A stretch of DNA of 64,000 bases from contig JAHRHZ010000084.1 of assembly GCA_024137785.1 (NCBI GenBank), positions 1 through 64,000 of the forward strand, given 5' to 3'. A program made the translations under genes and the position numbers. Source of the stretch: Ginglymostoma cirratum (taxonomy: Eukaryota). The notes below the pieces were generated by a model. The model was given only the letters and a program-made list of their open reading frames with translations, did no database searches and was not told where the DNA came from. Of the stretch, positions 1 to 64,000 are shown one piece after another (positions within the stretch are counted from its first letter, which is position 1; each line of letters begins with the position of its first letter).

Positions 1-1450
1 TACTTGTGACTCCAGACCAATAGGAATGAGGTCGACTCTGACCTACCCTCTGGGCAATTAGGGATGGGCAATAAATGCTGGCTAAGTCTGTGATGTCTTC
101 ATCCGATCAATGAATACAAAAACAATATTCCTTTAAACACATAATTGTTTAGTTTCGTAATACTATTATTGAGCATCTCAGCTTTGGAATGTTTTAGATT
201 TCAATTACTTCCATATTTTGTCAATGAACCTGAGTTGCTGGTTCGCTTTCAACTCCAGGACTCATGTTAAATGATCCGAACACCATTGCAGCAGATCATA
301 TTTCTGCAGTCAGTCCTTCCACTTTTATTGATCAATGGAAAACAATAAAGTGCATATCTGACAGGACAAGGAGACACCAAATTTTTAACAGCAGGGTCAA
401 GTTATGATTCAAATCTCATGGCTTAAAGTTCAAAATAAATTTCAACAGTTTCTAGAAAAGTCCAGTGTTGCGACAACACAGCAACACCTGGAAGACCACA
501 CATCACAAACATAATGCTGAAGACAGGTCAATTCAATCCACGTGATCTCCAGTAATAGAGGATTTCTTAAATTATAAAACACAGCTCACATATATCGATT
601 CTTGGCAGGAAAATTTAAAGTTGAGTTCTCTCCAAGACTACCTTGGTTCTGACTTAATTACGTACTGGAATTGTTCTGCTGAATATTGTTAAATGGAATT
701 CATGGTTGCTGTTTTTTACCTGATTTGTACATAGCTGGTCATGTCACTGATTGCTTAGAGTTTGTTGTCCTTAAGAAACCGGTGATGAGCCATCATCAAG
801 AACTGGTGCAGTCAATGCAGTTCAGATCTATCCAAAGTGCTGTGAAGAAGGGGATAGGTAATTTGGATCCAGGAGCAACTCAGATGATTACAATTCGAAG
901 GTGGGTGATCCATATCATGACTGATGACTGCCTATCTTCTATCCAAGGGATACAATTGCATAGTATTATGGAGCATTTCCAATGACCATTCCCGAGATGA
1001 ATGCAGTTGTAACAGAACTCAAGAGAGTAGCATTGTCCAGGACAAAGCAAAACATTTAATCTGAAAACACATTATTTTAAATTATCATTTTACCTCACAC
1101 GTAATAATAGCACTTCAGAAGGAAACAAACTGATCTAGTCAGTCATTAGCAGGCATTTGTAAAGACAGCAAATTAATATGAATAGCACATATGAGAAGTA
1201 AACATGTGATATGTTTAAACTGAAAGCATTGATTTCATACTAAGTTTCCTTCTGAACATCTATGTTAGAAAAGGATCACAACAAATAGAAGCAATCATCG
1301 TTTCTCAGCCTTGACATGTTCCGAGATCCTTTTAAGACTGGAATTGATGGATTTCCGAAACCAAAAATACTCAATGCGGTTTCTTTATCATGAGAGTATT
1401 TCTCGACAGAACTAAGGTGGAACATTGGAAAGAAGGTTGCTGAAGCACCA

Positions 1451-4275
1451 AAACATAGAACATTGAACATAGAACAATACAGCGCAGAACAGGCCCTTCA
1501 GCCCTCGATGTTGCGCCGCCCTGTGAACTAATCTTAGCCCATCCCCCTACACTATCCCATCATCATCCATATGCTTATCCAAGGACTGTTTAAATGCCCT
1601 AATGTGGCTGAGTTAAACTACATTGGCAGGCAGGGCATTCCACACCCTTACCACTCTCTGAGTAAAGAACCTGCCTCTGACATCTGTCTTAAATCTATCA
1701 CCCCTCAATTTGCAGCTATGCCCACTCGTACTAGCCGACGTCATCATCCTAGGAAAAAGACTCTCACTGTCCACCCTATCTAATCCTCTGATCATTTTGT
1801 AGGTCTCTATTAAATCACCTCTTCGCCTTCTTCTCTCCAATGAGAACAGACCCAAGTCCCTCAGCCTTTCCTCATAAGACCTTCGCTCCAGACCAGGCAA
1901 CATCCTGGTAAATCTCCTCTGCACCTTTTCGAATGCTTCCACATCCTTCCTGTAATGGGGCGACCAGAACTGTACAATATATTCCAAGTGAGGCCGCACT
2001 AGCGTTTTGTACAGTTGCAGCATGACATCACGGCTCCGGAACTCAATCCTTCTACCAATGAAACCTAACACACCGTATGCCTTCTTAACAGCACTGTCAA
2101 CCTGGGTGTCAACTTTCAGGGATATTTGTACCTGGACACCAAGATCCCTCTGCACATCCACACTACCAAGAATCTTTCCATTGACCCAGTATTCTGCCTT
2201 CCTATTATTCTTCCCAAAGTGCATCACCTCACATTTATCTGCATTGAACTCCATTTGCCACCTTTCAGCCCAATTCTGAAGCTTATCCAAGTCTCCCTGC
2301 AACCTGCAACATTCTTCCACACTGTCCACCATTCCACCGACTTTAGTGTCATCTGCAAACTGACTAACCCATCCACCTCTGTCTACGTCCAAGTCATTTA
2401 TAAAAATGACAAACAGCAGTGGTCCCAAAACAGATCCTTGTGGCACACCACTAGTAACCAGACTCCAGGCTGAATATTTTCCATCAACCACCACTCTTTG
2501 GCTTCTTTCAGAAAACCAGTTTCTAATCCAAACTGCTAAATCTCCCTCAATCCCATGCCTCCGCATTTTCTCCAATAGCCTGCCATGTGTAACATTATCA
2601 AAGGCTTTGCTGAAGTCCATGTACACCACGTCAACTGCCCTACCCTCATCCACATGCTTGGTCACCTTCTCAAAAAACTCAATGAGGTTTGTGAGACACG
2701 ACCTGCCCTTGACGAATCCATGTTGACTATCTCCAATCAAATTGTTGCTTGCTAGATGATTATAAATCCTGTCTCTTATAATCCTTTCCAAAACTTTTCC
2801 TACAATAAATGTAAGGCTCACTGGTCTATAATTACCTGGGTCATCTCTACTGCCCTTCTTGAACAAGGGCACAACATTTGCAATCCTCCAGTCCTCTGGT
2901 ACTAAACCTGTAGACAATGGCGACTCAAAGATCAAGGCCAAAGGCTCCGCCATCTCCTCCCTAGCTTCCCAGAGAATCCTCGGAAAAATCCCATCCGGCC
3001 CAGGGGATTTATCTACCTTCACACCTTCTAGGATTGATAACACCTCCTTCTTACTAACCTCAATCCATTCAAGTCTAATAGCCCTATCTCAGTCTTCTCC
3101 TCTACAATATTCTCCTTTTCCTGAGTGAAAACAGATGAGAAATATTTGTTTAGCACCTCTCCGATCTCCACAGGGTCCACATACAACTTTCCACTTCTGT
3201 CTTTGACTGGCCCTATTCTTACCCTCGTCATCCTTTTATTCCCCACATACCTATAGAAAGCTTTAGAGTTCTCCTTAATTCTACCTGCGAATGACTCCTC
3301 ATGTCCCCTCCTTGCTCTTCTTAACTCTCTCTTTAAATCCTTCCTAGATAATCTGTTACTCTCCATCGCCTCATCTGAACCATCTCGTCTCAATGTCACA
3401 TAAGCCACCCTCTTCCGCTTAACAAGAGATACAATTTCTTTTGTAAACCAAGGTTCCCTTACCTTATCACTTCCTCCCTGCCTGACAGGGACATACCTAT
3501 CAAGGACACACAATATCTGTTCCTTAAACCAGCTCCACATTTCGATTGTCCCCATCCCCTGCATTTTGCTACCCCATTCTATCCCTCCTAAGTCTTGCCT
3601 AATTGCATTATAGTCTCGCCCATAACTCTTGCCCAGTGGCATGTTCCTATCCCTTTCCATTGCTAAACTAAACGTAACCGAATTATGGTCACTCTCTCCA
3701 AAGTGCTCACCTACCACCAAATCAAACACCTGGCCTGGTTCATTACCAAGTACCAGATCCAGTGTGGCCTCCCCTCTTGTCGGCCCTTCGACATACTGTG
3801 TCAGGAAACCCTCCTGCACACATTGGACAAAAACTGATCCATCCGACGTACTAGAGTTATAGCATTTCCAGTCAATGTTGGGGAAGTTAAAGTCTCCCAT
3901 AATGACCGCCTTGTTCCTTTCACTCCTGCCCAGAATCGTTTTGCCGATCCTCTCCTCCACATCCCTGGAACTTTGTGGAGGCCTATAAAAAATTCCCAGC
4001 AGTGTGACCTCTCCTCTCCTGTTTCTGACCTCAGCCCATACCACCTCAGTAGACGAGTCCTCGTCAAAAGTTCTTTCAGCCACCGTTATACTGTCCTTGA
4101 CTAACAATGCCACACCTCCCCATCTTTTACCACCTTCCCTGATCTTTATAAAAGATCTAAACCCTGGAACCTGCAACATCCATTCCTGACCCTGCTCTAT
4201 CCACGTCTCTGAAATGGCCACAACATCGAAGTCCCAGGTATCGATCTTTGCTGCAAGCTCACCTACCTTATTCGG
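1451..4275 (-). mobile_element. CR1-clade LINE, 5'-truncated, near-intact ORF2 (APE endonuclease + RT)
   Basis: ORF 3028-4302 has SETW, IMGDFNFP and SDHN endonuclease motifs. ORF 1613-3043 has KSPGPDG, YMDFSKAFD, GVPQGSVLGP and FADD. One frameshift lies between them. (TTCTATG)n-type 3' tail near 1451-1475. Absent from copy B. Confidence 0.96.
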
Positions 4276-4393
4276 GAACAATGAGATAAATGAATCATTC
4301 AATAACCAGTTTGTATGTCATGTCGATTGATGAAACAATGTCACAAATTACAAGAATTCGAAATATACTTTAACACAATAACGTGACGAACCC

Positions 4394-4531
4394 GAGATGA
4401 CAAAGGGTAGAGCTGGATGAACAAACGTCAGCTTTCCTGCTCCTCTGATGCTGCTTGGTCTGCTGTGTTCATCCAGCTCTACACCTTGTTATCTAAGGTT
4501 CTCCAGCATCTGCACTTTCTGCTATCTCTGA
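4394..4531. mobile_element. Short Penelope pLTR-derived insertion with inverted 5' piece and target-site duplication
   Basis: Flanked by AATAACGTGACGAACCC (4377-4393) and AACAACGTAACGAACCC (4532-4548). The empty site is present in copy B near 32327-32343. Confidence 0.75.
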
Positions 4532-5442
4532 AACAACGTAACGAACCCAACAGGATGATCAAGTGCTCTCGATTTTAATTTGTAGAGGCATTTAAAAAGT
4601 AATAAGAAAAGGGATTTCGGTAGGGTAATCTGATATTGCTGCTCAGTTCTTGAGGGTATTGGGGTTAGAGGTTTATAATCGAGCCTCACTTTCCTGCTTG
4701 CATTCCAGAATGTAGCAATAGTTTGGCCTCCATGTCCTTCAAATTGCCACAGTTCCAGTGGGCTGCTTCTTTCCAGCATTTCATTTTAAGAAGCTAACAA
4801 CACTGAAAACCAAAAGCACTTGTCCGTGTCTGCCGAACAAGGAGCCAACAAATCAAAGCATACTATCGACGATTCAGTGTGAAGTATTGCAAATTACAGC
4901 ACTTCAAGTGCACATCCGAGCCAAAACAACTTGTGAAAGGGACAAAGGTGCCTGTCTTTGATATCTGTTCAGGCAACACGTTCCCGATAGTGACCGCACT
5001 CTGGGATAAATTGTTTCATCATCTCCCGGTCAAGCTTTTCTAAATCTATAACCCCCGCATCACTGACCCCAATATGAAGGTCACTGACCATTTCCCCATC
5101 GGCCCATCTCAGTTTTGTGCATTCCAATGAAATTCCCCTTCGACCCATATTCCTTCCGTGGTAAAATCTTCATCGCACCCAATCCAATCACGTCTCAACA
5201 ACAACCTCCCAAATACCTTCTGTACCTTCCCTCGTGTTGTCATCTTTGTCGCAGTTTCCAGTTACGAAACCAACAGATCTTATTTGAAAAGGCGTGCGTT
5301 TTTTACACTCAGAAAGTAGTCATGTGCTCATTGACGCACACAACCCTACGTGACTAAGTTGGAGACACAGCTGAGCATTTCAGAAGCATTTGTCTGTCCT
5401 GTTCTCAGTCACAACTAATGGTCTCAGATTTTCGCTGCCAAT

Positions 5443-5485
5443 ATGTCACTGTGGGATGTCTGTCTGCTGCGCATCTTGTGTGCAG
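5443..5485 (+). CDS. Gene A leader exon (MSLWDVCLLRILCA)
   Basis: ATG at 5443, hydrophobic peptide, phase-1 donor G|GTACA. The B copy differs by an in-frame 12-nt indel. Confidence 0.7.
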
Positions 5486-8400
5486 GTACATTTTTCTTTT
5501 GCTGTGCATTCACCGATCATAAGCAAGACATAAAGTAAACTTACAGCTAGATTTAATAAATAAATGGATATTTTTCATTCTTGTGGTCTTTTTCTTTTCA
5601 AGTCAGTTATTCGCAGAACTCATTTGTCATTGGGTCTGTCAGAAAAAAAACATTCAATTAGTACAATCGTTTTAAAATGGGAGAATTAGTCGAACAGTAA
5701 AATGTGGTAAATTACTGTTGCATCAGTGGCCTGGAATAATGATGTTATTTGGGTGATGCAGACTGTCCTTCTTGTTTAATCTCAGTGTGTCTCCTTGGTT
5801 GACAGTTGCTGTGGGCAATTCAGCCAAAGTGAATCCTGATCTTACACGAAAAACGGCGCAGAGAGGTTCATCAGTTCTCATGCAATGTCCTTTCTCCTAC
5901 GAGTTCGACTATTCAAATGTTGTTGCTCACTGGTGGAGAGAAGGTCACAAAACCTTTCTGCAGGAAGATAGCAAAAAGTTCTTCCGTGTAATTAAAGGAG
6001 AAGCCAACCTTAATCTTCTGAATGTGACTGTCCGGGATGCTGGAACATATCACTGTGCAGTCGCATATCAACATCGAAAGCTTGGGAAAGCTGCTGTGCA
6101 ACTTATTGTATTTGGTAAGTGTCACCCCAGATAAACACGGAGTGCTCGCTGCTTGAAAACAATCAACAACAGTAATCAAAACAGTTAATTAGACACAGAC
6201 ATTTTGTGTAAAATATTTGCAGTTGTTTAAAATGAAATGTGTTCAAGAATATGGAGACCTTGGAGAACCAGTAACACCTCAAAATTTGAGATCTACACTC
6301 TATTAAAAATGAATCACTTGTTGGATGTGGGCGCGTCACTGGCTGGCCAGCATTTATTGCCTGTTCCTAGTTGCCCTTGACAAGGTGGTGGTGAGCTGCC
6401 TTCTTGAACCGCTGCAGTCCATGTGCTGTAAATAGACTCACAATGACATTAGGGAAAATTACAGTATTTTCACTCAGTGTCAGTGAAGGAACAGTGATGT
6501 ATTTTCAAGTCAGGATGGTGAGTGCCTTGGGAGAAACTTGCATGGGGTGGTGTTCCGATATCCATGCTGCCCTCGCCCTTCCAGATGGTAGTGATCGTGG
6601 GTTTGGATGGTGTTGACTGAGGGTTTTTGCTGAATTTCTGCAATGCATCTTAAAGTTACTCACTGCTGCTGCTGAGTATCTGTGGTGAAGTGACTGAATG
6701 TGGTGCCAATCAAGTGAGTGACTTTTTACTGGATGGTGTCAAACTTCTTAAGTGTTTTTAGACCTGCAGGCACGCAGGCAAATGGGGAGCATTCCAACAG
6801 ACTCCTGACTTGTGCCTTGTCGGTGGTGGACAGTCTTTGGGGAGTCAGCAGTTGAGTTACTCGGTGCAGTATTCCCAGCCTCTGATCCATGGTTCTATTT
6901 ATATGGCTCGCCCAGTTCTGTTTCTGCTCAATGGTAACGCCCAAAATGTGGATAGTGGGGAATTCACTAATGGTGATGCCACTGAATGTTAAGGGATGGA
7001 TAGTTCGATTATTTCTTATTTGACAATGTGTTTGCTTGGCATTTGTGTGGCCAGAATGTTCCTGTCAACTTTTGAGCCCAAACCTGGCTGTTGTTCAGTT
7101 CTTGCTGCACTTGGTCATGGTTTGCTTCTCTCTTATGTATTTAGTTTGTCTGCATTTATGCATTTTGCAGCAAAATTTATTGCAGTACTTTCAGGTTTTT
7201 CTTGTGTATGAATATGGAGTTACAGTATGAATAACCTTGAAGTTGTTTGCAATACTGTGCATTTTGAAATGTTCCTTACCTCACGAAAAGAGCCAAATTC
7301 TCAATCCCATCACTTGGATGTTTTTTGTTAAATTTGTTGGATCCAGGTCCAATGCCTCATCCTGTTGGCAACAGAAAGATGCAGTTTGACAATTCAATCA
7401 TGTTCCTATTATTAAGTAAAGATAAATTCTGGAAACTCCTTTTTCTAAATATGCAGGAGGTATATTTAAAGGATTTGAGGGACTTTTTTTAATCTGATAA
7501 ATGTTATCTCAATTTCATGTACTGTTCATAGAAACAATTGATACAACAGCCGTGCTGGAAATAAATTGTTTCGATAACATACTTTTTGCAGAAAATGCAA
7601 AGTCGGTTCATTTAATTTGTGTTATTTACCATTCAGCTCCACCAGCTCCTCTGAAAATTGACTCTGTTCCATCCGAAGATCTTTTTTCTGCTTCTCCCCG
7701 ACTCCGGTGCAGGACGTCTGACTTTTACCCAAAAGACTTTAAACTGACTTGGTACAAAAATGGAACAAACATATTGACAGGATTTAGGAATGAACAGCAG
7801 GCAAAACCTGACGATCTTTATGAAGTCATCAGCACCTTGGATTTGGAAGAGGCAATTGAGAGCGGGACAGTTTACACCTGTCAAGTATATCACGTTTCAA
7901 GCTCACTTCCAGCAAATGCCAGCTATACTGTGACGAATAAAGGTACCATTTCATTATATGTGGTACATTGAATGTTCACGTATCATTCAAAATGGGTAAA
8001 TATGTAGAAAGTGATTATGGCAGTTATTTGCATGTGATAACATCAAAATACAGTGATTTGTATGTGATTAAGTCAAAGTTGAAATCAAGCCCTATTGTAT
8101 GGATTTAAGTTTTCTTTCTTCATGTTGTTTGGAACTGATATGTAGTTATGACATGTGACTTTATTAAATGAGGTATCAGTCCTCAACACTGGTCACAGAA
8201 TTATTTTCTGCACACACTGATGACTCGCAAAGGGCTGCATGATCAATGTTAATTCTTCACAAAAGGTGAACAGTATTGAATTTGGTCGGGCCACATGTGA
8301 AGTTATTGTGTGCAGTTCTGTTCACCCTACTACAAAAGGGATTTTATGAAACTAGAAAGAGTGCAGAAAATATTTCCTAGGATGCAACATGGACTGGAAG

Positions 8401-11400
8401 GTTTGAGTTAAAAGGAGAGGGTGGATAGGCTGGGACTGTGTTTTTTTGCCCCTGGTGAGTAGGAGAGGACTTTAGAATCATGAGAGGCATAGATAAATAG
8501 AGAGATAACAGCTTTTCCACATCGTAGGGGAATCTAAAACTAGAGGGCAATCGTTTAAGTTGAAAGGAAAGAGATACAAAAGAGTCCAATGCAGCAATTT
8601 TTTTTTTTTTTTTACAAAGCGATGAGTGTGGTGAGTCTTGAATGGGCTGTCAGAGGTACTGGTGGAGGCGAGCACCGTTTTGTCATTGAAAGAACATTTG
8701 GAAAGGTAAATGGATGGTTCGGGCATGGAGGGACATGTATGAAATTCAGCAACTGGGACGAGTTTAATTGTGAAAATTGGGCAGCACAGAAAAGTTGGGA
8801 TGAAAGGCCTGTTTCCATGCTGTAAATCTCTACGACTCTGTGATATAGCTACACTCAACCAGCAGCTTCAGTTTAATTCCCCATTCATTAGAGTGCAACA
8901 TACTTGATTAATTGCTGAACTTTAATTCATAGCTGATTGGGTTGTAGCTGCAGAGACATTAAAATTATTTTAACTGAAGTTTAAATCTACGTGAAACTGA
9001 AGGAAATCTGGAAACAGGTTCAATTATCTATTTTTTCAGACATTTTGTACGCAATCCAATTCAACTCCCACCAAATGATTTAATATTTTGTGACAGAGCA
9101 TCAAGGACTGAACACTAATTGCAATTAACTCGGTTTCCATTAATTTCAAATTTGTCATTAGTTGAGGTACTTTCAGCATTTGCCTATTTCTCTAAATTCC
9201 AGAGATTTTGTGTCTGACTGCATAGGGATCAGTTTAACAAAGAGACAACAAAATTGAAATGCTGAGACTTGATGTCCTATATTTGTCATATTTACAAGGC
9301 AGTACAATTGAGAATGATGCACATGACATTTTAACCTGTATATCTTCAGTTTATATTGTCACTACTAAATTTGAATGTACATTAACATTACAGATTTTGC
9401 TTCTAAAATCAGTGTTACTATGGCCGCTCGTTGTGCTGCTGGTGCATTTGCAATTCTAATGTTGGTTGCGATGATTGCCAAGGATTTTCTGTTCTTTCCG
9501 TCCAAAGGTATGAATAGGGATAAAAGCACTCATTGAAATTAACATAATTGGGAACTGAACTTTTGAAATGTGTAACTTCAGCAACTATTTTATGTGAAAA
9601 CTCATTCAAATATATACCTTGCTTCACATCGAATTATAAAACATGAAGATTTGCAGCTTCAGTTTGCTAAGTTGTATTGGTGTAGATCAAAATTGTGATG
9701 GTGAAATTCATTGCTGAAAGAAGTTTCCGTGGCTTCAACCCTCTAAACATAAATTCAAAGCATCTGTGTGTAACATTTAGAGCAACATTGCGAAACTGTT
9801 GGTCCTGTTATACCCTGTTCATAATTGCCAAATATTAGTTTACTTGCTTTTGGTCTCTTTGATTTGTTGTTGAGTACAAATATCAATCATTGTTGTTGTC
9901 AACTTATGTCATTTTTATTTCTCAGGACGGGGAACGAACATATCAATAAATCCAACTCAGCAAGAAGATGTGGTGAGGCAATTTTCCTTTATTCTGTATA
10001 CTTTAATTTTCAAGTCTCGTTGAACAATTTAAACTGGGAATCTGCATATGACTTTTGAACATGCCAAGAGAAGTCTTGAAGATTTCATCAGCGGTCAAAA
10101 GCATAATTGCAGCTGAATAAAAACAAAATAAAGGAAATAGGATATCGCGGGAAGTTTCACAAACTGTTGTAACTATTTTATATCATCACACTTGTTTATA
10201 AATGTGTAAGCTATATCAATTAACTTTTGCTGATACTTCCAACTACCAATCATAGGTTTGAAGCTGACAGACAACTTTGATTTTTCTCTTCTTTCATTAT
10301 TAACAAGGACAGTGTGCTGAATAATTTTGCCACATTGATTACAGACATTACAGTCAATGTTGATTACATTGAGCTGATGGCTATTTTGAATAGTAGGTTC
10401 GTAATTGCAAAGCGAGATGTTTGTTCTCTCCTTCCTTTCGACGCCGTTCAAAATTAACTCATGCATTAATCTCAGTTCAGTGATGATGTCTGACTTCTAC
10501 TAGATGAAGCCTGTACCAAAGAACTTAATATATTTTGCGGACAGCTTGCACAACTTGACTCCCTTAAATAACTTTTACCGTAGGCTGCCCCTCTGCTAGT
10601 GCAACGTGCTGCAACTGCATGATACCTTGAAACAGAAATAGCCGAACTGCTGTGAGGAAATCTTGTCTCATTTTTAATTTTCAAAAATTGGATATCAGCG
10701 ACATGTGAGAGGAAGCTCCCTATCTGTTGACTAATTCAGTAATAACTGAGAACAGTTTGTTCAAACTCTTAAAAAAGTAAATCTTTGTTGCCGACGTCAG
10801 AGTGCGCAACTGAATTCAACATGTGGTTCTTAACTGCGAATGAATGCATTGCATACCAGCAGATTTAATCACTTTAAATGCATTGTTTGAGCTGTTGAAA
10901 TCTTTCAATGAATTCATTGGCCTTATTGTCTCAGTTTCGGTCGAGGTTCTAAACTTGCCTTTTTAAAGAAATTTCGCCGAAATCAAGTCCCTGACAACAA
11001 TGCAACTAACCTTCCTGGACTGCAGTAAATCAAGAAAGCTGGTTAACTTCTGGGGTCTTAATAGGAAGTAGTTATTGGCACCAAATACTGGTCTTGTCAC
11101 CGAGGCTCTCATGCCATTAAAAATAGTTCGTGGTGCAGAAAAGACTCATTTCTGTACTGGTGGTGCAGCAAAAGTTAAATTTCTTTCTTGGCGACTTCAC
11201 AAAACCGGAACAAATTCTTTATTCCATTGCTGCACGTCTTTCTGTGAAATGTTGCAGCTGCACTGTTGGAGATAACGGAATAAAGTCCTCTGATGTCCAG
11301 GTGCGATGCTTAGCCTGTGTTTCATTATTTGATAAACAGTGGATCAGATCAAAAGAGAAGACAAGATTATCTGTGATTGAGAAATAACTCACAGAAGATC

Positions 11401-12575
11401 AAAGAGTGCCTTTTAAAGCAATGAAATATTGTGGTTTACTTTTCAGACAAAAGCGCACTGTACTTGTAATATTTTTTCTTTGTCACTAACCTGAACTTGT
11501 TCCTCCCTAAATAGTTGATACATTTTCTAACTGAAAGCATCAATAATTTTCTTTAAAATGCTTTGAAAATGCGCTGCGCCTTGATGTTCACATTAGGCTT
11601 CAGTGCGTTAATTTATTAACATTTAAATGGAGGATCCAAATAATTACATTCCTTTATTCATGAGGGAAAAGGGTGATTCTAAAATTAATTTCCTAATAGC
11701 AGTGGTAAGTACATTTGTTCCTTTTCTCTAATTGACTGACTAATGTAACAAATGTAACGTGAGAGAACATTCTGTCAAAACCTGCATCGTACACCCTCCC
11801 ACTGAAACGTGTCACTAAGTTATTTCAAGTAATTGCCACTTTTATAAACAGTACTGAATACTCACTTTGTAGCAGAATACAATAAAATAGAAAGCCATCT
11901 ATCAGAATTCAAAAACGTAATTAATTAAAATGATACATGCAGCCTTTTCTTCTGCATAATTAAAACTATATTAAGATCAATAAATTTGAGAAAAATAACG
12001 TTTGCTTGTTGTTTCTAAGTGTGATGTTCCTGGCAAGAAAAAGTTCAGAGTGAGAAACTATAAAGTGTTGTGATTGTAATGAAGTGCTGGCGAAGACCGT
12101 GCAACAAACTGTTTGTCTCTGTTAGGAATGCACGCTTGTCTCTTGACTCCAAAATAAAATAAACTAATGAACGTTAAATGTTGACTTTGTAGAGAAAACG
12201 AGAGATGTCTGAGGATAAACTGACTTATGCTGCTCTTAATCTAGTTGGTTCTGAGGAAGGCATAATGCCGAAACAAAAGGAAGAAATCAGTGTATACAGA
12301 GGTACATTTCAGGTCACATGTGTAAATACTCAGTTTATTTATCAGAACGCTGTGATCTGGAGGTGATGTTGAAAATTGCTTTGTGTAATTTTCATCTGGA
12401 ATGTTTTAAATGAATGGTAATTCAGTCTCAATGTTATTTTTCAGACAAAAAAACTGCATGACAGACAGCAGGCTGACTTACCTTGCTCTGAAATTCAATG
12501 ATTCCAGTACATCATCGAAATCCAAACACCAAGAAAAAAAGTCCAGTGTATGCAGCGGTGAAAAGCAGCCGCTAA
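5443..12575 (+). CDS. Gene A (spliced): V-C1-TM-ITIM IgSF receptor, SIRP/NKp30-like, non-rearranging
   Basis: Exons 5443-5485, 5806-6114, 7637-7942, 9394-9507, 9926-9972, 12193-12312 and a final exon from 12445. All introns are GT-AG, with compatible phases (1,1,1,1,0,0). Every exon has a counterpart in paralogue B; V, C1, TM and the first cytoplasmic exon are identical in length. As assembled, the last exon reads out of the ITIM frame and stops at 12501 (about 331 aa); the stop matching B's is at 12573-12575. Confidence 0.8.
5806..6114 (+). CDS. Gene A Ig V-set exon
   Basis: GACAG| acceptor and G|GTAAGT donor, 309 nt, phase 1-1. Motifs: B-strand Cys (VLMQC), C-strand WW, LNLLNV, DAGTYHC. 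Confidence 0.92.
6320..7120 (-). mobile_element. Degenerate non-LTR retrotransposon 3' fragment in the V-C1 intron (shared with B at about 34145-34935)
   Basis: RT C-terminal-like peptide RVTQLLTPQRLSTTDKAQVRSLLECSPFA...KKFDTIQ, plus the common shark LINE/SINE 3' tail. Confidence 0.8.
7637..7942 (+). CDS. Gene A Ig C1-set exon
   Basis: TTCAG| acceptor and G|GTACC donor, 306 nt. Canonical C1 motifs LRCRTSDFYPKDFKLTWYKNG, YEVISTL and YTCQVYH. Confidence 0.93.
8270..8842 (+). mobile_element. Degenerate CR1 3' fragment (shared with B at about 36035-36592)
   Basis: Similar to the CR1 RT C-terminus and 3' UTR (LVRPH.EYCVQF..P, LERVQ). Confidence 0.8.
9394..9507 (+). CDS. Gene A transmembrane exon (DFASKISVTMAARCAAGAFAILMLVAMIAKDFLFFPSK)
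   Basis: TACAG| acceptor and G|GTATGA donor, 114 nt, phase 1-1, hydrophobic stretch. Same length in B. Confidence 0.82.
9926..9972 (+). CDS. Gene A first cytoplasmic exon (GRGTNISINPTQQEDV)
   Basis: Polypyrimidine tract with CTCAG| acceptor and |GTGAGG donor, 47 nt, phase 1 to 0. A 47-nt counterpart exists in B. Confidence 0.7.
12193..12312 (+). CDS. Gene A cytoplasmic ITIM exon 1 (RKREMSEDKLTYAALNLVGSEEGIMPKQKEEISVYRGTFQ)
   Basis: TTGTAG| phase-0 acceptor and an in-frame ITIM LTYAAL. The 3' boundary (CAG|GTCACA) is less certain. Confidence 0.75.
12445..12575 (+). CDS. Gene A cytoplasmic ITIM exon 2 (LTYLAL...PVYAAV), with two +1 indels in A-runs relative to B
   Basis: TTTTCAG| acceptor. 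Aligns to the open B exon 41257-41385. Confidence 0.6.
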
Positions 12576-13587
12576 ATTGGCAAACAAAAATACTCTTAAA
12601 AGACAGAAGCCCACAATGTATGACAGAGACTTTTATGTTTCTTATCAATTTTTAGCAGTTATTTTCCTCATGTAAGTCTGGCATAATTTTGCAAAACTGT
12701 GGATGAATTTCTTTCCTTCAAGTAATGTCACCTGGATCCATTTTATTTTAGCTTGAAAATTCACACAACAGTTACAACTAAAAATCGCAATTCAATTATT
12801 TCCAACTGTCAAGGATCTCCTTATTCCCTTTAAATCTGCACGAAGTTTGACATGATAATCATTAAAATTATTTTCGAGAATGTTTCTCTGTGGTTGTATG
12901 CCGTAAGGTATTTATAATTCCGGTTGTACTGGTCACACGATGTTTTCATTCACTTTCTCCAGTCACTGCGTTTTGACCTAGAAATGATGGGCTTTACTGT
13001 GACACATTTTCACAGGGCTTCTGTTGGTTAATTATCTTTAACTTGTTTATGTTTCACTGTCTTTTCTACCATGAATTGATATTTCGTTCTGCTTTCATTG
13101 TGCCAGGAGTTGTTATCCAGTTTGTCCTCTTGCTGTTCCTGTGAAAATGTTTGTGTGCTTTCCATATCGAGAAAGCTATAGAGATGCGATCGCTAATCTG
13201 CATGCCATTTTGATGGTTCATTTTTCTTAGTTAATTTGCTTTAGTTAAGAATTGGCAGTTTATTCTTCTTGGACAGCTGAAAAGAGAAACAGGTAGATTG
13301 ACTGAAATACATAAAATCTTCAGGGATCTTGACAAGATAGATGTGGAGATGTTTCCTCCGGTGGGAAAACTAGCACTAGGGAACATGGTTATATAAAAAA
13401 AATCAGAGGTTGACCGTTTAAAACAGCATTACACATATATTTGTTTCAGACATCGAGGAGCTTTTGGGACACTCTCCCTTAAAAGATCGAGGAAGCAAGG
13501 TTCTTGAATATTTCAACGTCACACATTGATAGATTATGTTGGAGAAAAGAGGTCAAAGGTTATCGGGGTACTGGTTGAATGTGTCAT

Positions 13588-14478
13588 ATTCCCTTCCCCT
13601 TCCTTGTCCACCTTCTGCAGGGACCGTTCCCTCCGGGACACCCTGGTCCACACTTCCTTCACCCCCAACACCTCCCCACAGCCCTCCGGCACCTTCCCCT
13701 GTAACTGGCGAAGGCGCAACACCTGCGCATTTACCTCCTCCCTCCCCATTATCCAAGGGCCCAAACATACCTTCCAGGTGAAGCAACACTTCACCTGCAT
13801 TTCCAAGAATCTAGCCGACTGCATTCGCTGCTCACAGTGTGATCTCCTCTACATTGGGGAAAAGGAGCGCAGGCTTGACGACCGCTTCGCAGAACATCTA
13901 CTGCTCGCAAAAAAGACCCTGAACTACCTGTTACCTGCCACTTCAATGCACCGCGTTGCTCCCTGGCCAACATCTCTGTGTCCGGCTTGCTACCAGGTTC
14001 CAGTGAAGATCAGTGCAAGCTGGAGGAACAACACCTCACTCTCAACTTGGGGACACTACGGCCCTTCGGACTCAATATTGAGGTCAAAACTCTCCCTTGT
14101 CCCTGCCCCCCACTCCACACACCAGGCCTTGTTACCACATAGCCTGCCACTACACACCCCCTGTTGTTAGTCACTAACAGTACCCATAAACAACTATTTA
14201 CCCTCCCAGCCTGGTCGTTAGCAACTCCTTTGTCTGTCCAACTGTCGTTTTCGCTCTTTGGGCTCTATCCTGCCATTTACTCCCGACCCACCCACGTCCC
14301 CATTTGCTACATATAAACTGACGTTTTCCCAGCCACCATCAGTTCTGACGAAGGGTCACCGGACCTGAAACTTTAACTCTGTTTTGTCCTCCACAGACGC
14401 TGCCAGAACTGCTGAGCTTTTCCAGCAACTTTGTTTTTGTTCCTGATTTACAGCGTCCGCAGTTCTTTTGTTTTTTTT
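13588..14478 (+). mobile_element. Penelope-like element 3' part (GIY-YIG remnant + pLTR)
   Basis: GTFPCN..C, CIRCSQCDLLYIGEKERRLDDRFAEHL, and a hammerhead-like core at 14345-14375. Confidence 0.88.
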
Positions 14479-14479
14479 A

Positions 14480-15832
14480 GGTTTTCTTGGAGCCTGGGAT
14501 GAGAGTGATGGGGAATGTGTAGGAGCAGGTGTAGCACTTCCTGCGGTTGCAGGGAAAAGTGCCAGGGGTGGTGGGGCTGGTGGGGAGTGTGTACCAGACA
14601 AGGGAGTCACGGAGAGAGTGGTCCCTCCAGAAAGCAGATAAGTGTGAGGAGGGGAAAATGTCCTTGGTAGTGGGGTCCGATTGCATGTGGTGAAAGTGCA
14701 GGAGGATGATGCGTTGAATCCGGAGGTTGGTGGGGTGGTACGTGAGGACAAAGGCGATTCTGTTTTGGTTGTTATTGCGGTGGGCGGGGTGTGAGGGATG
14801 AGTTGCAGGAAACACGAGAGATGCGGTCGAGTGCATTTTCGATCACTGTGGACGGGAAGTTGCGGTCCTTGATAAATGAGGACATCTGGGATGTCCGGGA
14901 GTGGAACGCCTCATCTCGGGAGTAGATGCGGCGTAGGCGAAGGAAGTGGGAATAGGCAATGGCATTTTTGCATGAAGATGGGTGAGAGGAGGTGTCTTCT
15001 CGGTAGCTGTGGGAGTCGGTGGGCCTGAAATAGATATCGGTTTCCAGGTGGTTGCCAGAGATGGAAGCAGAGAGGTCCAGAAAGGAGACAGAGGAATCAG
15101 AGATGGTCCAAGTGAACTTAAGGTTGGGTTGGAAGGAGTTAGTAAAGTGGATGAACAGTACGAGCTCCTCGTGGGAGCACGAGGCGGTGCCGATACAGTC
15201 ATCGATATAACAGAAGAAGAGTTGGGGATTAGGGCCAGTGTAGCTTTGGGAGAGGGATTGTTCTCCATATCCTACAAAGAAGCAGGCATAGCTTGGGCTC
15301 ATGCAGGTACCCATGGCCACCCCCTTTGTTTGCAGGAAGTGGGAAGAATTGAAAGAGAAGTTGTTCACGGTGAGGACGAGTTCGGATAAGCGGATAAGGG
15401 GTAGTTGGAGGAGGACTGATCGGGCCTGCGGGGGAGGAAGAAGTGGAAAGCCTTCAGGCCATCTGCATGGGGAATGGAAGTATATAGGGACTGGACGTCC
15501 ATGGTGAAGATGAGGTATTGGGGACCAAGGAATTGGAAGTTTTGGAGGAGGTGGAGGGAGTGGGTGGTGTCACAGACATCGTTGGGAAGTCCCTGGACCA
15601 AGGGGGAGAAAATGGAGTCGAGATGAATGGAGATAAGTTCAGTGGGGCAGGAGTAGGTGGAGACAATGGGTCGACCAGGGCAGTCTGGTTTGTGGATTTT
15701 GGGAAGGAGATAGAAACGGGATGTGCGGGGTTGGGGAACAATAAGGTTGGAGGCTGGGGTTGGGAGGTCATCTCAGTTGATAAGGTTGTGGATGGTCTGC
15801 GCGATGATGTTTTCGTGTTCAGGGTGGGGTCA
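14480..15832 (-). mobile_element. Penelope-like element RT region (frameshifted)
   Basis: TMDVQSLYTSIPH, QTKGVAMGT, YIDDC, FLDL, and the linker GTFPCNRRKCYTC. Confidence 0.93.
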
Positions 15833-15834
15833 AT

Positions 15835-18800
15835 ATCTATTTGCTTAACACTCGTGTTCGAATGTTAATGTCTGCTTGAATTCTGTATAAAAACGGCTGC
15901 TTTTGAGCTGTGATTTTGGTATTCCATTTCGACGTACATTGTGCTGTGGTGAATGTACAATAAAAAAGTTATTTTCGCTTCTCACTGATCCTGGTGGTCT
16001 GGTTCTTTGAACGCGATCTCACAAGTTGGCGTAGTCGGCAGCATGCTGGGGACACTGTCAAACCTGTCTGGTCATGGACACTAGCAGGAGGTAAGCAGCA
16101 CACTTCTGTGTCGTGATATAGTCTCTGAAAGCATCCTGAACCTCTCGTGAGTGAGCTATCATTTTGGACCCCCCACGCCTTCGGCTCGAGGGCTCAAACT
16201 CGGCCAAAACAGATCTAGGACAAGGTGTCCACGGCAAGAAATTGTCCACAGCGCGTGATTTTGACTCGTGATGTGCGACCCCAATAAGCTGTCTACAACC
16301 TCCAAAGATGGGCCTTCCCCAACCCCCTCCCCGCTTGTGCCCCCTCCCCCAACCTGACATAACAGAGGACGAAATGCTGTGGCAGCTACTACACTACTTT
16401 GAAATACAATTTTTGTTAGAGGAGACTCGAACGAGAACAGTGTGGAAATATAATGTTCCAACAGGACAGTGGTCCCGGAAGGACATGAAACGTGTCTGGG
16501 GAGAAACCACCCGGCAGGAGAACAAGGGCAGGGCTAAATGTTCCCTCACATTAATGGCACAACTCTGCCAAAGAAATGAACTCATGACCCGGTCAGCTCA
16601 ATACCGAGAAATAAATAAACTCAAAGAACAGGTAAAAGCCATGCATGAGCAACTGCAGAAGGAGAGACCCAAACAAGAGGAGGCTGAAGTTAAAATACAG
16701 GAGCTCGTACAGGAGAACAGGAAAATGAAAGATGAACTGACAGTTTTGTCAGTTTCTCCCCTGGCTCCAAAGACAATTCCGAGTCTCTACCCAACGACCC
16801 GAGAAATTCAGGAAGTGATTAAACGAAACAAAGCTCTTAAAATTCTCATAGCTTTCCAAACTGAGGAATCCTCCAGCAGCGACAGTGATGAAGACTCTAC
16901 ACCCCCAACACACTTTTTACAGCCCCTGAAAACCAAAAAAAGTAAAACGTGAGAAATTAGTGAGGCAAGGATTAGACGACGGCAGGGAGGTCGATGTTCC
17001 AATGAGACAAACCGAAAACCACATTGTCCATGTGCCTGTGACTCCTGACAACATTGACAGGTGGTCTACAGAAATGTCTCACTCAAAGAAAGGGCTGATG
17101 AAAACTTGGGAAAGCCTAGACCGGTTAGGGGAATATACCTGCTCCATCCCTGGGATGGGGTACAAAACCTCACTGTCATAGTCACCAAGAGAGAAGGACG
17201 CCTCCTCCATGAGGCAGTTATATATGAATCCGAACAGGACCTGCAAGCTGGCTGGACAGCAATAAAACAGAGCTGCAGGGATTTAGTCCACCTAAAACCG
17301 ATTGGACAAAGGTCACTGTCAGCTGCCAAAATGCCACTGAGGAAGTCCCCAAGTAGAAGGAAATGTTGAGAACAACCTGGAAGGAATATGCAAGGGTCCC
17401 GAATGTAAAGGATGATAAAGATTTCGAAAACTGCGACTCCGGCCCGCTGAAATCTGCCTTTGTAGCAGGACTCAAACCAAAGCTCGGTAAAATGCTGAAA
17501 CTCACTAAACTGGATTGGGACCAAAGGGGGATCAAAACTATGTGTTTATCCAAGCCCACCAGCTCGACCGGGAAATGGGAGCTCAGGTGCGAGCCGTGCA
17601 GACAGGACAAGTAAGACAGACCCCTGGTTGACCCGGAACAACCCAGGACAGACGCCCAGGGAAATGTCAAGTCTGTGGGAAGGAGGGTCACTGGTCCAAG
17701 AATTGCTGACACAGGGGGAAAGGGCACAGCGCCCTCTGAGAGCCCTTATGAAAGAGAAACCCCAGTGGCAGGAAATAATCCCAACCTCCTGGAACGGTTC
17801 AAAAGGCTGCCCGCCCAACAGTGGCAGGGGCTGCTGGATTTGACAAAAAACTGAGTGAGCCCACTCCATGCCCCTCCACGCTGCTCCTGGCTTTATGCAA
17901 GCAGAGGGGCGACGGACTATATGCGACCATGAAGGCGAGGGACCGAGACATTGCTTGTCTCTTGGACACAGGAGCAGAATAGCACGCCTTCCCCTTAAGT
18001 CTGAAGCCAATCTCCCGCTAGACGGGACAGGAAAGACTGCCTACGGAGCAGGAGCTGACAGGATTGAAATTAAAAAAAACTAATCCAATAAATATTGCCT
18101 TTGGCCCCCACGAACTGGTAACCTGTGTCGAGGTCGTACCTGTTGCTCAACCGCTCCTCGGGATGAATATCCTTTCTCAATTAAATTCATCCCTACACTT
18201 CAGTGATGGGCGGATGAGGTGGTCTATTAGAACCCTGTAGAGGGAATATTTAAAGGACCACCACATCTGAGCGAAAGACAATGATGATTGCAGGTTACTA
18301 GAAATGGAACCTGCAACATTTACAGGGATACCCCCCGCCTTGCACCAATAGTATCCCATCAGCCCGATGTCAATTACGGGAGTCCTCCCAATCAGTCAAA
18401 GACACGAGGAAAAGGGAATCCTGGTGAAAACACACAGCACCGTGGAAGCCTAAGGTAATGCCCTGGCAGATCAAGCAGCTAAAAGAGCTGCCTCCAATCA
18501 CTCCTGTCAAGATCCTCAAATGCACGTCTGCTGGCTCGACACTGGGACAACAATCAAGATCTGTAATCAACACAGAGTGAGTGTTCCCGAAAGGAAAAAT
18601 GGGGCTGGATTGAGAATGGACCCAAGGTATACGAAGACGGAATTTGGAGGCACCGAGAGTCTAATCGCCCAATTGCACCCACTGCCCTGATGCCATATCT
18701 GGCGCAACAAATTCTCTCCTGGGGACATTTGGAACCGGAACACAAGACAGCCCGGTTCCAAGGCAGCTGGTGGGGAAGAGGCTTTAAAAGACATGCTCGG

Positions 18801-20046
18801 ACCATATTAGACCGCTGCCTCACCTGCCTCAAGAACAACCCGAGAACAAAAGTGCAAGTCCCCCAGCTGAAACACCAGCGCCCCTAGGGCCATTCCAACA
18901 CTTACAGGTTGATTCTTTCTTGGTGCCACGCTGTACATGGATTTTCGGACGTGCTTGTCATTGTGGATATGTTCTCTAGATGGGTGGAAGCTGCACCCGC
19001 AAGAAAGGCCACTGCCAACCACACAGCCAAGGCGCTGTGTAGGTAGTACATACCCCGGCTGGGGAGTAGCCACCACCATCGACTCAGATCAGGTGACCCA
19101 TTTCACAGGAACAGTGTGTCAGGAGGTCTGCCGATTATTAAGAATTGAGTGGAATTTTCACTGCCCGTATCACCCTCAATCTCAGGGCAGCTGGAAAGAA
19201 TGAACCAGACTCTGAAACAAAGGCTGGCTAACTACCACCAGGAAGGAATACCCTGGCCACAGGTATTACAAATAGTGCTGTGTAGTGTCAGGGCTACTCC
19301 TGACAAAACAACAGGCCTGAGCCCGTTTGAGACAGTGACAGGCAGGCTGATGTCCCTACCCGGGACAATACACCTGCGAGAGGCCGACTGTCATCTTGTG
19401 AGCGATGCCCTAATGTCCTACTGTCCTGCACTAACCGTTAAGTTCTGCTTCCTCATCGGTATCGGCTGCCTGGACGGACCCGCCAGAGGGAGGGCATGAT
19501 ATCGTACCAGGCATGTGGGTACTTGTGAAAAAGGTCCACACGGAACCATTATATACAAAGTGGTAGAGACCATACCAAGTCCTACTGATCACCCAGTCAG
19601 CTGTCAAGGTTCAGGGAAAGAAGGCCTGGACTCACACCTCACATATCAAACGGACATCTTGCGAAATAGAAGACGCAGAGACTGAATAGACACCATGACA
19701 CCCTGAAATTATTGCCAACTTTACCCCTTACTATGGCACTTATTTCATTTGTGGTCTTAAAGCATACCCGTGGCTCCCTGCTGTTGGCAAGGTTCATGAC
19801 ACCTTGGGTATGTGGTCACACACATATACCACTCTGCTAAATTGCCCAGCCTGAGACTCAAATGAACAATCTCTGATTCCCAGAATGCGAACCATATATC
19901 TACAGTCTCATTCAACATCTAAGGGACCCCAGTGGACTTTGGGTTTCTATTTCGCCTTACATCGTGCTGCTGTGAACATACAATAAAGAGGCTATTTTTG
20001 CCACTCACTGATCCTGGTCGTCTGGTTCTTTGAATGCGATCTCACA
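15835..20046 (+). mobile_element. Endogenous retrovirus (class I, epsilon/gamma-like), internally deleted
   Basis: Paired LTR ends ...GGTTCTTTGAA(C/T)GCGATCTCACA at 16023 and 20046. PBS at 16027-16044. Gag zinc knuckle CQVCGKEGHWSKNC (17665-17706), protease CLLDTGA (17956-17976), RNase H end GNALADQAAK, integrase IDSDQVTHFTG and HCPYHPQS.GQLERMNQTLK, env remnant GTYFICGLKAYPWLP (19735-19779). Confidence 0.92.
16027..16044 (+). other. Retroviral primer-binding site complementary to tRNA-Ser
   Basis: TGGCGTAGTCGGCAGCAT, 3 nt after the LTR-terminal CA. Matches the complement of the vertebrate tRNA-Ser 3' end (TGGCGTAGTCGGCAGGAT) at 17 of 18 positions. Confidence 0.85.
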
Positions 20047-20049
20047 CAA

Positions 20050-20835
20050 GATTGTGTGAAGCGCAGGTAAATCGCTGCTTCACCTGGAAGGTGTGTTGTG
20101 GCATTGGATAGTGAAGGGGGGAGGAAATAAATGGTCAGGTGTTGCACGTTCTGCAATTGCAGTGGAAGGTGCTGGTGGGGGTTGGGGGGGTGAGACAGGG
20201 AGATGCTAGGAGTGGACCAAGGTGTGCCAGAGGGAAAGGTCCCTGCACAAGGCTGACACAGGAGGGGAAGGGAATATGTATCTGATGGTGGTACCCCACT
20301 GGAGGTGGCAGAAATGGCCGTGAATGATCCTTTGGATGTGCATGAGGGTGGGATGGTAAGTGAGGAGCGGGGGACTCAGGCTTTCTGCAGTGTTCCAGCG
20401 AAGCTCAGCACAAGCTGGAAGAACAGCATTTCATTTTCCACTTGAGGACCCTGCAGCCTTTGGAACTCAATATTGTATTCAATAATTTTCAGGTTTAAGC
20501 ACCATTTCCCATGCCCTTACCGAAAACCCTCACAAACCAGGGCTTGTCATCACATGGACTGCTGACGATTGCCAGTGACAAATGACCCAAATTACCAGGT
20601 ATTGATTCTCCCAGACTGAACCTTACCCACTCCTTTGTCTGTTCAGCTTCTATTCTCTGTCTCTGGGCTCCAACTCCACTCACCGTTTATTCCTCCACAA
20701 TTCCCCAACTCATTCTCAGCATATATATCAACCTTTTCCAAAGTGCGTTCTGTTCTGAAGAAGAATCACTGAGCACGATCAGTTCATTCTGCTTTCTGTT
20801 CCACAGATGTTGCCAGATCTGCTGAGTTTTCCCAG
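20050..20835. mobile_element. Rearranged Penelope-like fragments (inverted segment + pLTR)
   Basis: 20050-20375 is similar to the reverse complement of the Penelope linker region. 20380-20835 resembles the GIY-YIG end and pLTR at 13980-14420. Confidence 0.75.
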
Positions 20836-22639
20836 AAAATTATGCATTTTTAAATGGAATATTCATTGTTTGGGATTCCGGTTAACCAAAAATAATGGCT
20901 AAATTTAGTCTCTGCATATTGACTGAAATAAAATTAGATTGGAGAGCGGTTGAAAAGTTTGGGCATGTACCCACAGGATTTTGTAGAACTCAGATTATAC
21001 ACAACATATGTATACAATAATATGGGGACATCATGCATTAGACACTGAGTGCATGCTGTTCCTGCAGACTAGAACTCAGCCAGTTTAAAACTAAGAGTCT
21101 CATTTTTCAGGCAGGTATGTTTTTTTTCCCTCAGCCAGAGGATCGTTAGCGCTTGAATTTCTCTTTCACAGGGAGCAGGGCAATTGAATATTTTCAGGCT
21201 GTTTTAAATAGTTTCTGGATACAGTTGGAGCCAATGAATGTAACACAAGAAACTGGAGATTTAGACCACAGTCAGATTAGATATGATCTCATCGAGTGAG
21301 ATAACACTGCCTTGAAGGGCAGAGTGTTTCATTCGTGCACCTAATTCCCATGTTCCTATTTCTTACATTCCTTCGTACAACTGCTGTGTGGCAAGGATTA
21401 TCGAACAACTAAATATGACATGCTCATAGTTGCGAACATATGCAGTACAAACAGAACAACACCCATTCTGCTACAACAAACTATGCCTGGCTTTACTCGA
21501 CTCCCTCCTTTTTTCATGGAACCAGTTTGATTGCTGTGGTCATGCTTACGAATTCTGTCACAGATAGATGCTTTTGCAACTGGCAGACAGGTGAGGATAT
21601 GTTCACATGCATATATTTTTCCCACATATTGATAGCTGAAATGCCTTGTGAATACCCAGTCCTGAGCTGTTCATTGTTCAGTGTTTATCTCATTCGGCGC
21701 CTTAAAAATGCCACAGAAAAGAATGTAAGGTATCTGTTAGATTTCATATTTTCAATGAGAGGAGGGACAGATTCAGATGACCTTTATTTGCGTTTTACTG
21801 ATCAGTTACAGCATACAGCAAAAAGGAACAGCAAAAGAAAATGCAAAAAGGCATATTAACTCACACAATTTAAACTTAGAGTGCACATGTCCCTCCTTCT
21901 GATTACTATTGGTAAGCGATGCCAAGTTGTCCTATTGTAATTGGCTCTCAGCTTGCTAATCACTGAGATGAGCTTGTTGTACACCCCAGCTCATGTGTTC
22001 ACAGACTTTCTTATCTTCCTGCAAATGGATAATTCCCAATTAATTATATCAGGGACTTATAAGTTTTTCTTTCCAGGGAATACAAAGATGAAATGACAAG
22101 GAGCGGGGGACATTTTTACTGTATGGAAGTGATTTGAATCTTTTAGCCATTTTTTAGTATATTGTACATTGAATAAATAACGCAAGAGAAACAATTACTT
22201 CAACTTTGATTTTTTCGCTGCTATGCACAGTGCTGCTTTTGTAATCAAATGTTACATGTTGTCATCTATATTCTTGCAAGAATGATTGCACATTCAGCAA
22301 CCTTGAGAAATGTTCCTGTCAGCATTCGTTATGGGCATCCCTGACGATCCTCCCTTTGATTCCCCCTGAAGCGAATCACAAAGCACACAGGTATATAGTG
22401 ACACACACGAGATTAGCTTTTTACACAAGAATGATTGCCTCACGGGGTGCTGATCTTTCAGGAGCTGAACCTGTGGGGCTACGGCCGAAGCCAACTGTTG
22501 GCGACAACATTCGATTAACAACAACAAACAATACAAAAGGAGAATTACTGCAACAAATAACACTGTACCCTGCACATGAAGCTCCATCTGTTTCTATCCC
22601 ACACGGCCCAATGTATGTGGTGGAAGCAAGCAGCCCGAG

Positions 22640-24560
22640 GCTGCCAGCGGTGAGAGCGGGGGTAGGCAGCCCTGGAGGCCTGTGGCGAGTCCTGAGGCGG
22701 TGAAAGTGGGATGAGGCAGCCCCGGGGGCCTGTGGTGAGACCTGAGGCGGTGACAGTAGGAACAGACAGACTGAGGTGATGATGGAAGAGGGGCAGGCAG
22801 TCGGCCATAATGCCCCCCTCCACGGCCCGCTGCCTGGGCCTGTTAATGACCAGTGTGGCCAGGCCCAGGAGCAGACCCATGAGGGGATCCTCTGACCTGC
22901 CCCACCCAACTCTGTACAGAAAGAGCGTGGGGCTGAAGTGCAGCCAGAAACACAAAAGGAGGTCTTTAAGACAACTGAAAAGGTAGTGCAAACACCCACA
23001 CCCAATATCCACATGGTCCACGGACCCCACAGCGCCAGAAAACAGACAGTTGGGTTGGGAGTCCGTGAACCACCGCAATCTGCAGTTCCATGGGACTGCT
23101 GTGTGCAACACCCTCCCCCCCAAAGGATCCCCAAGGGAAAGGGGGAGGGATCCCGCGATAGGGTTAGGGTTAGAGAGCCCGACACTGGGGATCCCCGCTG
23201 CCCGGTGGTAAATGGGCACGACAAGGTGTGCCCTGGCGGTAGGTGAAAGAGCAGAGGTGGATGGTGTGCAGCAGCAGTCTGTACGGGGTCTGCCATTTCC
23301 TCCCTCTCCAATCCATACTACCTATGTTCTGGAGGCAGCTCAGGTTGTGGTGCATAGGATCCTGCGGGAGGTACGGGATCCCGGGACGATGTGAAATTCT
23401 GTCTGGGCAGGGGTACATGCAGACGGGATCCCACCGCACACCTGAACATCCTCCAGCTGGCGCACAATTTCGGGTCCGAGCGCCGCTGTTTTCAGGCATT
23501 GGATGGCAGTGGCTGTGAGCCCGATGGCTACTGCTGCCCTGAGTGCCAATCCCTGTGACAGCATCCAGCCCAGGCCCCCCACACCCCCAGCACATCCCTG
23601 ACACTGGTCACCCCCATAGCCACGGCCCTCCCCTCCACCAGCCACTCGAACCTGCGATCGTGGAGGCGTGGGTTCCTGAGCAGTGGCTCTCTTACGATGG
23701 CTGCCACTCCTGCCGGGGGATAGGTATGATTCGAGGCGACCATGTCCCAGACAGTGATCAGGTTCCTGGTAAAAGACAGACAGAGGTCTGAGGGTGACCT
23801 GCAAACCCTCACGGGCGTTAAACAGGGCTGCGGTTGTCGGAATTGAGATGACGGAACTGGTGGGAATAGTACACCACCAGGGGGCAGCACCGAGGAGATG
23901 GCTCAACGTAAAGGGATCGCTGCAAGGTCTGAAGGTGTCACCACCTGGGTGCGAGCACACAACAGTGACTGACGGCTTCCCACCACCCCAATAGGGAGAT
24001 TCAGAACCTGTGCCATGACCCAGTGTGGCTTTTTGCCCCAGGAGAAGTGAACCAACGTTCTCTGGATGTCAGCGACAAAACCAGGAGGAGGGAAGCAGCA
24101 GTTCCCACAACATGGAGCCACCAGCTGGTTTATGAGCGGCACTCGGCTCCTGTAAGACAGCACGCGGAGCATGCCTGTCCAGCAGCTTAGGCAAGCCGAG
24201 ACTTTGGCCTCCAGCTCCTGCCAATTCGCACCCCGCCAGGATAACTCAGCCGGGCTCAGGTGGAGCCCCAGATAGAGGAAATGGGTGGGTGCTCCAGCTG
24301 AACACCCTCAACTCCTCTGGCAGAGAATCCATCCGCCACGGAGCGACCAGGAGTCCGGAACATTTGGCCCAGTTGATCTGGAGAAAGATGCCACTGAGTA
24401 CATCTCCTGGAACTCACACTTCCTCGCCGGGTCAGCCTTTTCAGTAAAACTGAGAATCACGTTGTCAGTGTAAGCCGAAAGGACCATGCCTGTACCCCAC
24501 CCACACAGCACCAGCCCCGATAACCTCCTCCACAAGAGGCACAGGAAAGTCTCTACACAA
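22640..24560 (-). mobile_element. Tx1/L1-clade LINE ORF2 fragment (degenerate)
   Basis: GC-rich block reading VLSAYTDNV (YADD-like), LRVLSYRSRVPLINQLVA and ...VDHVDIGC...LKDLLLCFWLHFSPTL...LLLGLA...ADCLPLF, consistent with a Tx1 C-terminal CCHC region. Confidence 0.85.
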
Positions 24561-25554
24561 AAGCAGTGTTTATATTGGTCAGCCAGGGCTCCCTGATTGG
24601 CCCAGGTTAACAACCGCAGTCAAGATCTCATCGCCAATAAGATTCACCTCGTTCCAATCACGACAGAAACAATCGATGAATTCTCCAGGCCACCTCAACT
24701 CTGACTTTCCTGTCAATAGACCTCGACCATGTTCCCACCTGAATATGACCCCTTTTCATTCTTCCTGACCTTTTTTCCAGGTTTTTAGAGGAATTACAAC
24801 AGAACTAAACTCCAGATATTCGATCCCAAGGAATTTATTTGATCCCTGCTTCCCTATTGTTTCTTATGTTTTGAGTTGAATTGTGTGACATGGAATGTTT
24901 TAAATTTCCACCTCGTTATGTCTGGAACTACCAAGGAATTTTTCTTATTTCTGCTATTTCTCGTAATCAAGTTGCTTCTAATGGTCAATATATTGGAAAC
25001 ACCACATGCGTTCCCGCATGTATATTTTAGGACCCTCGGCGGAAGGTCATAAGCACCTCATTCAAACACTGCACTGCCCCAACACTCTCAGATTGATATC
25101 CACTATTGGATGAGTTGAATCACATTTCTTCAGTCAAAATTTTTAGTCTCCGTCAATGATATTTCTTCATTATCAGAGAATCCATCCATTTCTTGAGATG
25201 ATGTTGCGTGGGTTGGAGAGTTTGAGCCATATGGAGATGCTGAATAGACTGGGGCTATTTGCTCTGCAGCGTCAGAGGCTTAGGGCTGACAGGGTAGGGT
25301 GGCCCAAAACTTGACAGCATAGGTTTAAGGTGAGACGGGAAACTTCTACGAGTGACTTAAGGGAAAACATCTTGATACAGAGAGTAATACGTCGATGGAC
25401 TGAGGTCCCAGAGGAGTTAATGGGGGATGGTCCAATTTCAAGATTTAAGAGGGATCTGGATAGGCACATGAACTGGAAGGGTTTAGAGGAATAGGTGTCA
25501 GATACTGACAAATGGGACCAGAATAATCCAGGATCTGGTCAGCATGAATGACAG

Positions 25555-25912
25555 AGGAGGCGATGACCTCGTGGTATTATCTCTGTACTGTTAATCCAGA
25601 AACCCAGATAATGTTCTGGGGACCCGGGTTTGAATTCTGCCATGGCAGATGGTGGCATTTGAATTCAATAAAATATATTGAATTAAGCATCTAATGATGA
25701 CCATGAATCCATTGTCAATTGTCGGAAAAACCCATCTGGTTCACTAATGTCCTTTAGGGAAGGAAACTGCCATCCTTACCTGGTCTGGCCTACATGTGAC
25801 TCCAGACCCACAGCAATGTGGTTGACTCTTAACTGCACTCTGGGCAATTAGGGATGGACAATAAATGCTGCCTAGCCAGCAATGCCCTCAGCCCATGAAT
25901 GAATAAAGAAAT
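25555..25912 (+). mobile_element. tRNA-derived SINE with LINE-like tail, nested in a CR1 3' fragment (about 25265-25965)
   Basis: Box A/B-like head (GTGGTATTATC...GGGTTTGAATTC) and tail GGGCAATTAGGGATGG.CAATAAATGC. Related copies at 1-115 and 30548-30890. Confidence 0.8.
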
Positions 25913-27659
25913 AAAGAAGTTGGACTACAGGGTCTGTATGCTTGCTGTACAACTCTACGAATCTGTAACAGGTTTCATACAATGTACTTAAAAGTCTGGC
26001 TGAGGGTGACCATCAAAGAAAAGAAGTTCTAACCAACGTCAGATGGCTAATGCTGTTCCAAGTTGAAAAGATAATAATTTGTATTCATATCGTACCTTTA
26101 ATATCTCAAGGATGGAATCAAGGAATATGTTGACTCAAACTTTCCATCAGCCCCATACCTCAGGTGCTTTTGAAAATGCAATTAATTACATATATCCAGT
26201 GTCTTGCCATTTTCCCAAGTTGTTAATTTGTTTGAAACCTTATTGCATTAACATCCATTGCAGCAGTGTGCACAGTTAAAAGGAGCATAGATCGAGAAGA
26301 TAGGGATAAACATTTCCCCTTCGTACAGGAATCAATAACAAGAGGCGCAGTTTTAACGTGAGGAGCAAATGGTTTCCAGGGGCTTGAGGAAATTCATTTC
26401 ACCCAAAGTGTTGTGGGTGTCTTGAACTCACTGTCTAAAAGAGCAATAGAGATGGGAAACCATAAGACATTTCAGAAAAATTTAGGTGAATACCTGAAAC
26501 CATGTATCATACAAGGCCACAGGCCAAGAGCTGGGAAATAGAATGGGAATAAATAGAAGATGGATGACCAGAATAGACACAATAGCCAATAGGCAGCATT
26601 TCCTTGCAGTTAAAAACCTCTTGTGACTCTGACTCTCACATCAGCATGTTTGTTGTTTATTGTTTCGGTTTGGGATTGTTAAGTCCACATCCACTGGGAA
26701 ATCAGCACATGATGGTTCATGTTACCATTCAAGGGCAGTTTCAAAAACAAACATCACACACAAATAAACATTCCAACATCCAACAGCTATGGCCCAGCGA
26801 TGGAAATAACAGATTTTCGATGTAGAGTGTAATTTATTTCATAATGTGATCAAAAATATAACAACGAGAAATGAGATTGACCAGGATATATATTAGCAAC
26901 AATTTTGACTGATGACTTCGTCAATTTTTTGACAATATTTCATTTCTGTAAACTAATAACTTAATCTTAAGAATGCTGAACCATAAAGAGAGGTATGTTA
27001 TATTTCCAGAATACAGGTCCCATGAATTCAAACCTACGCAGTACGTGGTGGTGCATCTCACTTTCAGTAAAAGTGTGGTAGAGTTAAAATGTTAAATAGG
27101 GAAGACATTTCACAATGTCTTGGCGCATTATTTGGAAGTTACAAGATTCAACCAATTTGCAGCAAAACCAGAAATAAATTGCAGATAGGCTAGATATGGT
27201 GAAACTGAATCTTTTGATGAGGACAGGAAGTATGATGGCGCAAATATAAAATTAGTGTTAGGTCATTCAGATCAAAATCAGTAACGGACACTTCACAAAT
27301 CGAGACAATGCTAACAATTCTCCGCTCCGAGGCAAAGAGATATGCACGCATTGCGCATGAGAGAAAGAAAATAAAATTGTTCTTCTCCAGAAACATGTGG
27401 GGAAATTGTGACGGGATACAACATTTATTTTGGAGGGTGTGCACTGAAAATAAGATAAATGGACACTGTTTTAAGGGGAAACAACATGCAAAGCGTTGTT
27501 TGCAGCTTGGAGAAAAGTACGTGTGAAGCGAATTAAAGCATATGAAACAATGTTACATGTTGGAGACATTGGGTCCGGACAATCTGGCACCATTTCTTCT
27601 GGGATCAGGACAGCTCAGTACAACAAGACCCCTCTGATTGACCCGGCTGCAGTTTGACA

Positions 27660-27888
27660 CAGAAACAAAAATAGAAGTTGCTGGAAAAGCTCCGCAGATC
27701 TGCCAGCATCGACAAAGAGAAATCAAAGTTAACGTTTCAGTCCCGGTGACTCTTCCTCAGTACAGTTCCTGGACCCGAAGCGTTATCTCTGATTTCTCTT
27801 CACAGATGCTGCCAGACCTGCTGAGCTTTTCCAGCAACTTCTGTTTTTGTTTCAGAGTGACAGCATCCGCAGTTCTTTCGGTTTTTAT
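27660..27888. mobile_element. Palindromic Penelope pLTR-derived element
   Basis: Left arm AACAAAAATAGAAGTTGCTGGAAAAGCTC is mirrored by right arm GAGCTTTTCCAGCAACTTCTGTTTTTGTT. Confidence 0.75.
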
Positions 27889-30800
27889 GCAGTTTGTCAC
27901 AGATGCTGTGGAGATGTGAAACAAAGGGAGTAGACCTCCTCAAGCTGTCTGCATCAGTCTCTCTCTCACGGGTTCTTTGGGGCAGGGAAGCTGGCTGTGT
28001 CTCGCCTGGGGCAGGATGTGTTGGAATGTTGGTGGTGATTTGGGGTGTTCAGTTTCTGGGTCAGAATTAAAACAGATTTTGATTTCTCCAACTGTTCATG
28101 ATTAAATAATAAATAAGTAATTGGTGATTCTTTTCACCAAAAGGACAGACAGACTGATGTAACATCGACATCAATCACAAAGGAGATAATTGGGAAATTG
28201 CTTAGTATTTGGACAAATAAATTGGTTCCTACAGTTGTGCAAATTAAATGACTGTGGGTCAGATCGCAGCCTGTAATAAGGGGTCTTGAAGCTTTGATGT
28301 GACAGCACTGCTTACTTCCAAAGACATCCCCCAGCTAAGGAAACACAGGTCTCGTGAGTATAGAACCGAGTAATGCCGCCCCCCTACAACATCAACACCA
28401 TCAGCAAGGACAGCACCCTCAAAGTACTCGTTTCCATGCACTCGGACAAAGAAGGCCACTAATCCGATTGGGACAACGTAACGATCCGAGGACAAGCCAA
28501 CAATAGACACGCACAGTATTTCCTAGAGACCTGGAACTCCATCAACAAACATGTGGACATAGTCCCCCATATACCAACCACTCCGAAGCAGAACTGGAAA
28601 TGAGGCCAACCACCACATCAGACCGGACACACAGAAATAACAAGCGAGACGGGCCAACAATGCTTCATCAGAGGCGCACTGATGGTGTTATGAAATGTCT
28701 ACAAACCAACCTGCCAGCTCGACGAACAAATCAACAACCTCATACCTCAGTTTATTTTGTGAAACAGAGATTGAAGAAAATATAACATGACGACAATTTT
28801 AAGTTTAATTTGTGTGTGATTGATGAAAATATAACATGATAACAATTTCATGTTTGATTTGTGTATGACGTCAAGCAACATTTTAAATAGTATTCCAGTT
28901 ACTACCGAGAAGAGCTCAGGGAGTCATTATCTAAGAGAAGTTCTCAACAGGTTGACGAGAAGAAGGGAAAGCAGCTGGGGACTGCAGTACTGTAGAAAGC
29001 TGCACCAGGACAGAAACTGTAATGTGATGAAAGGAAAATCAAGGAAACTTCCACTGTCTCTCAGAGCTTATTGTGATTAGTCCATTTAGGCAAGAAATCT
29101 CCAAGCATCGAACAACAGAACTCAAAAACATTTTCCGAATCTGACTTCAAAACACGGCACCTTCATATCAGGAAGAGAAATCTTCAAACAACTGGCAGGT
29201 ATGTGGAGATAACAAATTGACTCCATTCTTTTGGGGTGGTCGAGAGTAACAAAGGCACCAGAGGGAAGCATAGCATTTGAGTGAGGAGTTATGTCGAAAG
29301 GTTGATGAGGAGCAGTGACAGGAGGTATATGGATGAGAGGGAAGATAGGTTGGATGGGGTCAGATGTCGAGGTCTGTGGTGGGAGTGCTAGATATCGGTA
29401 TGCAGTGCTTAGTTCCTTTGAGTGAGGATCAGTTTCCTAGAGCAGTCCAAGTTAAACAGATCTGGTAAGACAGAGCTGGCTGTTGGGGTGGGAGGAGGTC
29501 CGTTAAACAGGAGTCAAACTTTTCATTCGATAGAAGATGCTGTAAGTTTTATTCTGATCGTTTATTTTCCCTCACAACACACAGAAACATAAAATGTAGG
29601 AGCAGTAGTCGGCCATTCAGCTCTTTGAGCCCGGTCGATTCGATACAATTCTGGCTGATCATCCAATTCACAGCCCTGTTCCTGCTTTCTCCTTGTATCC
29701 GATGATCCGTTAAGAATGATATCTGCATGTTCCTTGAAGGTCTTCAATGTTTTAGTTTCAACAGTTTCCATGTAAATAACAAGTAACGTGTAAATAACAA
29801 ACAGAGATAATGCTCGAGAGCTTCAGCATGTTTGGCAGCACCTGTGCAAACACACACAAAAAAAAACATTTCCCGTACAGTACAACCCTTCTTCAGAGCT
29901 GCTAAGTTAACCGGAACCCTCTGAAGGTGCCGACTAGAATTCAGAGTGTGCTCCAGGCACCAGGTGACTTCCCACCAGAAAAGAAAATTCCCGGACAGTT
30001 AACACAATGTCAGCAAGTCACGACTTCCAGACATCCCAGTTGCACCTGGTCTCCAAGTATCTAGAGACTGGAAAAACTCAGCTTCATGCACATTCCCAAT
30101 TATTGTTATTGTATTAGTGAATGAATACACGGAACACGTGCTTGTTTACATTTTTTTTTCCTGTACTATTTATTACAACATATTTCATTGAGGCTCAAAC
30201 TAGACATTGACAAAAGGTGAATATGTTGCAAGAAGTATTTCTTAGATAGCAGAAAGCAACTTGTTTCTTCAAATATTCTGTACATAATGTTTTTTTTTCT
30301 ATATTGAAAGCTACGTTATGCGAGTCTAAATAGTTAACAAATACACCTCATGTTGGCATGCACGCCCCAGTTAAAGGCACTGCCTCAAGGTGAGCTGCCA
30401 TCTGTGGTGACTAACAGCAGGTTTTTGCTGACAAAATGTGCAAAGTGGAGCCATCTACATATCGGTTTAATGTGCAATGCGTACCTTCAGCTGAGCGAAC
30501 AGGCAAGTGGAAATATTGTAGAGCCAAGCTCGATACATGAAACGCAGGGAGGAGATGATATTATCATTGGACTGTCAATCCAGAGGCCCAGGTAATGTTC
30601 TGGGGACCTGAGTTTTAATCCCATGGTGGCAGGAGGTGGAATTTGAATTCAATGAAAAATCTGGAATTAATAACGTAATGATGACCATGAAACGATTGTA
30701 TAATTGTCAGGCAAAACCCAACTGGTTCACGGATGTCCTTTCGGGAACAAAACGGCCATCCTTACCTGGTCTGGCCCACATGTGACTTCAGACCGACCGG

Positions 30801-33257
30801 AATGAGGTTGACTCTTACCTGCCCTTTGGGCAATGAGGGATGGGCAACAAATGCTGGCTTAGCCAGTGAGGTCTTAATCCGATCAATTAATACAAAAACA
30901 AAAATCCTTCAAAATCATAATTGTTTGGTTTACTGATACTATTATTGAGCACCTGCGCTTTGGAATGTTTTAGAATTCAATTACATATTTTGTCATTGAA
31001 CTGCAGAGTTACTGGTTCTCTTTCCACTCCGGGACATATGTGAAATGATCTGAACACAATTGCAGCAGATCACGTTTCTGCAGTCAGTCTTCTCACATTT
31101 ATTGATTGATGGAAAACAATAAAGTACATACATGACAGGATGAGGAGACACCATCTTTTTAACAGCAGGGTCAAGTTATGATTCCAATTTCATGGCTTAA
31201 AATTTCAAAACAAATTTCAACAGTTTCTAGAAAAGCCAAGTATTGCGACAACACAGCAACAACTGAAAGACCACACATCACAAACATAATGCTGAAGACA
31301 GGTTAATTCAGTCCACATCATCTCCAAGAATAAAGCATTTCTTAACTGATAAAACACAGCTCACATATATCGATGCTCGGCTGGAGAATTTAAGTTTGAA
31401 TTCTCTCCAAGACTACCTTGGCTGTGACTTAATGACATACTTGGCAGTTGTTCTGCTGAATATGGTTAAATACAATTCATGATTGCTTTTTTATTTTACC
31501 TGACGTGTGCATAGCTGGTCATCTCACTGATTGCTCACAGTTAGTTGTCCTTCAGAAACAGCTGGTGAGCCATCTTCTGGAACTGGTGCAATCAGTGTGC
31601 TCCAGTTGTATCCAATACGCTGCTAAGATGAAGATAGGTAATTTGGAAGCAGGAAAATCTCAGATGATTACAATTCTAAGGTGGGTGATCCATATCATGA
31701 CAGATGACTGCCTACCTTCTAACCAAGGGGTACAATTGCATAGTATTATGGAACATTTCCACTTACCATTACCGAGACGAATGCAGCTGCAATAGAACTC
31801 TGGAGAGTGGGATTGTCCAGGACAAAGCAGCACCCTTCACCTGAAAATACATTCTTTTAAAATAACATTTTATCTCATGGGCAATAATTACACTTCAGAA
31901 GGAAACAAACTGACTGAGGGGAGTGATTAACAGGGAATCAGAAAGACAGTCAATGAGTATGAATAACACATATCAACAGTAAACCTGTGATATGTTTAAA
32001 CTGAAAACTTTCATTTCACACTAAACATCCTTCTGAACATCTCTGTGAGAAAAGGATCGCAACAAATTGAAACAATCACTGATTTACAGTCTTATACATG
32101 TTCCAAGACCCTTGTAATGCCATGGAGTTGATGGATTCCAGAGACAGAAAATACTTAATGCGGTTTCCTCATGATGAGAGCATGTCTCGACAGAACTAAG
32201 GTGGAACATTGGAAAGAAGGTTGATGAACCTTATGATAAATGAATCATTCAATAGCCAGTTTGTATGTCACGTCAATTCAAGAGACAATGTTACAAAGTA
32301 CAAGAGTTCGAAATATACTTGAACACAATAAAGTAACGAAGCCAACAAGAAGATCAAGTCCTCTCTATCTTAAATTTGTAGAGACATTTAAAAAGTAATA
32401 AGAAAAGGGATTTCGGCAGGTTAATCTGATATCGCTGCTCAGTTCTTTAGGATATAGGAGTGAGAGGTTTATAACTGTGCCCCACATTCCTGCTTGCGTT
32501 CCAGGGTGTAGCAATAGTTTCGCCTCCACGTCCTTCAAATTGCTGCACTTACAGTGGGTTGCTTCTTTCCAGCATTTCATTTTAAAAAGTTAACAACGCT
32601 GAAAACCAAAAGCACTTGGCTCTGTCTGCCGAACAAGGAGCCAACAAATCAAATCATACCATCGAGGATTGAGTGTGAAGCATTGCAGATTACAGCGCTC
32701 CACGTGCACATCCAAGCAAAAACAACTTGTAAAAGGGACAAAGGTGTCTGTCACTGATATCTGTTCAGGCAACGGGTTCTTGATAGATATCACACTCTGG
32801 GATAAACTGTTTCATCATCTCCTCGTCAAGCTTTTCCATCAATGTCTTTAAACCTATAATCCCTGCATCGCTGACCTCAACATAATGGTTACTGACCTTT
32901 TCCCCATCAACGACGTCTCTGCCCATCTCCGCTTAGTGCATCCCAATTAAATTATCCCTCAGCTCGTTTTGTTTCAAGGGCAAAATATTCATCCCATCCA
33001 ATCAAGTCCCAACAACAAGTCCCTAAAAACCTTTTGTACCGTCTCTAGTGTCGTCATTTTTGTGGCAGTTTGCGGTTGCAAAAACCAGCAGATCTTATTT
33101 GAAAAGGCATGCATTTTTATCAGTCAAAAATTAGTCATGTCCTCATTGACCCACGTCTCCGTCTGCGATTAAATTGGAGACGGAGACAAAAGTTTAAGAA
33201 TCATTTGTCTATCCTCTTCTCAATCACAACTAATGGTCTCAGATTTTCGCTGCCAAT

Positions 33258-33312
33258 ATGTCTACGCGTCTTTCACTATGGGATGTCTGTCTGCTGTGCA
33301 TCTTGTGTGCAG
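33258..33312 (+). CDS. Gene B leader exon (MSTRLSLWDVCLLCILCA)
   Basis: 55 nt, phase-1 donor G|GTACAC. Same length and same Trp8 as the gene D leader. Confidence 0.72.
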
Positions 33313-36300
33313 GTACACATTTCTCGTCTGTGCATTCACCGATCATAAGCAAGACATAACGTGAACTTACAGCTAGATATCTTTAAAAAATTGGTATTTT
33401 TTATTCTTGTATTTTTTCAAGTCAGTTATTCCCAGATCTCATTTGTCACTTGGTCCATCAGAAAAAAAAAAGTAACATTCAATGAGGACAATAGTTTAAA
33501 AATGTGAGAATTAGTCAAAGAGTAAAATGTGGTAAATTACTGTTGCGACAACAGCCTGGAATAATGATGCTATTTCGGTGGTGCAGACTGTCCTTCTTGT
33601 TTAATCTCAGTGTGTTTCCTTGGTTGACAGTTGCTGTGGGAAATTCAGCCAAAGTGAATCCGGAGCTTACACGAAAAACGGTGCAGAGAGGTTCATCAGT
33701 TCTTATGCTATGTCCTTTCTCCTACAAAATCGACTATTCAAATGCTGTTGCCCACTGGTGGAGAGAAGATAATAAAACCTTTCTGCGGGAGGATAGCAAA
33801 AAGATTTTCCATGTAAATAGAGGAGAAGCTTCCCTTAACCTCCTGAATGTGACTGTCCGGGACGCTGGAACATATCACTGTGCAGCCACGTATCAGAAAC
33901 AAAAGGTTGGGAAAGCTGCTTTGCAACTTAGTGTATATGGTAAGTGTCACCGCAGATAAACATGAAGTCTGAGCAGCTTAAAAACAATCAGCAGCAGTAA
34001 ACAAATTAATTTATTAGATACAGACATATCGTGTAACATATTTGCACTTATTTAAAATGAAATGCGTTCAAGTATATGGAGACCTTGGAGAACCAGTACA
34101 GCCTCAAAGTTTGAGATCTACTCTGTATTAAAAATGAATCACTTTGGGACGTGGGCATCACTGGCTGGCCAGCATCTATTGCCTGTTCCTAGTTGCCCTT
34201 GCCAAGGGAGTGGTGAGCTGCCTTCTTGAACCGCTGCAGTCCATGTGCTGTAAGTAGACTCACAATGCCATTTTAGAGGGAAATTACAGGATTTTGACGC
34301 AGTGACAATGAAGGAAGAGTGATATATTTCCAAGTCAGGATGGTGAGTGGCTTGGGAGAAACTTGCAGATGGTGGTGATCCGATATACTTGCTACCCTTG
34401 CCCTTGCCGATAATAGATTGTGGATTTGGCAGGTATTGTGTCAGAGTCTTTAGTGAATTTCTGCAGTGCGTCTTAAAGTTACACATTGCTGTTACTGAGT
34501 GTGTGTCGTGGAGTGACTGAATATGGTGCCAATCAAGTGGGCAGCTTTTTACTGGATGGTGTCAAACTTCTTGAGTTCTTTTGGACCTGCAGGCATGCAG
34601 GCAAATGGGGAACATTCCAACACACTCCTGACTTGTGCCTTGCAGAGGGTGGACATGCTTTGGGGAGTCAGCAGGTGTGTTACTCGCTGCAGCCTCTGAC
34701 CTACGGTTCTATTTATATGGCTCAGCCAGTCCTGTTTCTGCTCAATGGTAACCCCAAAATGTAGATAATGGGGAACTCACTAACGGTGATGCCACTAAAT
34801 GCTAAGGGGTGGATGGTGAGATTGTTTCTTATTGGAGAATGTGTTTGCCTGGCATTTGTGTGGCCTGCATGTTCTTGTCAACTTTTCAGCCTAAACCCAG
34901 ATGTTGTCCAGTTCTTGCTGCACGTGGTCATGGGTTGCTTCAGTTTTATGCATTGACGTTTTGTACGGAAATTGATTGCAAGATTTTAAAGGTTTTATTT
35001 TGTATTCGATTGTGGAATGACAGGATGCGCATCCTTGAAAATATCTGCAATATAATGCATTTTGAAATGTTCTTTACCTCACGAGATAAGCCAAATATCA
35101 GGGCCATCACTTGGACGGTTATTGTTAAATTCGTCGGATCCAGGTCCAATTCCTCATGCTGTTTGGAATAGAAAAGTGCTATATGATGATTCAATCATGT
35201 TTCTATTATGAAGTCTGGATACTCTTTCTTTCCAAATATGCAGGAGGTATGTTGAAAGGATTTGAGGTTTTTTGAAGTGATAAATGCAATTTCAATTTCG
35301 TGTACTATTCATAGCAACAATTAATGCAACTGTCATGCTGGAAATAAGTTGCTTTGGTCACCAAAAAGTACATTTTTTGCAGAAAATGCAAAATCAATTT
35401 ATGTCATTTGTGTTATTTACCATTCAGCTCCACCAGCTCCACTGAAAATTGTCTCCGTTCCATCCAAAGACCTTTTTTCTGCTTCTCTCAGACTCCACTG
35501 CAGGACATCTGACATTTTCCCAAAATACTTTAAACTTACTGGGTACAAAAATGGTGAAAACATTTTGACAGGCTTCGGGAATGAACAGCAGGCAGATCCT
35601 GAGGATCATTATGAAGTCGTCAGCACCTTGGAGTTGCAAGAGGCAGTTGAGAGCGGGACAGTTTATACCTGTCAAGTAAATCACGATTCAAGCTCATTTC
35701 CAGCAAATGCCAGCGACACTGTAACCAATAAAGGTAACATTTCATCATATGTGGTACATTGAATGCTGCCATATCATTCAAAATGGATAAATAAGTATAC
35801 AGTGGTGATGTCAGTAATTTGAGTTTGAGTCAGTCAAAGTCAAAATTTGATTGGATTGGATAGATTCAGGTTTTCTTTCTTTGCGTAGTTTGACACTGAC
35901 ATATAATTATCACAAGTGACTTTAGCAAAAACTAGATATGAATCTTCAGCATAAGTCAAAAAATTACTTTCATGCATAGATTAACGACTCACAAAGAGCG
36001 ACAAGGTCAAAGTTAATTCTTGAGAAAGGGTGAACAGTATCGAATTTGGTCAGGCCACGTTTGGAGTACTGCATGCAGTTCTGGTCACTCTTTTATACAA
36101 CTGATATTATTAAAATGGAAAGAGTGCAGATAAAATTTCCTGGGATGCTACATGGATTGGAAGAGTTACAAGGAGAGGCTGGATAGGCTGGGACTTTTAC
36201 CCCGGAGCATCGGAAAGGGTGACCATATAAAGGTCTGTAAAATCATGAGAGGCAGTGTTAAGTCGATAACCAACAGCTTTTCCCCATGGTAGGGTAATCT

Positions 36301-39300
36301 AAGACTAGACGGCATAGGTTTAAGGTAAGAAGGGAGAGATACAAAAAAGTCCAGAGGAACAATTTTTCACACAGATGGTGGTGCGTGTCTGGAACAGTCT
36401 GCCAGAAGTAGTGGTGGAGACGAGTACAGTTTTGTCATTTAAGAAACATTTGAACAGGTACATGGATAGGATGGGTGTGGAGGGGTATGGACCAAATGTA
36501 GGCAAATGCGACTACTTCAATTGTCAAAACTGGGCAGCGTGGACAAATTGAGCTGAAGATGTGTTTCAGTGCTGTCAACCTGTCTGACTCTATGATATGG
36601 CTGCACACATCCAGTAGCTCCGGTTTATTTACCTCATTCATCAGAATGCCACCGACTTGATTAAATACAAAGGATAAAGTCATAGCTGATTGGGTTGTAG
36701 CTGCAGAGAGACTAAAATTATTTCAAACGAAGTTTGCCTCCGTGGAAGACTCAATAAAACCTGAAAGCAGGTTCCATGATACACTTTTTCTGACTCGAAT
36801 CTGTACGCAATCCAACTTAACTCGCACCAGACAATTTAGTGTTTTGCCACATCGCTCAGAGAACTGAAAACTTATTGCAATTAGCACTGTTTCCATGAAT
36901 TATAATTGTGTCATTAGTTGAGTTGCTTTTACCATTTACCTATTTCTCTAAGTTCCAGACATTTTGATTCTGGCTACGTATGGATCAGTTGGACAAAGAG
37001 TTAGCAAAAATTGAAATGCTGAGACTTTATGCACTCTATTTATCATTCGTGCAAGTCAGTACGATTGAGACTGATGTACATGTATCTTCAGTTCCTAGTG
37101 CAGTTCCTAATTCTGAATATATATTAACATTACAGATTTTGCCTCTGAAATCAGTGTTACTATGGCTGCCAGTTTTGCTGCTCGTGCACTTGCAATTCTC
37201 ATATTGACCGTGATGATTGCCAAAGGTTTTCTGTTCTTGACCTCGAAAGGTATGAACAGGACTGAAGAGTCTCACTGAAATTAATTTAATTGGGAGCTGA
37301 ATATGTGAACTGTACAATTTAAACAACTTTTGTTTTGAAACCTTGGACAAATATGTACCTTGCTTCCGGTCTTACTTCACGAAAAATATAAGATAAGAAG
37401 ATTTGAAGTTTCACTTCAAGTTATGTTGGTGTAGATCAAAATTGTGATGGTAAAATTAATTGTGAAAGGCATTTCTAGGGCTTCAACCCTCAAAACATAA
37501 ATTCAAAGCAACTATGCGTTACGTTTCGAGCTGTGTTGTGAAACTGTTGTTCCTCTGTTTACAAATGTTGAACAGTAGTCGATTTACTTTTCGTTTCTTT
37601 GGTTTGCTGGTGAGTACAAGTATCAGCCTTTAAGGTTTCTGATTTATGTTACTTTTATTTCTCAAGTGAGAGAAAGAAAAAGTTCCAGATTTCCAACTCA
37701 GCATGAGGATGTGGTGAAGCAAATTTCTTTTACTCTGTCTATTTTCATTTTGAAGTATATTTGAATAATTTAAACTGGGAACCCAGATATATATTTCGAT
37801 CGTGTCATGACAAGTCTTGAAGATTTCATCAGGTCTCAAAAGCACTACTTCAGCTGAATAACAATAAAACAAAGAAAATAAAAATTGGTCTGAAGTTACG
37901 CTAAGTGTTGCAACTATTTTACATTGTGAAATATGTTTATTGCTGTGTAAGCTGTATTCGTTAACTTGTGCTGAAATTTTCAACTATCAATCAATCATTG
38001 ATGCTGACAAATAGCTTTGACTTGCATTGTCTTTTGTACTTAACAAGTGTCAATGTGCTGAATAATTTTGCAGCGTTGATGACAGACATAACATTACATT
38101 GGGATGATGACTATTCTGAAAGATATGTTTATGGTTTCAAACAGAGATGATTGTTCTCTCCTTCCTCTCCGTGCTGTTCAAAATTAATTCATTAGACTGA
38201 GTTTGGTGATTATTCCTGACTTCTGCTCGGGACTCTACCAAAGCACTCAATATGTTATTCAGACAGCTTGCACAAGTTGGCTTCCTCGGGAAGCTTTCAT
38301 TGCAAGCTGCCTCTCTACTACTGCAACGTGCTGCAGCACCATCCGATCTCGAAAAAGAAACAAGCGAGGTGTGGTGATGCAGATTTCTGTTCTTTTCAAT
38401 TTTCAAAACGTGCTTATCAGTGACATGGGAAAGGCAGCTCCCACTCTGTGGCTTCTAAAAAAGTGTAGGTGGGACTTATTCAGTAATAACTGAGAATGGA
38501 TTGGTCAAACTTGAAGTCTTTGTTGCCACCTTCAGAAGGCACAACACAAGGACTCACATTAGTTCTTGACTGCAATTGAATGCAGTGCAGACCAATGGAT
38601 TTAACCCCTTTGAATGCATTTTTTAAGCAATTAGATTTTTACAATGAATCCTACTGCCTTATTATCTCAGTTGCAGTCATGGATCTGAATTTACTTTATT
38701 TTAGAAAAAAATTATTTTACATAGAACTGTACAGCACAGGAATGGACCTATGCCCCATGATTTGTGCTGAACTATTCCCTTCTGCCTGCCCTTGGCTCAC
38801 ATCTCTCCATTCCTTGCATATTCATGTGCTTACCTAAAAGTTCCTTAAATGCCCCGAATGGAATCTGCCTCCACTATCACCCTTCGTAGTGCATACTAGA
38901 CTCCTACCGCTCTTTGTGTAAAAACTTACCCCTCACATCCCCTTCAGCCCAAAAAGTCCACACCAACCCTTAGAGCATCCCACACAGACCCATCCCCCTC
39001 TAACCAACCTCATCGACATATCCCAGAACACGATTGGCAATTTAACATGGCCAATCCACCTGGCCTGCGCATCTTTGGACTGTGGGAGGAAACTGGAGCA
39101 CCCGAAGGAAACTCACGCAGACACGAGGAGGATATGTAAACTCCACGCAGACAGTCACCTGAGGGTGGAACTGAACCCAGGTTCCTGGCACTGTGAGGCA
39201 GTAATGCTAACCACTGAACCACCGTGTCACCCAACGTTTGAGCCTCAATGTTTGATCTCTGAAAATGCAGTAGCTCACACTTACCCAGATTAAACTCCAT

Positions 39301-41385
39301 CTGCCATTTCTCCACCCATATCTGCAACTGATCAATATCGTGCTGAATCCTTTGACACCTTCCACACTATCCTCAACTCCACCGATCTTTCTATCGACTG
39401 CCAAATTACTAACACAGCCAGCTAAATTTTCACCCAAATCATTTATATATATATCACAAACAGCAGAAGTCTAAGTACGGATCCCTGTAGAAGACCACTA
39501 AGCCACGGACCTCCAGCCTGAAAAACACCCTTCAACCACTACCCTCTGTCTTCGACTGGCAAACCAATTCTGAATCAACTTGATCAAGTCACCATGGATC
39601 TCATGCATTTTAATTTTCTGGATGAGCCTACCATAAGGTATCTTGTTGATACTGCAAAATAATAACCCGACTCTTTCATTGCATCTGGTACCTGCAATTC
39701 CCTGACGATACTGTAGCGAAATTACCTGGACTGCAGTAAGTCAGGAAGCTGGCTTCCTACTGGATGCTTAATCGTGAGTAGTCATTAGCACCAAATACTG
39801 GCCTTGCCAGCAAGTCTTGTATCCCGATAAAAATAGATTGTTGTGCAGAATTGTCCCACTCCTGTGCTGCAGGTGCAGCAAAAATAAAATTCCTTTCTCA
39901 GGAATCTTCAGAAAATGAAGTCTTTATTCATTATTGTCTGTCTTTCTGTGAAATGTTCCAGCTGCACTGCTGGAGGTAACAGAATAAAGTCCCCTGATGT
40001 CCAGATGCAATAATTAGTAGTGGATCAGATCAAGAGAAAACAAAATTATCTACGATTGAGAAATACCTAACAGGAGACCAAAGAATACACTTTCGAGCAC
40101 TGAAATAGTGTGGTTTACATTATAGACAAAAACGCACCGTACTTGTTGAATTTTTTCATTGCCACCAATCTGAACATGTTCCTCCTCAAGTAACTGGCAC
40201 CTTTTCTAACTTAAAACATAAATAATTTACTTTAAAGCACCCTGTCTGACATCAAGTGTACCTTGTGAATTCTTTGAAAATGCACTGCACCTTTGCCTTC
40301 GCATCAGACTCAAATACATTTATTTATTAATGTTTGGATGGCCTATTGAAATAATTGCCTTCCTTTATTTATAAAGGAACAGGGTGATTCTAAAATTAAG
40401 TTTCTATTAGCAGTGATAAGTACAGTTATTCCATTTTCTCAAAATTACTTACTGATTTAACAAATTTAACGTGAGGGAATTTTCAATCAAAACTGCACCA
40501 TATACCCTCAGAATGAAAGACATGACTAATTTATTTCAGATAACTGCCACTTATAATTTTACTTTGAAGCAAAGTGACATGTTATTATTTTATTGTTATT
40601 AATAAACACAGAAAAATTTATTGTTGCTTCATTTAAGAAACTGTACTACACAATGAATTTGTAGCAGAATGTAGTAAAACAGAAAGTCATCTATCAGATT
40701 TCAAAATCTTAACTAAATTGAACTGAGGAAAGCCAACTTTTCTTCAGAACACTGCATAATTGCAGGTTTACCCGAGTAACGTTAATTTAAAGTGATATTA
40801 ACATGAATAATATTGAAAAAATAATGCTTGCTTGTTGTGACTAAGTTGATGCTCTCGGTAAGAAACTGTTCAGAGTGAGAAACTCTAAAGTTTTATGATT
40901 GCAAAGCGATTATAACAAAATAATTACCCATGTTAAGAATGTACGCTTGTCTCTTTCCTCCAGAACAAAATAACCAAATCAATGTTAAATCTTGACTTTC
41001 TAGAAAGAACAAATGATGGTTGAGAATCAGCTGACATATGCTGCTCTTGATCGAGTTAGTTCTGAGGAAGGCATAATTCCGATACAACAGAAAGAAGTCA
41101 TAGTACATACAGGGTATATTTCAGGTCAGATATGAAAATAATCAGTTCATTCATGATAATGAGTTGATTTGGAGATGATATTGAAAATTCCTTTGTGTAA
41201 TTTTCATCCAGAATGATTTAAATGAATGGTAATTCAGTCTCAATGCTGTTTTTCAGACAAAACACTGCATGCCAGATAGCAGGCTGACTTACCTTGCTGT
41301 GAAATTCAATGATTCCAGTACATCATCGAAACCCAAGCACCAAGGAAAAAGTCCAGTGTATGCAGCGATGAAAAGCAGGTACTAA
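33258..41385 (+). CDS. Gene B (spliced): paralogue of gene A, V-C1-TM-ITIM IgSF receptor
   Basis: Exons 33258-33312, 33631-33939, 35428-35733, 37136-37249, 37667-37713, 41004-41124 and 41257-41385. The frame is open from the leader through the first ITIM. The C1 domain has lost its core Trp. Confidence 0.78.
33631..33939 (+). CDS. Gene B Ig V-set exon
   Basis: 309 nt, AG/GTAAGT boundaries, C...WW...DAGTYHC. About 22 of 103 residues differ from A. Confidence 0.92.
35428..35733 (+). CDS. Gene B Ig C1-set exon
   Basis: 306 nt, LHCRTSDIFPKYFKLTGYKNG...YTCQVNH, G|GTAACA donor. Confidence 0.9.
37136..37249 (+). CDS. Gene B transmembrane exon (DFASEISVTMAASFAARALAILILTVMIAKGFLFLTSK)
   Basis: TACAG| acceptor and G|GTATGA donor, 114 nt, open frame. 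Confidence 0.82.
37667..37713 (+). CDS. Gene B first cytoplasmic exon (VRERKSSRFPTQHEDV)
   Basis: CTCAAG| acceptor and |GTGAAG donor, 47 nt as in A. Confidence 0.65.
38945..39233 (-). mobile_element. HE1-type V-SINE nested in a CR1 fragment (about 38718-39650), specific to copy B
   Basis: The reverse strand reads GGTGACACGGTGGTTCAGTGGTTAGCATTACTGCCTCACAGTGCCAGG..., with the V-domain GTGTCTGCGTGAGTTTCCTTCGGGTGCTCCAGTTTCCTCCCACAGTCCAAAGATG. Confidence 0.85.
41004..41124 (+). CDS. Gene B cytoplasmic ITIM exon 1 (KEQMMVENQLTYAALDRVSSEEGIIPIQQKEVIVHTGYIS)
   Basis: TTTCTAG| phase-0 acceptor and ITIM LTYAAL. The second Tyr position reads CAT (His). Confidence 0.72.
41257..41385 (+). CDS. Gene B terminal ITIM exon 2 (TKHCMPDSRLTYLAVKFNDSSTSSKPKHQGKSPVYAAMKSRY*)
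   Basis: TTTTCAG| acceptor. Open in phase 0 to TAA at 41383-41385, with two tyrosine motifs. Confidence 0.72.
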   Translation, partial: TKHCMPDSRLTYLAVKFNDSSTSSKPKHQGKSPVYAAMKSRY

Positions 41386-42945
41386 ATTGGGCAAACAAAA
41401 ATAATCTTTACAGATTCAAGCACAGATTGTATCACAGAAATGTTTATGTTTCCTTTTAATTTTAAGCTATTAATTTCCTTATTTAAACCTGTTGTAATTT
41501 TGCAAAACGGTGGATGACTTTCTTCACTTCCAGTAATGTCACCTGGATCCACTTCTTTTAAGTTTTCAAATTCACGCAACAGTTGCAACTAAAACTTGCA
41601 ATTCAATTATTTCTAATTGTCAGAGACCTCCTTATTCCTTTTAGATCTGCATGAAGTTCGATATATTAATCATTAAGATTATTCCTAAGTATTTTTCTCT
41701 TGTGGTTGTATCCTGTCGGATATTAATCATAATTCTGCTCGTACTGGTAACACATGACAATGTTGATAATTTCATTCCCTTTCTCCAGTCACTTTGACCT
41801 AGACATGATGAACTTTATTTTGACAAATTTCATAAGATTTCTGTTGGTTAAGTCTATGTTGTTTATGTTTCACTGTCCGTTCCAGCATGAATTGAAATTT
41901 ATTCTGGTTTTGTTGCGGCAGTAATTTTAATCCTGTTTGTCCTCTTGCTGTGAGAATGTTCACGTTGATTTTTTCCATCTCCAGAAAGCTGAACAGATCC
42001 ATTTGCTAAACTGCCCTTTGTTTTGATGGCTCATTTTGTTTAGTTAATTTTCTTAAGTTAATAATTGGCTGTTTCTTCTTCAAATTTTATTGTTCATGTA
42101 CATTCAATGTAGAGTGCCACTCTACTCAAAAAGAGCAGACTGATGCTCTGTCCTCGATCCCCCATTGTTTCGCATTGCACTCTCATTGCATATGATATAA
42201 TAGGGAAAGATGGCATCACTCATCAATGTTTCTGAATGTGAAAACGTAAAGCTATACTTTATTGAATTCAGAATAGAATTAGAGAAAAAAATCAATTTAC
42301 ATTTGAAGAAAGCGTGTTAATATATACCTAAGCAATTCTCTCAACTCATTTGTATATTGTTTTCTCAAAAATGGCAGACAACTGACTTTTTTGGATCTCT
42401 CAATCCCATTTAATTGTAAATTAATTCAGTCGTTAGCTTTATTGTGAAACCTGTAGTGCCTTTAATAAAAGCGATATTTTTGGCTCACTCTTCTCTCACC
42501 AGTGTTTCCTTGTGAAGTTTGTACTGCAACCGCAGATAGAGAACAAATCAATTTTGTCACGTTTTCGGTTCATTTCTGGCTCACGAAATTTCCTGACAAA
42601 CAATTTGTTGCACTGACTTATTATCATTTAAGCAAAATTGTCTTGTCCCCAAATCACTCCATTTTCTCATTGTTCAGGAAAACATAGGTGTGTCATTACC
42701 ACAGAAGGGAAATGATCTGCTGTTAATTCAACACTGAGGAATTTCAATCTGAGTTCTGAAAATACATTCCGAAGAACTGAATTGGAGGAGTCTATCATTC
42801 TCACTGAAAAGTGTGATTGTTGAATTGTGACTGACGATTAGTAATATTTTTGAGATGGAATTTAATCCTGGCTACAATTTAAACTTGCCCCGGAGCCATT
42901 CAGGACAGAAAGCCAAATGCATTGAACAACACAAAGGAGATGTTC

Positions 42946-44185
42946 CTCCCTCCGGAAGGCAGATAAGGGTGGGGAGGGAAAAATGTCTTTGGTGGTGGGG
43001 TCTGATTGCAGATGGCGGAAGTGTCGAAGGATGATGCGTTGGATCCAGAGGTTGGTGGGGTGGTACGTGAGGACGAGGGGGATTCTTTTTTGGTTATTAT
43101 TGCGGGGACGTGGCGTGAGGGATGAGTTAAGGGAAATGTGGGAGACACGGTCGAGGGCGTTCTCGACCACTGAGGGGGAGAAGTTGCGGTTCAGACCCCA
43201 CCACCAAAGACATTTTTCCCTCCCCACCCTTATCTGCCTTCAGGAGGGACCACTCCCTCCGCGACTTCCTTGTCCGCTCCTCACTCCCCTCCAGCCCCAC
43301 AACACCCTGCACTTTTCCCTGCAACCGCAGGAAGTGCGACACCTGCCCCCACACCTCCTCCCTCACCCCAATCCCAGGCCCCATGAAGACTTTCCACATC
43401 AGGCAGATGTTCACCTGCACATCTGCCAATGTGGTATCCTGCATCCGCTGCACCCGTTGTGGCTTCCTCTACATCGCGGAAACCAAGCGGAGGCTTGAGG
43501 ACCGCTTTGCAGAACACCTGCGCTCAGTTCGCAACAAAAAATTGCGCCTCCCAGTCGCGAACCATTTCAACTCCCCCTCCCATTCCTCAGACGATATGTC
43601 CATCCTGAGCCTCCTGCAATGCCACAGTGATGCCAGCCGAAGACTGCAGGAACAGCAAATCATATTCAGCCTGGGAACCCTGCAGCCCAATGGTATCAAT
43701 GTGGATTTCACAAACTTCAAAATCTCCCCTCCCCCAACCGCATCCCAAAACCAGCCCAGCTCATCTCCACCTCCATAACCTGTTTTTCCTCTCACCTATC
43801 CCCTCCTCCCACCTCAAGCCCCACCCCCATCTCCTATCTACTAACATCATCCCGCTCCCTTGACCTGTCCTTCCTCCCTGGACTGACCTATCTCCTCCCA
43901 ACCCCCCCACCTACACTCACCTTTACTGTCTCCATCCCCGCCTCTTCGAATTGTCTGCCTCCTCTCCAACTATCCTCTACTCTATCCATCCTCTATCCAC
44001 CTCCCCCTCTCCCCCTATTTATTTCAGAACCCTCTTCCCCACCCCCACCCCCATTTCTGATGAAGGGTCGAGGCCCAAAACGTCAAGCTTTCCTGCTCCT
44101 ATGATGCTGCTTGGCCTGCTGTGTTCATCCAGCCCCATACCTTGTTATCTCGGATTCTCCAGCATCTGCAGTACCTTTTACCTCT
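42946..44185 (+). mobile_element. Penelope-like element, 5'-truncated with an inverted 5' segment
   Basis: 42946-43190 is an inverted linker region. The body encodes CIRCTRCGFLYIAETKRRLEDRFAEHLRSV (GIY-YIG), followed by a pLTR. Confidence 0.92.
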
Positions 44186-47100
44186 GACTGAGTGCAAAGA
44201 CTGACAGAGAACTGTCACATCTGTCGCCATTTAATTGGTTTCCTTAAACGTGCCAGAGGGAGAGGACAATTACTAATGTGGCAAGTGACGAGCAATTGTT
44301 CCCAGGTAGGTCACAGCCTCGAAGGCTTTGCAGGGAAAAAAAAATTCTGTCAAAGATTTTCATCTTGCACGCATCGGAACAATTTGCAAGAATACCAATT
44401 CAACGGGGAAACCATCATTTTTATTGGATGACAGGAGAGTGCTGATTGGTTGGCAAGTGGTTGGCAATTGGTGTAGGTGTTGCCATGGAGATGCCATGCC
44501 ACTCATAAATACCGACTGACAGTTAGCAGCTAGGTTTCTGTAATTGCTGATCCAGCCAGATTGACTCTGATTGCTCAATGAATTGCTCTGACAAATCAGC
44601 CAATGAAATCTGCCAACGAGTTTGGTCATTTATGCCGTGTGTATATACATGCAAAGAACAGGGCATTGGGTATCAACACATATGCTTTGAGTCCACAGAA
44701 ATTCCGCGGAAATTACTATTACGAGGGGGCAAAAGTTTAAAGTGATTGGAGGAAAGTATAGAGGAGACGTCAGAGGAAGAGTGATGGGTGCATGGAATGC
44801 ACTGCCAGCGGTGGTAGTAGAGTCAGATGCATTAGGGACATTTAAGCGACTCTTGAATAGACACATGGATGGTAGTAAAATGAAGGGTATTCAAGTTAGT
44901 TTTGATCTTCGAGTCGGATAATAGGACGGGACAACATCGTGGGCCGAAGGCCCCGTACTGTTCTATGTTCTAAATGCATTGGAGAGTCTTATTAGCTGCT
45001 GAGTCAACTCTTTGAGATTTCGTCTACGATTATTATATTAATTTTATGGAATAAACTTGAATTAGTTAAAATCAAATCTGGGAAGTCATCAACGAGATGT
45101 CAGAATCTGTAGTAGAAACAATTTGCAGCCCATGAACAGATACCCATGTAAGGGAAAACTGCTGGTGGATGTGAATCAAAACTACATATAGCTTTAAAAC
45201 TGATTGGAGTGTCAGAATAATTATGAAATTTGCTGTGAGAACTTAATTGAATGTCAGCAGTAAATAACATCAGGCATCTTCATAATCCATTCATATTGCT
45301 TGAAATGAGTTTGAGTTGCAACATTTCTGTTGTTCATGGCCTCTGTCTACATTATGCAGTGTAATTACACTGAGGGAAGTCTAAAGGAAAAGAAATTCAA
45401 GCTGCTTAGAGTACATAAATATATCTGAACATTAAAACATTTTGCTGTATCAATAAAGAAGGTACTATTTAGCCCAAACAAAAACAAAGTTGCTGGAAAA
45501 GCTCAGCAGGTAAGGAGCATCTGTGGAGGAGAAAACAGAGTTAACTTTTCGGGTCGGGTGACCTTTCCTCAGAACAGTTCTGAGGAAGTACCATTGATGG
45601 TCGGCACAGTATCTCCGAGTTGCACTTTGCTCCAGCGTCATGATTACCTTGGTCCAAAATTGGCTGTTCGAGTTGAATTGCAGATGCGAGGGCAAACTGT
45701 CTGTGCTCGGAATTGGGGGCGTTTTACACCGATTCTGGACTTGAGAAGATCCACCAAAATTAACGTTAATGTTTGAAAGGGAGGATATAACGTCCACTGC
45801 TTCCTTGCAGGACAAAAGAGTATGATTATTTTTGTCGGAGGCGAATCTATTCATCTGTAGGACATAACTGCTGTATGCCTTCAACTCACTGTTTTCAAAA
45901 TAAACATCTGAAACTGTTGCATCAATGGCCTTACTTCCATCATTGTGTCAGAAGTAGTGCAGTTCGATGGCAATTGATAAAATGCACTACCACTAGTGAC
46001 TTCTTAAATGTTGAATCCTTTAATGGCTGAATGCAGAAATATTTGGAAAGCATTCAGGTTTTTGGTCATACGTGGCATGTATCATTCACCTCGCTGAAAT
46101 TCTAGGCAATGGGTTGGCCAATTAAAAAGAAAATCCGCCCACACCCTATTCTTTTCAACAGCTTTGTTCTAAGATGATCAACCAGCCTTCATATCCGGAG
46201 TTAGTACTGACGAGGGATCGAATACGAGCCATAAAGTTCCCCGTTAAGAAACTGGGCAATATTTTGGGGACACCACAGCAAGAAACTCAATTCCGGACTC
46301 CCCCAGATCCTGTCCTCTAACTGTAATGAACAGTTAACATGTAAGACGAACACTCTGAATTTGTCTGGTTGAGAACCAACAACAAATGAGTATTCGTAAT
46401 TCAACCAGGACCTTTGGGCATCAGCCTGAGCATTAACACCCGTTACATTCAGCAACAAGTGCTTAGCAGAATTAGGCTATTTAATCCTTGAAACCTACTC
46501 TGCCATTCAATAATCCCACGGCTGATCTGCTTTTGGTCCCAGCCCAGTATTCCGATCAGCCCTCCTTCACCCTGACTGCAGTGTCGATCAGAAAACTATT
46601 GAACTGCGCCTGAGATCAATTAAATGAGAAAACATCATCAATATTCTGGGAATTTAATTTCACACGGTAACTACCAAATACAATGTTCTCCTCATATCCG
46701 TCTTAAATTTAAAACCTCAAGTTCTCAAACGGCATACAGTAGGTTTTATCTCTGCTGAAGGTGAAGACGCCCTTCCGAAATCGGTCAAGTCTAATCAGGA
46801 CTTTGCACGTTTCAATCTGATCAGTTCGTATTCTTCCAAACTCGAATGGGTAAATCTTTAAGCTTTCCTCGCGCAATAACCGCTTTAATCAGGAATTGGT
46901 TGATTGCACATCATCTGAACTGACTATATACTTTTTCCCACTAATGTGACGACAATTCAAGGCACAGTCTCACAGACGCGCTGCCCAAGAAAAAAATCAC
47001 TCGCCCTGCAGACCACGCTGCCCACCACAACCCCGCACATGACCACGCAAAGAACCATTTAGTTTTCTCCTCCATTCACTTTTCAATTGATGTCGAAATT

Positions 47101-47899
47101 CTTTTTTGCCTCCCTAATGATTTCCACCGCCGTAGAAGGCACGATAGACGGTAGAGGGCACATTCTACATAAGGCACTGCGGCTACTCGCTTTACCTGGT
47201 TCAACAGCAACTTTCAAATACGCACTTCACACACCGAGAAGGACAATGGAAGCATCTGCACTGGAAAGACCATTACGTACAAGTGTGCCTCCAGCTGAAA
47301 CATAATTTCCCATAGTATCCTTGATATCGTCTCACTTAATAGATCTCACGTGCAGTTTGATAGATTTCTGATAGACATCGCGGTTTAATCGTCATTGTGG
47401 AGCCAGTGTACCAGAACCTCGTTTTTCCGAACAGAATCCCGGGTATGGGGTTAACATGCTGCAATGTCCGAGCTTGAGACAAACTTCTCATTGGCAAAGG
47501 AAATTAAATATGGATAAATTCGGGTCTTATGAGCAACGTGGCCATTCCAGGAAATAATGAATGGAAACTGAAAAGGAAAATACTGAACTGGAAATAACTT
47601 TTCTAAATGGGGAGTTGACCCTGATAATGCTGACGGTTCACTAAACAGGGAAAGCTGTATGTCAGGAAGCCCTACATCTGAAACATGAATAAGTCCTTCT
47701 TTGGATCAAATTGATATCTGTACAAATAGTTTTCATTTCAAATGCGATCATGCCTGTGTATTCTCATCCCTTTTTCTGAATTGGATTCAGACAATTTCTT
47801 GTCACACTTTTTTTTAAGACGACTTCTAGTGTCCGTCACTAATTTGTTTAAAATGAGTTGCTCCAATTGCCATATCTCAGGGCGAGATATAGGATAATG

Positions 47900-48001
47900 A
47901 TTTTTGTATATGGAGAAAACGTCCCGTGAAAAAGGTATTATCAAATTTATAGCTCCCCCACCACAACCCCCACCAGCACCACATACAGCGTTTTTTTTTT
48001 G
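47900..48001 (-). pseudogene. Possible degenerate gene C transmembrane exon (KKTLYVVLVGVVVGEL*...IIPF)
   Basis: Hydrophobic reading on the minus strand after TTCAAG|, downstream of the C1 exon. Contains a stop and a frameshift. Confidence 0.35.
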
Positions 48002-48349
48002 CTTGAATTAAAACTTGTTCACAATAACAGAGCCCTGAGCATTCTGCGGGCCACCCATCGATTGTGGAATTACCGGATAGAAGACACGTTTCATTGCACA
48101 AAGTTATGGAACATTCAAAGGAATGAATCAGCTCTGCACCTGTATCAGTGAGGTCGAGAAACTTTCCGAACACAATTTTTAGAAGATGATTTCTTAATCT
48201 GCCCTGAAACTTAAAACCTTCATTGATTTTCAACACAGACGAAGAATGATGAATGATTTAATGGTATCACACTAAACTGTGAGTATGTCGATGCGGCAAA
48301 TAACTCTCAGTGGATGTAACAATGGCTCACACGGGTCAGTGAAAGCTTT

Positions 48350-49520
48350 GAGTGTTATAGAGTGGTACAGGTCTGCACCACAGGAAAAAACAGCCGCTGG
48401 GCCGCCCATCGCATCCGCGTTGATCATAACTAACCACCTCATTTCTCTCATCCCCTTTCCCAGCACTTGCCATCCCAAATATAAAAATAAATCTGAACAC
48501 ATCTGAAATGTCATGAGGGTTTCTGGCTCCACTAATCTTGCAGTCAGTGAACTCCAGATTCCCACCATCCTCTGGATGAAATAAGGGTTTTTCCTCATAT
48601 CTCTAAAACTTCTGTCCCTTACGTTAATTCTATGCCCGCAGGTCAAAGATCCCTCTATCAAGGTGGAAAGTATCTTCCTGTCTACCTCATCTACGATCCT
48701 CATAATTGTATTCGTCTCAATCATGTCCCCTCTAAATCTCCTCTGCTCTGAGGAAAGCATACTGACTCTTTCCAATGTCCCTTCGTAAGCGAAACGCTCC
48801 TGTACAGGCAACATCCTGATAAATCTCTACTGCACCCTTTCCAGCGTTATCACCTCGCTCCTATAATGTAGATTCCAGAACTGTCCACAAATCTCCTTCC
48901 ATGTCCCCAGTAACGATACAGACAGTTCCAGTCTCGACTCCCTTCTCTTAAATTCCATGCCTCGACTAATAAAGGCAAGGATCCGAAATGTTTTCCTCAC
49001 ATTGTTTTCCCCCTGTCCTGAAACCTAAAGGAACCAATGAACGTGCACAACAAGGCTCCCCGATCCCAGATTTCTATTGCTCGCATTATATTCGCTTGCC
49101 TTGTTTATCTTGTCCAAGTGCATCACTTCACTTTCTGCACATACATTTCCATTTCCCATTGATAAGCCCATCTTACCAGCCCCTCCATATCCTCTTTTCG
49201 TTTATTTTTATTCTTAAGCTATCAAATCGGCGCTGTTTTAGCGTAACAAATGAAAGCTTTTCATTGTATTGTGGTATTTCACTTTAAATATACATACTTA
49301 AAATATAAATCATTCATTCATTCATTCATTCTTGCAACCTGCGGTGACCTCCTCACTATTTACCAACGCACCCATTTTCATGCCATCTGCGAAGTTATCA
49401 ACCCTCCTACATTCAAGCCTCAATCATTTCTATAAACTCTAAAACAACAAGGGTCCCAACTGTGACCACTGTGGGACCCCTCTGAACATAGAGGTCCAGT
49501 CGGGAAGATATCCCTCAACC
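48350..49520 (-). mobile_element. Degenerate CR1 RT 3' fragment
   Basis: YEGTLERVSMLSSEQRRFRGDMIET...FIQRMVGIWSSL, homologous to the C-terminus of ORF 1613-3043. Confidence 0.82.
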
Positions 49521-49627
49521 ATCACAGTCTCTTGTTGCAGCGCGGGAAATAGAGAGTGTCTGAAAATGACAATCATTTTCTCAGCAGATCATAGCGCAAC
49601 AAAATTACTATCAATGATTGAACCTAC

Positions 49628-49932
49628 CCAATTTAATGAAAGGGTAGGTTACATTGGCTGGTGTCTGAAGTGAGATGTGAGAGACTTGACAGATGTAAAC
49701 TGTACCGCTCTGAAGAGCTCCTGTCTCAGTCCGGTTACTGGAAGCCTCATACAGCCCGATTGCATTCTGCAGTTTGACATGTTTCGTCCCGGTCGCAACT
49801 TCTGTTTGTTTTGGTACCGAGTGATGCTCAGGTTGTCTGGGGAAAACGTAGCAGTTATGCAGAGAAAAGTTAAAGGAACAGCTGCTCCGTTCTCCGACTG
49901 TTTGATAAGTATTTTGAGTGGAGTCAGAGGGA
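49628..49932 (-). pseudogene. Gene C C1-set pseudo-exon (frameshifted)
   Basis: VPLTPLKILIK...LTFLCITATFSPDNLSITRYQN in one frame, and ...GLYEASS...SGTVYICQVSHISLQTPANVTY in another. 305 nt between TGTCAG| and G|GTAGG. The C-strand Trp is replaced by Arg. Confidence 0.88.
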
Positions 49933-51178
49933 CTGACAAAAAAGAAACGAATGCATTTGTTTTTCAGCCTGCATATAAATTGAAACATTGAAACAAATTC
50001 TGTCACAAGCCCAAACAGGACCAGAAAACCGCAACGATCGTGCACTGAAACAGATGGTAAATAGGTGAACCTGTGCAGTTCGAAAAATCTGCTTGTTGAT
50101 TTGGAAGAGGAAGTGGAATAGTTCGTCAGCGCCCAATTACAGTAGTTTAAAGGGTAAAAGTTGCAAATAATGTCGCAGTTTTCACATCATAAAGGTAGAA
50201 TCAAAGTAAATGTTGATTTAAATGTTCCATCGGCAAATACCTTCTCTTCTCGCTCTGAAGTCAATTAGTTGATTATTTCAGTGACTCAATATTTCCCCAT
50301 TTTTCTCCAAGTATTAAATACACAAAACATCATATTTGGAATATTTCATACCAATTAGTATAGTCCTTCAGTGTGATTTTCTTTCTGGGAGCAGGATACT
50401 TACGTTCCCACCTCCTGGGCGATCGCTTTTGAGACCACAATAACAACTCCCGACACAAAATACAGGAAGTGGATGTTATCAACTGAGTAAAAGTCGCACT
50501 CAACAAATAACAAACTTAATGTAAACTCAGTGGAAGTGCATGTAAAGTTTAAGTAAATACGATTTCGTGTTCATTGGGAACTGTAACATTTCTTCGGCGA
50601 GGTATCTGTCATAGCCCACGTCTAATTTAAAAAAAAGGTCAGACTGGGTTGGTATGGGTTGAAATGTGAAGACTGGAGAGGAGACTTTATTGAATTTTAG
50701 AAGGTTCATGGAGGATTTTGCATTATAGATGCAGAAAGATTATCTGCCCTTGTGGGACAGGCTAAAACCAGAGGACATAATCTCAGAATAAGAGGTCGTT
50801 CATTTAAAACAGAAACGAGGTTGAAATTGTTCTGTTAGAAGGTAGAGACTGTGTGGAATTCTGCACCGCAGAGGTGGTTGAGACTCGGTTTTCAAGTATA
50901 TTCTATACTGCGATAGACAGATTTTTCGTCAGTAACTACATCAAGGGTTATAGGGAAAGGCAGGAAAGTGAGGGTTATCCGAACAGCCATATCATTTACT
51001 GGCGGAGTCGGCCCAATGAGTCTTCCTCCCCTCTTACGTCAGATGGTGTCAAGATCATAACAGACGGTTACACATTCTTTATTTGGAGATTGGATCCGCA
51101 TTTTGACATTTATTCAGCTAAATGCTTAAAACCAATTGCACAGCTAACACGGTATTCCTCCCTCTCCCTGATACTTAC

Positions 51179-51490
51179 CGTGCACGACCAGCTTGGTGCC
51201 GGTTCCGTTTCCAACCTCGTTGTGAGTCACTCTGCGGTAAGAAAGCCCAGAGTCTTCCACTCTTACTTCTGCCAGTTGTCAGGCAGCTCTTCCCTGATTG
51301 GCGAAATAAAGCTGGATTCTGCGATCCAAACTTTCCTCCAAGAACCTATCTCTCTCATCTCTCCACCACTGCACTTTCACTAGCTTCTTGTCTGTAAAGA
51401 TCGGTTAAATGCAAAAAAGAGTAACGGAGGCGCCTCTCCTGACTGCAGACTCTGGAACTTGTGACACAGTGAATTGGGAATCATGAGACT
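51179..51490 (-). pseudogene. Gene C V-set pseudo-exon with J-like end
   Basis: The reverse strand reads SHDSQFTVSQVPESAVRRGASVTLFCI*PIFTDKKLVKVQWWRDERDRFLEESLDRRIQLYFANQGRAA*QLAEVRVEDSGLSYRRVTHNEVGNGTGTKLVVH followed by G|GTAAGT. It has two stops, YYC changed to SYR, and an acceptor that appears mutated (ACGG). Confidence 0.88.
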
Positions 51491-51701
51491 CCGTCGCAAA
51501 TAAAAAGGCAACATTCAAGATCTAAGTATCCAATTAAACAACCCATAACAAACCGAGAACATGTTAGGAAAACACGCACATATTGAAAAAAAAATAAATC
51601 TCATAGAAAAGGCTAAATAAAAAAGAACTTTAATGTATATTCATTATTAACAAATGAAAGAGCCGTTGTTCTTTGGGAAGAGGACCATGGAACAGGTTTC
51701 C

Positions 51702-51780
51702 CTGTGTAACTGATCGCTAACATGGCCGTGCAGTGCAGTAAGGCTCTGAGCAGCTTGAGCAGCGAAATGAAGTGGCCCTT
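51702..51780 (-). pseudogene. Probable degenerate gene C leader exon (...LLKLLRALLHCTAMLAISYT)
   Basis: Ends TACACAG like the gene D leader, but is followed by GG instead of GT. Lies about 210 nt upstream of the V exon. Confidence 0.4.
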
Positions 51781-52899
51781 TGTATTGCCATGTGTAGTGT
51801 ATACAAATTCACGAGGACTGACGGGATGATGTCCGGTTTCACATGTCGTTGTCAGTACGTGCGTTTTGCTGGCGTTTGAGATTTCTACCAACCCGTTGAC
51901 AAGAAATTCATTCTTGAGTCATCTAGATCCGGTCCTCATGATTATATTATGAATGCTGAAGCATCTGAATTTACTGTTTGCACCTTTGCTGCAGCGACTC
52001 AAAAGGGATTCTGTGAAGGATTATGTGAGGTATTTTGCTGAAAAAAGGGACAGGATATTCTGATTTATTGCTTAGGCAGTTTTGATGTTTCGGAATGTCA
52101 CGATCATATCATGAAGAAAACCAATTCCCACAATTCAGTCACTGTAGACAGAAAGTGGAGTTGCAAACCATCGTTTTCCAGATATCCCTTAGTTCTGGAA
52201 ATGGTCAAGTTGGTTGGATTTCAGTAAATGAAGCAATTGGTACAGGTATCGCAGAGGACAAGAGGGAAACAATGAACTGGGAACAGCTGGTCTGACATCA
52301 CTTATCTGGACTGTGATGGAATAATGTATGAAGATGCACTTAGCAATCCAATTGGAAACTCATTCTATCATCACAGTCAATATTGTTTTACGAAGGGAAA
52401 TGACCTTTTACCGAAAGATAGATGTTTGTAATGCAATTGTAGCATTGATTCGGCGTACCGGAAGAGCAGTACACTTGAATTTAATACGCTGGTATGAATG
52501 GGGCATATTTTTAAATGCCCAGGAAGCAGAGAATCGAGATAAGCAGAGTATTTACAAATGGCAAATTGAATCCAGTGACTCAGTGCAAAGATCAGTGCAG
52601 CATGCTCAGATAATTGCAGGTTTGCAAATGAAAATACAGAAGACAAAGTGAACGACTCACAGACCTTGCAGGGACGAAGTCCCATCTTGAAACTCAGAAT
52701 GCCGTCCATCACTGTGTGGCATTATCACTGTGCTAAATGGGATAGGCTTTGATTAGATCTAGAAATTTAAGACTGGCCATCCATGAGGTGCTGTAAGTCA
52801 CCACCAGCAGCAAAATGAAACTCCAACACAATCTGCAACCTTACAACCCCCAAAAACCCACTCTGCCATTACTCAGTACTCGTATGTGTCCCATGAATT

Positions 52900-54210
52900 C
52901 GAACCCATTTCTCCTCTACAAATCTTTGAGGCATATTTTTATCTCTGCAACCTCGTTGACCCCCTGCTATTTTGCTCGTGGCTCAGGTGGTAATCTGGAG
53001 AATATTACATTTTGTGGTCTGCTTTTCAGTTTAACCCCTAGTTCCTCACACTCCCTCAGCAGAACCTCTTTCCTCTTTCGACCTACATCATTGATACCTA
53101 TGTGGACCCCAACAACTGGGTATTTTCCTTCCCATCTTGGAAGTGCTGCCCATGTCAGAAAGTCACAAAATGGCCAACAGGGTAAAACAAAATGAAACAG
53201 CATGCTCCAGTATTAACACACATAAAGGTACCCTTGAACAGGGCTACACCAAGATAAACGGGAGGCTCTACAAGCAACCGTACAAGACAGTTTGATAAGA
53301 GGATGCCTAAGGACAGACAAGTGATTGATTCCAGCCTCATTAGTGAAAGGATGTTGCCCCATTAAGTGAACAGTACCAGTTAGAACAGTGAGTGTAAATC
53401 TCAGCCCATGAACAGCCACCCTAGCTCATTCAGCAGCTGCGAAAACAACAGATAAAGTTATTTGGTGGTACTTGGTTGTTTCTTTGAAGTTATTCACAAT
53501 ATTAAGAAATAGATTCTTGATCACAGAATCATTGAGTCCCGACAGTGAGGAAACAGGCCCTTTGGCCCAAAAAGACCACACGGACCCTCAGAGCGGAATA
53601 AAGAGGAAGAACATATGACTGCACTGTGTGTGATTATTGTAACACAAAATGTATAAAAATGCTGTAATTCACTGTAAAAATCGCAGTGTTTCATTGATTT
53701 CTCTTCTGATCTGAGCTGTTGATTAAGAGAACAACTGTGTTCTTAAGTCTAGGCAAGATTCGGGGAAGGTCTTTGGCCCACTCCCTGCAATAATTAGTTA
53801 CTGCTTGACTCACAGTCTGCCATTACCTGAATTCTGCCTGCCTCTTGGGTTATTGTCCCTGGTCATGGGGTAACACTCCAACACACCCCGAGTTCCTTTG
53901 CCACCCACATGTGATATCCTGAACATCGGCTCGAGGCAACACAGCCTTCAGAGCACTGGATCCTGGCTGCAGAGAACAGTGTTTATTCCTCTGACTGTAT
54001 TATTTCCAATTACAACTACATTTCTCTTTACTCCCCAATCTTGAATGGGCGTGTGTTCCATGGCGCTGCAGTTAGTTTGGTCATCATCCATGCAATGCCT
54101 GCTCTCATCTACCCGGGAAGCAAGAATCTCAAACCTGTTAGATAAGCTCAAGGGCTGACATTCCTTCAGAGTGATCTCCTGGATCCCTCTGCCTCCCTTG
54201 CTCATAGTCA
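52900..54210 (-). mobile_element. Fragments of CR1 ORF1 (SGNH/GDSL esterase-like), interrupted
   Basis: LSLSNRFEIL...VVVIGNNTVRG (GDS-block remnant) and VVGVHIGINDVGRKRKEVLLRECEELGVKLKSR. Confidence 0.72.
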
Positions 54211-56477
54211 CAAAAACAGAAATTGCTGGAAAAAAAATCTGTGCGGGTCTGGCAGCATCTGAGAGAAAGCAGAGTTAATATTTTGTGTCCAGTGGCCGTA
54301 CTTCAGAACCTCACGACTCCGCCTATGTCTGTAATTTCATGAATATTTGATTGAGTTTTGTGGTGATGTTTCTGTCCCATTTTAATGAGGTGATCTTGTC
54401 ATAATCCTTAAGTCTTACAGTCGGATTTCCCCTTCATCTATTAAGCTAGAATCAAAACTATTCATGTCACCATGCAATAAATGTGCACAAATCTTGAGAC
54501 TTTGAACATAATGTATTTCAATGTACAATACTGAATGGAACATGGCAGATATCGTGTTTGGATGCATGGCATATTACTGCAGAAATCCAATCACACATGC
54601 AGCAGTGTGATGGAAAACTTGGAAGGCTGGGGGAAGAATAGAAGCGCAGTTGACACAGAGACAAAACACAGTGTTCAGTAATTCAGGTACCAGAGACCCA
54701 GCTGCAGGTCTTACCTCAAAATAGGATTTGATCAATGCATTAAGTACCAGATAATAGGTGGAACAAACACATTGAAAGGACGAACAAATGTTGAGTAGAT
54801 GCATAAGTGAATACTTGTAGTGGGTTTGGAATCAAATATTAGTATAGTGATTATGTACTTGTGCAATAGCTGACAGAAAACACAGCTAACGCACTGATAT
54901 ACACACAACCATACAAAGTGAAGCATTTCCATGACAATCATTCCACCAGAGCAAGGTAAACTCAAACTAAAATACACCACATAAACATGTAATCCAAAAG
55001 TAATAATAACACACCTTGGCTTTCATACACAGACAGGTAGCACAAGATACATACATAAGATATACACACAGAAACATTGAGACAAGACACATGTAGCACA
55101 CCTTGAAAGGTATATGTTCCAATGAGAAAACTTACTGGTTTATATCACACACATATAGACACGTAAAAGTGAGTCATTCACCGCGAACCTCTTGCTTAGC
55201 AAAACTGTTAGAGCTCACTGCAGACATGACACAAGTAGGTCAAAATATACAACAGCAATATTCCTCCTGGGTCAACAATAATCAGAACACCCAATCGCCA
55301 ACAAATGATTTACACGATAACAGGCAGTGGGATTCATTCAAAAACATGATGTCACATTTATGAGTAGCAATACTCAGCAGTGTTATGTAGCACCATTACC
55401 TGCAGCACTAGTGTAATTCCAGCAGAAACTCTGAGCCATGACCAGCAACATCGAGTCTCCACGGAAAGAACTCACACACACGGTCACCAACAGCACTAAA
55501 CACTCGTTGGGATCACCATCACAAAGTTAAGCATGATGAAGTTACAGCAACAGAAGTGCTAAGTCAGCAGGAAACAAAATCGTATTGCAAGAACCAACAT
55601 TATCAATGGAAGAGAGACAAGATCAATGGCAAATTGTTTATCACGAGCACTTGTCTCACCCAGACACAAGAATACATATCAGGTCCATATCAGTCACTAC
55701 ATCTTGCTATCAGCAGTACTCTGACCCAGTAAACCACAGGAAACAGGTCGGCAGCAGATAAAGAATAATAACGAACAATAACTGCACAATCATTGCACAA
55801 TCACCAGCCGCAGTGTACGCTGTGAGCATGTGCTGGGCAGATAGAAAAATCGTTTCCCCCAAAAGCGGTTGTGTGGAGACAAATACTTGATCAGCGTTTT
55901 GTTCAATTTGGGATGTTGTTCCATTCCATAATTTATATGAATGTGGTTAGAATCAAGCATGCCTATCAGTTACAGAGTCCCATGTCAACTGAAGGAGAGT
56001 CAGTGTGGCGGACTCAACCCTAAATCAACATTGCTTTTTTTAAAAATCACAATGCTACCGAGACGTACAGTTGAGTTTCCACAGCACACACCCATCCAAA
56101 AGCCCAGAGGTGCAGTGAAAACAGTGAATTGGGGGCTGACTGTTTTGTAACACTGCCATGGATTTGTGAGCACGAACTGGTCAATTTGACAATTCGTTAA
56201 GAGCTGCAGCAAATCGAAAATGTTCGGTGGACGCAAAAATGCATATTGTGCTATCGGTCGATGAGAAAGGAAAAGTTTCAAGTTCCACAATGCGCGGTTA
56301 TCTCTGAAGTTAAACAGAAACAAGAGCCCTGATGTTGGAGATACAGTTATATTTGTTAAGATTTATAGCGATAGTCTCAATACTATATAATGTTCAGGTG
56401 CTTCTATCTGTACTGCACTTTTATGACCTTTGTTCCGTGAATTGCTAGCGAATTTGATTTTATCAACTTTGGTCAAA

Positions 56478-56532
56478 ATGTCTGTCCTTGAAAGAGCGTG
56501 GTACCTGTCAGTCTTGGGCATTATTTACACAG
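56478..56532 (+). CDS. Gene D leader exon (MSVLERAWYLSVLGIIYT)
   Basis: AAAATG start, 55 nt, G|GTACAC donor, followed by a 108-nt intron with a polypyrimidine acceptor. Confidence 0.8.
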
Positions 56533-56640
56533 GTACACAAACCAAAACATGTCTGATTAAAAAAAAGAGTAAAAACTGTCGAGAGTTCTGCTTCGAATCC
56601 ACGCTTATATATGTGTTTGTTTCTTTTTTGTTTCTGACAG

Positions 56641-56961
56641 CTACCAACGAAATCCCTTTCTCTGCAACACAATTCCCCACGTGCCTGACCGCACTGGAAG
56701 ATACAAATGTGTCCGTGTATTGTTCCATTCCGCTATTCGATAATAATCCATTGGTGGTCTTTTACTGGTGGAGAGGCGACAAGGACAATGCTTTGAACCT
56801 GACAGCAGAAGAAAGGAAACTAATGTTCCCATTCAAGCATGGATCTACTGAGTTCCAACTGCTGAATCTACATTTCCAGGACTCCAGAATCTATTATTGC
56901 AGCATTAAGGTCGCGGGCAGGAAGATTTTCAATGGAACAGGGACGAGGCTTAACGTGCACG
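56641..56961 (+). CDS. Gene D Ig V-set exon with germline-joined J-like end
   Basis: TTTCTGACAG| acceptor and G|GTAAGT donor, 321 nt. Motifs VSVYC, FYWWR, FQLLNL, DSRIYYC and FNGTGTRLNVH. Confidence 0.92.
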
Positions 56962-59499
56962 GTAAGTGCCCCTGATCTATTTATGGGTCAGTGTAAAATT
57001 CCTCAGCTATGAAAGGATATGTCACAGAATAAAATAACAGACACATGTGTTCGTTGCTGACATCTTTTTGCGCTTTCCTGGCCCCTGCTATGCATAGTAA
57101 ATCAGTTAGTGTCATTCAAAAAGCTGACTTCGGTCCATCAATGTTCTCGAAACGAGCACAACCTATTTAAATATCGGTTATTTTTTAAAGAATTTAAAAT
57201 AATATGGAGATCCTTGGGCCACAAAGAATGCTTATTCCACTGCACATATCTCACAATTTCATTAATGATGTGTTTTAGTGAAGTTATCGTCAATCGATTC
57301 ACTTGAGATTATTAAAATAATTATGTGGTGCTCTCGCCTAATAATTTGGAACACCGATCATGTCAGGAAGAAGAAAGGGAGGAAGGTCATGGATTCGAGA
57401 GTTTGAGTTTAAGAAGGTTTGTCAAGTTACAGCGCATTTTGTAGATGACGCACACTGCCAGCAGAATGTCTGTACAGTTCCAACATTTACTGTCCTATGT
57501 GTACCGTCATCGGTGGAGTTTATTCAGACGTTTGTGGAATATTGTTGTCGTAACGTGGATACACTATTTAGCGGGTATTGGATCGTAATTTTTGCTTGTA
57601 GCTGGCAATGTGTAAACTCCTGAGTCATTTGTTGCAGAATCCATGAGGTTTCTGGCCGCACATTTCTGATTAACTGCCTAACAAATTCAAACATGGGATA
57701 AACAGAAATTATTGGAAAAACTCAACCGGTCTGGCAGCATCTCTGCAGAGAAATCAGAGTTCACGTTTCGGGGCCACTGACCCGTCTTCAGAATTCAAAA
57801 TTCAGTTTTCTGTTTCTGATTTCCAGCATCCACAGTTCTTTCGCTTTTTCTTTCAAACATGAAATATATTGGTTGAACTAATGTTCATTTAGTTTAAAAG
57901 ATCCATAGCAAAGGAAGTATTCGGGTCTCAATGAAATCTTATGTGAATCCATTTCATTCGTTATTCTCATATGTAGAACTCCACTGCATTTATCCTTAGC
58001 ACAGACTTTTTCCCTGATTTTCTATGGAATCAATCAGGATGCAGTAATGGAATCAGTTTGGATACAGTGTGCCTGAGGAAGTGAATGTTCTGAAGGAGGG
58101 TTTCCGGACGCGAAACGTTAACTCTGCTTTCTGTCCACAGATGTTGCCAGCTCCGCCGAGTTTCTCCAGCAATTTCTGCTTCTGCCACAGTATGTCAGTA
58201 ACTATATCACAAAATTGGAAACGGGGGATGTATACGTTGGACTGAATGAAAGGAAAACAAAGTTACGCAAAGACAGATGTTACAAATTGCGATTTAGACA
58301 ATACTTTATGTCTAGAATTGCTGACAGCGGATTACGTCTATGCTGATAGCGTTTACACAGAATATCCCATTGGTTTCATGGCTTTTTCCACTTGGAGGAC
58401 AGAAGACAGAGGGGTGACCTGACAGAGGCATATAAAATCATGAGAGGCATAGAAAAAGTACATGACGGACTACATTTCCCCGTGATTTCATCCTCTGTGG
58501 CTCTGTGAATCTATGGCCACTTGCACATCGCAAGCTGACACATTCTGAAAGCACATTAAGAGATGGTATTTACATTAGGATGGCGCATACATGATAAGTT
58601 TGTTGGAACCGACGGAAAATTATGCTCACAGTTATCTTCATTTACGTGCAATAGATTTAGAAACAGCGAGACCCACGACTGACCTGGTGAAATGTATTCG
58701 TATAGACATGTACAGCACGGAGACAGACCTTTCGCTTCAACTCATCTGTGCCAAACAGACATCCTAGATAAATCTAGTCTCATTTTCCAGCTTTGGCCCA
58801 TATCCCTCTAAATCCTGCTTGTTCAAATACCCATCCAAAATGCCTTTTAAATGTTGTAATTGTACCAGACTCCACCACTTCCTCTGGCAGCTCATTCCAT
58901 ACACGCACCTTCCACTGTAATGCAGTCAGTATTCAACGAGATCTAAATTAAAGAGGTTTCTTTTCAAGTGCTTGTTGGGAAATTAAAATAATAAACCAGC
59001 GCGAGTTCCCATGCTTGAAGGCCGATTTGTAAACTTAATTTTTTGGAACATCTGTTGCTCTAATTCAGTCTGAGTGCCATAAGATCTCATCAGTGAGACT
59101 GAAGTGTTTCTCATAATCCGATGACATACAGCAAAACACGATTTGAAACTGTGATGAAGTAGATTAAAGACAAGTTAATGACGCAAAATCAGAAATTGCT
59201 GAAAAATCTCAACGTGCCTGGCAGCATGTGTGGAGGGAAAACAGAGTTAATGTTAGCGTCCAGTGACCCTTCCCCAGAGCTCAATGACGCGAATTCTTTC
59301 AGAGGAACCAAGCGCAGAAGGATGTGAATTACTTTCCACAGGTTCTGCAGAAGGAAGATATTCTCCACTGGGAGGAACACTAACGGAGATGCTGTTTCGG
59401 TAATGATAGAACTGGAATAGCATCATTGCTTGAGGCTTAACAAAATGCATGCATAAAGTATATTGGGAATACAGAAACAAACAAACGTCTGAAGCGAGA

Positions 59500-61089
59500 T
59501 AAAAGGTACTGCAGATGCTGGAGAATCCGAGATAACAAGCATGGAACTGGATTAACACAGCAGGTCAAGCAGCATCACAGGAGCAGGAAAACTTGACGTT
59601 TCGAGCCTAAACCCTTCATCAGAAATGGGGGAGGGGAAGAGGGTTCTGAAATAAATAGTGAGAGAGGGGGAGGCGGATAGAGGATGGATAGAGGAGAGGA
59701 CAGGTGGAGAGGAGGCAGACAAGTCGAAGAGGCGGGGATGGAGCCAGTAAAGGGACCACCAAAGAAACAAGCCCACTGACATCCACAGCTCCCTGGAATA
59801 CACCTCCTCCCACCCACCCTCCTGCAAAAATGCCATCCCCTATTCCCAATTCCTTCACCTCGTCCGCATCTGCTCCCAGGATGAGACATTCCACTCCCGG
59901 ACAGCTCAAATGTCCTCATTCTGAAAGGACCGCAACTTCCCACACCGCGGCCCGCCCCCCCCACCCCCACAGTGGTCGAGAACGCCCTCGACCGTGACTC
60001 CCACATTTCCCGGAACACATCCCTCACGCCCCGTCTCCGCAATAATAACCAAAAAAGAATCCCCCTCGTCCTCACATACCACCCCACCAACCTCCGGATC
60101 CAACGCATCATCCTCCGACACTTCCGCCATCTGCAATCAGACCCCACCACCAAAGACATTTTTCCCTCCTCACCCTTATCTGACTTCCGGAAGGACCACT
60201 CCCTCCGTGACTCCCTTGTCCGCTGCACACTCCCCTCCAGCCCCACCACACCCGGCACTTTTCCCTGTAACCGCAGGAAGTGCTACACCTGCCCCCACAC
60301 CTCTTCCCTCACCCCAATCCCAGGCCCCAAGAAGACTTTCCACATCAGGCAGATGTTCACCTGCACATCTGCCAATGTGGTATACTGCATCCGCTGTACG
60401 CGTGTGGCTTCCTCGACATCTGGGAAACCAAGCGGAGGCTTGGGGACCGCTTTGCAGAACACCTGCGCTCGGTTCGCAACAAGCAACTGCACCTCCTAGT
60501 CGCGAACCATTTCAACTTCCCCTCCCATTCCTCAGATGACATGTCCATCCTGGGCCTCCTGCAATGCCACAATGATGCCAGCCGAAGACTGCAGGAACAG
60601 CAAATCATATTCAGCCTGGGAACCCTGCAGCCCAATGGTATCAATATGGATTTCACAAGCTTCAAAATCTCCCCTCCCCCAACCGCATCCCAAAACCAGC
60701 CCAGCTGATCTCCACCTACCTAACCTGTTTTTCCTCTCACCTATCCCCTCCTCCCACCTCAAGCCACACCCCCATCTCCTATCTACTAACATCATCCCGC
60801 CCCCTTGACCTGTCCATCCTCCCTGGACTGACCTATCTCCCCCGCTACCCCCCTACCTACACTCACCTTTACTGGCTCCATCCCCGCCTCTTCGACTTGT
60901 CTGCCTCCTCTCCACCTATCCTCTCCTCTATCCATCCTCTATCCGCCTCCCCCTCTCTCCCCATTTATTTCAGAACCCTCTTCCCCTCCCCCATTTCTGA
61001 TGAAGGGTTTACGCCCAAAACGTCAAGTTTTCCTGCTCCTGAGATGCTGCTTGACCTGCTTTGTTCATCCAGCCCCATGCTTGTCATCT
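59500..61089 (+). mobile_element. Penelope-like element with inverted pLTR and a 14-bp target-site duplication
   Basis: CGTCTGAAGCGAGA at both 59486-59499 and 61090-61103. 59500-59752 is an inverted pLTR copy. The body has the RT end, linker and a frameshifted GIY-YIG. Confidence 0.93.
59595..59622 (-). ncRNA. Minimal hammerhead ribozyme core in a Penelope pLTR
   Basis: The reverse strand reads CTGATGA-AGGGTTTAGGCTC-GAAAC-GTC, with intact CUGANGA and GAAA boxes. Confidence 0.6.
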
Positions 61090-61674
61090 CGTCTGAAGCG
61101 AGAATGGGTTTTGACAGAACAGTTTTCAGTCAGCAGGCGGAATTGGGGATGGGGTGATGAGGGGTGATTGACAAATTGAGTACCTCAGAGATTATTTTTA
61201 ACTCCGAAAAGTAAAATACCCGACTTTAAGGTTGGCTATTTACTTTGGAAGTGGAATATGATGTGATGCATTAGTTGTGAAAGGAATTGACAATTAATGC
61301 ATTGGTGGCCAACGGCCCAATGGCATTATCTGGAGATATATGTCCAAATCTCGCCATGACCACCGTTGTCCATTTCTGGAAGAGATCTTTCGGGGTATAA
61401 AATTGCCCCCCTTCCCTGGTCTAGCCTGCATGAGACTCCAGGCCAACTGCAAAATGGTTGACTCTTCACTGCTCTCTGGGCAATTGGACATTTTGATTCA
61501 TTATTGTCACGTCTACCGAGGTGCAGTGAAAAGTGTTGTTTTACATGCTTGAGAAGCACATCGAACTGTACAGGTGCATCAGGGTAACAGGATACATCTT
61601 CGGCCTTTCACTTGTTTTTCTGTTGTCATGTACTAGTAGCGTTTTAATACATATTTCCATTAATTTATTCGCAG

Positions 61675-61951
61675 TGCCACCAACTTCAGTGAAGATTGCT
61701 CATCTGTCCGATCATTCCCTCACTCTCCTCTGCACAACGACTCCTTTCTTTCCCAGGGGAAGTTCACGTAGTTTGGTATAAAAATGATATCGAAATTACA
61801 TCTAAGATCAACGCAATAAAAGTTTGGAAAGAGGGGAGTTTGTTTAAAGTTTCCAGGGCTCTTAATCGAGTGGAGAGCGGATCGGTTTATGCATGCCAGA
61901 TTTTCCACACAACACTCAAGTACCCAGTTAGTGTCAGTTACACGATTCAAG
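61675..61951 (+). pseudogene. Gene D C1-set exon with a +1 frameshift (pseudogene or sequence error)
   Basis: TTCGCAG|, then VPPTSVKIAHLSDHSLTLLCTTTPFFP, a frame change near 61750-61760, then GEVHVVWYKNDIEI...LFKVSRAL...SGSVYACQIFHTTLKYPVSVSYTIQ and G|GTGAGA. 277 nt (3n+1). Confidence 0.85.
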
Positions 61952-64000
61952 GTGAGAAATGTGATCCTTTATTACTGTTTCTCAGACCCTAGTGTTGTGC
62001 GACATCCCGTGACCTTTTTGAGTCATTTTTAAAGTGTGATAGTGAAAAGTGCCACTGTCCATAGATTTTGCTTTTTTTGGCGAGGTATTTGACAACATGA
62101 CGTGATGTAAATTTGGTGATATAACTTTGAATGCGGACTATAAATTTCGTAGCTGATCCATTTCATTCTCATGGCATGAGTTATCGGCGATGGAACAGTT
62201 ATATTTTGCATTTAGTAGACATCACTTCATTTCACCGCATCCATGGACTACCTGCATCGAGATTTCTGCATGGTTTCTAATGACACATGCAGATGTGCAG
62301 GTCGAAGAATTGTTAGGGGTCAAATTGAAAAAGATTTTAGTTTGATTCAGATGTGATCTCAACTCGATTTACATTTGGGAGGTTGCATAATGTTTACTTT
62401 GGCAGTGTAATCGAAATAACTAGGGCTAATGGCAGGGATGGACCTGGTATGTTGGGGTATAAACTTAGCATGAGTAACAGAGCAGAGAAACTGGAGTCAT
62501 TTCCTTCAGAAAACTAAACGCCTGCAATCACTCATATGAGACTGTAACAAAATCTAAAATACTGGTTGACGAACAGGGTCAAATCAATACAACAAAATGT
62601 CTTTAATTACCCTGTTACTAGCAAGTTCCCAACTTGATACTGCAACCCAGTCCTGGCCACTTGATGAGAAAAATCTTAAGAATGCTTATCGGTTTCGACA
62701 CGTTAAAAAAAACCTCCATAGTTATTGTGATTTCAGCATTTAAAATGGGTAAATGTCAGGAGGTATTAATTACACAATTAAGGGGCCAGACTGTGTACAT
62801 GAAATTTTTATTTATTATTCCATTCCTTTCATTAAAGTCAATCGACCTTTTTGTGTATACTTGTGGTTAATTTTTGCGCCACATCAGAGTAGTCGGCCTG
62901 TGTGCCAAGGCCAACCGAGCTCCTAAAACGAGGTGGGCTCTACCTGCTTTGTGTGTTGGTCACTGTTATCAAAACGATCTAATTTCTCAGCTGTTTCTTT
63001 TAGTTTTGTCTAATTACTTTTCTGTAATTTTCACAAAGCTATTTAATTAAATTTAATAGACACAATGATACTTAGATATACGACACACAAATACACAACA
63101 AACCTGTAGCAATATGCTCACATATATACTCTGAACTTGATTAACATTTGAAAATTATTCAGAATTGATAGTCACGTTAAATTTTATCATCTGTGACAGT
63201 TTGTCAGGCTAAACTTTATCCCGAATAGTGAATCACTATGGAGCGTGCGTTGTACCCTCCATGAGAGAGGATGTCCAACTATTAGCCAGGCTTTTTATTG
63301 TGAATTTGCTTAATTATTTGGAACAATCTTCTCTGCAGGATGCAAGCATGCAACTTATTCTGCACCTTCCAGGCAACGGCAACTGTCACTTTCCTGACAC
63401 GTTGGTCCCTGCATGTGCAGTGGGCGGGTTAATAGTTTGATTGTGCCTTGTTGCAATTCTTGTCAAGCGACGGATATCAGGCAAAACTGCAGGCAAGTCC
63501 TGATAGAACTCTGTTTAGTTGTTTTGTTTGGTCTACTCATTGTGGAATGTTGTAACAGGGACTGTGTAAAATTCAGACTCAGGTCTAGATATTCAGAGCA
63601 ATGCAGATATCATTCAAAATGCTTGGCTTTCCTTGGTCTCAGTGCTCAAAAGCGGGCAATGCTTGACGAGGAACCCTTCAGAATAATATGTCCATATCTC
63701 GATATTAATGTGAACCAAGGCTTTGATCTCTCGAATAAATGCTAATGATAATGTAAATGGCCTATATTAAATACCCTTAATGCTGAAACAGGGAAGAGGT
63801 TCAACCGTGAATGAGAAGGTGTGAAATGTGCACTGCAAAAGGATATATTGGACTTTGGACCAAATCTAATCCATAAGTAGAACCTGATGTTATTTTCTCT
63901 TGGTGTCGAAATTGGTCACTTTAAGCCAATATTGGGGAGCTCTTCATGCGTCAAGGTCATGATAAGTTTTATTGTTGATATGAGTTTTATTCTTCAATAA

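Follow-up and report, generated by a model that had tools for sequence, protein, structure and literature searches.

How is an inhibitory receptor tail with several tyrosine motifs put together, and how does it come apart again? This question is raised by a 64-kb window of Ginglymostoma cirratum (the whole stretch of DNA analysed, 64,000 nucleotides of contig JAHRHZ010000084.1), where four V-C1 immunoglobulin-superfamily genes lie amid repeats and one of them, gene A (5443-12575, forward strand), consists of leader, V, C1, transmembrane (TM) and 47-nt cytoplasmic exons followed by two tail exons (Table 1). A preliminary description made from the letters alone proposed that the tail exons arose by tandem duplication of one two-tyrosine exon, giving either a four-tyrosine SIRP-like tail or alternative terminal exons. 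Taken together our analyses make it probable, with room left for doubt, that a phase-0 exon was copied, that the copies form a tandem four-tyrosine tail in relatives, and that frameshifts have broken this tail in gene A.

Gene B, on the same strand from its V exon at 33631 to 41385, is a tandem paralogue of gene A with ~72-77% identity over most of its length. By Pfam both carry a V-set followed by a C1-set domain, a tblastn search for a second C1 between the C1 and TM exons of either gene found none, and both have lost the J-like GxG strand of the V domain, where the family consensus reads NGTG. The V exon of gene A is identical to the Stegostoma proteins P0001 and P0002 at 83/102 residues and to Hemiscyllium at 67/102, which places the animal near the carpet sharks, and the TM segment of gene A has an Arg close to the N-terminal edge of the helix. 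In gene B the substitution of the core Trp of C1, together with an altered FYP motif, may have cost this domain its fold.

The remaining two family genes in the window, one per strand, both contain stops or frameshifts. On the forward strand V, C1 and TM segments at 56625-56960, ~61676-61953 and 63370-63494 match the second half of Hemiscyllium P0003, which itself looks like a fusion of two adjacent gene models; the gene has a frameshift in C1 and a stop in its TM exon. On the reverse strand (51470-51180 and 49933-49629) the nearest relative is P0033 (65% in V); the V of this gene carries stops and its C1 a frameshift. The tblastn and ORF scans of the window returned family genes and repeats, but no synteny marker gene. 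LINE-type retroelement remains occupy 1613-4317 (reverse strand), 14356-15868, 42862-43795 and 59575-61167, including long endonuclease-like and reverse-transcriptase-like frames (family assigned by eye), and fragments at ~16272-19499 on the forward strand look, again by eye, like LTR-retroelement frames of the gag and integrase kind. The P0002 model opens with 107 odd residues that are matched (62-73%) by forward-strand segments at 23212-23277 and 26667-26875; this match suggests that the P0002 N-terminus is misannotated upstream DNA conserved between both sharks. Exon-like AG...GT stretches at 10550-10655 and 11335-11430, downstream of the 47-nt exon and ahead of tail exon 1, have counterparts in gene B; they are open in B near 38270-38375, carry stops in A and are absent from the proteins of relatives. 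A candidate exon near 10585-10655 was rejected, as the frames of A inspected by eye contain stops and its depth in sequencing run X1 is at background level.

Table 1. Exons and tail intron of genes A and B, in positions of the 64-kb window.
Feature	Position	Strand	Remarks
Gene A putative leader exon	5443..5485	+	ATG 5443; phase-1 GT donor 5486; resembles P0001 N-terminus by eye
Gene A Ig V-set exon, open	5806..6114	+	Pfam V-set E=6e-9
Gene A Ig C1-set exon, open	7637..7942	+	Pfam C1-set E=2e-14; record 2 of run X1
Gene A TM exon, 114 nt	9394..9507	+	AG/GT ends, translation; 29/37 identical to P0002
Gene A short cytoplasmic exon, 47 nt, phase 0 at end	9926..9972	+	
Gene A tail exon 1 (module copy 1), 109 nt	12193..12301	+	28/36 identical to P0002 module 1
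Gene A tail intron, 143 nt	12302..12444	+	Putative donor, placed from P0002 (TVYAET)
Gene A tail exon 2 (module copy 2 and stop 12573-12575)	12445..12575	+	Module part 12445-12557
Gene B V exon	33631-33939	+	
Gene B C1 exon	35428-35733	+	Gly replaces core Trp
Gene B TM exon	37136-37249	+	Arg inside helix
Gene B short cytoplasmic exon	37667-37713	+	
Gene B tail exon 1, 110 nt	41004..41113	+	LTYAAL intact; His at second tyrosine position
Gene B tail exon 2	41257..41385	+	Intact 37-codon module (LTYLAV, PVYAAM) and stop; 32/43 identical to P0002

When the tail exon bodies were aligned within and across the two genes the proposed duplication was borne out, with identities of 61% for A1/A2 (70/115, anchored at both ends), 61% for A1/B2 (68/112), 57% for B1/A2 (66/116) and 55% for B1/B2 (63/114), and for all four pairs none of 1000 dinucleotide shuffles scored as high. 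A blastn comparison gives no match between exon 1 and exon 2, and in 8 tests of the intron and 3' flanks the similarity does not rise clearly above chance (best 15/1000). With flanks included, local alignment of A1/A2 reaches z=11 at +5/-4 scoring and z=3.1 (7/1000) at blastn scoring, and that of B1/B2 is not significant in three scoring schemes (47/1000 at best). DNA similarity of the linkers alone is weak, at 12/1000 for both pairs involving A exon 1 and 188-245/1000 for both involving B exon 1; in relatives, linker-only similarity of the two modules was matched by 0/500 shuffles in P0005, P0029, P0031 and P0046. The two bases after the module end are GT in A1, B1 and A2, and B exon 2 measures 111 nt to the point matching the exon 1 donor position. 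The DNA similarity, the equal length of 37 codons and the linker similarity outside the motifs in relatives support the view that 12193-12301 and 12445-12557 are copies of one 111-nt phase-0 exon. Judged from sequence, this duplication is old, its flanks are eroded, and it is common to the whole family.

The preliminary description had reached the duplication by way of spacing counts that hold for only part of the tail, since it had in fact matched exon 1 of gene A against exon 2 of gene B. Nine codons from acceptor to LTY are present in those two exons (acceptors 12192/12193 and 41257, 27 nt each), but A exon 2 has 28 nt; likewise 22 residues lead to a second VY in A exon 1 (SVY) and B exon 2 (PVYAAM) but not in A exon 2 or B exon 1. 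Exon 2 of gene A is not the clean phase-0 two-tyrosine exon it was taken for, as a second +1 precedes PVY and its tyrosine codons lie 70 nt apart. Nor is the SVY of A exon 1 the second tyrosine of the module: because of a 2-nt loss the TAC at 12295 is an in-frame artefact, and the homologous codon is the TAT at 12293 in the other frame. Restoring the two nucleotides gives VYTEV, as had been claimed, if the intron is read through, but on splicing the valine codon is cut off at donor 12301.

This donor position follows from Stegostoma XP_059507783 (P0002), whose intact tail has LTYAAL at 378, TVYAET at 401, LTYLAL at 415 and PVYAAV at 438, and whose module 1 comprises 37 residues and ends two residues past its second tyrosine. 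A profile search, three word searches and cluster members yielded 205 related proteins, of which 74 remained as a tail count set after 13 redundant ids were dropped and a limit of 620 residues, a TM segment and a tail of at least 40 residues were applied. The module is present in 49 of these 74 non-redundant tails, once in 23, twice in 23, three times in 2 and four times in 1, so that 26/74 tails hold at least two in tandem; these tails are gene predictions and the proteins paralogues, and the counts are therefore non-independent. The tyrosine-tyrosine distance is 23 in 62/79 modules and the spacing to the tyrosine of the next module is 14 in 28/44. Comparison with other sharks, which the preliminary description had put forward as a check, thus recovers a 37-residue module one to four times per tail from chimaera to sharks and rays, its carriers including Callorhinchus, Heptranchias, Heterodontus, Scyliorhinus, Pristis and Mobula. 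Two-module tails are intact in P0002, P0007, P0028, P0029 and others, and first modules are repeated, exactly or nearly so, in Callorhinchus P0182 and P0183 and Mobula P0189. In Heterodontus P0005 (XP_067906072) the exon pair occurs twice, letter for letter, giving an eight-tyrosine tail; this exact repeat may be a recent duplication or an assembly artefact.

Of the two outcomes first proposed for the duplication, the four-tyrosine tail is found in predicted relatives (Stegostoma XP_059507783 and XP_048402855, Callorhinchus XP_007902825) but in neither window gene, and alternative terminal exons as such find no support, as the relatives carry both exons in tandem and the tail intron of neither A nor B has an AATAAA or ATTAAA polyadenylation hexamer. 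With phase 0 at both ends the exon could be duplicated, skipped or lost in frame, and this symmetry presumably explains why one to four modules occur across the family; exon 1 looks like a skippable in-frame cassette. Long tails accompany an uncharged TM segment in P0002, P0007, P0005 and P0027, and a TM Arg accompanies a short or cut tail in P0001, P0011 and gene B. The Arg lies inside the TM in gene B, P0001 and P0003. In Stegostoma P0001 the tail is cut after the first ITIM and the first module is of the 109-nt type. The V domains of P0001 and P0002 are identical.

The order of the modules also speaks to the age of the duplication. First and second modules score nearer to the same-position module of other genes in 44/52 cases, and on a module tree the exon 1 copies of the window group with Stegostoma module 1 (99/98) and the exon 2 copies with module 2 (99/91). 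Position is clustered on this tree (0/500 shuffles as low), yet 7-8 label changes occur on 37 columns, and a single origin of the duplication is not proven by it. From this grouping by position we infer that the duplication predates the split of the sampled shark orders, and it is probably older than the chimaera-shark split as well. The chimaera lineage separated ~400 million years ago. Turtle SIRP-alpha and lungfish modules give low scores against the shark modules. Genes A and B together with P0001 and P0002 form one clade (96/95), with no support within it.

What would such a tail do? Phosphorylated ITIM (S/I/V/LxYxxI/V/L) and ITSM (TxYxxV/I) motifs bind the tandem SH2 domains of SHP-1 and SHP-2, motif pairs ~25 residues apart permit two-point binding, and SHP-1 is preferred where pY+1 is Ala (PMC8631942). 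In intact relatives, where both exons are predicted to be spliced in tandem, the four-tyrosine tail would likely dock SHP-1/SHP-2 once phosphorylated. The tyrosines do not fit the consensus equally: 63/79 first tyrosines do so, as do 10/44 internal second tyrosines and 17/35 last second tyrosines. Position Y+3 is V, I or L in 8/27 internal versus 36/42 last modules, and under a looser definition in 17/44 versus 26/35 (Fisher p=0.003, the paralogues being non-independent). We infer that internal second motifs miss the consensus because the donor GT also opens the pY+3 valine codon; the 143-nt intron of gene A indeed starts GTA, which is this codon if read in the family frame. In an internal module Y-x-x would be completed by whatever residue opens the following exon, in most cases Thr, so splicing would usually yield Y-x-x-T and no ITIM, and the hydrophobic anchor would be retained only in the last or a read-through module. 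Two of the four tyrosines of P0002 (motifs 1 and 3) lie within the PMC8631942 consensus, and a spliced four-tyrosine tail would consist of two strong ITIMs and two weaker sites.

In gene A, as its letters stand, this design is broken. Exon 1 keeps LTYAAL but is 2 nt short of the family length, which puts its second motif out of frame, and exon 2 has LTYLAL and PVYAAV in different frames through a +1 insertion in each of two A7 runs. In gene B, exon 1 has lost both a tyrosine (now His) and 1 nt, and exon 2 is in frame only when exon 1 is skipped. With the letters as they stand, 0/9 splice options of A and B give four motifs, 0/9 give more than two consensus ITIM/ITSM motifs, and 6/9 leave LTYAAL alone. 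Skipping exon 1 leaves gene A a 33-residue tail with zero motifs and gene B an in-frame two-tyrosine tail. A weak upstream acceptor at 12426 in A would retain motifs 1 and 3, and alternative donors at 12312 and 41124, tried along with this acceptor, do not restore four motifs either. Between A and B exon 2 is 92% identical (12445-12557 versus 41257-41367), exon 1 78% and the intron ~85%; the high exon 2 identity suggests stronger constraint or gene conversion. The frameshifts would leave gene A a receptor with one ITIM or none, likely giving little or no inhibitory signal, and its product could be a decoy, or a member of the activating type, in a cluster of paired receptors that turns over by birth and death.

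The most serious competitor to this reading, although we consider it unlikely, is that A and B are simply decaying transcribed pseudogenes whose truncated tails have no role. The three tail lesions in A and two in B fit such decay, as do the missing core Trp of the B C1 domain and the stops and frameshifts in both other family genes of the window. In gene A, however, every exon from the leader to the 47-nt cytoplasmic exon is open, the V-C1 joint is spliced and every lesion is confined to the two tail exons, and P0001, which also has a TM arginine, is similarly truncated.

Sequencing data bear on the expression of gene A. Four runs (X1, X16, X17 and X19) were compared with 5300-13400, the type of X1 not being on record. 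X1 contains a 932-nt contig (record 2, depth 39.7) in which V is joined to C1 with 0 differences from gene A, and gene A is therefore likely transcribed and spliced. The raw RNA runs X16 and X17 have almost no exonic reads and X19 has none on the tail, which is too sparse for a verdict on expression. Record 2 leaves 74 nt beyond the known exons, and its end falls at 12518 if exon 2 is entered directly; the next X1 contig, with 92 letters before a joint at 12580, starts at 12489, giving the 30-base overlap that 31-letter words predict. Moreover, the X1 depth at 12447 is 279.2+39.7, the excess over the form with the deletion being exactly 39.7. From this length and depth arithmetic in one run it is fairly probable, short of firm, that the main contig of A skips exon 1, and it would then enter exon 2 out of frame to give the 33-residue tail without tyrosine motifs. 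Neither an exon 1-exon 2 junction nor a skip junction is present among the X1 rows listed (there are 64 further rows).

A deeper X1 contig (depth 279-293) differs from A by a gain of 2 bases at 12288 and by losses of one base at 12447 and two at 12533. It departs from A in the same 3' stretches where B does too, which identifies it, on the letters, as a paralogue or allele of the B lineage; its exon 1 is full, but it would still lose the fourth tyrosine. This contig raises the possibility of intron retention between the tail exons. Exon 1 would then be mainly the last coding exon, read through the valine codon to a stop with exon 2 as 3' untranslated sequence, and splicing versus retention would switch between a complete two-motif tail and one with four tyrosines. 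The contig carries both the 2-nt gain and the 1-nt loss in one piece, and the X1 joints listed include some with depths of 43-49 but none at ~279. Retention also leaves 11-13 thousand depth-bases of the X1 bin unexplained, against 39-41 thousand for splicing; the family frame of A reads VYTEV and then a stop after 5 more residues; and the module of the Callorhinchus model P0040 ends TVYTQV and reads on. However, X1 has unspliced contigs at other introns too (records 1, 3 and 4, record 1 at depth 41), so that the retained intron may reflect pre-mRNA, neither model closes the bin, although the same depth arithmetic is exact in the next one (232.8 versus 232.8), both introns lack a polyadenylation hexamer, and the 26 tails predicted with tandem modules speak for splicing. 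On balance we regard retention as the main mode as improbable, more so than decay into pseudogenes. The leader intron is still present in a B-like X1 contig of depth 41, and the intronic start GTACAT is common to the leader donor (5486) and the exon 1 donor (12302).

That the frameshifts are assembly errors and gene A really encodes an intact four-tyrosine tail is very unlikely. Two of its three lesions do lie in A7 homopolymers and the deepest X1 contig has a family-length exon 1 and exon 2 start, but this contig diverges as B does, depth 39.7 at 12447 comes without the deletion, the 2 nt missing from exon 1 do not fall in a homopolymer, and three errors would have to lie within 380 bases of a gene whose V and C1 agree with a contig without a single difference. 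The view that the two tail exons are unrelated and alike only through ITIM-like motifs, to which the missing blastn match and the near-chance flanks and B exon 1 linkers might have pointed, is largely refuted and of negligible probability given their equal length, phases and donor position, their DNA identity, the linker similarity in relatives and the recent exact or near-exact re-duplications in P0005, P0182, P0183 and P0189.

Taken alone this locus gives a modest result: its tail is that of an ordinary immune receptor, in a copy that has been damaged or converted. Its broader meaning lies in how a multi-ITIM tail may be built and dismantled, with one in-frame exon bearing a tandem-SH2 docking pair copied, skipped or frameshifted, and with inhibitory and ITIM-poor members within one cluster as the outcome; the overlap of donor and valine codon moreover allows one to test directly whether splicing controls how strong an ITIM is. 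At present it would be speculative, and we hold it improbable in full, to extend this to a single symmetric exon as the inhibitory unit of a large, apparently undescribed paired-receptor family of cartilaginous fish, in which copy number sets the tyrosine pairs and splicing versus read-through switches the motif, with the SIRP-alpha tail derived from the same duplication via intron loss. If the family were orthologous to SIRP, sharks would retain the two-exon ancestor of the SIRP-alpha tail, and this checkpoint signalling design would date to early jawed vertebrates. The shark family or its tail exon was not found described in the literature searched, a body that omits most subscription journals: it did not turn up in PMC10751288, PMC8236899 and PMC12227049, and one supplementary file of PMC3964593 gave no match.

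Among known receptors SIRP-alpha (SHPS-1, CD172a) is one of the nearest parallels. It shares with the shark family non-rearranging V and C1 domains, a J-like GxG strand (in most shark members), and four tyrosines in two pairs that begin LTYAxL with Ala at pY+1; both families form clusters of paralogues, some with a TM arginine and short tail, and several shark relatives bear automatic SIRP-like names. A J-like GxG strand suggests the VJ group, of which SIRP is a member (PMC11599192), and the family consensus NGTG, lost in genes A and B, aligns with the SIRP-alpha G strand. However, SIRP has three Ig domains, V-C1-C1 (PMC12975943), whereas a single C1 is present in genes A and B. The likeness of the tails claimed in the preliminary description holds for motif order but not for spacing, which is 23/14/23 in the shark family, 24/17/26 in human SIRP-alpha (tyrosines 429, 453, 470 and 496; PMC12765318) and 25/17/26 in turtle. 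Furthermore, in P0002, the closest intact relative, motifs 2 and 4 fall outside the ITIM/ITSM consensus, whereas all four fit it in turtle SIRP-alpha, and the ITIMs of mouse Sirpa all lie within exon 8 (PMC9071265), unlike the tails of A and B with their two exons around a 143-nt intron and one pair in each.

Searches of solved structures leave the ectodomain between two groups. By sequence, B7-H6 and SIRP-alpha are nearly level (54 vs 53 bits); SIRP-alpha has the best single V-C1 stretch, 81.7 bits, among three PDB alignments listed, with a profile that included lungfish and coelacanth SIRP-like proteins, and ranks 4th by whole score in a further profile search. The AlphaFold model of P0001 is a confident two-domain model, two Ig domains followed by a helix. 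A fold search places B7-H6 on top (Z 16.5, rmsd 3.4, 183 aligned), tied with ICOS-L and PD-L2; SIRP-gamma reaches Z 14.6, B7-type chains thus scoring ~2 Z units above it, and SIRP-alpha is absent among the matches listed. By Foldseek the Ig-fold families are not separable. B7-H6 (NCR3LG1) shares the V-C1-TM two-domain layout, and some shark relatives are automatically named NCR3LG1-like, but it is not among the best 60 with deeper profiles, and we know of no repeated two-tyrosine tail module in it. The UrIg and UrIg2 genes of sharks are likewise non-rearranging V-C1 genes and stand high in profile and fold searches; they have a lower single-stretch score (54 bits) and are described as Ig-like dimers with many C domains (PMC12227049). 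By analogy the shark family thus appears SIRP-like in its logic and its paired cluster, with sequence favouring SIRP-alpha or a tie and fold favouring the B7 type.

Paired receptors occur in small clusters of ITIM members beside charged-TM short-tail members (PMC3533184), and by its predicted proteins the shark family has this layout, with clustered paralogues and ITIM tails beside TM-Arg short-tail members. The combination of a TM Arg with a single ITIM in gene B and P0001 resembles that of KIR2DL4, which has one ITIM and also pairs with FcR-gamma (PMC3533184); the ectodomains differ, and the shark side of this comparison is read from sequence. Tails whose ITIM content depends on exon choice are already known; for the variant seen here, a repeatable exon that holds a whole pair and whose donor overlaps the anchor codon, we found no description in the literature searched. 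In PECAM-1 and CEACAM1 cytoplasmic exons set the ITIM content, and skipping or frameshift removes ITIMs, as in CEACAM1-S. The tyrosines of PECAM-1 are ~23 apart, and the exons of both receptors hold one tyrosine each, unlike the shark exon, which holds the whole tyrosine pair and is itself the unit of repetition.
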